A DNA stretch of 63,268 nucleotides, counting the filler, from Asterionella formosa (lineage: Eukaryota): the NCBI GenBank assembly GCA_002256025.1. It is 9 parts of 9 records of this genome, joined end to end, with 100 filler letters (N's around TTAATTAATTAA, not from the genome) between each part and the next. Parts side by side here need not be neighbours in the genome. Positions count along the whole stretch, not along the records: positions 1 to 6,960 come from NKIB01012564.1; 8 more parts are not named here. The stretch is one strand, 5' to 3'. Position numbers and translations under genes: made by a program. The notes beneath the pieces were generated by a model. The model searched no databases. It was given only the letters and a program-made list of their open reading frames with translations, and had not been told where the DNA came from. Positions 1 through 63,268 of this stretch are shown one piece after another (position 1 is the first letter of the stretch; each line of letters starts with the position of its first letter).

Positions 1-1223
1 GTCTTCTTGACTTGATCATACAGTTCTTGCCCTGTAAAGAATTCATTTTGAGCCTCGCATGCCGCTATACCAAGCGCAATAACAGCATCGTAATTCGTGT
101 GTTCATAAGGTCCTTTTGTAACTTCTGCTGCCGAAAGATTGTAAAAATCGAAAATAGTTGGATCATGTTGGTTCGCAATAAAGTCTGCATGAATATTTGG
201 GTCCATACGAAACTCCTCCAGCGTGCTAGCCAAGTTTTTGTTAACTGGTACCTTAATCTGTACAACACCCATTCCTTGCATCGCTGCGGCAATTTCAGGC
301 TCCTTGCGTAAGTCAATAGAAAGTTGTATGAATTCCAGTCCTTCCCCAAACATCCATACATGCTCTGAATTGCCAGCATTCCCTAAGCGGTATCCTTCTG
401 CCAAAAGAAACTTCCAAGATAGCTCAGTAACGATAGCGTATACATATTTGTACTTGCTCGCCTGTATCTTTTGTACAGCTGATCTCATCGAATCCTCGTC
501 GTCATCTCGAAATGGTAAGGACAAAACGGTCATTCGAAACTTAGACGCTGCGGCAACCAAACTCGAATGATATGCGTCCCCAAACGAATCGTTGATAAAG
601 ACAACGGCAAAGTTAGTGACACCCAACGACTGAAAGTAAAGAACCACTGCGTTGCTATCTCCAGTATTTGTAGGAACGGTCCGAGCAAACAACGGTGCGT
701 CGGCCTTTCGATCCAGGTCCGACGAAGTCGAAGAAGGGCTTATTTGTGGGATTTGGGTAGCGCCGCTTAACACGGCCAGCGGCTTGGACTCAGCCGAAGA
801 ATAGGCACCGACGACGCCTGTTGGAAATGGTTCTGTTAGTGTTCCATATACTGCCTGGTAGAATATTCGAGAACCAAACAAGACGTCTTGCCTTGTATCC
901 GCAAGGTGCATCGTAAAGTAGAAGTCACAGGACGCTAAGCGCTCGGCGAGACCAGGAACAACGGCCGAATTTCTGTCATTGAAGTGTCTCAGCGCCATGT
1001 ACGCCCCCGCTTCCTGGTATACCAGATAATCAGCTGGTGTAAACGTTATAGTGCCATTCTCGTCCTTGTCAGCAATGGTCAGTGGCATGAGCTGGAGCAA
1101 GTGACCAAGGCGGACAGTGTTGTTTACTCTGACGACTGAGGATCCCTCCATGGTCACAAGTGAACCATCCCTGGATTTTCTGATGTCGTTGAAGTACGAT
1201 AGAGAATAGCTTTGGGTGTTCAT
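1..1223 (-). CDS. Class C GPCR / GABA-B receptor-like protein, N-terminal Venus-flytrap (ANF_receptor) domain; runs off the contig start
   Basis: Hand translation of an open minus frame from ATG 1223 to base 1 (absent from the ORF track because it has no stop): ...EAGAYMALRHFNDRNS...GVVGAYSSAESKPLAVLSGATQIPQISPSSTSSDLDRKADAPLFARTVPTN...NDSFGDAY...VWMFGEG...NYDAVIALGIAACEA. An upstream signal-peptide exon near 1320-1440 is possible. Confidence 0.85.
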   Translation of the reverse strand, partial: MNTQSYSLSYFNDIRKSRDGSLVTMEGSSVVRVNNTVRLGHLLQLMPLTIADKDENGTITFTPADYLVYQEAGAYMALRHFNDRNSAVVPGLAERLASCDFYFTMHLADTRQDVLFGSRIFYQAVYGTLTEPFPTGVVGAYSSAESKPLAVLSGATQIPQISPSSTSSDLDRKADAPLFARTVPTNTGDSNAVVLYFQSLGVTNFAVVFINDSFGDAYHSSLVAAASKFRMTVLSLPFRDDDEDSMRSAVQKIQASKYKYVYAIVTELSWKFLLAEGYRLGNAGNSEHVWMFGEGLEFIQLSIDLRKEPEIAAAMQGMGVVQIKVPVNKNLASTLEEFRMDPNIHADFIANQHDPTIFDFYNLSAAEVTKGPYEHTNYDAVIALGIAACEAQNEFFTGQELYDQVKK

Positions 1224-2089
1224 CCCAAGATCGCTCTGTTTGTAAATCTCAGAAACAACTCTACTGGAAGTATACCGGCACTTGGTTGCAAATCTTCACT
1301 TCAAAAAGTAAAATATTTTTTACAGGCACTTTTCGTCAACGAATAAATTAGATTGATAAACAATCCGTGATGATGTTGTCATGAATCCAGTAGAACATCC
1401 ATACACGAGAAAATATACTGATATGCACATAGGACATGATACTGTATGAATTAAGTGATGCCGAATGTCCCCATGAAAAGAGGAAAAGGTCACAGACATA
1501 ATTTATACCAGTTTGTCTATCATGTACCGGTAAATACCGGTAACTAGAGAACACTTCACAGGATCAAGTCACGTTCGATTCCTCCTTCGACTTTACTACA
1601 GACACTATGACCGACGATCGCTTGCTGAGATACCGGCATGTGCATTCTTATACGTTGAACCGTTAGTGGAATTCCAGAGAAGCCTTTTCCCAAGCCAGGA
1701 AACGCCGTTCGCATTTCCAAGATTAAAAAAGTAGTCCTCGCCGTTCCATTTTATATCTTTATTTGCTTTTGAAAAGAACACATTCATGTTTCGAATTTAA
1801 CATGTACCAATATGTGATACTATTTCGCATGCGCCAAGCATTTCCATGCCCTTGATCATGGTGGGGCAATATTAACTAATGACGTCCGGGTATGTTCTTT
1901 CCTAACAATAATGGACCCATTTGAGAATAGACACTGTGGCCTCGTCATCGATGTAGCACAGTTGGCATAATGGGTGCATGCAAAGGTAAATATTAGCATA
2001 ACCAGTGCAGTACTGTTACTGGTAAAATTCAACCCAAGTTGCATTTTTTCTGTACGGGAAATGATGGTACATGGTACTTTGACATTATT

Positions 2090-4379
2090 GACGAAATTCT
2101 ACCAAAGTAGTATTTTTCTGTAGGGCTCCGGTAATGTTCTACTCTGGACAGGTCAATACTGTCCGGTACCCCTCCCTTGCTTGACCGTGGTGAAAATATG
2201 GTATAGAGAAAGGCAAAAATTCTACCCAGTAGTACTGGAGGTAGAATTTTTCTTAAAATTTTGGTAGAATATTCTACCAACGGACCGATGGAACCCTGCA
2301 GTATGCCATGGTATTGTCGAAGTACCGGTAGTGGTGCCAGTACCAGGGTACCTGGTGCAGCACTGGTACTGGTACCTGATACTGGTACCCTGGTACCAGG
2401 CATGTGTAGGTGGTGAGTACTTTTGGGCACAACTCGTACCTGTACCTGCGTACCTGGTGCACTGGCTGTGTTGTGTCATGTTGAGGGATTATAATAATGG
2501 TAAAACATCATGATTGCATCCCTGTCAAAAGGCAGTTGTTTTCTCATTTCCTTGGCCATTTTCCTGAGACAGAGTGTATGGACCAATGCACTAACCCAAA
2601 AAACCAAAAAACAGTGGGTTTTCTGCTATGAACTGACAATCCAGCAAATGCTAAAGAAAGATCTAGACAATTCTGCAAGATGATGTGCATGCAGGAAAAT
2701 CATGAGTTTTGACAATTGAACAATGATAAATTGTCAAAACAGGATCTCTAAGTAATCATTAACACATACAAGTTGAAATGAATGCTCCTGAGATGATATT
2801 GTTTGAATGAGGGTTGCACATATCGTGGTGGTCAGTGCTGGGCAGTGTTCCTGATAAAGTTGCTTTTGCTGCAACAAATGCCAACAGCAACCCAAAATGG
2901 AAATGTCTACCATATGATATCAAGGTGATCAATCCTAAACAATGTCAGAGGTAACAAACAGAGTTGAATGATTAAAACCAGTGAGCTAAAAAGTTTTTTA
3001 ATCTATTTTCGATCGCTTGGTTGAGCTGGGCTTGAAAAAATGATGATGTGAGCCCTGTATGTCATTGTGAACCTTTCTAGTCACCTAGCAAGAGTACCCA
3101 TGATGTGCAAGACATCGGGGATTATAAAACATTCTTAGTTTATTTATTTCAAGTTCAATGCTGACTTTGAGACTGACTAAGTATATATTACTCATGAATT
3201 CCTGGTTACTAGAGTATAAGTTCTACTTTCTTTGTAGAGGTGACCGTTTAACCATAAGGAAATCACTGTATGATATCCTACTTAGAAATCAAACATTGTA
3301 ATAAGTGTTCTGAAATGTGTGTTTATGCCTTTTACTAGGCTAAATGTTAGTAGAACATGTCTATAGCTGATGAATCATATAGTATCTGGGGTTGGTTTAC
3401 ATAGCCACACTATCCCAATATGTCAGATCCATTCTTGAGCTACTAGCTAAAGTTCTACTTTAGTAGAGCTTTTGGAATAGTCAACATTTGCTATGTTTGT
3501 TGTAACTTTTTAAATAGCCTTATGTGTACTAGGCTACCCAGCCAAGCAATGTACCATAGGTCCATGTTGCACAGCTTGCTCTAGGAACCAACAAACCAAC
3601 AATCAAGCAGGTATTACGGACAAACAAGCAAACATGGATGTGGGTCCTGATTATAAAAGTAACCTTCCAAGACACCAAACTAAACTTGTTCCTTGGTAAG
3701 AATAGGAAGTTGGAATTTCAGAACGAAAAAACCAGAAAGGCTACTATTTACAAGCAGCAGGGCAGGGCAGGGAGCCGGATGATGAAATATGCATCTACTA
3801 TTGGCAGCACAAGGTTGTCTGGGATGCAGTGGTGACTCTACTAGCTAGTAGTTTGAGTGGGTACATGGCACATGTAGCCCTAGACTAAATCTATGAGACA
3901 CATGGTCAGGATAAGATTGTTACTCACATTCTTGTCAACCAAATGTTGAAAGGTTGCAGTGGTGGTGGGCATCCACAACTACAGCCGTGTTAAGCTAGAT
4001 AAATGCATATACTACTAAAAAATAACATACATCCTTAATTCATTAAATTCAAATTTCATTTTCAATGTTATGTACCTTGTTAATTCATTGCCTGTTTCTT
4101 ACCTGGTATAAACACCAGACCAGTTGAATCAGCATTACACACAACAACGAAGCTACTAGTACCTGGTAGCTAAATCCGGCAACACCAGGTGCTGGTACCA
4201 GGTACCTGGAACATACCGTAGTACCAGGTACCAGGTACTTGGTACCAGCAAAGGTGGCACCGCCCACTCCCACACAGTGCATGCTTTGTACGTGAATAAT
4301 GATAGTTAACTAGTGCACTAGTTTTCACTAGTACGACAAAATATGGTAGTATTGGGGGTAGAATTAATTGTCAATACTG
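2090..4379 (+). mobile_element. Degenerate CryptonS-like element, family A, internally deleted copy
   Basis: 2380-2512 and 2510-4379 align with 14255-14395 and 15108-16990. About 710 bp of the recombinase region is missing at a TCAT microhomology (~2510). GGTAGAAT/ATTCTACC motifs occur near both ends. The left boundary is approximate. Confidence 0.65.
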
Positions 4380-5225
4380 TGCCAGTATTGACAACATTTT
4401 ACAGTGGTAAAATTAGGTACTAACCTCCAAGAATTTCAACCCGGTTGCATTGGCCAAATGGATGGCTGTGAAGACTTGCTTATGGTAAACCAAACCCAAG
4501 CTAAAACAACAATCCAACATATGGTAGTTGGAAAATACAAGAAAGCATTGTCCTACTTCATGCCACTCTGGTTCTCGACTTAGAATGTCATGACCAACTG
4601 TGGAACAAACCCAACCAGATCTGTGTTTGTTATTGACCTAATCTAGGCTGTAAAGAAAAAGGAGGTCCGGGAGCAAGGAAAAGCATCAGCAGCTTGTCGT
4701 CCACTTGAAGCCGAAGAATTTAAAAACACAAGAATTGCACTTCAAAGATGCAAAGACAGTATCCGCCACTACCAGATGGTTTCTCTATGTTCCTTGCAAT
4801 TCCACGTGGTTGGCCGGATTGACAACTGTTTCCAATTGAAGAAGGAAAACTTGAAGCCCAATCTTTGTTTTCCCTTTACCCTGATATGTTAGCTGTGTTG
4901 GTCCAAGAATGTCAAGGATGAGAGGTATGCACCAGATCTATTCCTCATGGTTGCAATGGAGCCACAGTTTTGTGTGCTACTCAACTTGGCAATCCACCTC
5001 GAGACAGAAGGAATGTCAAATGGCAGCTCACTGGAGAATGAATGGGTGTTTCCTCTTGGAACCATAATCCTCAGAATGCAAAAAATAAGGCATATTTTTC
5101 CTGCAAGCAGATGAAGTTTGGTCAGACAGTGAGTTCAACACCAGGATAGGCATCATTGTATTAATCGGAACACACAGCCTTTTTAAATATTCCTCAACCG
5201 ATGCACGAAGGAATGGATGCTCCTG
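4380..5225 (+). pseudogene. CryptonS-type tyrosine recombinase remnant (family B)
   Basis: Across stops and frameshifts it reads: LAKWMAVK..YGKPNP, KYKKALSYFMP, NPTRSVFVIDLI*AVKKKEVREQGKASAACRPLEAEEF, LQFHVVGRIDN, CWSKNVKDERYAPD..FCVLLNLAIHLE, LIGTHSLFKYSSTDARRNGCS. This is the motif series of stramenopile Crypton recombinases. Confidence 0.8.
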
Positions 5226-5389
5226 CGTAGCGTGCAAGTTGCTCGTTTTCTGTTCATTGATTATACGAGAAAAGGCAGGGGTAAACCCCCCAAAATTGTC
5301 GAATCCCTAAAATTTGCGCTACTCCGTTATTCTTTAAATAGTTGTTTACATAGACGTTAAGCCGTTGGCCGTTTGATTGTCAAAATGAA

Positions 5390-5985
5390 CTTGAAGTCAG
5401 TAGTTGGTAAGTTGAAGTCAGCAGTCAGCGATTTCATGTCAGCAGTCAGCGATTTTTTCAAAATTTCAGCAAATCAAGTCAGCAGTCAGCGAAACGAAGT
5501 TCGCAGTCAGTAGTTAGCAAGTTGAAGTCAGCATTTTTAGCTATGATAGTACATCATGGTAGCAATATGAAGAAGTAGGTACATAGCAATGATTTTATCA
5601 GGCCTCTACAGGTCGGTAAGTCTATTTCACAGTTTTTATCATGTACGGAGTACCAGGAACCTCTTTGTTACTCCCAGTACCAGGTAGTATGAACATAGAA
5701 GGCATCGCGTTTAGTATCCCAATAACGGAAAGATGCGTTTCCATCGTTATTCAAATATGAAAAGTAAAAATGCTTTGAACATTGGTACCGGTAGTTGGTC
5801 TCTTCCTGTGTACAAAGTAGGTTGCTTGACATCAGCATATTGAAGTTAGCAGTCAGCGACTGCATGTCAGTAGTCAGCAAATGAAGTCAGCAGTCAGCGA
5901 ATATTTCAAATTTTCAGCAAATCAAGTCAGCAGTTAGCAACAAGAAGTCCACAGTCAGCAAGTTGAAGTTAGTAGTCAGCGATTC
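5390..5985. repeat. Two ~150-bp direct-repeat blocks built from (T)GAAGTCAGCAGTCAGCGA-like units
   Basis: Blocks at ~5390-5535 and ~5840-5985 share unit order, e.g. TTTCAGCAAATCAAGTCAGCAG in both. Confidence 0.75.
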
Positions 5986-6544
5986 TGCTGTGAAAGGTGG
6001 CAGCGCTTTTCCGTTTGAAACTTTATAACGGTTACAGGTAGTATTAATAAATGGAAATATTTTGAGATTTTTCATCATTTCGGAATTGGTGAGCTGGTCA
6101 GACTTCCAATGAAGTACCGGTAGTTTGAAATCGCTACGTGGTATTTTTAGTAAATATTGCGCGCAGTGCGCTGATTACCGGACCTTCCAGGTGAAGCATA
6201 ATATCAGTACTTTCTGTACCGGGTATTAGGGTTGTATGGATGGGTGTGGTCCGCCCGAGGTAGAAGTCATTCTCGTGTGTACATTTTATACCGACCATTT
6301 TTTAGATGTCGGTTTGACCTAAAATTCAGGGTGTGAATAGGTAAGTACCCGAATGGCACGACGATAGCTGGAGAGGGAATTGTATAGTCAGCATTGACCA
6401 TGATGTCAATATTGCCACCAAGCAATATTTTTCTTGCAGTACTAATGTGCTTTGCAACCTTGCTACTACGAGTTCTATGTATCAATATTCAGCTAGAGGG
6501 AGACAATAGTGCTGGAACAGCCTGGCAGTCACGCTTGCTCAAAT

Positions 6545-6576
6545 TGGAATGGAATGGAATGGAATGGAATGGAATG
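6545..6576 (+). repeat. (GGAAT)6 microsatellite
   Basis: Read directly from the sequence. Confidence 0.95.
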
Positions 6577-6960
6577 ATCAGAGTTGTTTGATGGGAGGAA
6601 CAACTTTGGGCGGAAGCGCTCTTGCTACTTGTGTCAGGCTACTATAGCTATGTGCATGGCTGGTTGCAGCAACCAGATCACCTACGCCACATAATGATGC
6701 AGATCTCAATTGGCTGGGTTTAGCTTTTTTCTTCATTTCTGTTTTATTTCGCTCTTTGATTGTGTGATGGAAAGGCAAGAATGTTGCCTACTACAATGGA
6801 TACATCGCCACTGAAACTCCTCTTTTAACCTATTGTTTCTAAACCAAAACAATATTTTCTATTTCTCATTTGACGCTACTTATTACATCGCATTTCATAC
6901 TTTGGTTGCTCCAAACATCATGTTCAATTTTCGTTGATGTTGCATGTTACAATCATTCTC

Positions 6961-7060
6961 NNNNNNNNNNNNNNNNNNNNNNNNNNNNNNNNNNNNNNNN
7001 NNNNTTAATTAATTAANNNNNNNNNNNNNNNNNNNNNNNNNNNNNNNNNNNNNNNNNNNN
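6961..7060. other. Artificial contig spacer N44-TTAATTAATTAA-N44 (first of eight)
   Basis: Identical 100-bp spacers also at 14011-14110, 21055-21154, 28095-28194, 35136-35235, 42174-42273, 49212-49311 and 56245-56344. The 12-mer puts stops in all six frames. Confidence 0.97.
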
Positions 7061-7627
7061 TGGATATTGTCAATAGCCTTACTCAATCTACTGATGCTGT
7101 TTGGTGGATCTCAGTCATTTTGGTGTATCTCCTCCCCATGTGTTGCTTGTCAAATCTTGTGCTTCTTTCATCTGTTTGTTGTTCAGTATGTACTGAACAG
7201 GTACGGTGGGATGGAAATGGTCTGTCTGGATCTAATTTGGATGCGTGGACATCGTCAATAGCCTTACTCAATTTACTGATGCTGTTTGGTGGATCTCGGT
7301 CATTTTGGTGTATTTCCATGAGTTACTTGTCAAATCTTGTGCTTCTTTCATCTTTTTAATGTTCAGTATGTACTGAACATGTAGGGTGGGATGGAAACAG
7401 TCTGTGGATCTGATTTGGATGCTTGGATATTGTCAATAGCCTTACTCAATCTACTGATGCTGTTTGGTGGATCTCAGTCATTTTGGTGTATCTCCTCCCC
7501 ATGTGTTGCTTGTCAAATCTTGTGCTTCTTTCATCTGTTTGTTGTTCAGTATGTACTGAACAGGTACGGTGGGATGGAAATGGTCTGTCTGGATCTAATT
7601 TGGATGCGTGGACATCGTCAATAGCCT
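7061..7627 (+). repeat. Satellite with alternating 185/178-bp monomers (363-bp higher-order dimer)
   Basis: Units start at 7061, 7246, 7424 and 7609 (TGGAyATyGTCAATAGCC). Units 1 and 3 are essentially identical; unit 2 is a variant. Confidence 0.92.
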
Positions 7628-7653
7628 CCTAACCCTAACCCTAACCCTAACCC
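7628..7653 (+). repeat. Telomeric-type (CCCTAA)~4 tract
   Basis: cctaaccctaaccctaaccctaaccc, the reverse complement of TTAGGG repeats. Confidence 0.9.
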
Positions 7654-7668
7654 AAGTCAGATTAGTCT

Positions 7669-8907
7669 ATGGCAGAAAAAGAAATGGAGAGTGAGTCAGC
7701 ATCTTCTTCAGATTCATCCTCCAGTTGTTCCTTCAGCAAACAAAATGTGAGCAAATCCAAAATCGCATCGGTTCTCATGAGTAGTGACGAGGACTTACTC
7801 GAAGAACCGGCTCTGAACAAGCCCAATGTCAGGAATATAACGTTGTTTAATCCGAGGCAGGTCAACAGCAAAGCAGGCAAGCTCAACCAGGCCGTTCAAT
7901 TTATGCAGGGATACTAACGTCGGAAAACAAGAAAAATAGAATTCCACAAGAAAGCACCTCACCAATGGAGATAGAGGAACTCACTGCAACTCATGTACCG
8001 AGAGTCACTTCATCAACCTGCTACCAGGTCAAACCAAAACTCCATCTTGGAAAAGAATGGAGCTTTGGCATCAGCATCCATGAAGCCGGATTTTCAGGCA
8101 ACTAGAGTTAGCGAATTAAATATTTCAAGTGGACTAAATATATTCTCCTGAAAGGTCAAAATCAGAGTAGTTCTTCCAAAAAATACAGTGTTTGCGGAAC
8201 AAGTCAAACTCTTTGAACCTATTCTAGAGAAGCTTTTGTTACTCATGAAGCATTTAGACTCTACCCCTCAAAGGAAAGTGATGGAGTCCAGGAGTTGTTT
8301 AAACTTGACAACACGGCACAAAATGAATTCATCAAAATTACAGAGGGATCTCGCCAATCATACATTGATGCATACATCCATGTGAGGTCCAAGAGCACAT
8401 ACATGAAACTCAAACGATTTACTCTACCCTTTCTAAAAGAAAATAATATTTTTCTCGATGAGTATAAGCTTAATAGTCTAGAGGAAGTACAGGTGGGATG
8501 GCTGTTTGGAAAAAGTAGCTTCGCAGTATCAGATGATAGCAATATCTCTCAGACCTTATACTATCAAATCAGAAGTCAGGGGATAAAATACTCGAAATTT
8601 GGGATTGAAATCAAAACATTTGCATATTTCATAAGTTCAAGCAAGAGTACATCACAGGCAACATATCACGCGATGGCAAAACTTTTGCCCATCAGGTCGG
8701 ATTACACTGTGGGTTTTGTTGAATACCAAGCCCTAAATTTTGCAGCAAGCCAGGACCATGCTACAAGTTTACAAACCAAACAGATGTTCTCAGACATAGA
8801 CACAAGTTTAAGATTCAAGGGCAAGACAACTACTTTCCGACATTTTATGCTCGAGTCAGTGGAATCAATGTGCAATTGCTTGATGTGCAACGCAAACTAC
8901 ACCCCAG
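7669..8907 (+). pseudogene. Degenerate ORF, possibly ORF1 (gag-like) of a non-LTR retroelement; cut at ~8908 by a DNA transposon
   Basis: Fragments 7669-7917, 8188-8385 and 8295-8907 (S/E-rich N-terminus; ...FLKENNIFLDEYKLNSLEEVQVGWLFGKS...). The resemblance to diatom non-LTR ORF1 proteins is from memory only; no RT is present. Confidence 0.35.
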
Positions 8908-11024
8908 CGTCTGCAAATAAAAAGTATCATGCATATAGGATCAAGGGTATTGTACGCTAAGTGGCACGGGATTTTCGTATATATGATAATTTTTGGATCA
9001 AAAATATGATCATGGTATCTTGTAACTATGATGATTTATCTTAATATTTTACCGACCTTGAAGTATAATGGTAATAAGAACATTATCATCACACAATGTA
9101 TATCAACTGATCAACAATATTTCCCATCAATATCATAAACCTTCTCATATTATTTTCACTTCTCGTGATTGCCTGATGTAAATTATAACTACAACGTATC
9201 CTAAAACCAGCTCGACTCTATGCTATCATGTGAATTGTTTCATTGTAAATCTATCGTAAACATGATCATAATTCTAATCAAAAGCATTGTTCAAAATAGA
9301 TTGAAATGGATCGTAATTCAACTAGTATCTAATTAAGCAATGCTATCTATTAATCTACATGCCAGCGACCCAACGTTTCTCTCTCTACTCGGCTCAATGT
9401 ATATTTTTCCTGTCTCACCCTTTTCTTCCTCTTTTCTGAATCTTTTGCCAAGATTGTGCCAAGCAATGCCTTACTAATGTTGTGTCTCTCTCCCTGCTGT
9501 TAGTGTCATTGTGAACTCGCCGGCTATTCCGTTTGATCGGTTTTATTTTCCTATGCATGCAGTTACAGTAACAATGAGAAGGAATGATTTGTTAGCTAGT
9601 GATGTTACAATGACACAAGAACACGCAATTCTACCGTTTCCTCTTGCTTTACTTACCACAAATCAATGCAACTGATGCATAAGTCTGTAATAGTAACTTG
9701 TCAGTAAGCCAAATTCTTGAATAAGTAAGTTTCGGGTATCCAATGTTGTCGAATAAAACTTACCGGTTCATTTTTGTCAGCTTAACTTTGAGAAAAGGTA
9801 AACATTTTGTCAGTTTTGTTCCAACAGAAAAGAATAGGTCCAACAAGCGACAAGAGCACTTGTGCAATTTTGTTTTGTTTTACATTGGTGCTCCTCAACA
9901 AGCAAAACGAGCTGTTGAATCAACTGAGAAAAAAGGAAATTTGCGTTTAGTTAACAATTTGTTGTTGTGCTGCCTGCCTCCCAACGATTTTCATCCAAGT
10001 ACCACATTGATGGCTTCATTACCTTATTCATTCTCCATCCTTCGAATGCGCAATTTGTCGAAGCCCCAATGTTTTTCGTTATGTATTGCGTAAATTTTCT
10101 TTTCTTATCATGTGCTTTACTACGACGTATCTTTTCATGAAGTTAACATGACAGAACGATTTCAAGAATATATATGCCATGAATATAGTAATAAAATTTG
10201 TAAATATATATATATATATATATTAAGTGTTATACATTTAAAAATTCAAAGGCGCTCTCGATATGGAACATCTGATATGGTTGAGATGGCCATACTCGCA
10301 TACACATAATTCGAAAATACTCAATGAACTATATGTCCATTGTTTTCCACGACTACGTGTACTGGAATTGTTTCTGAAATTTGTTTGCATCGATATTTTC
10401 TACGTCCGTTGAAACTAATTATTTAGACCCTTCAATTGCCGCAAGGGTTTTGGTAGCAAATTGTTAAAGCCACTTTTTTGGTCCGGAGCCCTTCATGTGT
10501 ACCGGTACATAATATGACAATAACAATATATCATATATAGTATATACAGAGTACCAGTAGCAGGTAGTAAGTGATAAACTGGGGGTAGTCGGAGTAGTAA
10601 ACTAGCAACAGAAAACCATATGTTCAGGACTGTTGCTACTGCGGTGGCACAGTAAATCATCATAGTATTAGGATCATATGATCATAAAACTAAAAACCAA
10701 TAAAACACCATATGTTCAGGACTGTTGCTACTGCATTGGAACAGTAAATCATCATAGTTATAGGATTGTATTGTTCAATGAACTCAATCACTACAAAGGT
10801 CGCAATTCGGTTCAAAAACAGTCCATACAAGGTTATCAAGACTCTTCAAATTCAGCAGCCTTATCAGAACGTCGTTCTCGCTTAGCTAAAATTGAACCAT
10901 CAATTGTCATAAAGGTTGTGAGTTTTAGTTGCTTTCAAGACCAAGAAGTTTTGCTGTGAACATGTAAGTTTGATGTTTTAGTTTGTGAATTGCAGGTACT
11001 GCGAAACAGAAATATCAATCAAAT

Positions 11025-11693
11025 GTGCTTTTTTCTGGTCCCAAAAGAGAAACAAACATCCCGCTCTTCCGATCTTGTTCAAGTAGTATGAAAGGCATTT
11101 CCAATCAAAAACAGGATTGGTTTGCCGAATGCTGCCTAACTCGGCTATACACAGCGAAACCGGAGTTTGGCAAAGAAGTGGAGAGTGACCCAAAGCTTGC
11201 CGATTTGACCATTGAATGTACCAACAAGGCATGTTTAGATTACATCAAATCAACATTTGGTGGCATGTGCATTAAAAAGTTGAGAGAATGTCAGAATGTA
11301 TTGAATAATCAATTTAAAGGAATCTTAGGTAAGTTCTTGCAGGGAGATGCTCCAAAAGCATCATGTTTTGAGCCGGTGATTATATTCTTATCAAATATGT
11401 TTCAATTAAAAAATGCTAACATAATTCATGACACACCAGCTGGTCTAACAGAATATAAATTCCAGACTATGGATATTGATGACTTTATTAGGTGGGCGTT
11501 GATGCTTTATCGTTTTGCGCAGTCAAAGGGATACCAAGCCTGGCGTGATGTTCTTGCTCCGGTGTATTTTATAGGCAAGACAAGCCGTGGAGAACCATTT
11601 TTAACAGGAGACAAATCTGGTGTGACCAAGCCAGATTTCAACTCAGTCTTCGGGCACAGTGTGAATTGCAAACACGTTTTGTTGGTTTGCTGA
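11025..11693 (+). CDS. Transposon-internal accessory ORF of unknown function (222 aa, probably a spliced exon)
   Basis: Long ORF inside the element, preceded by a candidate GTAAG...TTGCAG intron at ~10964-10995. Confidence 0.4.
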   Translation: MLFSGPKRETNIPLFRSCSSSMKGISNQKQDWFAECCLTRLYTAKPEFGKEVESDPKLADLTIECTNKACLDYIKSTFGGMCIKKLRECQNVLNNQFKGILGKFLQGDAPKASCFEPVIIFLSNMFQLKNANIIHDTPAGLTEYKFQTMDIDDFIRWALMLYRFAQSKGYQAWRDVLAPVYFIGKTSRGEPFLTGDKSGVTKPDFNSVFGHSVNCKHVLLVC

Positions 11694-11833
11694 TCAATGC
11701 CAGTACAGAAGCATTTTGCGTCTTAGAAGGATTATTTGGTGTAACTCCATTTGAGGTTCTTCATCAATTACTACTTGGAATATTTAAGTTCGCACAATTT
11801 GGAATCACTTAACTGTAGGACTATCCCTGAAGA

Positions 11834-13270
11834 ATGGACACGTTTTTTAAAGAAAGAAGATCTCCAGATATTCCAGAGAACATCTCTGATCATAAACGTA
11901 TCACTGAAACAACAGAAACTGCGTTTCTTGATCAAGAGCAGCCTAAGAATTGGGCAAAGACCAAAAAGGACACATGCACCAGTTACCAAAAATATCTACA
12001 CTGGCAAAAATCAAGACCCAACACTTGTACCAGCACCAGAAATGTATTTTCGAAACTATACTTCAAACAAAAATCTATATATGATATCAATAGTCATTTG
12101 GAAAGGCAAGACGATTGTGATATTCCAAAATTGTCATACAGATCTGGGGCGGATGACAGCTTTTTCAAAAATGTCAGGGCAAAGAAGTTTCCGGATAATG
12201 CCTATTCATTTTTTTTTCAATGGGTGGAATTATGGGCGGGATCAGAGAACATGCACCTAGAAAAAGTTTTCACATTGCTGTTATGGTTATGTATTTCTAT
12301 CAATGATACTTTATTTATACCGCAGAATACATCAACATGTATTGATATTTTAGAGGAAAGGGTTAAGAGATTTATGTCAGGTACTAAGATTATGATTGGT
12401 CCCCAACGGGAAATGTCATCTCAGATTGGCTTTCAAATGGCAAAATTTCATGGAATGAAACATTACCTTCATCTGATTAGGAAGTTTGGATCTCCTCTTA
12501 ATTTCTTTGGTGGATTTTTCGAGACTTTTTTGAAAGACAAATTGAAACGAGCGACCCAGTAAGCGTGTCAATGGACAGCCAATTACATCGATTAAAGCAT
12601 GACATTTTAACAAGGTCATGCGAAACAAGGCAGTTTTCGTTGGCAATGAAAAATTGTTTTTGCAAGTGATTCATTACATACATAAAACAAACAAAAGAAG
12701 ATGAGTAATGTGGTACATATCAATGTAACTGAGGGTATTTCAATAGAAATTGATTTCTAGGGAATGATCTAGGATACAAGGATGTTGCCTAGTATGCATG
12801 TCGCCTGATAATTTGGGAAAATCTCCTACCAAGATCCATGCACCTTCCTTTCCTGTTAAAGTTCAATTCGCTCTCTACTTCATTATCAAATGGTCAATGC
12901 ACTATAGCAGGTGTCCCTAATAAGGTTGGGAATGTATCACAGAATAAGGATGCACCCTTGTCTCAATTGGTTCATCCTGATTTACCAAAGGGGGCCAACT
13001 AGCTACGTAAAGAGCATTGCAAAATCAGCAATAGAAATCGCAAGAATAAAAAGTCTTGAAGATGGGGTTGGGCCTGAGCTGTTTCCATTGTAAGGAAAGA
13101 CTTTTATTATCATGTTAAAAATGAAAAAAATTCCCAGCCAAACTACTATTTTCAGATGCAATCCGAAATGTGATAATGATTCAAATGCAGGAATCTCAGG
13201 TCGTGAATGGTTTGACTGGGTTGAAGTGAACTGGGAGAAACGAGATGGATCAGGTTCCTATTTACTATTG
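11834..13270 (+). pseudogene. Plavaka-type transposase C-terminal remnant
   Basis: GFQMAKFHGMKHYLHLIRKFGSPLNFFGGFFETFLKDKLKRATQ and FRCNP...GREWFDWVEVNW match the K-x-H-x3-H...I-x2-FG-x3-N...E and W-x-DW-x2-V-x-W motifs of Plavaka/CMC transposases. The frame is interrupted by stops. Confidence 0.65.
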
Positions 13271-14110
13271 AACTTGTCCGCATCTTTGATACCATCAAGA
13301 CAGCGAAAGCAAGTGGCTCTCTTCATTGTTGTTTGCTTGTAGGAAATATTTGATATCCGTATTGTCATTTGCTTGTTGGAATTGTCTGTTGCCTCAAATC
13401 TGCTTGGCGTGTGAGTACACACACTGTTTACTTGTTTTCATTGGTAAGTTGTTCTTGTATTCACTGATGAACGTGCTTGTCTGCATCTTAGTGGCCATCA
13501 TTTTATTGACAAGTGGGTCGCTTCATTGTTGTTTGCTCCTGGAAAAGTCGGTGTTCGTGTCCGTGACCATGTGATGCTCATAATAGAGGGACAAGTGTCC
13601 TTCATATTTGCGGTTTGCTGCTGGAAAAATTGTTACCTGTGGTATCGTCATTCGCTTGTTGGAACCACTGTCTGTTGCGTCAAACCTGATTAGCATGTAT
13701 GTGAATGTGCACTGTCGACTTGTTTACATTACAGGAGTGACTTAGCTATCAAAGTGCATGTTATAATATCAAACTTCGGAGTAAGATGCAGAATTCTAAA
13801 GTTCCCAATCATCTCATCATGATTGATAAGATGATAATGTGATATCACGATAGGTTTGCATCGATACATACATCACCAAAGTATGATACGTAATATTGAA
13901 TAAAGTATATCACAGATCTATGATGCATTGTTCAAAGAAATGTGATGATTTCTTAAACTGTTTATGATATAATTTTGATCGAAATATGATTATGTTAAAA
14001 TAATACTATGNNNNNNNNNNNNNNNNNNNNNNNNNNNNNNNNNNNNNNNNNNNNTTAATTAATTAANNNNNNNNNNNNNNNNNNNNNNNNNNNNNNNNNN
14101 NNNNNNNNNN

Positions 14111-16996
14111 TTGTTTCATGAATTTGGTCATGCCTTTTAAAACCGGTACCAGGGTTTTTTGTAGTTTACCTTTGTACACAGTGCTAGTTGACTGCTAGTA
14201 CACTAGCTTTCACTACGGTCTTAAAAGGTTGCACTGGTTGAATTTTTTGCATGTACCACCCTGGTACTGGTACCTGGTAAGGCATGTGTTGCTGGTGAGT
14301 GCTTTTGGGTACGACTCGTACCTGTACCTGTACCTGTGTACCTGGTGAACTTGCTGTGTTATGTTTAGGGATTATACTAATGGTAAAACATCATAAATTA
14401 AAATAAACTTGAACATCAGTACAATTAAACATCAGCATAGCAACAAGCAATGTTGACCAGGAGAGTAAATGAACTGACACATTCCCATGCTTACAAAAAT
14501 GTACTTATTTCTATGATGTTGTACAGGGAGGTTATGGCAAATAGCCAATGATAGTAGTACTAAAAGCTATGAGTTTAGTGTAGTAGAGGAGCCTGGGGAA
14601 AACAAAGATGATGATCAAACACTTGGCCAGTATTCTTCCATTAACTATTACTGCAAAAAAGGCAATGTAGTATTTTATGCCACATTTTCTTTTCACTTGG
14701 AATGTAATTACCCACAGTGGAAATTCAACAATGTTATGTGCCTGCTGTCAATGACCTTGTCATCAAAAAGGCCATAAAACAGAATATGTATGCAGACAAG
14801 ACAAGGGAAAATTACAAGCAAGGCAGCCTCTAGAGTCTAACATTTAGCAAGGTTTCAATCATGATGGTCATCCTTTTCTCATTCAAGTATAAAATATCCA
14901 ATTCATCAATGGTATGAGCTGCCTGTGTGTGTGTTGTGTCTGTCAATTCCATGTGGTCAGCCAAATTGACAATTGCTTCCAACTAACAAGAATACTAACT
15001 GCAAATATTCGACTCGACTCCTTGTCGCTCTGATGGCCAAGCTGCATCTGTGGTGTTGAACGCAAATTCTAAGGACAAGAGGGATTCCGCGCCAAGCCAG
15101 GTTCTCATTGATTGCATCCCTGTCAAAAGGCAGTTGTTTTCTCATTTCCTTGGCCATTATCCTGAGACAGATTGTATGGACCAATGCAATAACCCAAAAA
15201 ACAGTGGGTTTTCTGCTAAGAACTGACAATCCAGCGAATGCTAAAGAAAGACTTAGACAATTCTGCAAGATGATGTGTATGCAGGAAAATCATGAGTTTT
15301 GAAAATTGAACAATGGTAAATTGTCAAACAGGATCTCTAAGTAATCATTAACACATACAAGTTGAAATGAATGCTCCTGAGATGATAATTGTTTGAAAGA
15401 GATTCGCACATATCGTGGTGGTCAGCGCTGGGCAGTGTTCCTGACAAAGTTGCTTTTGCTGCAACAAATGCCAACAGCAACCCAAAATGGAAATGTCAGC
15501 CATATGCTATCAAGGCGATCAATCCTAAACAAGTTCAGAGGTAACAAACAGAGTTGAACGATTAAAACGAGTGAGCTAAAAAGTTTTTTAATCTATTTTC
15601 GATCGCTTGGTTGAGCTGCTGGGCTTGGAAAAATGATGATGTGAGCCCTGTATGTCATTGTGAACTTTTCTAGTCACCTAGCCAGAGTACCCATGATGTG
15701 CAAGACATCGGGTATTATAAACCATTCTTATTTTATTTGTTTCAAGTTCAATGCTGACTTTGAGACTGACTAAGTATATATTACTTGCTCATGAATTCCT
15801 GGTTACTAGTAGAGCATAAATTCTACTTTCTTCGTAGAGGTGACCGTTTAACCATAAGGAAATCACTGTATCATGATATTCTACTTCGAATTCAAACATT
15901 GTAATAAGTGTTCTGAAATGTGTGGTTATTCCTTGTACTAGGCTAAATGTTAGTTGAACATGTCTATAACTGATGAACCATATATCTGGGTTGGTTTACA
16001 TAGTAGCCACACTAGCTATCCCTATACTATGTCAGATCCATTCTTGAGCTAGCTAAAGTTCTACTTTAGTAGAGCTTTTGGAATAGTCAACATTTGCTAT
16101 GTTTGTTGTAACTATTTAAATAGCATTATGTGTACGCTACCCAGCCAAGCAATGTACCATAGGTCCACCATGTCACACAGCTTGCTCTAGAAACCAACAA
16201 ACCAACAATCAAGCAGGTATTGCGGACAAACAAGCAAACATGGATGTGGATCCTGATAATGAAAGAAACCTTCCAAGGCACCAAAACTATATTTGTTCTT
16301 TGGTAAGAATGGGAAGTTGGAATCACCGAAAAAAAACCAGAAAGGCTACTATTTACAAGCAGCAGGGCAGGGAGGATGAGGAAATATGCATCTACTATCA
16401 GCAGGCGCAAGGTTGTCTGGGATGCAGTGGCGACTCTAGCTAGTTTGAGTGGGTAGATGGCACATCTAGCCCTGTATTAAATCTATGAGACATGTGGTTT
16501 GGATAAGATTGTTACTCACATTCTCGTCAACCAAATGTTGAAAGGTTGCAGTGGTGGTGGGCATCCACAACTACAGCCATGTTAAGCTAGATAAATGCGT
16601 ATACTACTAAATAATTACATAAATGCTTACTATATTAAATTCAAATTTCATTTTCAATGTACTGTACCTTGTTATTTCATTGCCTGCTTCTTCCCGGTAT
16701 AAATACCAGACCAGTTGAATCAGCATTACACACAACGACGCTAGCAAAATCCGGCAACACCAGGTGCTGGTACCTGGTACATACCGTAGTGCCACGTACC
16801 GGTACGGTACCAGGCTACTTCATGCATTGTAACAGCATCGCCCCTGGTAACCCTGGTACCAGCACGGTGGCACCGCCCACTCACACACAGTGCATGCTTT
16901 GTACGTGCATCATGATAGTTAACTAGTGCGCTAGCTTCCACTACAACAAAAAATGGTAGTATTGGGGGTAGAATTAATTGTCAATACTGGCACAGT
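14111..16996 (+). mobile_element. Degenerate CryptonS-like element, family A, longest copy (recombinase remnant ~14500-15520)
   Basis: Remnants KKAM*YFMPHFLFTWNVITHSGNST, PAVNDLVIKK, QARQPLE, NSKDKRDSAPSQVLI, CFLISLAIIL, GSLSNH and TYRGG parallel the family-B recombinase motif order. It ends TTGTCAATACTGGCACAGT. Confidence 0.7.
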
Positions 16997-18759
16997 AACG
17001 CTACATACCGGTGATCATGTGTACAGGTATTACTGGTATTTTTGGATAGTTACGATTCCAAGAGGGATAACTGCAGTTTCTCTCCAGAAATGAGGTCCTC
17101 AGCAAATCCGAAGATAGAACATACCCCTAGTATACCGGTAGTACTCGGAGTACCTGCAAGTTGCGTTACCGGTAGTTTTCCTTTCTTCGTGTGCCACCGG
17201 TACACATTTCTAAAACCGACAGATATTTCACGACTCGGCTGCCGTACAGAAATCAATGTACCGCTACAGGTAACAGTCGTATGCACATGCATCATGACGC
17301 CCTTTGTTGAGAAGTTAATTAATAGCAACCTCATGGAGTTCAATCATCACTTAAATAATTCAAACAATCATGTTCTTTTGTTCTTTAGTATGCATGTCTA
17401 TCTAACCGACCTGATTTATCAGCTTGCAACAAATGGTGAACTCCCGCTGACAACTAATAAATCGTGACATGGCTGGTGACAGAGCGAGGCTCAGTCGTTT
17501 CCATGCAACAATAAAAAAATTCCTGGAGACACAAGCATTAAGATTGATTATATTAGGCGAATACATTCGAAGGAATGTTATAGCAAGGAGAACAGGGTGG
17601 TTAATCGATGATTGCTAGCAATCAATAGGACTCGAATTTGGCAGAATTGAAGGCGAAAACAACATGCAAACTCGTCTATAATATGGTTAACAGAATTGAT
17701 CAGACAAATATGTAGTCAAACTAACATTAACAAGGCTATAACTTCTATTCGTCAACATTCTAATTTAAAAAGTATTGCCACAGATGCAATGAGCTGTTAG
17801 AATGGTAGCTGCTTTACCAACATGCAACTGACGCTAAATACTACAACACTAAGTTTACTTACAACTTTGCTGAAGAGCTAGTAAGTATATATCAGAGATC
17901 GACAACGCAGCATGGGGTTGATTGCTTTAATGAGCGATTGTTGCTTTATACTGCAGAAATGACAAAGGGGAACTGTGGCAAACTGTAGACCGATCATATG
18001 GTTTCGCAATATTTAATGACAAGGACAAGAAAAAGTTCATGCCGACAAGATTCTATCATCACACACTAGTACGTACTGACGTGTATGTATGCGCATCCAT
18101 CAGGTACCTGGTACCAGGTACCGGTATTACTCCAAACAAATAAAATTCATACCGTCCACTATTATTCTCTTTTTATCTACCAGTACATACATCTCCACGT
18201 CCGATATTTATATAGGATGTGCTCCTGATTAGTCCAGATATTTGGAGTAAATCTGCTCTGCTCTTCCCAGGACAATATAGTACAGGGGGGGGGGGCTACA
18301 GGTAGTATTCTGAGTAGATCCTTCCTATACAGAAAAACCTACCTAAGCAAGGCCTTGTGGTTACATGATGCATTGATTATAATGAAGCAGTATGACTTAG
18401 TAAGCAATGTCTACAATAGTCCCACAAGCTGGTGCAACAAGGGAGCTGTACTCTAACGCTAGTCTATTGAGTGACTAGAGTATAGCACTCCCACTACTAG
18501 AAGATTACTCCATCAGACAAGTAGTAAGTGAGTGGGACGGACAAATGAGTGCAGTGATTGATACAACGAGGAGTGACCAAACAACTTGCTCGATATGTGA
18601 GTTTTTCTGTCGTAAATATTCCTAACCCTCTCTCCTCTCAGACGGCTGAAATACTGCAGATGGTCCCGATGAAAACTTAAGAATGTGATATCCTGCCCCA
18701 CTGGTCAAGTTGAGTGCCAATGAATAAAATAGATATTTAACCCATCTCCATGTTGTTAT

Positions 18760-20343
18760 TCAAAAGTTAGTCCAACCAGTTGCACTTGATTCATTGAATG
18801 CAACAGATGCCCAAAGGGACGCATCCTGGTCAAAAATTTCCCAATCTGGCTGTTGTTGCTTTGTCACACAGTTGATTAATACTTTTGGATTTGATCTCAG
18901 TATTCCATAAATCGTCCGCATGTATTGCAAATCTTGTTTTAAAACATTCTTGACGTGTGTTGTTAGTGATCGCTTTGATGCTGGCAGAGGACCTTGCCTT
19001 CTGGCGGACTCCCCCGCAGCAACAGCAGCTATCATGAAGGGGTATAATCGAGATCTCGAAGAGGCAAGAGAAACGGCTTCTGGGTACGCCCGGACCAGTT
19101 TTCGGACCCCACTGTCCCATGTCGTGCCACTAGCCACGGCCAACTCAAGTGGGACTTGCAAAAATCGATTTGGCGTTTTCGCGGCTTCTGGATACTCTGC
19201 TAAGAGAGAGGCGATTGCCATGCTCTTTCGCGACGGGATGACAGGGTCAGTGGACGCAACATCTTCTTCACAAGGCCAAGAGCATACTTCATGAAGTGGC
19301 AAATTCCCATCATCCCCATGCATTTCATCAATTTGCCGAATTTGCACGGGAAAGGCGTGCATCGCAAGTGTCAAAATTGGAAGGGGGCAACCAACCAGTC
19401 CTGCGGCTGCTTGCAATACACAGAACCTGGTACCCTTCTTTTTGTGTCGAAGAGTCCCATACTTTAGTAACAAGATCGTCCATCGCCATACCCACCAGTC
19501 CGTCATGCGCCTTACGAGCTCCTTTGATTGTTCGTGTGAACGCGATGACAGCGGCTTCTTACTCTTCTTAATGTCATCGGCTGACACGTATTCCAAAAAA
19601 GCTGAAGAATTGCATCGATAGAGTAATTCAATGGGCCCTGATACTTTATCTCTTGAAACTCTGACTTGGGCCAATGATGGGTCATGTTCGAGGAGGCAGC
19701 GCAGCACAACGGTGTTGGTCCGTCCTGAAAATGGGTCTTCTTTTGCAGGTAGATTTTGGGAAAAGCTTACGATGTGCACGTCCAGAGCCGAGAGGCCACC
19801 AGCTGTTGCAACCCTCGAGGACGTAGGTGCTTTCGCGAGCAGCACACGGACCAGAGCTTCGGCATCATCAAGGTCGTACCGGTCATCAACTACCAAACAC
19901 GCGTAATGAAGAGGCGTGTATGTGTTCATGTGACAAACTCGACAAGCGGCCGCTGGATACGCCGAGAGAATTTGTTCCAGTAATTCTAACGGGCACTTCT
20001 GTAAACGTTCAGCTACGTCGTCCGGGGTAGTGCTTGATTTATTGATGGTCTCTTCGACAGAGAATCCTGTTCTCGACATGACGGCTAAATGAAGGACTGT
20101 TGTTCCATCTCTTGGGTGAGAGTATACAGCATTTTCTGGATGGCACGAAATGTTGTCCGCTACCTTCTGCCAAGCATGTTCCTGAGCGTGTCGATAGAGG
20201 GCAGGTACAGCTTCGTCCGACAAAAAGCTTTTACTACTCTTCTTCGTCCTTCTAGCGTAAGCGCTGCTTCGCTCTTTTTCTGGTGCGCGCGGTGATTGAC
20301 TGGTATAGGTATCCGCATGCTCAATAACGGTCATGATCATCAT
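18760..20343 (-). CDS. Ankyrin-repeat-like protein (diatom type), 527 aa
   Basis: Intact ORF with GTTVLHLAV, TYTPLHYAC, GLSALDVH, GNLPLHEVC, VPLELAV and RLYPFMIAA motifs. Confidence 0.85.
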   Translation of the reverse strand: MMIMTVIEHADTYTSQSPRAPEKERSSAYARRTKKSSKSFLSDEAVPALYRHAQEHAWQKVADNISCHPENAVYSHPRDGTTVLHLAVMSRTGFSVEETINKSSTTPDDVAERLQKCPLELLEQILSAYPAAACRVCHMNTYTPLHYACLVVDDRYDLDDAEALVRVLLAKAPTSSRVATAGGLSALDVHIVSFSQNLPAKEDPFSGRTNTVVLRCLLEHDPSLAQVRVSRDKVSGPIELLYRCNSSAFLEYVSADDIKKSKKPLSSRSHEQSKELVRRMTDWWVWRWTILLLKYGTLRHKKKGTRFCVLQAAAGLVGCPLPILTLAMHAFPVQIRQIDEMHGDDGNLPLHEVCSWPCEEDVASTDPVIPSRKSMAIASLLAEYPEAAKTPNRFLQVPLELAVASGTTWDSGVRKLVRAYPEAVSLASSRSRLYPFMIAAVAAGESARRQGPLPASKRSLTTHVKNVLKQDLQYMRTIYGILRSNPKVLINCVTKQQQPDWEIFDQDASLWASVAFNESSATGWTNF

Positions 20344-20732
20344 TAAAGGAAAATGTTGGAATTTGAAATCTCAGCTGTGTTGCTCGCGAAATTGTTGATG
20401 CCGCTTAGAGGAAATACCGGGTCCCCAGGGCTTCAAGTCTAGAGGGAATAATTACGGCACTGACAAGAGTGAACAGTCTCAGTTCTTCTTCTGGTGCTTC
20501 AATAGTGAAAGTTTGAATAATGGAAGAGTTCAAATGCGCGATAGAAAGAAACACGATGGGATACACGAAGTAACAAGCACCGATGGTGTCAAGGCTACTT
20601 GGCTTCCTGTATCATAGACGAAACATACCGATTTAGCCGTGATAGCATCGGAAAAGTACAGACTCTATTAGTTAGCTACCGGTATATGATGGGAGTTGAC
20701 AAAAAAATATGTACGTAATAAGGTTCCTCTTA

Positions 20733-20880
20733 GGGCTACCGAAAATTCCCTGGAACTACACATTTCTATGGAATAATTCTGGATGACATGATTTCATTTG
20801 AAATATTTAAATCAGTGGAAATTTGCTCGTGTTTAGACAGATTCCTTTTCGAAACCACTAAATATATGAATATACAGTCT
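20733..20880 (+). mobile_element. End of a PIF/Harbinger-like MITE family (family Y); other copies at 55915-56065 (-) and 60246-60400 (+)
   Basis: All three copies begin CTTA|GGG(C/T)T...AAATTCCCTGGAA and share TTTGAAAT.TTT.AATCA.TGGAAATTTGC. The TTA flank fits a Harbinger target. Confidence 0.55.
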
Positions 20881-21154
20881 ACCGGTATATACATACTCGA
20901 TTCTTACTACGCTGGTAGGACCCTGGCTCTATGGTACATCAGTTGGTTCGAATTGGTCGTCTCGCTGTCGATTTTTTATTGATGTATACCGGTACATACC
21001 GGCGTATAATATCATGCATGTAATACTTGTATGTATTATGGACACTCTCTAAAANNNNNNNNNNNNNNNNNNNNNNNNNNNNNNNNNNNNNNNNNNNNTT
21101 AATTAATTAANNNNNNNNNNNNNNNNNNNNNNNNNNNNNNNNNNNNNNNNNNNN

Positions 21155-24100
21155 CAATCAACAAAATGCACCAATCAAGCAGAAGGGAGAAGACGCCAAT
21201 ACCACTACGCAAGGAATGTTCGTGGTGACGTGTATTGAGGCAAGGTACAATGAAGAGGTAAATCATACATGCGTGCATAAGGACCGTTGGCTACTAGACA
21301 GTGGTGCTACGGTACATATATGCAATGATGAGCACATCATGGAGGACAAGCGCGCAGTGCGTGAAACTGTTCTTGTGGGAAACGGCGCAGCAATTGTTGT
21401 GACCATATCAGGCACAGTGACCCTTACGACGACAGACAAAGGAAAAGTGTTGAAACTCACCAATGTGCTCTATGCACCGGAGTTCAAGCAGAACATCATC
21501 AGCATTTCGAGAATTATTGACAAGGGAAATAAAGTTATGTTTGACGATGATAAGATGACGATCAGAAACAACAACGGATTTTTGATCTGCTGCAAACGTG
21601 ATGAAACGAGGACGATTGGCGCAATGTACCATGTGCAAGGAACGCCTATTTTAAAGGAAACGGTGTTGGAGGTTGAACAAGAAAGCGAGGAGCCAACACA
21701 ACAATCTATCGACTATGATAAAGAATACAAGAGTGAATGGACGAAAGTCGACGAAAAGAAGAAGACAACGAAAGCGATTAGTGAAACGATCGAGAAAAGA
21801 AACGCGAACGAAAATAATGATGTGATAGTGGAAATAAATGAAGGGCATGAAATGCTCGGACATGTGGGAGAAAAATGTCTTCTTGAGACATCGAAATTAT
21901 TTGGGTGGAAACTTGTGGGAAATTTAAAGGTGTGCGCAGGATTCGCAGCAGCCAAGGCGAAAGCACGCGCAGTACCCAAGATGACGCAAGAGAAGGCTAC
22001 GACACCAGGAGAAAGACTGTTTATTGATATTAGCGGACCCTACGCAAAATCCGCTGTGGGAAATCAGTATTGGGTGATGGTCGTGGACGATTATACAAGG
22101 AAACGCTGGAGTTATTTTATCAAGAAGAAAAGTGACATCGGAACTGTCATTGAAGCGTTACTTACAAAACTTGCAGGTGCAGGACACAAGACTAAATTTG
22201 TCCGATGTGATGACGCAGGTGAGAACTCCAAGCAACTAAAGAAAGTATGTGAAAACCAAGGTGTCAAGATGGAATTCACGGCACCTCATACTCCGCAGCA
22301 CAATGGTGTTGTGGAACGTGGTTTTGTTACAGTGCGTCAGAGAGCACTCGCTATGATGCTAAGTGCGAAGTTTACAGATGAATATCAGGGGCTATTGTGG
22401 GCAGAAGCGGTACATACTGCGACAAGATTGACGAACAGTACAGTGAATTCAGTGACTTAGAAGAGTCCTGATGATGTGTTCTATGGGGAAACGAATGCAA
22501 GGCGGCCCTACAAGCTCTACAGGCAATTTGGACGTGTTGGTTGGGTTACTATAAGAGAAGGTGTCAAGAAATTAGATGCACGTTCCATCAAGTGTGTCTT
22601 TTTGGGATACTCAGACGATCACTCTCAAGATACGTTTCGCATGTATAATCACGAGACAAATACTGTGGTCAATACACGTGACGTAAAGTGGAGTGAGTGG
22701 CATGGAACAAACGTACCAACGGATGGACTAGAGAAAATGTTCAAACCAGTCACCAACCAACAGGATACGGAGATATCAGTACGAGAAGATAATGAAGAAT
22801 TGCATGACGATTTTTATGACGAATTCGAACCTGGAGAAGTGTCCGATAATGAAGATGAAGATGATGACAAGCAAGAATTAGGGAGGAAAACTGAACAATC
22901 AACTAAGATAGATGGTACTACGAAATACGAAGATACAGGTACCAATACCCCAATTATGAAGGCTAAACATGCGGAAAGTGCTCAGGCTAAGCAAGCGAAG
23001 TTGGCACGTGAAATGCGAAGATTGGACTCATCGTTCAATCCTACGAATACGAAAGTTGTGAAATTTTCGGGAGATACTAGTAAGATACCTAGTGTTATCG
23101 AGGAGGATAAAATGAAGGAAATTACGAAGAATACACAGGTGAATTTAGTGTACAACGCAAGTCTGGCTTCTGATCCAGGATTACCAACAAGCTATGATGA
23201 AGCAATGGCAAGACCAGACAAGAAAGAGTGGATCAATGCGATCAACAAAGAATATGAAAACTTCCAGTCGAGAGGAGTGTGGAAAGTTGTCAAGCGTGAC
23301 ACTGTTCAGAAGCGAACACTAAAAACGAGATGGGTGTTTCGAATTAAAGAAGATGTGTTAACCGGGAAGACCATTTACAAGGCAAGATTGGTCGTGAAGG
23401 GATATGAGCAAATCCCAGGTGTCGATTTTACTGAGACATTTGCTCCAGTTGCAAGCGATGCGACAATCAAAACGGTACTCGCAGTGACGATGTACAATGG
23501 TTGGCGAGCGGAGGCTATTGATGTGGAAGCAGCATTCCTAAATGCTGACGTCGATGAGGACATTTATATTGAGCCCCCTCAAGGTTTGATCGGAGTCGAT
23601 TCCGATACACATGTTTGCAAGCTTGTGAAGGCTATGTACGGGATAGTACAAGCTCCACGATGCTGGTCCAAGACGTTTGCGAAGTGTGTCACCAACAAAT
23701 CAGGTATGACAAAGAGCAAGATCGACCCTATGTTATTTATACACCGGAACAAGGAGGGACAAATTGATGGTCTACTTGTTAATTACGTGGATGACGGTAT
23801 TGTATGTGGGACTCCAAGTGCAGTGGAGTATATGAAAAATGTCATCAACGAAGATTTCAATATTACCGAGCAGGGTATTCTACAGAAACACCTAGGAGTG
23901 GAATATGCTTGGAAAGAGGACAAGTATGGTGAATACTGGGAGGTGCAGATGCAGAAATTCCGTATGCAACTCCTACACGAATACGAGAATTTGACCGGAA
24001 TGAAAATTAAGTCGTACGCAACGCCGGGCGTACCAGGAAAGACATTGAACAAGAATGACGGTGAAGTCATTATGGAAGGAGAATATCGAAAAATTGTGGG

Positions 24101-25185
24101 CAAGTTACTATGGTCTACAAAGAAGGATTCGTCGGACTGTGCGAATGCGGTTCGGGATTTATCGGCTCATTTAAGCTGCCCAGGTGAAGAACAATGGCAT
24201 GCAGTGGCAAGAGTCATTGGTTACCCATCCAATATGGAGGATAGAGTTCTCAAGTTGCGTAAGCCAAAAGAGTTAAGAGTTATTGCCTACGTGGACAGTG
24301 ACTGGGCTGCTAATAAGGTTAACAGGAAGAGCACGACTGGCTATCTTGTTACTATTGGCGGGGCACTTATCAGTTGGCAGTCGAAAGGACAACAAACGGT
24401 TACGTTGTCCAAGCATGGAAGCCGAGTATGTGGCGATGTCCCAGTGTGGACAAGAGATCAAGTTCATAGCAATGCTACTGAATGAGGTTACTGGGGGTAA
24501 GGTCATGTGACCAAGTATCCTACGAGAAGACAATACAGGAGCTATTTTTATCGCGAAGAATCAGCAAATCGGAACCAGGACAAAACACATTGATATTAAG
24601 TATCATCATGTAAAGGACATGATTGAGGATGAAGAATTGGAAGTCATTTTTATAAGGTCCGAAGATAATTTTGCGGACATTATGACTAAGAACGTGAAGG
24701 AACAGATTCACACGAGATTGTCCGAACCAGTTCAGAGTGGAACGATGTTACAGCCTCTTGAGCGTGGCAATGGGGAGGATGTCAAGAATATTAGCCCGAG
24801 TCACAAGGATTGTGGACTCGATTGTAATCGAACGAGTCGTATATTGCATTGCCACGTCAATCAGCTGTCTAACAAGATCAAAGATTGAAGATTTCTATGG
24901 AAATGTTAAGTGGAAACTCGAAGAGAGTCTTAGAACGGCTTTGCGGGAAGCAAAGATGCATGGAAAGGAAACATTTAGTTTAGCTTATAATTTAATTTGA
25001 GTTTTAGATTATCAACCGAGGAAACAGTGTGTTAATTGACAGGAAGGTCAATTAGTCTATCTAGCAGGAAGGCTAGAAGCAGAGACAAGAGAGAAAGTAA
25101 GTGGTACTAGGTAGTACTACGAGCACGTAAGAGTCTACGTGAAGAGAGACCCAGCCCGCGGGAAGGAGTACGGACCATTTCAACA
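21155..25185 (+). mobile_element. Ty1/Copia LTR retrotransposon (PR-IN-RT-RH plus 3' LTR), 5' end cut by the contig, mildly disrupted
   Basis: Protease WLLDSGAT; integrase H-x3-GH...D..VDDY...RCDDAGE...PQHNGVVER; RT YKARLVVKGY/DVEAAFL/YVDDG; RNase H YVDSDWA...RKSTTG...EAEY...EDN...RTKHIDIKYH. Premature TAG at 22458, frameshift ~24410, TGA ~24508. Confidence 0.95.
24780..25185 (+). repeat. 3' LTR (TGTCAAG...TTCAACA), preceded by polypurine tract AATGGGGAGGA
   Basis: TG...CA ends, adjacent PPT, and homology to the LTR at 33065-33443. Confidence 0.9.
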
Positions 25186-25349
25186 CTGTTTATGCAGTAT
25201 TTTAATTCATTCTCAGCATGGTCACATCTGTCATCAATGGTGGGAATGAAAATCACATCGGCTCAGTACCAGGTAGGAGTACTTTAGTCTACCGGAACTC
25301 CCCTGTGGATACCTGTACCGACATACCGGTACTGGTAGTACCAGGGGTA

Positions 25350-27319
25350 CCGTAAATCCCGTGCTTCTGTCTTCCACCACCTTCCGGTCGCCTCAGTGTA
25401 CATCTGGTGCTACACACCCAAATATTTTACATGTTCAGAAAATAGAACATATTATTTTTCTATTATAAGAAGCTCCCAGTATGTATCATATTATTTTGTT
25501 CGGCACCATCATGAAAATGACATCCCTTCGAGATGGAGAAATACTTGGCCTACGCGGTGTCACAAATGGGCAAAACTGTGTGCAACATCGATGCTGTGGA
25601 GCTCATGTTTGCATCAATGATACAGTGCGTTTCAAGCTGACAATGGTGGAGATTGGTGAGGTGAAGGAGCTGCAGATGGCGATGAAGGCTGTGGTTGTCC
25701 GAGATGGAACAGAGCTGTGTACAGTCGGGTTTTTGGGCAAGAACATTGCTGCTTTGGAGAAACACGATTTCGATATAAAGACAAGTTTGGTCAAATCATT
25801 GAGCTGTATGATGAAAGTGACAATCAAACAAAGAGGGCTAGGAGCAACCACAACCTGGGAATGGCTTCGTTTCGACTTTTTGATGACATCCAAATTCAAG
25901 AGTAAATGAATTCTAAATGGTGCTTCTTTGAAAAAGGTTCAAAAATCTTGATTGAACAAGGATATATTAAATACATATTAACTAGTAGTTGAACATTTTA
26001 AGACTTGAAACTGGTTGTATGACTTAATTTCTAGTCATCAACAAAACAAATAATATCTTTCCATTTGCAAGTCAGACATGTAGTTTGAAAACAATATATT
26101 TAACAAATAAAAGAGTTAATCACTAAATGTTATCCAAATAGACTACAACTAAAGTAAACCAGCTTTGTATCCAATGCTGGCCCAGGTATTTGTGATCGAA
26201 GACACAGTTACCTGGGCACATGCAGCCTCCACCCATTGGGCAACATTATGCCTCTTAACTTTTTCATTTTCTATGTTTTGAACCATAAAATTCTCCGATG
26301 CAGCCTGCACATAGCCTTTGAATGGCTTGTTGACGCCAACATCCAGTACTTGAAGCTGGGATGTGTATCCAGGGGTTATATAGTCGACCTCAGTGCCACA
26401 AGATTTAATGGCATCTACACAATTGCCAACTTTGTGGACCGAAAAGTCGTCCATTAGCAGGTAAGTTGGCTCTCCTAGTAGGAATCCCTGAGTCCAGGGC
26501 TTCCAAACCTGCTCAATCCAATTCAAGAAGACAATTTGGTCTACCCAAGCCCTGGCCTGGCAAGAGTATTTCACTGAAACCGGAAATTCTTTTGGTGGAT
26601 TGATGGCTAACTGCCTGCTTATCCGTCCATCACTGATTCCCTTGAACACAATGAATGGAGGCAGCTTTCCTCCACTTAGAGTGAAGTCTTCATTCCAATT
26701 GTCCTGGCTCCACGTTTCTCCAATGTCAATGATCCATACAAGTCAAAATTGATGTTTGTCTCATCAATATTGACAATGCACCTTCTTGGGTCCATACCAA
26801 AGGTCTGAATCTGTTGATTGGCATATGTTAAAAACTCAATCACTCTGGCTTGGTCGAGTCTTGTGATCTGAGCAACATGTGTCACTGGCCGAAGAACAAT
26901 ACCCTCTTTCCCCATCCTATTGATCTTTTAATGGAAGCCAGCAAAGATGATGAACTCCACAATAATCTCGCCTTGACATCATGTAGACTGAGGGTCGAGG
27001 GGTGATCATTCAAGTGCACAAATGCGCTCTGTATCTTCGAATTACAGCGCCGTAGAACGCCTGTACAGGGCCGTCCAGTCCCTCCTCTGTATTGTCCTCA
27101 ATAGGCTCTGACTGCTTTGGTTGAGGCCATCAGAGTCAATTTGAACACAATGATGTGCATGTGTAGTATGAGTAGCAGCCGTCACTGCAGTGTCATTGAG
27201 CCAACTGATTTTCGTGTACTAGCAAAAAATAATTGGTGGTTTATATGAAGGCTATGTAGGCTAGGGTTTCAGGGTTTATAAAAAGAGGGGGACGAAATAT
27301 CGAAATAGGGGGACGAAAT
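25350..27319 (-). mobile_element. pogo-like (Tc1/mariner, DDE_1) DNA transposon with a convergent accessory ORF; one end interrupted by a Copia LTR
   Basis: TA|CCGTAAATCC terminus at 25348-25360. The transposase is in pieces: IVNIDETNI (26676-26915), KLPPFIVFKG, AWVD...LLMDDFSVH...GYTSQLQVLDVGVNKPFK (26149-26649). GGGGGACGAAAT is repeated just before the LTR at 27320. Confidence 0.8.
25511..25905 (+). pseudogene. Small Cys/His accessory protein (~130 aa) with one frameshift near 25760
   Basis: Joining frames gives MKMTSLRDGEILGLRGVTNGQNCVQHRCCGAHV...VRF...MKAVVVRDGTELCTVGFL...YKDKFGQIIELYDESDNQTKRARSNHNLGMASFRL. Confidence 0.55.
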
Positions 27320-28094
27320 TGTTAATATCTGCATATGATGCTCCATACATGCGCCGTACGAACCATACCGGCGCAGCCACCAGATTAGGTACATGCGTGA
27401 GTGCTGACAACGATGTACTTGGAACAGCAATAGAATAGTCATAATATTGTAGTTCACCTTTATTCACGATAAGGTTCCCCTCAACAGAACTACAATATCT
27501 GTTCTTTCTCTCTTGTCCGCACCTGCGAAGTTGCGGGTCTTGTCGACAGTGCAAACCAGCACTGGTCTCAACAATCAACCGTCCAGCACCGCTTGCCCGT
27601 TCGCTGTCCCTGTCTCTCAGGCCTTCTTCCACCATGACGACTCCAATCGTTTCCGCTGTTTTCCCCTTCCCTCATCCGCTCCACACCACGTGATGCACCA
27701 CATGCCAGCCAACCCCACACCCAATCTTTGCTTGCCAACTGTGCTCTCTCCGCCCCTCCTCCAACCAGTGCTACTCCCCTGGCCACTAATTTTTGTTTCC
27801 ATGGCACCGCTATCAACCCTGACAATGGCAAAATTGCTGGCTATCGCGAATTATTGACTTGCAGCACTGCTCCCCTGTGGGCCACTGCCAACGGCTTAGA
27901 AATTGGCCGGTTATTTCAGGGTTTGGGACCCCATTCTGACATGCCAACGGGTACTAATTGCTGTTTCTTCATTCATAAGCATGAAATGCCCGCACACAAA
28001 CGCGCCACTTACATCCGCATTGTGTGTGCCGATCGCCCTGAAAAAACCATTCCCCAACGCGTTCGTTGGACTGCTGGGGGTGATCGTGTCATTT
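27320..28094 (+). mobile_element. CoDi-type Copia: 5' LTR (27320-27486) plus an internally deleted body reaching the RT N-terminus
   Basis: 167-bp TGTT...AACA LTR homologous to 34273-34448. The ORF reads AINPDNGKIAGYRELL...EIGRLFQG...GTNCCFFI...RATYIRIVCADRPEK...RVRWTAGGDRV, typical of diatom CoDi RT. Confidence 0.88.
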
Positions 28095-28194
28095 NNNNNN
28101 NNNNNNNNNNNNNNNNNNNNNNNNNNNNNNNNNNNNNNTTAATTAATTAANNNNNNNNNNNNNNNNNNNNNNNNNNNNNNNNNNNNNNNNNNNN

Positions 28195-30361
28195 CTATTG
28201 CTTGCTTATTACTCCGACTACCGGTACCGCTTTTCAGTTTCACGATCATACAATCCTAAAACTATGATAATTTACTATGGTGTTCTATTGCTTGCTTATT
28301 ACTCCGACTACCGGTACCGCTTTTCAGTTTTACGATCATACAATCCTAAAACTATGATGATTTACTATGGTGTTCTATTGCTTGCTTATTACTCCGACTA
28401 CTGCTTTTTAGTTTTACGATCATACAATCCTAAAACTACGATGATTTACTGTTCCACTGCAGTGTGCTATGGTAGCAACAGTTCTGAACATATAGTTTTC
28501 GATTTGTTTTTAGTTTTATGATCATACAATCCTAAAACTATGATAATTTACTGTTCCATTGTAATTGCAACAGTCATGAACATATGGTGTTTTTTACGAT
28601 CATACGATCCTAAAACTATGATGATTTACTGTCCCACTGCAGTAGCAACAGTCCTGAACATATGGTGTTCTGTTGCTAGTTTACTACTCCGACTACCCCC
28701 AGTATATCACTTACCACCTGTTACTGGTGCTCTCTGTATATATATGATATATTGTTATTGTCATATGATGTACCGGTACACATGAAGAGCTCCCAACCAA
28801 AAAAGGGGCTTAAACAATTTGCTACCAAAACCCTTGCGGCAATTGAACGGTCTAAATAATTAGTTTCAATGGACGTAGAAAATATCGATGCAAACAAATT
28901 TCAGAAACAATTCCGGTACACGTAGTCGTGGAAAACAATGGACATGTGGTGCATTGAGTATTTTCGAATTATGTATATGCGAGTATGATCATCCCAACCA
29001 TATCAGATGTTCCATATCGAGAGCGCCTTTGAATTTTATAAATGTATAACACTTAATATATATATATATATTTACAAATTTTATTACTATATACATGGCA
29101 TATATATTTTTGAAATCGTTCTGTCATGTTAACAAACAATGCCTGCTGCTTCATGAAAAGATACGTCGTAGTAAAGCACATGACAAGAAAAGAAAGTTTA
29201 TGCAATACATCACGAAAAACATTGTGACTTCGACACATTGCGCATTCGAAGGATGGAGAATGCTTAAGGTAATGAAGCCATCAATGTGGTACTTGGATGA
29301 CAATCGTTGGGAGGCAGGCAGCACAACAACAAATTGTTAACTAAACGCAGCCACATTTCCTTTTTTCTCAGTTGATTCAACAGCTCGTTTCGCTTGTTGG
29401 GGAGCACCAATGTAAATCAAAACCAAATTGCGTAAGTGCTCTTGTCGCTCGTTGGACCTATTCACTTCTGTTGGAACAAAACTGACAAAACGTTTACCTT
29501 CTCTCAAAGTTAAGCTGACAAAAATGAACCGGTAAGTTTTATTCGACAACATTGGATACCCGAGACTTACTTATTCAAGAATTTACTGACAATTTACCGT
29601 AATAGACTTATGCATCATTTGCATTGATTTGTGGTAAGTGAAGCAAGAGGATACGGTGGAATTGTGTGACGTTGTGTCAATGTAACATTACTAGCTAACA
29701 AATCATTCCTTCTCATTGTTACTGTTTCTGCATAGGACAATAAAACCAATCAAACAACGGAATAGTCGGTGAGTTCAGAGTGTCACTAATTGCAGGGAGA
29801 AATGCAAGACATTAATCACTGCATGGCGCAAGATTCAGAATAGAGGAAGGAAAGGGCAAGACAGGATCAATATACATTGAGCCGAGTAGAGAGAGAAATG
29901 TTGGGTTGCTGGCCTGTAGAATCATAGATAGCATTGCTAAATTTGTCAATTAAATTAAGATCCATTCCAATCCTTTTTTAACAATCCTTGTAATTAGAAA
30001 TATGATCATGTTTAAGATAGATATACGATGAAACAATTCAAATGATAGCATATAAATTAGCTGATTTTAGGATGCATTGTAGTTATAATTTACATCGGGC
30101 GATCACGAGAAGTGAAAATAATATGAGAAGGTTTATGATATTGACGAGAAATGTTGTTGATCAGTTTATTTACATTGTGTGATGATAATGCTCCTATTAT
30201 CATTATACTTCAAGGTCGGTAACATATTAATAAATCATCATAGATACAAGATACCTTGATCATATTTTTGATCCAAAAATTATCATATATATGAAAATCC
30301 TGTGCCACTTAGCATACGATACCCTTGATCCTATATGCATGATACTTTTTATTTACAGACG
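28195..30361 (-). mobile_element. Second copy of the Plavaka-like element end, inserted into a Copia gag; includes a ~80-90-bp tandem array (28195-28690)
   Basis: Inverted near-copy of 8908-10770. The array unit contains GATCATACAATCCTAAAACTATGAT. Gag coding sequence resumes right at 30362. Confidence 0.75.
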
Positions 30362-33300
30362 GTTGCAGCAAGGGCAATACTGCTGACAAGAAGGAGCTCA
30401 CTCCTGAGCAGAAAGAAAAGAGGAAAATGATCAAGTGTTTCAAGTACCAATGCATGGGACACTACGCAAGTGAGTGCACTAGTAACAGTGCATCTAAAAA
30501 TAATAAAAGCGAAGAGAACAACACGACTACATCTACCCACCAGCAAGGAATGTTCGTCGCCACGTGTGTCGAAATTAGTTACAACGAGGAAGTCAACCTC
30601 GCTCGTGATGTCAGAAATCGCTGGTTGTTAGACAGCAGTGCTACCATTCACATCTGCACAAACGTGCGCATGATGGAAGACAAGAAGCAAGTGAGTGAAA
30701 CGGTTGTGGTAGGGAATGGAACTTAGATAGTATCAACTGAATCTGGTTCCGTGACCATGACGACTACGGATGAAGGAAAACGCTTGAAACTCACCGATGT
30801 GCTTTATGAACCGGAGTCAAGCAGAACATCATCAGTTGACAAGGGTAATCAAGTGATCTTCGAGGACGATAGCATGACGATACGAAACAAGAGCGGCTTT
30901 CTGACCTGCAAAAGAGACAAAACTCGAAAACTTGGAGCAATGTATCATGTCGAAGGTAATCCGATCATCAAGCAAACGGTGATGGAAGTCGAGCCACTAC
31001 AAGAGAACACTACACAACAATCGATTGACAACTACAACGAAAACGATTGGACGAAAGTTGAAGCAAAGAAAACGAAGAAGGGAAAGAACAAATGGAATAA
31101 TCAAAATGGTGAGTTGGAAAATAATTATGTGATTGTCGATATTAATGAAGCGCATGCGATGCTTGGTCATGTGGGCGAGAAATGTTTGCACGATACGGCG
31201 AAATTATTTGGATGGAAGTTGAGCGGCATCATGACAGTGTGCGCAGGCTGTGCGGCACCGAAAGCGAAAGCACGAGCCGTCCCAAAAACAACGCAAGAAA
31301 AATCGACGGTACCTGGAGAGAGACTGTTTGTGGACGTCACCAGACCCTACGCGAAATCCGCTGTAGGTAATCAGTACTGGGTCATGGCAGTGGACGACTA
31401 CCGGTACACAAGAAAGCGCTGGAGCTATTTCATTAAAAAGAAGAGCGATATCGGAACAGTCATTGAAGTTTTACTATCAAGTTTAGCCGGAGCCGGTCAC
31501 AAGACAAAGTATGTCCGTTGCAATGATGCAGGCGAGAATACTAAACAATTGAGAAAGGTATATGAAAATCGCGGAATAAAAATGGAATTTACTGCCCCGC
31601 ACACTCCACAACACAATGGTGTAGTGGAACGCGGTTTTGTCATGGTGCAACAGAGGGCATTAGCAATGATGCTAAGTGCAAAACTAACAGATGAGTACCA
31701 AGGGCTATTATGGGCAGAGGCGATACATACAGCTACACGTTTAACAATTAGTACAGTTAACTCAGTAACTAAAAGAAGTCCCGACGACATGTTCTACGGC
31801 GAAATGAATCCAAGAAGGCCCTACAAGTTATACAAGCAATTTGGGCGTGTAGGCTGGGTTGCTGCAAGACACGGCATTAAGAAATTAGACACACATTCTT
31901 TCAAGTGTGTCTTTTTGGGTTATTCAGAGGACCACTCCCAAGATACATATCATATGTATAATCATGAGACTAACACTGTAATCAATACACGCGATATTAA
32001 GTGGATTGAGTGGCATGGAACAAATGCACCTACGGACGGACTAGAAAAAATCTACAAGGACAATGCCAAAGAGAAAGTTGCAGTTCAACCAGAAGCTGAA
32101 GTCAATAATGATGGATTATATGATGATTTCTACAATGAAGATTAACTACCAGAAGTTTCAGACAATGAGGAAGATAACGACAACAAGGATAAATCAACTA
32201 CAGACACTGGAACAACAAAATCTACTACAAGGAGTGAAGAAATCTCTGACCTAGAAAAGAGAAAGGCTGTGAAGCAACAAGCAAAGACTAAATACCCAAC
32301 TACGCTCCAAACTAAACAGGCAAAGTTGGAACGAGAATTGAAGAAGTTGGACTCATCATATAATCCAACTAAAAGTGTTAAGTTCACTCCAGACACCTCA
32401 TTACCAAATGTGATTGAGGAGGAAGCTTCTTCGAATGAGGAAACTGAAGTATATTTCGTATTCAATGCAAGTCTTGCATCGGACCCAGGTTTACCAAATA
32501 GTTATGATGAAGCGATGGCAAGACCTGACAGAGTTCTCAAGATTCGAAAACCTAAGGAATTACGGGTTATTGCATATGTTGATAGTGACTGGGCTGCTAA
32601 TAAAGTAAGCCGGAAAAGTACTACAGGTTTTCTGGTTACCATTGGTGGTGCATTGATCAGTTGGCAATCAAAGGGCCAGCCATCCGTTACGCTGTCAAGC
32701 ACAGAAGCAGAATACATTGCGATGTCGCAATGTGCTCAAGAGATCAAATTATTGCAATGGTACTGAACGAAGTGACAGGTGGTAAAAATATCCTACGAAG
32801 CATTTTACGTGAGGATAATACAGGTGCAATATTCACAGCGAAGAATCAACAACTCAGAACAAGAACAAAACACATTGATGTTAAGTTTCATCATGTCAAG
32901 AACATGATAGATAAGGGTGCGTTGCATATTGTTTTTCTAAGATCAGAAAACAATCCAGCAGACATTTTGACAAAGAATGTCAAAGAGCAGATTTTTACAA
33001 GGCTATCCGGACCTGTACTGAGCGGTACAGTTTTAGAACTTCTTGAACATGGTAACGAGGAGGATGTCAAGAATATAGCATCAATGGCTATAATGAGTCA
33101 CAAGGACTGTGGAATCGATTATAGTCCAATGAGTTAAATGGTGCATTCCCATGTCAAGAAGCTTGCTAACGAGATTGATGTCTTAGATCAATCAGAAGAA
33201 GGTTCACATCAACGAAAATGGAACACGAAGAACAGGTTTTCGAAGTGTAATGAATGGGATTGAAACTTAGTTTTAGTTTAAGCTTATAATTAAGAAGCAG

Positions 33301-34234
33301 TGAGAATTGACAGAGTAAGGTCAATAGCGAAAACTAGCACGAAGGCTAGCAGCAGAAAGAAGATAACAATACTAGTGGTATAGCAGGTAAGTTCTACGTA
33401 AGAGGAACCCGTCAGACGGGAAGGAGTACGAGACCTTTCAACACGCTTTAAAGCGTTCACTTTGAAGGCCACAGGCTACTCAGGAACCATGGGAAGTGAC
33501 AAAGACACGTCAGTGAGGTTGCCGACATTCGATGGGCAAGATGCTAAATGGCACATGTGGAAAGCGAAGTTTCTCGCATACGCGTGCTACAAGATGTTTA
33601 CATCAACGAAAAGGGAACACGAAGAACAGGTTCTCGAAGTGTGATGAATGGGATTGAAACTTAGTTTTAGTTTAATCTTATAATTAAGAAACAGTGAGAA
33701 TTGACAGAGTAAGGTCAATAGCGAAAACTAGCACGAAGGCTAGCAGCAGAAAGAAGATAACAATACTAGTGGTATAGCAGGTAAGTTCTACGTAAGAGGA
33801 ACCCGTCAGACGGGAAGGAGTACGAGACCTTTCAACACGCTTTAAAGCGTTCACTTTGAAGGCCACAGGCTACTCAGGAACCATGGGAAGTGACAAAGAC
33901 ACGTCAGTGAGGTTGCCGACATTCGATGGGCAAGATGCTAAATGGCACATGTGGAAAGCGAAGTTTCTCGCATACGCGTGCTACAAGATGTTTACATCAA
34001 CGAAAAGGGAACACGAAGAACAGGTTCTCGAAGTGTGATGAATGGGATTGAAACTTAGTTTTAGTTTAATCTTATAATTAAGAAACAGTGAGAATTGACA
34101 GAGTAAGGTCAATAGCGAAAGCTAGCACGAAGGCTAGCAGCAGAAAGAAGATAACAACACTAGCGGTATAACAGGTAAATCCTATGTACTAAGAGGAACC
34201 CGTCAGACGGGAAGGAGTACGAGACCTTTTAACA
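30362..34234 (+). mobile_element. Ty1/Copia element (sister of 21155-25185) with RT deleted and a tandem LTR-leader-gag tail
   Basis: Gag zinc-knuckle remnant CFKYQCMGHYASEC, protease WLLDSSAT, integrase, in-frame fusion YDEAMARPD|RVLKIRKPKE at ~32528, RNase H, PPT AACGAGGAGGA, LTR 33065-33443, then 394-bp repeats ending at an LTR end (34234). Confidence 0.92.
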
Positions 34235-34272
34235 TGAGAATGCAAAATAATAAATCATACTCCTCATGAATC

Positions 34273-35135
34273 TGTTGAGGGGAACCTTGTCGTGAATAAA
34301 GGTGAACTAGTACATTATTATGACTATTCTCTTGCTGTTTTGAGTACATCGTTGTTAGCACTCACGCATGTACCTACCGGTAATCTGGTGGCTGCGCTGG
34401 TATGGTTCGTACGGCGCATGTATGGAGCATCATATGCAGATATTAACACACCCTCACCAGCAGATTCAGGCAGAAGAACAGGAACCGGGGTGGAGATGAT
34501 AGCAGCATCGGAAGCCAAGCACGCATAATAGTTAGGAGGACTAGGGAGGGATGGAGGACAATGGAGATATTGCGGGCGCATCAACGTATGATGGGAAGCG
34601 GGATGATGTTTCTTAGTGAAATAATTGGCACGACTCAAACTACCTTTTTTCCAGTATACAAGAAATTGGCCTTGGCGAACACAATCGTGTACCCAGTAAT
34701 AACGCATATCCATAGCTTTGGAGCGTTTTTGTTGGGTGGTATCATTGGCGATGCCAATGGCAGCGCTGTTATCGGTGACAATATGGGTAGAAGGTTGGGG
34801 ATGACCAAGCTCAGCAAGAATGTTGCGAATATCATATGCCTCTTTGCCATTGTGGGACAAAGCAGCTAATTCGGCCTCAGCAGCACTTGATAAAACCTCC
34901 TTAAGAATTTGACAGTGTACATAAATAGCACCGTTAAGAGGAGGGATGGACGTAGTGAGGCAAGGCGGAGACAGGGGTTTACAGCTGAGAAAGTGAATGC
35001 CGGCAACACGGGAGCGACAACGTGTTTCAGATAGATAGGAGGCATCGCTTTCAACATGGAGGACCATGTCACTGGCAGTAAAGCGAAGTGTGCTGGCTTC
35101 AGGATGAGTGGCACAATATTTGAGAAGGTGAGTAA
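34273..35135 (-). mobile_element. CoDi-type Copia 3' end: RNase H, PPT (GAGGGTG) and 3' LTR (34273-34448)
   Basis: SDASYLSE..RSRVAG...SSAAEAELAAL...TDNSAAIGIAN...KRSKAMDMRYYWV. The LTR is homologous to 27320-27486. Confidence 0.9.
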
Positions 35136-35479
35136 NNNNNNNNNNNNNNNNNNNNNNNNNNNNNNNNNNNNNNNNNNNNTTAATTAATTAANNNNNNNNN
35201 NNNNNNNNNNNNNNNNNNNNNNNNNNNNNNNNNNNACTGTACTGAATGCACCGTAGTATTGTAAATGTAACAAGCTAATAGTTCTGAACCCCATGCGACT
35301 CAGTTTTGGATGCTCCTTTCATTTGTGGTGGAGCAGGTAGCTGCAAAAAAGGTAGTAGAAACTGAAATTTCTTGTTCAACTACAATAGTGATGAGGGAAA
35401 CCCTACTACTAAATCAAAATGTACAATATTATTATAATAATTGCGCTGATACCGGGACGAGTGGATTGTCGTGACAATA

Positions 35480-37013
35480 CTACTGTCCCAGCTCCAGGTC
35501 ATTGTTGTCACAAAACAGAATTGTTGGGCTTTGTAGCCTCACTGAATCCTCCTCCTCTCGCCAACTGGTATCGCAAAACTCTAATTCGTCTTCGTCATCT
35601 TCTTCAAAGGTCCCAATTATTTTCTGGATCCCAGAGGACGATCGTCGAAAGACTTGCGTCACAAACAATCCAGGTCGTGATGCTACATGCACTTCCGGCA
35701 CATTCCTTCGATTGGGTGAAGGTCCATCAGATAATGTACGTCGTAAGGTTGGTCTGAGATTCATTGGGTCTGATGAATTGGTCTCAAATGATGAACCGAG
35801 TGACTGGTGGTGTAGTTGTGACTCAATATCTGTGGAGTCGTCATCCACAAAACTTGAACCACTTTTTGACAAGTGTGAGTATACTCTGGATGAAATTCGT
35901 CGAGTAGCTGGAAAGCGGAACATTCCACCTGAGCCATTCTGTCGCACACCCTCAGACACGACCCTACGTAATTTGACGGGTCGTTTCAACTTCAATTCAT
36001 CAGTACTAGCAGTGGACGACAGGTCATCTTCTAAATCAAATGTTTGACTCAAATGCGAGTATATTCCCGACGAAACTCTCCGGAAGGCAATTTGCAAGCG
36101 AGTTGGTTCCATGATAGTTGTAGTAGTAGTTGTTCCATCCAAATCCCCTGCTATCCACGATGCTTGTCGTGTGACTATACGAATCAGGCCATCCATGACC
36201 ATGTAGCGGCCTCCTGATGGTTCTGGTGGCATACTGGTTGTGAGAGAATCCACATTGGCTTGTCGTTCTAAATCAATAATTTGGGCTCGACAGGAGGGAC
36301 AATCCTCATGCTTTGGATTTGTCAACCATTCCATGAGGCAGTCCGTATGAAAGACATGTCGACATACATTCGAACGGCTCCACGTGACAGTGTCGCCAAT
36401 ATGAAATGCATCCAAGCAAATGCTACAAGTAGAGGTGTTAGGGTCTGTGCTATGGACAGAGTGCTGGTCCTCTCCTGATACTGAAACGGATCCGTCCAGG
36501 TCGCCCAGTGTGAGGTTGGCTTTGTCGTCGCAGGAAATGACTCGCTAAGGCACACATGGCACAGTCGTTGCATTGCGTGAGCAATCGAAACGAAGCAACG
36601 TAACCTATCGTACAGCGTAGCATAGCATGACATGGCAGGGTCCCACTTACTTTGGTAATCAACCCTTGGTCCATCGCTCGCTTCCTCACTTGCGGGTCCT
36701 TGCGCAATTCCGCCAAACGTTCCTCGCGTTCTCTGGCTCGTTGGGCTATCCGGAAACTGGCATCGGGAATGCTGGGGCGACAGAGGAAGCAAAAGAGCAC
36801 GAAGAAGCACCAGGTGAGGAACTGAGCAGGTGCTGGGAGGGGAGTCGGAGTGCCGGTACTTGCTGGGCTGTCACTCAACGTCGAATTGTTGGTCATGTCG
36901 TAGAAGCTATTGTTGTTATTGTTGCTGGAAGAAACAGAAGCGTTGAGGTTGCTTGCAGCTGCCTTATTATTCGTCTGCAATAATTCAATGGAGAACCAAT
37001 CGTCTGATGACAT
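35480..37013 (-). CDS. Transmembrane RING-H2 (ATL-like) E3 ubiquitin ligase, ~475 aa, join(36651..37013,35480..36544)
   Basis: Exon 1 MSSDDWF...FLTWCFFVLFCFLC (TM)...GLITK; intron GTAAGT...CCTTAG at 36545-36650; exon 2 CSICLDAF...CRHVFHTDCLMEWL...CPSCR, then a long S/R-rich tail. Splicing restores the frame. Confidence 0.88.
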
Positions 37014-38889
37014 TAGAGAGCGAGTGGAATGGAAGGTAGGTATAGGTAATGATGTGTGATGTTGTAATGTCAAGTGGACTTGAGTCACAATGTAATTTGG
37101 AACGAAGATGAAAGAAAAGGTGCAAAGTATTATGTAGTACCTGGTACACCAGGGCACACGACCAGAGGATATGATGGTTCTTGCAGTTCTCGTCGAGTCT
37201 CCGAGATCGTAACACAGTGTGATACCGTACGATCTCAGCTGTACAAAACATATCGTGCATGTATACACAGCATACCGGTAGTACCAGCACTAGGTACCAG
37301 GTACCAGGCTCCTCTGGTCCTCCATCCAACAGTACATAATACATAGGAAGCACCGGCAAGAAAAATTTTACCCTACCAGGTACAATGGCGCCGGTTGTAC
37401 CTGGTACAGGTATACCGATACATAATATTCGTAGTATTCAGTTCTTGATATTATCATCTTCTCGGCTGTTCGCGTTCTCAACGCAAGCAGAAGTGCGCAG
37501 CGACACACGACCAGGAGAACAAGAACGTGAAATCATGATGGTGTCGTCCGTGTCGTCATCATGTCATGCAAGCCGATCGATCTTTTGCTTACGTCATACT
37601 TCATAAACCAGTATGTATGTATGTAGCAAGAAATCTTCTACGCGCGCCGTTAGAAAGAATGATGAACGCTGATTAGCTGAATCATGCTGTAATAAAAAGT
37701 AGACTGTACGTTACCAGAACAAGCTAGTAACATATATGTACCAGGTACAGTATGGACGACGACGGAGTACCTTATAAAATGTCGTGTAGAATTTGCCGTA
37801 TGTACTCTTCGTAGCTGTTTGACGGCGTACTGAGTCCTGAATGCTGAGTGACGAATTCTTGAGCCATGAAGAGATGCTCGATGGACGGGGAAGTCTGATT
37901 TCCGTTTCTGTTCAGTTGTGTCCCTCTATTCACTCAAATGAATTCGCTGACTCCTCCCTTGCTGTAATCAAGTTGGAACAGCGGAGTGACTGGCAGAGTA
38001 CGAGATGAGGAAGAAGGTATTTGGTGCAGGTTTATTGCGTTCCCTAACAATCAGGAATCTGATCTGATTCAATCTGGTGGCAGTAACAGTGCTGCGACTC
38101 GCCCGTTGATGTTAGACTGGAAAACTGATGGGTGATTCTATTAGAACGAATTTAAGGAACTATCACACATGTACCAATGCCTTGTTAGAAAAGAAACAAA
38201 GACCAGTTGCCTGCTGCTTCAGCATCGCTTCACTCCTCGTCGGAGTTTCCGCATTCATAGGTTTGTTCATTCGGAGAGAAGCCAAATTGGTTGGTTCTAA
38301 GGTTTCAAATTCAGTTTCTTTCGCTATGGGCTAGACAACCGACTGTCCATCACTTTATTCAGTGAATGAAACCCACTATACCTGTACTTCGAGTAGTACA
38401 CTAGACTATAGCGGTATGTCTTTGACGTCGCCATCCTCGATGACAAATAGTCATGCTGATGCCTAATTAATGATGTCGTCATGGTCGGCGACCAATTCAT
38501 AAGAAGAAGTACCGGTATACACAATATAAGTATTTGGATGAAACATCAAAAAATGGCAATTGTTATGCAAAACAATCTTCATGTTTCCCTCATTATCTAT
38601 AAATATAAATTAAATGGAACCATGGTCCCCAGTATGTACTTCAATCACCACCACAACCACCAAGGCTTCCAACCTCGACCATCACCGCCTCGTTAAGACA
38701 ACAGCACGTCGACGATGCGGGTGTACACTGCTCGGCAACGACGGAGACATTGCACAAGCAGGGCTGTGGCGCCTCTGCAAAACACCATGAAAACAATTGT
38801 TTTTACAGTTCATGAGTGTGCAGAATGTATAGACATGCGCTCTAGTAGGACATTTTGCTTCAATTTATGAATCATATTCATACTAGCAG

Positions 38890-39993
38890 TCAAAGTTCCA
38901 TTAATTTTCTAATCTTTGATTTGAGTTTGCCTCCACCAATGCTGTCGCTCATGGAAAAGTACTCTTCAATTGTGTCACCTCCATTTGCCAGGATTGGTTC
39001 TGACATGACTTCGTTGTAGGCTGTCTCATTGTTTTCTAGATACCGTACAATCTCCAAAGCTCTCTCTGGATGGTCAATGTCATAATAAATAAAAGCCTTT
39101 GCATTGAATATCTTGTAAACATCCAAACTACCCCAGTAAATCGGCACGCACCCACCCAAAAAAGCCATCAAAATCTTTTCTGTTACATATCCATCCATCT
39201 TTGTATTTTCCATCACAAGACAGAAGCGGTACTTGCGGTATCCCTTGAAGTTGAAAATAAAATTAGAGTTTCTTGGTCCTAACGTATCGACCTTTTGAAT
39301 ATTCGCATGGCGAGGTGAATGCACTGGACAGCGTCCACCTTGATGGGTTGGTTGAATTTCCGAGAGTCGGAGGAAGGCAGAATCGCGAAAGGGTTGGCAA
39401 TTGCGAGAAACGTAGATTAAAAAGTGCTGTCGTGTGGAAATTTGTTTCTGTTTGTGATCCAATATCCACGCTTGCACTTTACTGTATGCGTTCATGGAAA
39501 AGAAAAACGAGATTTGAAACACTTGCAAGTAGTGAGGATTATTGTTTGAGCCATCAGGACCAAGTTGATATACTGCTGCTCGATTTATGGCAATGTCTTT
39601 GTTATCTGGTTCCCGAACTATGTAAAGAGATTTTCCAGGAAACATGTTAGCGTCAGTCTCGCATGGACCAAACACTCCAAAAATCAAAATGTCGGTAGAG
39701 GTTGGAGTCGAGTTCTTGGACAAAATTAGCTTGTTCTTGTATTCTGGGAAGACATGGTCTTCAAACCCCCCTGGAGGATAACCGCAAATGAATAAATTCT
39801 TGTTGTTTTTGCGTGTTATACCCATGGCGGATGGGTTCACTTGAGACGGTTCAATCGCGTCGGCGCTCTGAATCGCTCCTCTGCTGATTTCAACTGAACT
39901 CAGAGATAGAGAACAAATTAAGAATGCAGCCAAAAAATATACGGCTAACAAGATGGTCCGCTCCTTCTTAGTCTTTGCACTAACGAATAGCAT
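38890..39993 (-). CDS. Glycosyltransferase family 10 (alpha-1,3/4-fucosyltransferase-like), type II membrane protein
   Basis: N-terminal TM segment and the GT10 motif YRFCLVMENTKMDGYVTEKILMAFLGGCVPIYWGS. Confidence 0.9.
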   Translation of the reverse strand: MLFVSAKTKKERTILLAVYFLAAFLICSLSLSSVEISRGAIQSADAIEPSQVNPSAMGITRKNNKNLFICGYPPGGFEDHVFPEYKNKLILSKNSTPTSTDILIFGVFGPCETDANMFPGKSLYIVREPDNKDIAINRAAVYQLGPDGSNNNPHYLQVFQISFFFSMNAYSKVQAWILDHKQKQISTRQHFLIYVSRNCQPFRDSAFLRLSEIQPTHQGGRCPVHSPRHANIQKVDTLGPRNSNFIFNFKGYRKYRFCLVMENTKMDGYVTEKILMAFLGGCVPIYWGSLDVYKIFNAKAFIYYDIDHPERALEIVRYLENNETAYNEVMSEPILANGGDTIEEYFSMSDSIGGGKLKSKIRKLMEL

Positions 39994-40982
39994 TGCATTC
40001 CAATCTATTTACTTCCTGGTAGACTAATGGTCTCATGCATCATGGTCGGAATGCTATTTTTGCAACAAAAATCGCTGCACACCTATCGGAGGCGCTATCA
40101 ACACATGTGAATTCCGCGGCGGCATGATATCATAAAAATATCCCACGGTTATAATGCCGTTTCCTTTACCGGTAATTTAAAACCCCAACATCATCTACCG
40201 GTACATATCATATTCAGTACCTGGTACCTGGTACCCTGGTACAAGGTACTATTGTCTACCTGTTACAGTGGTCCGTATTTTAGGAACCTCCAATAATTAA
40301 TTAATGTGGACAGGATTACTATCGTCAGACGTATTGAAGAAATTTAGGTAATGGGGAACAATTTGAATAAAACATAAATACCGGAATATATTTAAAAAGT
40401 TGACTGATGGCTGAAACAGCAATCATGGTGTTTCTTGTGTGCGTTTCGTTGATTCCTTCTTAAATTGTTTACTTCAGCCAGTTCGCTTCTTTCTTTCGAA
40501 TACGATATATTTTATGCCGTGTTGGGCACAAAGTCACAAGGGCACAAAGTACATGTTACTGTAGGTTATCCACTGAGTTTATAGTCTACCCGGTACCTGG
40601 TACTGTACATTTAATATATTTTGTACTTACACCACAGTAGCCCAATTACGGGTGGTATTCGGAACAGGAAATAACTTTAAAATATACATAATATGGTAAT
40701 ACGAATACCGTATGTAATATAAATTTACCGGTAAAGCAGTTTGCTTGTTACCCTGTACCTGAACTGTAGTAGCAGTACCAGGTAGACCAGGTGGTACTGT
40801 CCCGTACCGTACCGGTACTTCAATTTGAAGTATCACCGCAGGCAGAACATCATGAATCTGCTCATAAATTGTTAAAAACTGTCAGCATATTTTCGCTCCA
40901 ACAATTCAGCAGCAACCATACACCAACCACAGCATCAGATTTCATTCAGCAAAATCACACGACCAACACAAGAACTAGAATC

Positions 40983-42173
40983 ATGACTACCAAAACCTAT
41001 AATTCGAGTGGCAATTCAGCAGATGTAGCGGAAATGGGCATTGTCAGTCGTCTCTCCTTTTTGGATCGCTTTCTAACTCTGTGGATTCTGATTGCTGCTG
41101 GTATAGGACTTGGGTTAGGTCAAACTGATGGAATGCAAAATTTCATTGACAGCACTACTGTGGGGAGTACAAACATTCTTGTGGCCATTGGACTTGTCGT
41201 AATGATGTACCCACCATTGGCCAAAGTGCGTTGGAATATTGTACATCGAGTCTTTTCGGATTGGAAACTACTGCTGCTCACGTCATTCCAGAACTGGATT
41301 TTGGGACCATTTGTCATGTTTCTGTTGTCCGCGGCTTTCTTTAACAACGACCCAGGTTTCATGGCAGGACTAAGTTTGGTGGGATGCGCGCGTTGCATTG
41401 CCATGGTCGTGGTGTGGAATGCTCTCGCGGGAGGCGATGATGAATATTGTGCTGCCATTATTGCAGTGAATTCGATCCTCACAATTGGATTGTACTCGCC
41501 ATACGCAGCACTTTTTATTAATGTCCTACCTGATCATATGGGTATCCCTTCCCTGGATGTGACTGTGTCCATCGGTGAAGTAGCCAAGAATGTGGGCATT
41601 TACATGGGTATTCCGTTTGCACTTGCAGTCGCAACATGGCTTATCTTGACCCACTGGAAAGGACAAAAGTGGTATTATGACTCTTTTACACCCCGGATTG
41701 GTGTCTTCACGCTGTTGGCATTGCTTTTTACTATTGTTGTCTTATTCGCCTCTCAGAGTCAGCGCATCACGTCCAATATTGGGAAAGTGCTGTATGCGGC
41801 TGTACCCTTGCTGATCTATTTCTTCTTCATGTTTATCACATCGTTTTTGACAAGCTGGTACTTGGGAGCCACATATGAAAAAAGTGTGACACTCTCATTC
41901 ACCGCGGCAAGTAACAACTTTGAACTCGCCCTAGCTGTGGCAATTTCAACCTTTGGATTACAGTCGGATCCTGCTCTGATGAGTGTTGTTGGTGCATTGA
42001 TTGAAATTCCAACTATGCTGGCGCTAGTGTACCTCGCCTTTTGGTTCAAGAAGCATTTATTCCAACCGAAGGATCTTGATGATATCGAAAATAGCTTCGG
42101 CAAAGAAGTTGAGCAACCAAAGGATCCTCAAGATATCGAAAATGGTTGCAACATTGACAACTCTGAGAAACAA
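40983..42173 (+). CDS. ACR3: ACR3-family arsenite efflux transporter, C-terminus cut by the contig end
   Basis: LSFLDRFLTLWI, MMYPPLAKV, QNWILGP, ARCIAMVVVWN, AASNNFELALAVAI..FG, GALIEIP. About ten TM segments, no introns. Confidence 0.93.
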
Positions 42174-43789
42174 NNNNNNNNNNNNNNNNNNNNNNNNNNN
42201 NNNNNNNNNNNNNNNNNTTAATTAATTAANNNNNNNNNNNNNNNNNNNNNNNNNNNNNNNNNNNNNNNNNNNNTGGTCAAACAAGATAAGGCCTCTCAAG
42301 CTTTTATACTTGCCACTATACTAACACTACTAATCCATTTCCTGTGCATTTCTCTTGCATGGAAATTCTACGCAGAGCGAATTATCATACTGAAACCGCT
42401 AACCCTGCTGTTCATGTTTCTACAAATCCAGTGCTTAACTCTATGATGATGTCGGGTTAGGATAAACTGCCAAAGGCGATACCTGCCATCTTTTATGAAT
42501 CTGCCCAGGAAATTTAGAAGACACGAACCCTCCTGTTGGTCAGCTAGTGGCCTTAGTGCGTAAAAAGACAGCAGAATGATACTGAGGAGAACAGATTGCA
42601 TAAGTGCAACAATAGCAATGCCATTATTATTAATATTATTATTATATACTATGTATGAAAAACCTTGAATATGTCTCACATCAGTCATCACCTGGATAAC
42701 ATTTGTTATTTGCAGGGTAATTACAGTCTGGATACCGCCGTTTATGTAATGCGGGTGATATTTAAATTGCATAGAAGGATTCAATATTATCCCAGCATGC
42801 ATGACATCAATGCCCAATTCCGGTCTGGTATGAATATTATACAGGCCTGCCTACGTACTATGGTATATGCTCAGTTCCCTTGCACCTGCAAGTAGAGTCG
42901 GGAAACTTTTTTCTTTCAGAAAATCATTCTTTAAACTTGATTTCTTTCAGAAAATCATTCTTTAAACTTGATTTCTTTGATACATTGAAATTAATTAGGC
43001 GAGCGCAAAACCGTTAAATATTATTTATGTTGAGGTAATTTTACCTTTAGAGTTGAATTTGTGTGTCATTCCAGCACCAAATTGTCAGTTTTGGCAAAAT
43101 GACTGCAGCTTGCTGGTACCTGGTGCTGGTAGTAGCTAAACCCTCTGGGCGAAAACAATTGTGAGGTTTGCCATCATGACGCAAGTTCTGAGCAGCTTAT
43201 TTGTCGGACAGATTAGATTGAAAAAATAAAAATTTTCTAGGTGAGGATTGGCTTATTCGAAAAAATGCGTTTTTAATGAGTTACATAAATGTGAGTAATA
43301 AACTCAACTGCTGCTCATTGTTGCTTAGTAAAACATTTCCTCCTCATGCATAAATTAATAGAAACCAATTGAGCATTCATACTATCATATACCACCCAAT
43401 TACAGCTACAGCTGGGTGCTCACGTATTTGTGGGAAACTGAATAGAGCTTCTCAATATCATAATCATAACATGAATAGAATAACTGTTTTTCCATATATT
43501 CAATACGCATACCGGTAGGTTGGGTACCAGGTACCGGTAGTCTCATCTTCCTCATCGGCCATCGGTATTGAATCAAGCGAATGACGTGTCATGGATTTCT
43601 TTTTGCCATGCTGCTGATGACCGATAATGTGGATACAACCGATATTATCCGACATCATCCGACAAACAACATTCATCATTGATCGTTGCAGGAAATGGCT
43701 ATAGATCCTTAAGAAATACTTTCCCTCTAAGAAGTGCAAATCTCTCCATTCATAGACAATCACCTCCCTCATCTTCCTCTCATTTGATC

Positions 43790-44629
43790 ATGGCAACTGC
43801 GGTGTTCGTGCCGCTTTCGGCGTTTCTGCGTTCACCTTCGTTTCGTTGGGCTGTCGGTGGTTGGTCGTTTTTCATTGCCGAAAATGTCATATTGAGTGAA
43901 AATCGTGGGTACTTGATTCAAATGTTGGGAGACGAGGGATATCATGCAGCTTATGGGACGCTCTCTACGGCCGCCATGGTATCGGTCGCCTACGCCTATC
44001 GGTATAAGTTGGGCGCCTCCCCATACTCATCCGGCGTTCCTTTGTTCCACAAAGGCATGGCATTCGTAAGCGTATCCTTGGGATTGATCCTCGTGTCACA
44101 GACTCTTCCAAAGTTCCAACTACCAGTAACTATGGTGTCACCACCTCCCAGTATTACCAACAATCCTACAGTCGCCGTACCCAACAATCGCTCCTTTCGT
44201 GTCCAGTGTCCGTTTGATTTTACCGACAAGAAATTATCTCATGGCGCCGTGCATGGGATCGAACGCATCACGCGCCATCCGGGATTATGGAGTATGGGAT
44301 TCGTAGGCCTTGGCCAATCCTTCATGATGCTAGGCAATCCAGCAAAAAAGGCCTTCTGGTGTATGCCTTTGTTGGTGGCATGGATAGGAGGATCACATAC
44401 AGATAGTCGACATCGTCGTGGCATGGGGGGAACATTGAGACCAGAGGAAGATGCCATGAGCTCTAACGTTCCATTTATTGCACTGCTGAGGAATGCTGGT
44501 GCTTCTGGGAGCATGTCGTGGGATGAATTTAAGGTTTTGAATGCTTTTATTGCAGTCGCCATGTCAGGACTGTGGGTCTGGCGCACTGGACGAGTTCCCA
44601 AACCCATGATCATGGCAATGGCGAAGTAA
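43790..44629 (+). CDS. NnrU-family integral membrane protein (Z-ISO/NnrU superfamily)
   Basis: R..LI..LG..GYHAAYGTLS, GIERITRHPGLW, HTDSR and SSNVPF motifs with several TM helices. Confidence 0.75.
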   Translation: MATAVFVPLSAFLRSPSFRWAVGGWSFFIAENVILSENRGYLIQMLGDEGYHAAYGTLSTAAMVSVAYAYRYKLGASPYSSGVPLFHKGMAFVSVSLGLILVSQTLPKFQLPVTMVSPPPSITNNPTVAVPNNRSFRVQCPFDFTDKKLSHGAVHGIERITRHPGLWSMGFVGLGQSFMMLGNPAKKAFWCMPLLVAWIGGSHTDSRHRRGMGGTLRPEEDAMSSNVPFIALLRNAGASGSMSWDEFKVLNAFIAVAMSGLWVWRTGRVPKPMIMAMAK

Positions 44630-45910
44630 TCATCATATGCTACATGATTCTAGTACATTGAGATATATAGTATGAGCACCATTGCATTCTTTCACAATGG
44701 TAGTTATCAAGGAATTTAGCAAACCCTGTCGACAATCAATATGTCCGTGCCCTTATCAACATTGTGTGCTCATTAAGATACATTGCATGCTCCTAATTGC
44801 TTCTTTGAGCTTTTTCAAAAATATATATATATTAAAAGCGGGAATGAATGTCAAGTCTCTCATGATAAGTCCTGATGACAAAAACATGTGACCACTATCA
44901 GGACTGAAATCATGCATCATGATGCTAGGAAGAAGAAATTATTACTTTTCTCTGGATGAAAAGAGTTGTAGTGACTCAAGTGCCAAACCGCTTCTTTTTA
45001 GGATGAATTATTTAGAAAGCATACCATTCTTGTGTCTGAGAATCAGCTTGCCCAAAAAAAATTATGAGTTACATAAATAAGAATTGAAGCTCTCAATCAC
45101 TAATTAAAGGAATTCCTTGTCCATAATTAATCAGACCATTGAGCATGTAAACTTCCATTGGGTATACATTTATACTGCCCAATGTTGCTTTAGCCAGCTG
45201 CTCAAATATTGCGGGAAAAGGAAACAAAATGTCACTAAGATAATTAAACATAAATAGAATAGCAGTCATTTCATCTAGTTTTCAAGGTTGTTGAATGTGC
45301 ATGGACCACACTGACAGATATTTAATTGAAAATCAACAAAAAAAGAAGAATTCCAGCAGTATTTTCTTCTTCCCCATCATTGCCACTTTAATTGTTGCCC
45401 ATTTCATTGTCAAAAATATGGTGTCATTGTTCTGATCTTGTATCCTACCTTTTATCATGTTTGTTGTTAATAGATGGCTCAAAATATTTGATAATGTTTA
45501 TGCATCTGCATTTGCTAAATACTAGGGCCAAAAGCAACAATCGAAAATGCATAATACTTTTTATTGGGGAGGCGCCAATGTTAAATTGACTGCATGTATT
45601 GAGTACATAGCTTGGTACCTTGCTTATGTGATGGCGCATGTTAGGCAGGGCGATTAATGAGCCGGAGAATTTGAGTAACAATCGCCCCAATTGCTTTCAA
45701 CCAGAAGGAGTTTTTTTGCTGCTGTTGTGTGATTCTGATGATAATAAATATAAATATTTATGCATATAAATTATTAAGTAAATTTTAAAGTATGCTATTG
45801 TAGGAGAAGAACTTGACAATTGTGGAGGTTGTTATGTCGCAATTTGCCCCCCAGAGGGCCTTAGACCTGCTTGTTTTCAACCTCACCACCCGGAACCCAT
45901 GGGACTACAT

Positions 45911-45986
45911 AAAAAAGCAGGTGGAAAAGCGGGAATCGAATCCGCCACCTCAGAAGGTGAGCTAAGAACCAACTAAGCTATTCCCC
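45911..45986 (-). ncRNA. tRNA-like Pol III unit (tRNA pseudogene or SINE head)
   Basis: GGGGAATAGCTTAGTTGG (A box)...GCGGATTCGATTCCCGC (B box/T arm)...TTTTCCA..TTTTTT terminator, with a TA run directly upstream. The anticodon arm is shortened. Confidence 0.6.
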
Positions 45987-46806
45987 TATATATATATCTA
46001 CACATATGACCAGGTCTAATTTAGCTACTGTTTTGGATCAAGTCGAGCTTACCACAGATACTTTTTATTGGTTAAACTATTAGCGTTTTAGTGGATCTAT
46101 TGATTTGTCACTAAGGCAATCAATAGTGGCAGGGTTTTCTCTTTCATTACGAGTATATTGGATTGTCAGGTTCTTAACCTGGTTTTAATTGTCGTTGCTC
46201 ATTTCATAATTCAAATGAACTACTAGCTAATCTCCAAATATCATCTGGGTTTGTTAGATTATACTTTCATAGACATTAAGTTTACAACCATAGAATTATC
46301 ATTTGATTCAAACCATAAGCCTTCCAAATAGGATCATACCAATATCATCTACACACCTTGTGTCCAATCCATTGATTCTTGCAGTCGTGTTGAATAGTAC
46401 CTGGTACTCTAGGTGCTGTTTACTAAATGTGGGTGGTGAACCAAAGTCGACCACCGGTAAATCGACTGGGAGTAGCAACTCTGACGTCATACTTTACTTG
46501 CAGTATCATAGGTTCAGTCGTATAGTTACCGGCATACCGTATGCTGGTACCGGTAGCTACACCTGGTCTGTACAACGTCGGATTATTTGTTTGCAGCACC
46601 ATCATAAATATCATCCTAGTACTGGTACCAGGTAGACTACCTTTTTACCATTTGGTGATGGTTCATCAAACAATCCAGAAGCAAGCAGAAGAAAGCCGGA
46701 ATTCAATACCTTGAGCAGGACGAAATTACTGTGCAGTTTGTATAACAATATAATACCGGTAGACTAGCCTCAAGCAAAGGCCAACCAATCTTCTCAGCAA
46801 CTCACT

Positions 46807-47274
46807 ATGCAAGCAGATTCTTCACTTGCCACAGCGCTCGACGCCGCTTCGATTGGGACAGTCTATCCAGCTCCACGAGGCATCCCCACAGCTTTGTCAC
46901 GATCCTATAATGTGGACGGGACAGTCACTGATTGTCTAGTGCAGCTCTTTGCTGATCGCATCCTCTTGGGAATTTCGCAGATGGATGGAAAATTGGGATC
47001 ATGGGTCACCTGTGATGTGGAAGAGTCGTTGATTGACTCCAAAACAAGGTTTCGCGTTGATATTGTCCTGGGACAACGGGATGATCCTTTGCCGGAAGTC
47101 TATGCTAGACGAATCACTGAACAAATTGCCAGTTTGCGCAAGTCGAAAGCAGACCCATGTCCTCCGGTTTTACTTGGTATTTCAATCAAGGATCGAGATC
47201 CAAAGATTTTTGGAGTTCTGGTCAATCTGGTCGTCAAACTTTACCAAGAAGCTGTGCTGGTGGCGTCGTCCTGA
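46807..47274 (+). CDS. PSMG3: Proteasome assembly chaperone 3
   Basis: 155 aa; T...Q.FADRILLGISQ.GKLGS...VLGQRDD...VYARRI...VLLGISIK pattern of PAC3. Confidence 0.8.
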   Translation: MQADSSLATALDAASIGTVYPAPRGIPTALSRSYNVDGTVTDCLVQLFADRILLGISQMDGKLGSWVTCDVEESLIDSKTRFRVDIVLGQRDDPLPEVYARRITEQIASLRKSKADPCPPVLLGISIKDRDPKIFGVLVNLVVKLYQEAVLVASS

Positions 47275-48152
47275 TCAATGAAATCGACACCCGTTTTAGG
47301 GGCAAAACAAGGGAGCTAGCTACTAATACACTTATATTTTACACATAACAAGGCACACAAGATCGTCCTAATATGTATATTAACAACTTGCGCAGTACAG
47401 TATTGCTTCATTGTAATCCCACTGGGGTTTTACGCCATCGGATCTTATTGGGGAAGTAAAATATCGATTTTATCACCGATGTGAGCACACAACTACTGCA
47501 CCTAAGTGAGAAATCAAAAATTAACGTGCTCGTTGACGTATCATTTAATCTTCCTGGTACTTTACTCCTAGAAGTAAAAATAGGCTTGGTTTTTGGACAG
47601 ATAATGGCTTGTGATAGTAATCATTGCTTGATAGAAGTTGGTATGTTTCTAAAGATTTCTATTATTGACTTAGAAAAAGCATTTTTAAACATAAATTGAA
47701 ATTATCAATATTCTCAATACACATTTGCTGTACATGAAAAGATCCCAGTGTTACTAGCTATGAGTGTTGTGCTTGAGCTTCCAGATCTTTTGTTGAAAGT
47801 TGACTATTTTTTAAAATGGCTTAACCAGCTGACTTGCTCATAAATTTAATCCAATCGAATTGAATTTGGAGAGAATAAAGCAAAGGAATCAAAGTAAGAA
47901 AAACTTGCCTACTTTTGCTTACCAGTTGGGGGCTCTGTAATACCTAAGCATTCACATCACAATTCGACATTTTGAATAGACATCACACAAAACCATGCCA
48001 GCAACACCATGCCCAAGATATGCTAGGCTAGTTCATCAGATCATTTGTATTCTTTGCACGAAAATGTGTCGACATTGAATGCTTTCAAAACATCCCATGT
48101 ATTTACAATTTTCGGTGAAAATACCTTGTTTCAATTGGTAGATTTCAAGTTG

Positions 48153-49208
48153 TCAGATGCGTCCATATAGTGCACGAATGACTTCATTTCTCCCAGAAAC
48201 TGTAAGTGGAACATCATTGTCTCCATCGTGGTCAGCACACATATGAAATCCACTCGCCTGTAGTAGTTCAGTAACATCCTCCAATCCCTTGAGTCCTGTA
48301 GGAAACTCGAACCGTGTCCTTATGTGAACTTCCTTACCACATAACTCGTTAGGCTCATTTGCAATAACAAGGCGCTGGCTACTCATCTCGGTGGCAGTGA
48401 ATCCCGCCACAAGCTGGTCGCGAAAGAGTTCAGAGTAAAGCGATACGTGGCCACCAACTCCCACGCTGACCTGAACTACTAGACATTTCTTGTTTGGTTT
48501 TTCGTCAAGTGTGCTTGTATTAGGTATCGGTGAAAATCCGAACCGTTGCAGCGTTAGTGCAAGTAGCGGCTTATTGATGCGAGTGGTGCTCGGTACGACC
48601 CTAGCTTCCAGACACAGTCTCATCGAAATTGCGAGAAACAGTTTGGAATATCCCTTTCCCCGTGATGTCTCACCCACAAACATCCCTCGCAATGCACTGC
48701 TGGCAGATTCTCCAATCTTATTCGATGTTTCAACCAGCATGTGTCCGACCAAGTTTCCTAGTGAATCTAGGAATATGAACTTCCGACCAAAGCTGCGATC
48801 TGGCTGGACAGCCACCAGCAGCATCGAGGAGTTGTGCGATAGACTGTGACGGCCATAATCATGTGTATAAATACCAACTAAGCGTGCTTTGCTGGCTCTG
48901 TGATCTAATCTCCTTCGGTGGTCGATCGTTGCCTCCAGTAGATCCACTGCCGCTTCCCATCGCTCGATTCGCTGCAATGGCGTCAATGGCGTGAAATCAG
49001 CTGCTGGAAAGTTTGGAGTCTCGCCATGATGATCCAGCGTGACTTGATCCTTTAACGTGGCGTGAGGGAAGTCTACTTGTTGTGAACAAACACGAAGGAA
49101 AGAGCGACACAAAAGAGCTTCGATCGTACAGTCCTGCAGTAGAAGGACGATCATCAGCACCAGCAGAAGGCACTTTGTTTTCACATTTTCTATTACTATA
49201 TGGCCCAT
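48153..49208 (-). CDS. Signal-peptide-bearing protein with a GNAT acetyltransferase-like motif
   Basis: 351-aa intact ORF with a hydrophobic N-terminus; LRGMFVGETSRGKGYSKLFL (acyl-CoA motif A) and LQRFGF. The start lies at the contig edge. Confidence 0.6.
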   Translation of the reverse strand: MGHIVIENVKTKCLLLVLMIVLLLQDCTIEALLCRSFLRVCSQQVDFPHATLKDQVTLDHHGETPNFPAADFTPLTPLQRIERWEAAVDLLEATIDHRRRLDHRASKARLVGIYTHDYGRHSLSHNSSMLLVAVQPDRSFGRKFIFLDSLGNLVGHMLVETSNKIGESASSALRGMFVGETSRGKGYSKLFLAISMRLCLEARVVPSTTRINKPLLALTLQRFGFSPIPNTSTLDEKPNKKCLVVQVSVGVGGHVSLYSELFRDQLVAGFTATEMSSQRLVIANEPNELCGKEVHIRTRFEFPTGLKGLEDVTELLQASGFHMCADHDGDNDVPLTVSGRNEVIRALYGRI

Positions 49209-50649
49209 GATNNNNNNNNNNNNNNNNNNNNNNNNNNNNNNNNNNNNNNNNNNNNTTAATTAATTAANNNNNNNNNNNNNNNNNNNNNNNNNNNNNNNNN
49301 NNNNNNNNNNNTCCTCGCCGTGTTTTGAAGCCGATATGTGAGCCGAGAGTTTGACTTGGCAAGTCGAACAAGAGTGCTCCCAGTCCGAGTCGCTGATTTC
49401 ATTCTTCGAAATGTATGTGTACAGCAATTGTAGAAATAATAATGTGCACGTTATGGCATCAAAAATTAAAATGGAGGCTGACTTACGGTATTATATTCCC
49501 AACTGTTTTCAAGAGGCTTGTTTCTTATTCATACGATAGGGTGATGCCTTTATTACCGTTAGTATCACATACCGGTACATTAATTTAATGTATTCTGATA
49601 TGCCGCATGAACGATGATGGATGGTGAAATTGTGTCAAAATGCCCTCCGGTCTGGAGTGAATGAAATCATGGCCATAGGATAAGCTACCGGTACCGGGAA
49701 GAAACATTATGGCCCGCAGCCACCAAACAGCTCCGTCTGGTCGTCACACCCATTCATGTGTGCATCATTCACATCCATACAACATGTTGTGCCTCAAATT
49801 AGATGTGACTAAAAGGGCAATTAATTCTAACTTCTACGCATTGTTTAAAGCTAGTAAATCTCGATTCGTCGCTGCAATCAAGAGAGAGGAAATGAGGGGT
49901 GGATCGAAAACAATTTCTTTCATTTGTCAGCCAATATTGGCCACATTTTAGACTTAACCTATTACATAAACAGTGAACGTAAGTCTGAAATGTGGCCAGC
50001 AAGATTGGCTGAAAGATGAAGAAGTTGAAAATTGCAAAGTAACAATAATATTTTTTTCGGAGTTTTAGCGCTGGTATGTTTTGATGTAGAAATTTCATGT
50101 AGAAAGTAGTTTCAGCATGATGATGAGGCTCAATAATAAATCTTCACCATGATGACACTAATTAAAGAGTCATTACTCTACCTACTGGTTTGTTTTGCTC
50201 CTCTATTCCAAAGGCCTATTTCCTTAGAAATAGGATAAAGTCATGCCATGCATCTACTAAGACGCTTACAGCAGTTTTCGAATTTATGTCTAAAGTGAAG
50301 TATTTATGCTACTTTTCTAAAATATAATGTTACTTTTTCCGTAATTTATTCGATTTAAACAAAGTTTATTTCACTTATCGAATAATTATGTGATCACACC
50401 AATAATTTTGTGTGTTTGCGACAATATATGTTGACCAACTAGCCATCGCAACAGTATAATAGCGAAATTATGCTGCTTTCACCATATAATTAAAGAAAGA
50501 GTTGCCAATTCCGATTCCCTTATAGTTTTTTCCGCTACGACATATTTCTTTGATATGAACTGGCAAAGAACAACACATGATGCAAGAGGAAGATTCATAC
50601 AGTAGAATTCAGCACACGTAGTAGTAGACACATTATAGCACATTGTTTA

Positions 50650-51316
50650 GTCATTGTTGATTGTAGAGCTTACAATAGCCAGCCAGATTAGGAATAAAGC
50701 ATCTTTGGTCCTCGTTGAGCAACATTGAGCCTTGCATGTCGCCGTAAAGGGTGACCTCATTGTTGTCAGTTTCACGAACATTCCCCACATCATCACAGGT
50801 AAGTAAATCTTCATTATTTGCTTCTTGTTCTTTCTCTTCATTATTTCTCACCCTTCAGTCTTCATTATTTGCTTATTTTTCTTTTTCTTCATTATTTCTC
50901 ACCCTTGCAACACTTGAACCATCACTACTCATGAATGTAGCTATCAGTGGGGAGTTAGATATTAATACGTGAATTGCAGTCAGGGTAGATATTAATTAGG
51001 TATGTCCTGCCAATGACTGTGAATCATTAAGTGTCAAAGTAGCAGGTAATTGTAACAGTGAATTAGTTGCCTTTCCAGCCTGATTTAGCTTCTGCAAATG
51101 GTACTGGACCATAGGAGGTTTTGTTTGCCAAGTCATTGTAGCCGCCTTAGACAATATAATATTCGAGATTGCATCGTATGGTAGTTTGCCATTGTTATTT
51201 GCCTTTACAGTCTTATCCAAAGAATTAGGTATCACCTTGTACTTTTTGGAGAGTTGAGGCTGTTTTCTTGCAGTAGGTTTCATCGTTTTTAATGAGATGA
51301 TCACGATCTGCTTCAT
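50650..51316 (-). pseudogene. Probable DNA-transposase N-terminal remnant
   Basis: Broken ORFs including KANNNGKLPYDAISNII...WQT..MVQYHL, which recalls N-termini of diatom pogo-like transposases. No catalytic motif is seen. Confidence 0.3.
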
Positions 51317-52788
51317 TTTTTAGTGTGTCAGAAGCAATTTCTGATTTGAATTACGGTCTCTGACATATAAAAAGCGCTCGATTTTTTGGCCTTCAAGAAA
51401 TATTGCATTCATTTACTAAGTGTGACTAATTGATTCATTTATTCCTATAGCAACCTGTCCGGAGGTTAAACGCAACAAAATATGTATTAGATTTTTTTTC
51501 TTTTCACAAACGTATATGTGTATTTCCGAGGGATGCCGGCTCAATGGTATAATATTGTTTTTGCCACTTTTGGGCTGATTGCTACTTTCCGACACATTTA
51601 TCTGATTATCTAAAACACAAGACTTAATCGACAATAAGATATTTTGTATTCGGCGCAACGTCAGAAACAATTTTTTCATACTGAAAATAGTCACAATTAG
51701 AAAGTTAGAAAAAATCTATGTATACACTGTGAATATTATTTTAAACTGGTATCATGATACTCTATTCGAAGCCCCCTCTGTTGCCTATCTATAGCTTCTA
51801 TTTACTGGTACCTGGTGAATAACTAGAAGGAAGAGTATTTGTTCAATATATGAGCTTATTAGTTAGTCCTTGTTTGCAAAGGTTGAAACTCACGTATACA
51901 ATAGATGTTAGTCGAGCTCTCTCCTGATAGAGTTCTGATATGATTTATGCTTCTTTTCAATCAAACACACTCGACTAAGAAGTCTCAAGAAATCAAGGAT
52001 AGTGACACTGCATTCGAAGGGTGTTCATGTTGGCCTCCACGCATTCGAGACATGCTTCACAGCGCTTGGTGTGTTGCATCAGATTGCTGAACGTCCAAGT
52101 ATGGAAGAGATTTGTAACATTATTCATTTGCAAATTGAGAAGTTCATTGGAAGCAACTCGAAAAAAGAATCAAAATCAAATGCAAGAAACTCACATACAA
52201 CATCGACTTGAGAGATTCGACCTGGCTCAGCAGTGCATATTGCTATTCGAACGTTTTCGCTTCGTCCCTTGTCTACACAGTCAACAACGCAGTCCCTGAG
52301 TCTATTCCCATTGCTAGTATCTGGATGCGCGCTTACAAGAAAGGCCTTTGTTCAACCCTACTAGTTTTGACAAAACAATTGTACTCTCATCACCTTCTTG
52401 TGGTAGTCGAAACAAGTTCATTTTGCCACGATAACCGCTACTCCGGGACCGATTCAATGGACAAGTATGATGGGTGAACAAACAAGATGGTCGAAGTTCA
52501 CAAACTTTGCCATTTGATAAACAGCAAGTTTCAAGAAAAGCAGCTAGACTATAACAATAAATGTTCAAACCTTCATGAGCGAGGTGACCACATATTCTAG
52601 GAGTAACATAGTGTTGATGTTTTTGATTGAAACGCTAACCCTATCCCTAACAGTTTTCAAGCACAAAATCAAAAAATCACCATGCCGTCATTATTGCCAT
52701 GCCCATGTGATCACTTAAGTCTACCTAAAATTGACAATAAATTTCGTACTTGACCATGATGATCCAAACACACCCGCCGTAATTACTA

Positions 52789-52978
52789 TATACATACATA
52801 CATACATACATACATACATACATACATACATACATACATACATACATACATACATACATAAATACATAAATACATAAATACATAAATACATAAATACATA
52901 AATACATAAATACATAAATACATAAATACATAAATACATACATAAATACATAAATACATACGTAAATGCATACATACA
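52789..52978 (+). repeat. Compound microsatellite (TACA)n-(TACATAAA)n
   Basis: Read directly; it generates the spurious MYVC/YLCIYVF ORFs. Confidence 0.97.
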
Positions 52979-52985
52979 CACATAA

Positions 52986-54686
52986 GGCCATTGCTTAGCT
53001 ACCGCACCGGAAAAAACCTCGTGAATCATTTTTTTCCTGAAAATCATTCTTGTCCATTCCTTGCCATGTCGGAACGTGAGTTTTCCTGGTTTGATTTCCC
53101 AAAACTCAATTTTTTTCAGTCACATCAGGAAATTCGTCGATTTTCGTCGAAAACTTTAGTAACGTTCAGGAAATTGATTTCACATGCACCCAAAGCACTA
53201 GATTTAATAAAATTGTTAATAGAGCTTCACTAGACCGACTATTCATATATATTCAAACAAGTATATCATGATTGCAATCAACAATCGCTCACTCAGACCC
53301 ATCCGCCATGGCCTCCTTGTCCTCCTTGCTGTCCCCCCAGAGGGCTTCTACTGATGATCTTGGCAAGATATTGTCTACAATGTCTTTGTCAATGATGTGT
53401 TGGACCAAGAGAAACAAATGAGGGTGGATCTGATGGATACTACACAAGGCATCAGTATCGCATCATGGCTCAAGCTTTAGAAAACAATAAAAAAGAATTT
53501 GCTGTTGGCAATGACTTTGATGGTGATAATGTGAAGGACACTATTGATGCTCCAAATGCGAGTGAAAAGCAAGCATAAATAAATAGGAGAGTTAATTTAG
53601 TTCATCGCTATAGACAGGCCATCGAAAGAAATGAAATTATCTGGAGCTAATTAAATTATATAATTACTAAATCATTCACAAACACTATCAGTATTTTCAT
53701 TGTCCTCCTCATCAGATGACGAGTTTCTGTCTTCAGGAGAGCATATAACATCAGCATTAAATGCTTTATCGATGATAGATAATTCATCTGAGTGGCTGGT
53801 ACTGCAAATGCTATTGTTTCCCACCTCGCAAGCAGTTCCCATACTACTTGGAACAGCTGCAGGAAAGACATTTGCAATGAGAATCTGAAGGAGGCGTTCC
53901 CACCCAGATTAGTTTGCAGACTTGGCCAATGTGATTGCATCCATTTGATCTTCACTTTAATGTTATCCACCAATCATGACATTGTAACATTAGCTCTCAT
54001 GATTGCTGCTCTATTCCTCTCATCAACAAGATCCTCACTTGTTGATCTTTTTGTAACCAATGCCTGCCTCTTCGCATTCCCAGCCTCACGCCTTTGCTCA
54101 TTACGGCTCTTGAGTTTGTGTTTAAGCAAATCAACATTGTCTTCGGGATCCATTGCTCTGTCGTCATTGAGACGCTTGTTGCATGCTTCGATTTGATTTG
54201 CAAGTCTTGCTTAAGTAGCAAGGATATCCATTGGTTCTTGGATAGGCTGTTGATGATTTTATTATGTGAGTAAATTATAAAAATGTAAATGACGATGACA
54301 GCAAATGTACAAATAATATCGGTGTGCCAATAGCACATACTGGTGTTGATGCCATCGCCTGTAGACTAGCTATGTCAGGATCCATGGGCGTGCCAGGCAG
54401 AATGTAAATAAATCATTAAGTCAGCATAGAAAGGATCCAAAAAGTTGGTTGTTGATGATAGAACATCATTGTCAGTTTAACCATCTGATGGAATTCTGGC
54501 GCAGTACTGAAGGGACAGCTTTTTCCAAAACGTTTCTTACAACCCCCCCCCCCAATCTAATATCTTTGCTGTGGTAGGAAATGGCGTTTTTGGGCCTCGG
54601 AGGATCATTGCCGGGTTCGAATTCCTCAGGAATTGAAAAATTTAGCAATTTCCCGAACGCTACTTCCCGACTGGTAAGCAAGGGCC
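52986..54686. mobile_element. Non-autonomous PIF/Harbinger element, 1.7 kb, TAA target duplication
   Basis: TAA|GGCCATTGCTTA ... TAAGCAAGGGCC|TAA. Inside are two convergent decayed ORFs: a plus-strand transposase-like tail (RRVNLVHRYRQAIERNEIIW*, ends ~53650) and a minus-strand ORF at ~53656-54232. Confidence 0.8.
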
Positions 54687-54689
54687 TAA

Positions 54690-54890
54690 GGCCATTGCTA
54701 ACGGTGGACCAAAACGCAAACCAAACAGTGTTTTGGTTTCGGTAACCCTAAAAAACGATGCTAACAGGAGTGAAAAACCCAATGCAAACGCATTACGTTT
54801 AGGGGATTCCGTGCCCATATCCCAATAAGTTACCCAAACGCATTACGTTTAGGTTTTTTTTCTTCCAAAGTTACCTAAACGTAGGATTCC
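54690..54890 (+). mobile_element. Harbinger-type MITE end (GGCCATTGCTAAC); second copy at 56069-56244
   Basis: Both copies start TAA|GGCC(A/G)TTGCTAAC and share AAAAAACGATGCTA. The terminus is the same type as that of 52986-54686. Confidence 0.65.
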
Positions 54891-55302
54891 ATATTGACTA
54901 CTTTGAATGTAGTCACTAGAAACCCAATTATTATCATCGTAGAATCAGTACACATAGGACGCATCATTTACCAGTATATCATACATAGATACAACAATAG
55001 CTATACGGTACTCTGGTACCTGGTACCAGGTACCAGGGGACCACACTGTCAAGAACAACAACAACAACAACAACAACAAATCATCTCGGATTTCACCACA
55101 ATCAACATGTCATCAAACCCACATTTCACCAACATTGCACACATATGTACCATATCAACGATATTGTGGAACTTGTCCAACCAACTCGCCAAGATCATCT
55201 ACTCCAAGGCAAGTGCCCTATGTTCCATGGTTTTACTCCATCTGCCTGGCGTACCAAGGTTTGATATTCAATTGCTACTTTTTATATAGAAACTTCCTTT
55301 AT

Positions 55303-55912
55303 TTAAACTCCTTCCATTTGCACTTTGTACTTGTAACTGTATTGGGCGTCATCACTTATCAAGAAACCAACTCGATCCACCAGATACTCAATTTGCTTGT
55401 CATCACAGTCCGCAGGTCCAGTCCAGCCGCTTGTACCTGTCGTCGCTCGCTTCTTGGAATGCAACAACTCCACGTCATATGACTCAATCCAGACTTCAAA
55501 CACATTATCTTCCTCTCTTGCATGAGTTATCACGCGGGTCTCCACGAACACTTGCTTCCCAAACTTTCCTGTCAGCGCTAGAGTAATCTTTTCTGCGATC
55601 TCCAGATCGGAATCGTCACCGGTACAAGCCACAAGGACATGGCCACGAAACTGCTCTTCGAACTCCGGATCATGATCGTAGTCATACTCCTTGTCAAGCA
55701 TCTCTCTGTACTCCCTTTTGTCTTCTGACAACTCATCGTCTTCTCCAATTCCATTTTCACGATCCATATCCATATTCCAGCGGCGAACATCCTTCAATGC
55801 ATCTTGAATCAATGGTTTGTCTGGATGAAGCGGCATTTCAAAGCTATTTGAAAAGACACATCTTCATCTTTGATATCATCGTCATCAAAGTCCTTGCGAT
55901 CCCATTCTATAA
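55303..55912 (-). pseudogene. 3' fragment of an acidic protein gene, frameshifted (~55850) and cut at its 5' side by a MITE
   Basis: 177-aa protein-like frame (HVLVAC...FGKQVFVETRV...FEVWIESYDVELLHSK). The upstream EWDRKDFDDDDIKDEDV is in a different frame and abuts the family-Y repeat. Confidence 0.55.
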
Positions 55913-56344
55913 CATAGAGCGACTTAAATTGTTTATATTTAGCGATTTTGACAAGGAATCTATGTACGTATTCGCAAATTTCCAATGATTCAAATATTTC
56001 AAATGGAATCACGTCATTCAAAAATAGCAAATTAAATTCTTAATTCCAGGGAATTTTCGCAACCCTAAGGCCGTTGCTAACCGTTGACCCAAACCAAAAC
56101 CCAAAAACTTTTTTTTTGGATTGGTTTTGGTTTTGGTCAACTGACGAAAAAACGATGCTATCGGTTTTTGGGAAATCCTAAATGCTGTCAACCACCCATC
56201 TACTGTGACGTAGGATGACAAAACCATTATAAAAAAAGTAAAATNNNNNNNNNNNNNNNNNNNNNNNNNNNNNNNNNNNNNNNNNNNNTTAATTAATTAA
56301 NNNNNNNNNNNNNNNNNNNNNNNNNNNNNNNNNNNNNNNNNNNN

Positions 56345-58874
56345 ATGTGTTGTGGGGACAGAAGAGTCTCAGACAACTGAGGGCAGAGTACATGATGACA
56401 GGGGTGGTAGAACCATCAGAGAATTGGAGTGCATAATAACAATAAACTGGACAGAGCATACCCTGAACATGCATCAGCACCTAGAAGGTCAAAGGGAACA
56501 GAAAGGGGAGTATAGTTCTGGAATAGTGATAAAGTGGATGTAGCACCAAACATTTGCACAGAGGTCACATTGGTGAAGACCCGTGGAGTCAGAACAGAGG
56601 CAAGCAACATGAGCAATAGGGAGAAGAGTGTTGGAATAGTTGGCATGGGGGAGAAATGGTTACAAGGGAAAAACAGTGAAAATAATCAGTAGGAAGATGA
56701 GGAATGGTGAATGCATGGGTATAAAGGCGATTTAAAGAGGGACAAGAAGTGTCAGAGGAAGAGGAAGTGGCAACGACAGAGTCCTATTAGGAGGAGAGCT
56801 CTCTGACAGTCATTCCACAAACCCGTAGCCGTTCATCATTCCTGGAAGGGGAGAATGACTGGCCTAGAGAAAATTTGCTTCATATATATATCATTTACAT
56901 GGAGGTCAGGTAAGGATTCTTCAGGATGGAGGTGTTGAAGATGACAGGCAATGGCCTGATCTGTTCATGCTATGAAGATTCCTCCAAGCAGTGGCAGCAT
57001 TCTCAGCATGGGAGGGATTAGCAAGAATGTATGTTTGAAGAAGAGCAGCTTTGGCAAGGGAGGAACAGCGAGAAGCAGAATGGCCCCAAGTACCACAAGC
57101 AACAACACACTGGATGTCCTCACGTTGACGGAAAGGGTGGGAGGGGGTTGGGGTTGATGAGGGCCGCTGGTGAGAGGCATTGGTTTGCCGAGTGGAAGTA
57201 CGAGGGGTGGTGATACAATGAGCAAGAGGTGTGAAAGTGCCAGTATGAGTGAGGGAGAGAGTGCTACTAGGAGGATGCTGTGCCATGACCAATGCCAAAT
57301 TTGGGATAAGGAGAGAAGGTGGGACAGGGCAATCAGGGGCTAGGTCCTCAACTGCTTTTAGCTGTACTTGGATTGGAAAGGAATGAAGATCAAGTTCACA
57401 AAGGAAGTGGAGAGAGAGTTCCCGGCTGGTATACTGGCGGTCTTTGGATAGCTCACCCTGCCGATATGCTAAGAGAGCAGAAGCAAAACTGACAGGATCA
57501 GCAGAATCTGAGTACAAGGGTAATGGTGCAAGAAGGGTAGAGGTGGAGGAGTTAGCAGCATGGGCCAAGAGAGCATGCAAGAAGTAATACCCAGCTAACT
57601 TGCTGTCAGAATATGTGATGTGCTCAAGGTAAAGGAGATTGATAACCTGATTGGAGAGGTCTAGTGCAGCCTTTGATTGAAGTTTCAAGAGGATGAGACT
57701 ACCCATTTCAAAGACAAGTGGGATGGGAGATTATGAGGCCACAGGGCATGTAAAGAATTGATTAGAGGGGGAAAAGGAAGGCCAGCAGAGGGAATGTGAA
57801 TGTGTATGAAGGGAGGACTGACTGCAAGTTGAAGGTTGGATAGACAGACAGATTGGACAGGCTGAAAAAAGGAAGGAAAGACAGACTAGGGAGGCCGAAA
57901 AAAATGATGGAAGGACAGACCCTCAAAATATGACACAGCCAAGCAGAAAAAGAAGAAGGATGGTAGTATGCCCACCCAGAAACGGAAGAAACAGAGAAGC
58001 AGACAGAACGGGCGAATTCCGTGACAGATGGTGGTGTCACAGGAGCAAAGAAGATGGTGTGGGCGGGTATGGAGATGGCTGGCGGCCTCTTGTGAATGAA
58101 GACAAAGAAGGAGGTCAGGAATGTGCTTAAGAAATGGACAAAAGAGGAGAAGGGGGTGTGGTAGTCCAGAACTTCAAGGAATCGGAAAAGATGTGGGGTT
58201 CAAAAATCACGTAGAAAAAGGGTAAAAGATAGTAAAGGCTTTGTTGTAATTTTTGCACAGAAACCAAAGCAGAAGCGAAGAAGCAGGGGTTGAAAGACAC
58301 CTCGTCACAGTGTCTACTACTACAGCAAAGAAAAGAAGAGGAGTTGAGGGGTCAGGCAACCGCAAAAGGGCTCAGTAACCTGTGAATGCAATATCAAAAG
58401 ATGAAATGCAAAATTATGACTATGTGATATATTATTCTACTGTAGGTAGGTAGGACAGACGGTTCAGCTGTAAACCACACTGACAGTACGTTTATGTCTA
58501 CCGTCCCTTTTTTCCATCGGTGCCCATTACAATGCTCATATGATGCACGGTGACCACACATTGTTGCTCCTACGATACGGGTGAAACCCTCAATACATTA
58601 GCCCCACTAATGGGCTACATCCTGTCACACAGGTATATAAGAATGGCACAGTCCAAATATACTCCATGGCCTCATGTCTCAGCGCATACGCATTCGTCGT
58701 GTCCACCCGTCTTTTGCCTTGGCAATTCATGGGGGCGAATGACCTATGGTACAGTATGTACCACGCTAGATCTACTATATCATTAGATGGTTTAAGTCCT
58801 ATATAACGTTAACCTTATAGGCTCTTCTTCTATACAGACCATATACTTGTTTACTCTCACTGCAGAGATTTACA
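56345..58874 (-). mobile_element. Degenerate Copia: 5' LTR 58381-58874, PBS, gag with zinc knuckle, protease remnant
   Basis: Minus strand TGTAAATC...TTCACA, then GGTTACTGAGCCC (a variant of the GGTTATGGGCCC tRNA-iMet-half PBS). Gag has CVVACGTWGHSASRC; QCDLCANV resembles the D-S-G-A-N protease motif. Many stops. Confidence 0.7.
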
Positions 58875-58882
58875 CTATAGAC

Positions 58883-59608
58883 ACTGTGCCAGTATTGACA
58901 ATTAATGCTAGTACCCCCAATACTACCATTTTTTGTTGTAGTGAAAGCTAGTGCACTAGTTAACTATCATTATGCACGTACAGNNNNNNNNNNNNNNNNN
59001 NNNNNNNNNNNNNNNNNNNNNNNNNNNNNNNNNNNNNNNNNNNNNNNNNNNNNNNNNNNNNNNNNNNNNNNNNNNNNNNNNNNNNNNNNNNNNNNNNNNN
59101 NNNNNNAGTGCACTAGTTAACTATCATTATGCACGTACAAAGCATGCACTGTGTGGGAGTGGGCGGTGCCACCTTTGCTGGTACCAGGTACCTGGTACCT
59201 CGTCTCACCAGGGGCGATGCTGTTACAATGCGTGAAGTACCCTGGTACCGGTACCTGGTACTACGGTATGTTCCAGGTACCTGGTACCAGCACCTGGTGT
59301 TGCCGGATTTTGCTAGCTTCGTTGTTGTGTGTAATGCTGATTCAACTGGTCTGGTGTTTATATCAGGTAAGAAGCAGGCAATGAAATAACAAGGTACATT
59401 ACATTGAAAATGAAATTTGAATTTAATGTAGTAAGTATGTATGTTATTATTTAGTAGTATACGCATTTATCTAGCTTAACACGGCTGGAGTTGTGGATGC
59501 CCACCACCACTGCAACCTTTCAACATTTGGTTGACGAGAATGGCTGTGAGTAACAATCTTATCCTGACCATGTGTCTCATAGATTTAGTCCAGGGCTACA
59601 TGTGCCAT
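58883..59608 (-). mobile_element. 3' end of Crypton family A (third copy, inverted)
   Basis: Reverse complement of ~3865-4379 and ~16460-16996, with the same terminus TTGTCAATACTGGCACAGT. Contains a 123-N scaffold gap. Confidence 0.8.
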
Positions 59609-59609
59609 T

Positions 59610-61442
59610 CAACCAATCAGAATATGTGTATTGATGCGGAAACTTACCCTGGACTCTCTTCGGACAGAGAATTATTCAGCAAAAACACCTAAGCAAGACT
59701 CTAAGTCTACGAGAACGTTTTTGCACATACTAATTTGGATTCCAATAATTTGGCAACTGTTGAAAAAGCCGATCAGGTCGACTTTTTGGAAGTGGATTGC
59801 TCTACATCTACGGGGTCTCATGACGATTAAAATAGATAGCCGTGTACCCTACAACGTCAGGAGTTAACTTCTGGAGAGAAGTGGCAGTTATGTATCGTAG
59901 ATTTTTTGAAAAGCTTTGTAGCCCCTTTTTGACTAGTTTTGTGGTAGTTACGAATCTATGATACACAACTGCCACTTCTGTCCAGAAATGGGGTCCTTTT
60001 ACCATATCTGTATATAGATCATACCCCTAAGTCGAGCAATGACAGTATCTAAGCATATGCAAAGTGGTCGTAATGGTGATAGCTAATTCGACCTTTAACT
60101 ATTTTATTTACTTGTATGTGATGTGTGGATTGACATACATCATAAAAATATTTTGGGAAAAAATGACCTTGCAATTTGTAACTGTGGGGCCGCAACCTTA
60201 CGGTTCCTGCATTTGAACCCCTAGGCAAAAATTAAAACATTGCTTAGGGTTGCCGAAATTCCCTGGAACTAAGAACTTTTATGCACTAATTTTGAATATC
60301 GATGATTCCGTTTGAAATTTTTAAATCAGTGGAAATTTGCGCGTGCGTACATAGATTCCTTCTCATATGCTCTGAAATACACATATATAGATTCTGCATC
60401 GCTGACCGTACATAGAGTTACAGTTCTGGTAGTATTCTCCAATGAACAATTATGTGTCACATGTACGACCCGGCGTCTCGGAAAATACCGGTATTTGAAA
60501 GTGCTTTCTACTTATGTAAGAGATATGTACTGGTACTTCTTGTACACAACCGGTACTACGTAACCAATGATGATAAGCTACCGGTACCTGCAAGTTGCGG
60601 TAATTTTGCTTGAACTTACAATTTAATATGGGATAAAGGTAGCTAAACCTTTAGTTTGAGCAAAATTACTGCAACTTGCTGGTACCTGGTACCAGGTACC
60701 AGGAGTGTACCATGTACCTGGTAACAGGTACCAGGTCGTGGATATCGCATCGGCCAACGACACCCAAGAAAATGTTTCATGTGTATCCAGTGTGGCGGGC
60801 GTGGGATTGCAAAACCTCGCAAACCGGGCTATTCGAACGAATGTAAGTATAACCAATCAGAATATGAATAATGCAGCGGGCCCTGACAATGGAACTTTTT
60901 GTACAGCAGATTTTACGAATAAAAATTTGAGAACAAGACTACCATTCCAATGATGACTTTTCGGTGATTAGTGATTCTGATTCCGATTCTTTGGAGGCTG
61001 CAGAAAAGGCCGATTTTGTCGAATTTTTGGACGACAGTAGCTCAATGTCGGCTTCTGAACGCGATTTCAATACGACATGGTAACTTTCAAATAGCATCAG
61101 TATATAACTTCCGGCGAGAAACTGCAGAAAGGAACTTCGGTTTTTACTATAACAAATAAACAGATTTCCCCCGAATTTTCTAGTCTTTTTAGCATAGTAA
61201 AAGAACGGAAGTTCCTTTCTGCAGTTTCTCGCCAGATCCTATATCCTGACGATATATCAAGTGGACCAACACCTACTTTGTCCGAAGACTGTATTTAAGC
61301 ATATGGAAAGGGTTTCTAATGGTGAAAGCTCCGTTGAGCGTTATACATATTGATTTATATGTGAAAAGTACGTGTATGATTAGTTTGACTGAATATTTTT
61401 TTTACCCTACCTCGAGCCAGGGGTTCAAATGCAGGAACCTTA
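59610..61442. repeat. Cluster of MITE-like repeats: diverged ~600-bp direct repeats (59610-60200, 60850-61440) and a 21-bp inverted pair GGTTCCTGCATTTGAACCCCT (~60203, ~61419-61439)
   Basis: Shared AACCAATCAGAATATG and TAAGCATATG..AAG...TAATGGTGA.AGCT blocks, TTA next to the inverted repeats, and an internal ~27-bp inverted repeat at 61110-61235. Confidence 0.55.
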
Positions 61443-61622
61443 ATTGGAAGATGGTAACACTAACAAATAAGCATGTAGAAAAGTCCACTGAGCAAGCTAG
61501 TAAGTCAAACTTGAGGGTAACGTTTAGTTTTGTAAAAAATCAATTATTGATATTATTACATCATTCACAAGCTTGCCATGTCCATCCAAATCATTATCCA
61601 CAAAATAATAATAAACAATTTT

Positions 61623-62804
61623 TTATGTAAACACACCTTCTGACTCGCCACGTGATCGAGATTTGGAACGCTTTGATCTGCCAGAGACAGATCGGGATCT
61701 CCTGGAGGGGTCACGACTCTTGCTGCGACTTGCAGACTTCCTGGACTTGTCGTCCCCACGGGAGCTTCTTGACGTCTGACGGTACTTGCGCTGAATAAGA
61801 GCTCGCCTTCGCCGACGGTTTGTGAAAAGAATTCCAGTAAACATGACAAACGAGATGATCAACAAGAATGCTCCAGCGACATACTTGAGTTTAGTACTCC
61901 ATGACTTTTGTCGGCTAGCCGAGCTTACTGAATGGCTCCGCCGTGCTGAAGACGAGGCACTGCCACGTCGGTTGGACATTGCTGAGTCGTCAGTACATAG
62001 CGCGCTGTCCAAGGATGAACAGCTTGCAGTGTTTGGAATCACATTCGTTGCAAAAGCATTGTCACCCCCATTGCTGGAAGAATACATACCAACGCAACTC
62101 TTGTAGTGTTTGAGATTGTAGTTTAGCTTGTCCAATGAGTTATAAGTGCCAACACTAGAGAGGCAATATGCGTCTTGAAAGATTTGGATAGAAAAGGTTC
62201 CGTCTGATGCGCAACCCACTCCAAGATATCCTTGATCAGTCTTCTCGCACATTGGGAGCTCATCAACGTTCCAGCCGTCAGTGCTGTCACTGTTGCTGTT
62301 AAACGGCGAATTAGCATCATATGCCTTTAGGTACCCAATGAACTCAGAAATACCAACGTTTGTCACAAACTTCACAATAGAAAAGGGTAAAATAGTGAGA
62401 ACACAAGGAAGTGGAAAAACATTGTGTTCACCAACAAGGCTGGCACTTACAGTTTCCCTGTAGGTATTGGAGTTGCAACCAACTGAGCTGGATGAATCCG
62501 ACGAATAGAGCGAAAAGGCAGCTTGAGGTCGTCTGCAGTTAGCCATTTGGTACCAGTAATAGGTACCATCTTGGCTGGATGATTGTAAACAGCCAGCTTC
62601 TTCCTCATCAGCGACGTAACCCCAGACACATCCTTCGAGCTTCATGGAAATCGAGGTTGCATCATATAACCAGTCTCGCTTATAGGAGTCGGAATAAATA
62701 GAATTATCGGACGTACTGCTACTGCTTCCCCAACTGTGAACATTGAGTACCATCGAGAATGCAATAAGAGCTTGCAATAACAATCGGTATGATTGGACCA
62801 TCAT
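61623..62804 (-). CDS. Silicanin-like type I membrane protein, join(62451..62804,61623..62369)
   Basis: Signal peptide, Cys-spaced luminal domain with YLGVGCASDGTFSIQIFQDAYC (like the Y-x-G-x2-C...G...F-x-D-x2-C block of silicanins), one TM helix and an R/S/K-rich tail. 81-nt GTAAGT...GAAG intron at 62370-62450. Confidence 0.6.
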   Translation of the reverse strand: MMVQSYRLLLQALIAFSMVLNVHSWGSSSSTSDNSIYSDSYKRDWLYDATSISMKLEGCVWGYVADEEEAGCLQSSSQDGTYYWYQMANCRRPQAAFSLYSSDSSSSVGCNSNTYRETVSASLVGEHNVFPLPCVLTILPFSIVKFVTNVGISEFIGYLKAYDANSPFNSNSDSTDGWNVDELPMCEKTDQGYLGVGCASDGTFSIQIFQDAYCLSSVGTYNSLDKLNYNLKHYKSCVGMYSSSNGGDNAFATNVIPNTASCSSLDSALCTDDSAMSNRRGSASSSARRSHSVSSASRQKSWSTKLKYVAGAFLLIISFVMFTGILFTNRRRRRALIQRKYRQTSRSSRGDDKSRKSASRSKSRDPSRRSRSVSGRSKRSKSRSRGESEGVFT

Positions 62805-63268
62805 GATTTCCGTCCTGGCGAAAAGTCAACAAGAAAAGTGTATATGGAAACAAACACGCTATTGCCAAGAATTCCCTTTCTCTCTTAACCACCTGTTCAC
62901 GAGTCCACTTCTGATCCAAAAGGCATAAAGTGCTCCTCTGAGAATCCACCAAGCAAAGGCAATAGCTACAGTTGATATGTAACAACAGTTTTGATCAGAT
63001 GGTGCAATGATTCGACACCAGGTTGGTAATGGAATCCCGTTGTGGATCTGGGAAACGCCGCGTCGGCTCAGCTGCCACAGCTCTTTTCGAATATAAAATG
63101 ATAATCATTCATGAATATATACATATTCACCAAGCTTCGCAAAAGAACCTGGATATCCACCACTCTTTTGTAGAGTACATTCAATTGTCCGCGGTATACC
63201 GGCAGTAAATATAGAGAAATATAACGTCCATGGATTCACCATTGCTCTAGGTGATTTCGGCGTTAAAT

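What the first reader, a model, noticed from the sequence alone, without database searches (positions are those of the whole stretch)
4368..4394. loxP-like arm-core-arm site at the junction of two CryptonS elements
Seen: TTGTCAATAC-TGTGCCA-GTATTGACAA is a pair of perfect 10-bp inverted arms around a 7-bp asymmetric core, exactly where family A ends and the family-B recombinase region begins. The other two family-A ends (16978-16996; 58883-58901 inverted) are half-sites: TTGTCAATAC-TGGCACA-GT followed by unrelated flank. There the core is the reverse complement of the one at 4378. Known: tyrosine recombinases (Cre, Flp, XerCD) act on inverted arms flanking a 6-8-bp core, and Cryptons are YR transposons thought to move via circles, but their crossover sites are poorly defined. 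Inference: this is the crossover site of a diatom Crypton, one element has integrated into the end of another, and the pair is a candidate eukaryotic site-specific recombinase and target.
Basis: partly seen in the sequence, partly recalled or inferred. Interest (0 to 1): 0.7.

Follow-up and report, generated by a model that had tools for sequence, protein, structure and literature searches.

The report
Nested Crypton transposon crossover site
This palindrome is the scar left where one recombinase-driven jumping gene inserted into a related one, and comparing their many copies shows a crossover rule (only three of seven central bases must match, and each side always keeps its own other four) that points to a one-strand swap finished by the host cell.

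Summary
The 27-bp palindrome is real. It is the right junction (attR) of Crypton family A, inserted into an internal site about 80 bp inside the left end of a sister family B. The perfect symmetry is accidental: A's arm meets B's site. All four site forms were recovered for both families. They share TAC-[7-bp core]-(G/T)TA. Only core positions 5-7 match between element and target (ACA for A, CTG for B). Left junctions never carry the element's positions 1-4 (0 of 69); right junctions nearly always do (67 of 75). The same 4+3 pattern, with other trinucleotides, holds in relatives at 34-45% protein identity. The encoded protein has tyrosine-recombinase motifs and a Cre/Flp-like fold. The best-fitting mechanism (inferred, not shown) is one strand exchange finished by replication or a host resolvase, as in CTX phage and bacterial SE elements. 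The core at 4378 is flipped relative to the family norm, probably by a template switch. The scan had already noted joined Crypton ends with a 7-base crossover on other pieces of this genome. I did not find the asymmetric core rule in the papers searched.

The parts
2005..2025 (+). Left junction (attL) of family B: flank arm GTGC, target-derived core AGTA-CTG (2009-2015), B left arm TTACTGGTAA (2016-2025)
   Evidence: B left ends read flank-TAC-NNNN-CTG-TTAYTGGTAA in 32 distinct flanks
2016..2077 (+). First ~60 bp of family B (shortened copy of its ~80-bp 5' module), ending in the left arm of B's internal site
2075..2094 (+). Left junction (attL) of family A inside B: TAC, target core TTTG-ACA (2078-2084; CTTGACA in uninterrupted B), A left arm TTATTGACGA
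2085..4377 (+). Family-A element, a non-autonomous decayed copy (2.3 kb); only a relic of the recombinase C-terminal part is recognisable at 3586-3984; motif AATTCTACC at 2095, 2218, 2248(-), 4365(-)
2150..2168 (+). Internal site-like segment of A (AGGTCAATAC-TGTCCG-GTA), partly complementary to A's joined ends; role unknown
   Evidence: not selected in the best fold
4368..4377 (+). Right arm of family A (TTGTCAATAC)
4378..4384 (+). 7-bp core of A's attR, here flipped (TGTGCCA; family norm TGGCACA/TAGCACA)
4385..4394 (+). Right arm of B's internal site (GTATTGACAA), target-derived; it happens to be the exact reverse complement of A's right arm
4385..5227 (+). Rest of family B: a ~460-bp deletion after 4454 removes the ORF start; recombinase relic 4536-5223 (79-90% aa to the intact B protein, with a stop and frameshifts); cut off at 5227 by another repeat
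14247..14267 (+). Right junction (attR) of family B, TTGCATGTAC-CACCCTG-GTAC, sitting inside a family-A body on another contig of the window
16978..16997 (+). Ordinary attR of family A (core TGGCACA, target arm GTA)
58882..58901 (-). Ordinary attR of family A (core TGGCACA, target arm GTG)

Best explanation
SHOWN from sequence: families A and B are two Crypton-type elements with Cre-like recombinases about 60% identical. Each has a joined-end site (attP): A TTGTCAATAC-TGGC-ACA-TTATTGACGA, B TTGCATGTAC-CACC-CTG-TTATTGGTAA. Each inserts at TAC-NNNN-xyz-GTA, where xyz equals the last three core bases of its own attP. After insertion the left junction keeps the target's core and the right junction keeps the element's core. 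The site at 4368 is the attR of an A copy that went into B's internal site ATGATGGTAC-CTTG-ACA-GTATTGACAA; its core was later inverted. INFERRED: the recombinase binds the two arms and cuts 7 bp apart, after TAC on each strand. Only the bottom-strand exchange, which needs the 3-bp match, is completed. The 4-bp mismatch blocks the second exchange, and the Holliday junction is finished by replication (or cut by a host resolvase). Excision by the same route gives a circle with the element's core and an exactly restored target, while the sister strand can keep the element, so copy number rises. The flip at 4378 most likely arose by an inter-strand template switch between the accidentally perfect arms, and may hinder A's excision from B.
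For: Tallies over all places listed by four anchored genome searches (counted; distinct flanks, head-to-tail junctions left out). A attL: ACA 34 of 37, TAC arm 23 of 37, element 4-mer 0 of 37. A attR: TGGC/TAGC 39 of 43, GTA arm 32 of 43. B attL: CTG 31 of 32, TAC 24 of 32, CACC 0 of 32. B attR: CACC 28 of 32, GTA 27 of 32. Against a 50:50 split: 0 of 69 (p 3e-21) and 67 of 75 (p 1e-12). Empty paralogous targets already hold the trinucleotide: B's internal site for A; GTAC-AGTA-CTG-GTAC in A bodies for B (attL L010/L065, attR L075/L085, empty L074, L078, L083); further cases L002, L044, L205/L208, L051/L179. Joined-end sites occur in G000 contigs (L083, L091, L092, L042, L063, L123), in metagenome contigs (L260, L262, L276) and as a loose end in run X5. 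Related lineages follow the rule with other cores: TCTT-CCG (L266-L284 cluster), TATC-GTA (L313, L317, L320 clusters), TATC-CTA (L329 cluster), TAGC-ACA (L269). In the TATC-GTA and TATC-CTA sister lineages the target trinucleotide changes with the element's core. Protein: R137, K167, H255-x-x-R258, W281, Y291 conserved in at least 90% of 95 homologues; model pLDDT 86.9, top PDB matches Cre and Flp. Precedent: single-exchange integration of CTX phage governed by base pairing (PMC3089051 passages); strand-biased SE elements whose carried 6 bp end up at attR (PMC9345347 passages); active Chlamydomonas Cryptons excise cleanly yet gain copies (PMC9977147 passages); spacer inversion by template switch (PMC5453318 passages).
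Against: Cleavage positions, strand order and circles are not observed; joined-end contigs may be tandem copies. Sequence alone cannot separate replication from resolvase cutting or biased repair. 8 of 75 attR cores depart from the element 4-mer; most look decayed or carry small duplications, but AGGG-ACA (L176) and CTGC-ACA (L202) could be products of the other strand. Some paralogous empty sites do not fit (L247 GCA, L102/L118 CCA, L181), and these are paralogues, not alleles. Target position 4 is biased to T in A (27 of 37 against 38 of the first 100 genomic sites, hand count; p 4e-4), which homology to the element's C does not explain. Foldseek E-values are modest (2e-4), TM-score to the target ~0.55; Pfam Phage_integrase is below its cut-off and seen in only 3 of 34 homologues, and absent for P0001. 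No PDB sequence match. The flipped core was seen only in this assembly (2 loci); one search did not show positions 4378-4384.
Confidence: 0.65

Rival explanations
1. Both strands are exchanged across the 7-bp core, as in Tn916/CTnDOT (recalled), leaving 4-bp heteroduplexes at both junctions that are then repaired or segregated with a strong bias to one strand.
For: Gives the same final sequences if the bias is near total. A few attR cores differ from the element 4-mer (L176, L202, L241, L252). Position 1 of target cores tends to match the element (C in 19 of 34 B groups, T in 16 of 38 A groups, junction groups included), as a second exchange might favour.
Against: Unbiased segregation predicts about half of attL with the element's core; 0 of 69 have it. 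A near-total repair bias is an extra assumption.
Confidence: 0.15
2. A plain conservative crossover inside a 3-bp direct repeat (standard Crypton model with a short repeat), the four adjacent bases being part of the arms, with cleavage geometry other than the 7-bp axis (for example an overlap of ACA-(G/T)TA).
For: Describes the junction sequences equally well; published Crypton and Starship models speak of crossover within short terminal microhomology.
Against: The dyad axis of both attP (8 of 10 arm bases in A) and of the targets (TAC...GTA) is centred on 7 bp in every family examined. Tyrosine recombinases cut 6-8 bp apart between inverted arms (PMC3212892).
Confidence: 0.12
3. The element moves as folded single-stranded DNA (integron/CTX style), the joined ends or an internal complement forming the substrate.
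For: Sequence around both attP folds better than shuffles on the top strand (z -3.9 and -3.8 for A, -2.6 for B). A has an internal segment partly complementary to its joined ends. A single-stranded substrate would also give one-strand exchange.
Against: The folding is explained by the two inverted ends themselves. The internal segment is not used in the best folds, and B shows no clear internal complement. A hairpin attP would put the core in a loop.
Confidence: 0.06
4. Ordinary DDE transposon or MITE ends (TIR plus target duplication), or an assembly artefact.
For: The ends have an imperfect ~19-bp subterminal inverted similarity (anchors).
Against: 8 full-length A copies show no duplicated flank beyond ACA. 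Target and joined-end forms exist. The ends enclose a recombinase ORF, complete in L260. The uninterrupted B site also shows as a joint in runs X1, X2, X5 and X7.
Confidence: 0.02

Closest known systems
CryptonS elements of oomycetes and Phaeodactylum (Kojima and Jurka 2011, PMC3212892; parts 1-2 of 7 and supplement 1 read)
   Same: Single tyrosine-recombinase ORF, ~3-kb size, conserved C-terminal region, no long repeats, many non-autonomous copies; the nearest ESM Atlas clusters are oomycete proteins.
   Different: Described with 5-6 bp terminal direct repeats (mostly TATGG; CTGTAAG for CryptonS-1_PTri) and no GCR1_C. Here the repeat is 3 bp inside a 7-bp core with arms, and the C-terminus hits GCR1_C weakly. 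No arms, core asymmetry or mutual nesting are described in the parts read.
CryptonF, including active CryptonF-1_cRei of Chlamydomonas (PMC9977147, passages)
   Same: YR plus GCR1_C-type C-terminus; the end motif matches the target motif; clean excision together with copy gain, called 'a complex mode of transposition'.
   Different: 5-bp CACCG/CAYCG homology; no NDC10_II Pfam hit in the 35 proteins scanned here; no arm-core anatomy given in the passages read.
Starships (PMC10104507 passages; bioRxiv 10.64898/2026.09.21.753150 part 1 of 4)
   Same: Eukaryotic YR elements, microhomology with the target, clean excision, circle junction demonstrated; target TTAC(N7)A has similar spacing.
   Different: Giant cargo elements with another YR family; the shared bases are the TTAC itself, not three bases at the far end of the spacer.
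[quoted passage not shown]
   Same: Tyrosine recombinase exchanges one pair of strands; unequal spacers; the carried spacer ends up at attR (SE); base pairing decides the target (CTX).
   Different: Bacterial and multi-protein. SE circles take the attL spacer (it changes each round) and leave no empty site, whereas here the attR core is kept, so it stays constant. CTX uses a folded single strand and host enzymes.
Cre/loxP and Flp/FRT
   Same: Fold and inverted arms around an asymmetric core.
   Different: Need near-complete core identity and long perfect arms (established knowledge; mv4 preprint passages). Here targets need only ~3-bp arms and 3-bp core identity, with ~1100 perfect A targets in the genome.

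Membership tests
Crypton DNA transposons (broad sense) | Encodes a tyrosine recombinase with catalytic R-(K)-HxxR-(H/W)-Y | tested here: met
   a 650-aa open frame in 4 contigs for B (N-terminus cut by the contig start); complete 705-aa A frame in L260
Crypton DNA transposons (broad sense) | No RT or DDE gene, no long terminal repeats, no true target-site duplication | tested here: met
   one ORF between the ends in A copies of 1.5-3.0 kb; B (~3.6 kb) is pieced from overlapping contigs, so a second small gene is not fully excluded
Crypton DNA transposons (broad sense) | Short direct repeat at both ends that is homology with the target | tested here: met
   3 bp (ACA, CTG), present in empty paralogous sites; shorter than the 4-6 bp in print
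Crypton DNA transposons (broad sense) | Moves through an extrachromosomal circle | tested here: inconclusive
   joined ends found, but only assembled contigs were available; circle and tandem cannot be told apart
CryptonS | No GCR1_C domain | tested here: not met
   PF12550 at 23.6 bits (cut-off 23) in P0001; hit in 33 of 34 homologues at E<0.05. The 2011 definition may predate the sensitivity of the present model.
CryptonS | 5-6 bp terminal direct repeats, mostly TATGG | tested here: not met
   3-bp repeats ACA/CTG against supplement 1
CryptonS | Conserved C-terminal region | tested here: met
   invariant W564, E566, G570, R585, G586, R595, W599
CryptonS | YR groups with CryptonS reference proteins in a tree | not testable with these tools
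   no Repbase reference sequences available; Atlas neighbours are oomycete clusters, a lead only
CryptonS | Stramenopile host | not tested
   host genes were not classified; runs holding the stretch are algal and freshwater metagenomes
CryptonF | YR (Ndc10-like) plus GCR1_C, 6-bp terminal repeats | tested here: inconclusive
   weak GCR1_C hit; Ndc10 structure at Foldseek rank 21; no NDC10_II Pfam hit; repeat is 3 bp
loxP/FRT-type simple site-specific system | Full core identity between partners and one specific target | tested here: not met
   28 different 4-mers in 37 A attL, 22 in 32 B attL
DDE TIR transposon / MITE | Terminal inverted repeats with duplicated target | tested here: not met

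The most novel reading that the evidence does not exclude
This clade of eukaryotic tyrosine-recombinase transposons moves by a single, strand-fixed exchange finished by replication. That makes it a copy-out element whose target choice is programmed by three bases of its own core and can be retargeted by changing them. Sister families have diverged in exactly these bases and repeatedly parasitise each other's internal sites, with core flips locking composites in place.
Probability: 0.4. Interest if true: 0.8.

Novelty: new variant of a known kind. Interest (0 to 1): 0.6.

Why it matters
How Cryptons cut and join has been a model since 2003, and active Cryptons were seen to excise cleanly and still gain copies without an explanation (PMC9977147). 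Here all four site forms (attP, attB, attL, attR) are defined to the base for two families with open recombinase frames. The strict 4+3 inheritance makes a sharp prediction about strand order that one plasmid or oligonucleotide assay can test. If it holds, eukaryotic YR transposons share the one-exchange route known from CTX phage, integrons and SE elements, and the enzyme would be a small integrase whose target trinucleotide is set by the donor DNA.

Tried and rejected
Treating the three A ends as neighbours: rejected, the window is concatenated contigs. Reading TGTGCCAGTATTGACAA as a TIR shared by A and B: rejected once both left ends were found. Reading the palindrome as a circle junction: rejected, the joined ends have another right arm. 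Sequence searches of the PDB with P0001 and with the 95-protein profile found nothing significant. The full palindrome was not found in viral contigs. A motif-pair scan of 36 metagenome loci gave pairs in 9, had no control and is noisy in TAC-rich DNA; not used. Of 11 clusters among the 80 metagenome loci, one was family A itself, five were read at their ends and five were not examined because their matches run to contig ends. True empty alleles were not found: only paralogous sites among fetched loci were examined. No raw-read runs were offered, so circles and the flipped core could not be checked in reads. Folding for an internal-complement hairpin gave no clear support. A look-up of earlier scan notes by the P0001 sequence found nothing.
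Full report
Observation. A single hairpin of this size is expected 0.24 times in the window by composition, so its weight comes from context. TTGTCAATAC-N7-GT has 95 matches in the genome against 9 for the control, mostly with cores TGGCACA, TAGCACA or TGTCAAG. The window is a chain of ~7-kb contigs with N-linkers; bases 1-6960 are G000:C4514, also held as C12564.

Anatomy of the locus. Flanks of the genome matches show two families. Family B begins flank-TAC-NNNN-CTG-TTATTGGTAA. About 80 bp further in it carries an internal site ATGATGGTAC-CTTGACA-GTATTGACAA (27 places with this core, by hand count). It ends TTGCATGTAC-CACCCTG-GTAC-flank. Family A begins flank-TAC-NNNN-ACA-TTATTGACGA and ends TTGTCAATAC-TGGCACA-GTA-flank. 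In the window, B starts at 2009-2025 and its internal site is split. The left part with the core sits at 2075-2084 before A's left arm, A runs 2085-4377, and the right arm of B's site follows at 4385. So 4368-4394 is A's attR in B, and the perfect symmetry comes from A's arm meeting B's arm. The B copy has a ~460-bp deletion after 4454, a decayed recombinase stretch at 4536-5223, and is cut off at 5227. The uninterrupted B site also appears as a joint skipping A in all four runs laid.

The core rule. I fetched all places listed by four searches anchored inside the elements (40, 34, 59 and 59 places). The B-left pattern included the last core base, so that one position is biased. Duplicates were merged by flank, 2 truncated A ends were dropped and head-to-tail junction groups were set aside. 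A attL: ACA in 34 of 37, 28 different first 4-mers, none TGGC or TAGC. A attR: TGGC or TAGC in 39 of 43 (all A|B junctions count as one flank). B attL: CTG in 31 of 32, 22 different 4-mers, none CACC. B attR: CACC in 28 of 32. Target arms are TAC (23 of 37; 24 of 32) and GTA (32 of 43; 27 of 32). Joined ends carry the attR core (L083, L091, L092, L165, L216 for A; L042, L063, L123 for B). Empty paralogous sites already contain the trinucleotide: B's internal site, the GTAC-AGTACTG-GTAC tract of A bodies into which B inserts, and four more cases. Three paralogues do not fit. Eight full-length A copies (1.5-3.0 kb) show different left and constant right cores (7 of 8 TGGC) and no other duplication.

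Generality. A metagenome scan gave 80 loci. Five of the ten non-A clusters and one singleton were read at their ends. The L266-L284 cluster (45% identity to the B protein) has joined ends TAC-TCTT-CCG-TTA (2 contigs), attR TCTT/TCGT-CCG-GTA (2) and attL CGTA-CCG, TGTA-CCG, CTCC-TCG (3). Three clusters at ~34% have TAT-TATC-GTA at joined and right ends; all 7 distinct left ends carry GTA, none TATC, and 5 of 7 have the TAC arm. Their sister cluster L329-L334 has TATC-CTA at attR and CTA at both distinct left ends, so the required trinucleotide moved with the element's core. L269 (45%) has TAGC-ACA at its joined and right ends. These are small numbers from assembled contigs.

The enzyme. B's frame is open for 650 aa in four contigs. 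A's 705-aa frame is complete directly behind a joined-end site in L260, and eight G000 contigs hold its first ~306 residues open. The two are ~60% identical. R137, K167, H255, R258, W281 and Y291 are conserved in at least 90% of 95 homologues. The model (pLDDT 86.9) matches Cre and Flp best, at modest E-values of 2e-4 to 9e-4. Pfam gives a marginal GCR1_C domain at the C-terminus. I infer that it may bind the family-specific motifs AATTCTACC (A) and AATTCAACC (B) next to both ends; this is untested.

Mechanism. Tyrosine recombinases cut 6-8 bp apart between inverted arms (PMC3212892). With cuts after TAC on each strand, exchange of the bottom strands alone needs pairing at core positions 7-5. 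It yields a bottom strand with the target core at attL and the element core at attR, which is the observed pattern. Exchange of both strands would leave heteroduplex and, without bias, give the opposite pattern half the time; 0 of 69 attL show it. The junction would be finished by replication or by a host resolvase cutting at position 4/5, and sequence cannot separate these. The replication route also gives clean excision with copy gain, as reported for Chlamydomonas Cryptons (PMC9977147, passages). I put the site anatomy and nesting at about 0.9 and the one-exchange mechanism at about 0.65. Against it: no cleavage or circle was observed, two attR (L176, L202) may be other-strand products, and the T bias at target position 4 is unexplained.

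Nesting and the flip. A sits in B's internal site at 11 of the 59 A-left places (10 contigs plus one duplicate), against about 39 such sites among 1109 perfect targets (p 2e-5; the 11 and 39 are hand counts). Different A subtypes are involved, but spread of a composite by B's ends could inflate the count. B in turn inserts into A in both orientations. Of five A|B junction loci in G000, three keep TAGCACA and two (this one and C11331) have the flipped TGTGCCA. No attR with a unique flank has the flipped core. An inter-strand template switch can invert the spacer of an inverted repeat (PMC5453318, passages) and is the simplest cause; a recombinase-made flip is not excluded.

Comparison and novelty. 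It works like CTX/XerC and SE elements in strand bias (PMC3089051, PMC9345347; passages). It belongs to Cryptons in the broad sense. CryptonS membership fails two stated features (no GCR1_C; 5-6 bp repeats) and could not be tested by tree. Papers seen: PMC3212892 parts 1-2 of 7 and supplement 1; the Starship circle preprint part 1 of 4; passages of PMC9977147, PMC13465315, PMC10104507, PMC9345347, PMC3089051, PMC5453318, PMC12130899 and the mv4 preprint. Goodwin 2003 was seen only through citations; Tn916/CTnDOT heteroduplex behaviour is recalled. Searches showed no paper describing arms, a 7-bp core or asymmetric core inheritance for Cryptons. Repbase entries, subscription journals and preprint supplements were not visible and may hold such notes. 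Earlier AI notes of this scan on the same genome report joined Crypton ends at a 7-base crossover. My reading was stated before I saw them.

Verdict. A real recombination junction of a known class of element, with a site anatomy and inheritance rule that go beyond the published description and are directly testable: new variant of a known kind, interest 0.6.

Noticed in passing
window 5228-6000: Another high-copy repeat starts at 5228 and truncates family B (26 contigs with loose ends there in run X1; high depth); it carries arrays of AAGTCAGCAGTCAGC-like units at 5391-5531 and 5840-5972.
   Followed up: no
window 6961-7060 and every ~7 kb: N44-TTAATTAATTAA-N44 linkers: the window is a concatenation of size-sorted contigs, and G000 holds some of them twice (C4514 and C12564).
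   Followed up: yes
L261:2603-2640: Metagenome contig with A's right arm, unflipped TGGCACA and a hybrid arm TTATTGACAA leading into B; either an independent A-in-B junction or an assembly chimera.
   Followed up: partly
L062 (G000:C6227): A ~400-bp miniature of family B with both ends intact.
   Followed up: partly
L154/L254 (C12549), L155, L158/L255, L152: A third recombinase family in the genome, ~59-75% identical to B's protein; its ends were not defined. 153 matches to the YR domain in all.
   Followed up: no
window 8908-10771 and 28524-30361: Two copies (88%) of another ~1.9-kb repeat with internal 78-90 bp tandem units.
   Followed up: no
window 21209-25192 and 30543-33844: Two ~72%-identical copies of a purine-skewed element with long ORFs (449-674 aa); not classified.
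   Followed up: no
window 2330-2400, 4180-4250 and flanks of many insertions: GGTACC-rich tracts (CTGGTACCAGGTAC) are common in and around these elements and supply many TAC-N7-GTA targets, especially for family B.
   Followed up: partly
window 52780-52990: (TACA)n/(TAAATACA)n microsatellite.
   Followed up: no

Follow-up and report, generated by a model that had tools for sequence, protein, structure and literature searches.

Why do words consisting of two TA dinucleotides with a short fixed filler between them recur across the DNA of Asterionella formosa? Our counts cover all of the stretch that was analysed, hereafter the window, which is 63,268 nucleotides long with its spacers and comprises nine ~7 kb pieces; features given below without a strand have none assigned. 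Across the window TACCGGTA occurs 34 times, against a mean of 0.37 and a largest count of 2 in 100 dinucleotide shuffles, and 200 second-order Markov simulations likewise set 0.78 expected against 34 observed for TA-CCGG-TA. TACC(A/T)GGTA was found 32 times in the whole window with ~0.8 expected, made up of 15 units with a CCAGG filler (0.42 expected) and 17 with CCTGG (0.38 expected in the same simulations). Together the CCGG and CCWGG units reach ~1.06 per kb and are present in all nine pieces, and TA..TA flanks 34 of the 120 CCGG sites in the window, the runner-up flank pair having 4. Using the same 200 simulations, a C between two TAs was enriched (99 vs 69, simulation maximum 89), as were G (91 vs 65, maximum 85) and GC, which gives TAGCTA (27 vs 12.9, maximum 24); there was no enrichment of A (75 vs 70), T (86 vs 68) or CG, which gives TACGTA (11 vs 11.8), and Markov simulations of the window also gave no enrichment of CC, GG, CCA or TGG alone between TAs.

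The preliminary description had held that such words arise when a TA is duplicated and a fixed filler is added, and the paralogous copies within the window bear this out, with all the comparisons it had listed being located to within a few bases. The change from TA to TACCGGTA was recovered in all three pairs for which it had been claimed. Within a Copia integrase ORF (31399..31406, plus strand) it adds the residues RY beside the DD motif, giving VDDY-RY-TRKRW compared with VDDYTRKRW in the second window copy, which has an empty TA at 22092; an LTR-like repeat carries it at 34375..34382, while the other copy has an empty TA at 27386-27387; and two 90-bp units of a tandem array each contain it (28219..28316, inserts starting at 28219 and 28309), the third 90-bp unit being empty with its TA at 28399-28400. 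Claimed changes from TA to TA-G/C-TA were likewise found at ~15806 vs 3207, ~16001 vs 3402, 3441 vs 16049 and, in the LTR-like repeat, ~34308-34312 vs 27450, although those at 15806, 16001 and 3441 read equally well as tandem duplications of TAG or CTA, and a TAGCTA at ~16013 vs 3411 appeared once the 7-base gap set by the aligner was re-parsed by eye. Both TA copies are kept at the filled sites (empty/filled pairs 27386/34375, 28399/28219, 22092/31399 and 16742/4154, and 36007 as filled in population run X11).

A census of indels in nine paralogue alignments within the window (58 gaps) gave eight non-tandem insertions that duplicate TA, namely TACCGG three times, TAC twice, TAG twice and a 13-base stack described below, with one further 7-base insertion, GGTACCA, also compatible with TA duplication; non-tandem insertions over all 15 other dinucleotides total seven. 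The one-base fillers that could be read in paralogue alignments were C or G in 10 of 10 cases, and TA fillers make up roughly half the 3-base indels between window paralogues and every 6-base one. Slippage duplicates a neighbouring unit and depends on a repeat that is already there; among these insertions are some at naive TAs. In both cases that can be polarised the change is an insertion and not a deletion from an ancestral tract, namely the Copia RY, which is absent from 28 of 28 aligned Copia integrase homologues and from the second window copy, and the 13-base stack.

One TA proved to be polymorphic among natural populations, for which contigs of runs X4, X5, X7 and X11 were aligned to the 6.9-kb piece 6 alone. 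The TA at 36007..36008 has no filler in the window, X5 or X7 but is TA-CCGG-TA in X11, where TACCGG is inserted behind 36006 in one contig at a depth of 6.47 of 6.47; it is the only clean TA-CCGG-TA event among the 12 indels listed of 19 between piece 6 and the population contigs, which counts against a large share of such events. The site lies within a RING-finger ORF (35483-36544, minus), so that the claim that such insertions add codons to proteins is upheld in two places, this 6-base insert and the RY of the Copia integrase copy. Were the words an assembly, adapter or platform artefact, tracts that break short-read contigs and gather loose ends would be expected, and contigs of all four runs do break at 40216-40249 and 40587. 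However, the units are present in contigs of X4, X5, X7 and X11, which come from different studies, and in two JGI metagenome contigs, and unit-bearing stretches of piece 6 are spanned gap-free by X5 records 16, 19 and 23, X4 record 13 and X7 record 31, representing three independent studies, which makes an artefact barely credible. Piece 6 itself was found, whole or in part, in 20 of the runs listed, from 16 studies. Loose contig ends at 37292-37308, 40216-40249 and 40587 show mixed continuations (agreement 0.44-0.63), which indicates tracts that recur across the genome and nothing beyond that, and no element tip was recovered from loose ends or joints at the piece 6 tracts in the four runs.

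The most elaborate filled site lies at 4154..4172 and reads TA-C-TA-G-TA-CCTGG-TA-GC-TA, confirming the stacked insertions that had been noted at 4156-4168. It has 13 added bases in comparison with the two related copies, each of which has a lone TA within GCTAGC at this site (copy 2, 16742-16743; copy 3, 59314-59315, minus strand), and since copies 1 and 3 have derived states in common, with copy 2 as the outgroup, the 13 bases are a derived insertion. Adjoining the stack is a GGTACC-rich tract (4196..4237) with one CCAGG unit more than copy 2, and because the W of this added unit (~4194, copy 1) is unlike that of the neighbouring CCTGG in copy 2, plain slippage does not account for it. Copy 3 of the same repeat family has a tract of five units at 59182..59286. 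A 56-base difference between copies 1 and 3 was considered as a clean excision and rejected, being a deletion between direct AGGTACC repeats. Reading CCWGG units as a GTAC duplication around a CWG filler was also rejected, because C is missing from position +1 in 8 of 32 units and the right side of the 4154 stack has no GTAC.

These TA micro-insertions are probably excision scars of TA-targeting cut-and-paste transposons of the Tc1/mariner/pogo type, in this case pogo-like. An element tipped 5'-CC(A/G)...(T/C)GG-3' would insert at TA and duplicate it; at excision, staggered cleavage would leave the outermost two or three bases of each tip on the adjoining flank, and end joining would close these remnants between both TAs. 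Two bases per side would give TA-CC+GG-TA, 3-base overhangs overlapping at the last base would give TA-CC(A/T)GG-TA with the central base resolved either way, and trimming to one base would give TA-C-TA or TA-G-TA. CCGG and CCWGG would fit 2- and 3-base overhangs; counting against such a fixed stagger, the full 3+3 scar CCATGG between TAs has 0 occurrences in the window, and CCA, TGG and TACGTA are flat. As the organism is unicellular, every scar would be heritable. Scars of the hAT type, made from hairpin P-nucleotides, were rejected by reasoning, as they would repeat flank bases and not give CCGG.

This explanation requires a family of DDE transposons that are flanked by TA and tipped CC...GG, and one is present. 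A decayed pogo-like transposon at 25348..27230 (minus) has its transposase in three frames and its 5' end missing, no 5' tip being found within 3 mismatches, and is inserted beside a TACCGGTA / TACCAGGGG tract. Its flanking TA is at 25348-25349 and its 3' tip CCGTAAATCCC runs from 25350, reading TA then CCG. The catalytic ORF (26152..26742, minus) matches DDE_1 (PF03184; E 9.4e-18) with a spacing of 35 residues from the second acidic residue to the third (DD35D, with a D..D..D triad), while Pfam matching of its three upstream frames (E up to 0.01) gave no N-terminal CENP-B/Tc5-type DNA-binding domain, a negative of little weight as this region is frameshifted. An inverted-repeat search around the ORF gave no ends, and these were located only via a 2223-bp relative on the metagenome contig L002, which need not be from this species; this relative shares 91% identity over 1341 bp with the window copy and is the sole complete element. 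It begins with TA followed by CCATAAATCCC and ends with GGGATTTATGG followed by TA, so that its tips read CCA...TGG between TAs, and its 18-nt arms are 94% complementary. Terminal inverted repeats and the TA duplication are therefore seen at both ends in L002 and at a single end in the window copy, whose flank is unlike that in L001 and L002, indicating that the family has moved. The CCT...AGG ends foreseen in the preliminary description were not recovered, the tips being CCA...TGG in L002 and CCG in the window, and of the fillers CC+GG and CC-W-GG match the tips but GC does not. The enrichment of TAGCTA beside a flat TACGTA is the opposite of what simple retention of C...G tips would give. 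The CCG tip of the window copy also predicts CC(C/G)GG units, yet there are only 2 of these in the window. At ~1 scar per kb, very many excisions must have become fixed, a number above the norm for the superfamily.

Excision as the filler-writing step is, like the overhang lengths and the assignment of families to fillers, something that we infer, in the case of excision because no site was found occupied by an element in one copy and scarred in another, either among the paralogues or in the four runs on piece 6, where contigs break at the tracts and the negative therefore carries little weight. The same result would suit a transposase-independent repair or templated insertion at TA, for example a nuclease cut that a polymerase fills from a short template of fixed sequence. 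Such a process would also accommodate fillers (C or G, GC, CCGG and CCWGG) that are all palindromic or have an ambiguous centre, including the GC that the tips do not explain, and flank rules that differ between CCWGG and CCGG. However, the same fillers appear at 27386, 31399 and 36007 with no template nearby, a DDE element with TA flanks and matching CC...GG tips sits beside a tract, and we know of no repair or templated-insertion process of such a kind at TA, which counts against it. We consequently regard repair as unlikely and prefer excision.

If the units are excision scars, they would gather in non-coding hotspots, with fresh insertions also striking the TAs of old scars, and both together would pile units into (GGTACCW)n-like tracts. 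Of the pure tracts that had been reported, those at 18105, 37290, 40215, 43520, 55015 and 60680 were found, while that at 2330-2400 is degenerate. The tract at 18105..18126 is a pure run of three units, TA-CCTGG-TA-CCAGG-TA-CCGG-TA; a cluster of units occupies 37273..37406, just upstream of a minus-strand ORF ending at 37268; and eight units crowd a divergent intergenic region at 40167..40817. Within the cluster, a 33-bp TA-bounded mini-palindrome (37374-37406) shows a 4+3-base difference in three populations, one that would not parse as simple gain or loss of a unit. Nine stacks were observed in comparison with ~1 under uniform choice of TAs. The idea that scars are re-targeted therefore stands in so far as stacks are ~9-fold commoner than uniform, but not as a strong preference, as within 50 bp of a scar its own TA is favoured only ~2.5-fold over neighbouring TAs (small numbers), and regional hotspots account for most of the stacking.

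The location of the units could also suggest that the words are selected cis-regulatory motifs, with tracts of 7-bp units growing by slippage or unequal exchange and the TA framing being incidental. Only 2 of 66 units lie in ORFs with Pfam support, compared with 21% of bases and 15% of TAs, and units crowd gene-start regions, for example 37273-37406 and 39994-40790; furthermore, copy 1 has in fact lost sequence by deletion between direct AGGTACC repeats. Purifying selection against insertions would, however, lead just as readily to this coding depletion. In 4 of 6 adjacent CCWGG pairs the two units have unlike W, and the added unit at 4194 is likewise unlike its neighbour; single TAs that were naive have taken up clean 6-base insertions in a coding sequence, in an LTR-like repeat and in a tandem array, and selection does not explain a constant pattern of TA, filler and TA. 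We consider a regulatory origin very unlikely, even more so than repair, and excision remains the preferred explanation.

A single element behind all fillers, which the preliminary description had offered as one option, is nonetheless not supported. Position -1 is G for 30 of 32 CCWGG units and for 13 of 34 CCGG units (Fisher p ~2e-6), and G..C flanks are found in 23 of 32 and 5 of 34, respectively (Fisher p ~4e-6). One family with one target rule is insufficient for this difference, which calls for at least two sources or target rules.

Another family is represented by a 96-bp hairpin MITE (60587..60682), located exactly between TA-CCGG-TA (60579-60586) and TA-CCTGG-TA-CCAGG-TA-CCAGG (60683-60704). 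Scans for TA-flanked inverted repeats with CC tips, which gave 8 hits in comparison with 0-2 in controls, returned the tracts, this MITE and an unrelated 1.7-kb element; the MITE has no match in a phage collection. Its boundary can be read in two ways, as TA, CCT...TGG, TA or as CTG-element-CTG. On the first reading, the scars might come by the same mechanism from a Stowaway-like hairpin MITE family that duplicates TA and has tips CC(A/T)GCAAG, as the ends are TA then CCT and TGG then TA, the last bases could pair to give CCTGG, and end fragments at 17151 and 43105, together with both ends in L002, carry TAC/GTA-type flanks. However, the three bases adjoining CAAGTTGC are direct and not inverted repeats in both complete copies (n=2), CTG/CTG in the window and CAG/CAG in the L002 homologue (1550-1667), as a 3-bp CWG duplication gives, which makes the MITE doubtful as a CCT-tipped TA element, and the window contains no cognate transposase. 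There is therefore little chance, about as small as for repair, that this family and not the pogo-like one wrote the scars. Judging from these sequences, the MITE may duplicate CWG and be a user, not a maker, of the tracts. We would tentatively suggest, as a possibility that we do not favour, an interplay of two families in which pogo-like elements leave TA-CC(W)GG-TA scars at ~1 per kb and preferentially re-enter at their own G-TA-C sites to build GGTACCW arrays, with the resulting CCWGG palindromes being the landing site of the CWG-duplicating MITE. If so, scars of one family would be a main source of small insertions and promoter-proximal DNA and also the target of another family.

Scars of DNA transposon excision are normally rare and known from assays. 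TA excision scars as such are already known; their density and stacking here are unusual, and what is new includes the finding that CCWGG scars stand almost exclusively in a G-TA...TA-C context and CCGG scars do not. In the literature on diatoms, excision footprints, pogo and MITEs, mostly at title and abstract level, we found no description of the phenomenon, and matches to the scar words themselves were to primers and barcodes only. If the excision explanation is correct, scars would be among the commonest words of this genome (~1 per kb) and a leading class of small insertion, would build short palindromic arrays beside gene starts and would occasionally add codons. Transposon traffic could then be measured from scars alone, in a natural system for end joining and target choice in diatoms, and it would be possible to see, in concrete terms, how mobile-element activity can create new promoter DNA as well as landing pads for further elements.

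Several known systems resemble parts of this picture. PHIS elements of the Harbinger3_DR / NuwaI type duplicate CWG and prefer a CCWGG-centred palindrome, and likewise the 96-bp MITE has a direct CTG or CAG on either side, within GTAC-CWG-GTAC, although a scan of 56 window ORFs gave no PIF/Harbinger transposase. Stowaway-type MITEs are small hairpins that sit at TA in gene-rich DNA, are mobilised in trans and leave TA-framed scars, whereas the sole complete MITE in the window may duplicate CWG and not TA. Passer, a DD35D member of the pogo family for which footprints of 0-4 bp are given in PMC9976928, shares with our element the DDE_1 domain, the 35-residue spacing, TA flanks and short terminal inverted repeats; however, the 5-base filler here exceeds the range given there for Passer, and the window copy, a putative transposon, is decayed and gave no hit to an N-terminal DNA-binding domain. 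Sleeping Beauty, whose canonical footprints are 'cag' or 'ctg' according to the Fig. 5 legend of PMC5224488, is similar in that the TA duplication is kept, the filler comes from both tips and the central base is A or T, but the fillers here are CCGG (4 bases), CC(A/T)GG (5 bases) and single C or G. Furthermore, Sleeping Beauty scars come from assays at single donor sites, whereas a natural genome carries those described here as fixed, stacked scars with a density of ~1 per kb.

The TA-framed micro-insertions of the preliminary description were confirmed overall, with its central claims tested independently. Copy 1 of the repeat family carries the claimed stack, reading TA-C-TA-G-TA-CCTGG-TA-GC-TA at 4154-4172, where both other copies have a lone TA within GCTAGC (16742-16743 in copy 2 and 59314-59315, minus strand, in copy 3). 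Expansions of TA to TACCGGTA were likewise present in the Copia integrase (31399-31406), in the LTR-like repeat (filled at 34375-34382, empty at 27386-27387) and in the 90-bp tandem array (filled at 28219 and 28309, empty at 28399-28400). The reported TA-G/C-TA pairs were also found, three fitting tandem duplication of TAG or CTA equally well, and the change of TA to TAGCTA near 16013 was recovered after re-reading a 7-base alignment gap by eye. Tracts, which are runs of TA-CCGG-TA or TA-CCWGG-TA units (W = A or T), lie where listed, although that at 2330-2400 is degenerate. As N44-TTAATTAATTAA-N44 spacers separate the nine pieces of ~7 kb that make up the window, the "all contigs" of that description are nine separate stretches of one genome; one extra N gap lies at 58984-59106. 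Literature searches found no published description of such a TA-framed scar phenomenon.

Counts in the window were compared with 200 second-order Markov simulations, except where dinucleotide shuffles are named. TACCGGTA occurred 34 times against 0.78 expected (0.37 with dinucleotide shuffles), TACCAGGTA 15 times against 0.42 and TACCTGGTA 17 times against 0.38. Among one-base fillers only C (99 vs 69 expected, simulation maximum 89) and G (91 vs 65, maximum 85) were in excess, with no enrichment of A (75 vs 70) or T (86 vs 68) in these simulations. Filler GC was also in excess (27 vs 12.9, maximum 24) while CG was not (11 vs 11.8), and partial fillers were mildly so (CCG and CGG, 14 vs 6; CTGG and CCAG, 14 vs 3.5; CCTG and CAGG, 11 vs 3.1). 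In the window CC, GG, CCA and TGG alone showed no enrichment in the simulations, and CCATGG did not occur as a filler. A TA..TA frame surrounds 34 of the 120 CCGG words, the runner-up frame having 4. Together the CCGG and CCWGG units number 66, or 1.06 per kb, and Pfam-supported ORFs hold only two of them despite making up 21% of bases and 15% of TAs. Filler GC is part of this system, yet CC...GG tips do not account for it. Eleven of the 27 TAGCTA words lie in stacks with other units, and TACTAGCTA was seen five times (3441, 3839, 29689, 46221 and 47752) against ~0.2 expected.

An indel census of nine aligned paralogue pairs gave 58 gap rows, two of which record one event pair twice, in a tandem pair that overlaps itself. 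Among non-tandem insertions of at least 3 bases that copy the preceding dinucleotide, eight copy TA (three TACCGG, two TAC, two TAG and the 13-base stack), with a 7-base GGTACCA compatible as a ninth, against seven for the other 15 dinucleotides in total. Re-reading four merged alignment rows gave further TA events (GTA at 3382, CTA and GTA at 3841, and GCTA at 3416), and the readable one-base fillers were C or G in 10 of 10 cases. Plain tandem duplication also fits five of the 3-base TA events; ~40% of TA-S-TA events (S = C or G) would mimic it by chance, as this needs only an identical neighbouring base. Other 3-base tandem duplications are present (GCT, CCA, GTT, CTG and CGA), so slippage operates beside the TA process.

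Polarity was established at two sites. None of the 28 aligned homologues, which range from diatoms to plants, has the two extra integrase residues, and the second window copy lacks them too (30 matches; P0004 and P0029 were left out as neither aligned to the segment). The two Copia-type (CoDi-like) elements, at 21209-25192 and 30543-33844, share ~73% DNA identity, and their closest named protein match is from Fistulifera solaris (63% identity across the integrase segment). In the repeat family, three derived states (GAA, an additional GGTACCA and an A) unite copies 1 and 3 against copy 2, which is therefore the outgroup, so that copy 1 has gained the 13-base stack.

Twenty listed public runs, spread over 16 studies and mostly freshwater metagenomes, contain piece 6 in whole or in part, and contigs of four runs, each from a different study, were aligned to it. 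In run X11, TACCGG is inserted behind 36006 (depth 6.47 of 6.47, one contig), while the window and runs X5 and X7 have TA at 36007-36008; TA to TA-CCGG-TA is therefore segregating, and the insertion keeps the frame of a RING-finger ORF (35483-36544). This was the one clean TA-CCGG-TA event among 12 of the 19 indel rows for piece 6; three of these 12 fall in a mini-palindrome at 37374-37406 and the remainder are slippage-like or simple. Long contigs from X4, X5 and X7 span many units without gaps, which shows that the words do not arise from the faults of a single assembly. Contig breaks and depth jumps (up to 196) at tracts 37292-37308, 40216-40249 and 40587 are as expected for words repeated genome-wide. 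The 33-bp TA-bounded near-palindrome at 37374-37406 has 10-nt arms (CCAGGTACAA) and differs in X5, X7 and X11 by 4+3 bases plus three substitutions; it resembles a pair of retained element tips, and no element matching these tips was found.

The proposal that insertions re-target their own scars was upheld in part. Nine pairs of units share a TA, against a mean of 0.97 and a maximum of 6 when 66 units were placed on random TAs of the stripped sequence in 300 trials, but regional clustering accounts for much of this stacking. At next-unit distances of up to 50 bp, 9 units fell on the scar's own TA and 16 on the ~4.4 other TAs in reach, a ~2.5-fold preference for the scar TA from small numbers. 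W differs between adjacent CCWGG units in four of six cases and the extra unit at 4194 is a CCAGG adjoining CCTGG, which favours separate events over slippage. Tracts also shrink, as copy 1 has lost 56 bases by deletion between direct AGGTACC repeats; copies 2 and 3 hold a 38-bp CCAGG...CCTGG segment adjoining TA (16806-16851 and 59204-59256, minus strand) that copy 1 lacks.

The two filler classes differ in their flanks. G precedes the left TA in 30 of 32 CCWGG units, C follows the right TA in 24 and both hold in 23, compared with 13 (G) and 5 (both) of 34 CCGG units (Fisher p ~2e-6 and ~4e-6, respectively). Adjacent units supply the terminal GG of half the CCWGG flanks, and the naive flanks CAG, ATG, TTG and CTG end in G too. 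A single element obeying a single target rule is thus not the source of both fillers: either there are two active families, or the 5-base scar arises mainly at G-TA-C, a site made by older scars.

A 96-bp hairpin MITE at 60587-60682 (folding energy -47.5 kcal/mol, z -10) resembled the predicted CCT-tipped scar maker. It is exactly flanked by TA-CCGG-TA on one side and TA-CCTGG-TA-CCAGG-TA-CCAGG on the other, and a TA-duplication reading gives it tips of CCT and, on the opposite strand, CCA. It has a homologue in metagenome contig L002, and the window also contains two fragments of its ends. The three bases adjoining CAAGTTGC form direct repeats in both complete copies (CTG/CTG and CAG/CAG), exactly what CWG target duplication would leave; the MITE was therefore set aside as a maker of scars and may rather exploit the CCWGG core. 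Elsewhere, a 1.7-kb repeat (9023-10760), noted together with region 28195-28669, ends in a perfect 14-nt inverted repeat (ACTATGATGATTTA) adjoining TA and is probably another non-autonomous DNA element; its second copy (28524-30361, minus strand) terminates in 78-90-bp tandem repeats with the same terminal word. A 191-bp stretch between TAs at 40594-40784, with 10-nt inverted ends (CCTGGTACTG), represents a small element or else a pair of tract remnants.

CC+GG and CC-W-GG fillers need tips of the form CC(A/G)...(T/C)GG beside a duplicated TA, and those of a pogo-like element match. Among 56 ORFs scanned against Pfam, one on the minus strand (26152-26742) is a catalytic ORF of the DDE_1 (pogo/Tigger) type (E 9.4e-18), with 35 residues separating the second and third acidic residues. 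This copy is decayed, as upstream transposase parts lie in other frames; its 5' end is absent and no N-terminal DNA-binding domain was detected in it. A search with this ORF recovered two loci among metagenome contigs, and L002 carries a complete 2223-bp element, TA-CCATAAATCCC...GGGATTTATGG-TA, with 18-nt arms that are 94% complementary. The window copy is 91% identical over 1341 bp and has a matching 3' tip at 25350 (TA-CCGTAAATCCC), with a tract as its flank (TACCGGTA...TACCAGGGG-TA) that differs from the L002 flank, indicating that the family has moved. Contigs L001 and L002 represent the same locus (98.8% over 2337 bp), differing by a 4-base CCGG insert outside a TA frame (AAC-CCGG-CCC) and a CTT tandem duplication. 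The 3' half of the element also contains a second open frame of ~140 aa (window 25469-25909, plus strand, opposite the transposase; L002 3342-3755), with DNA ~91% conserved in L001/L002 and no Pfam match.

Beyond the preliminary description, this analysis adds tests of polarity, an insertion that segregates within a coding ORF, a complete TA-CCA...TGG-TA relative, the flank difference between two scar classes and caution on the MITE. Our best reading, which we consider probable, is that the micro-insertions are excision scars of TA-targeting pogo-like transposons. This reading involves two or more sources or target rules, along with regional hotspots and a modest additional preference for old scars. 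We infer that the filler is written by excision, as well as how long the overhangs are and what gave rise to TA-S-TA and, above all, TAGCTA. Published parallels to these fillers are the scars of Sleeping Beauty, which are 'cag' or 'ctg' (PMC5224488), and those of the pogo-family element Passer, which are 0-4 bp (PMC9976928).
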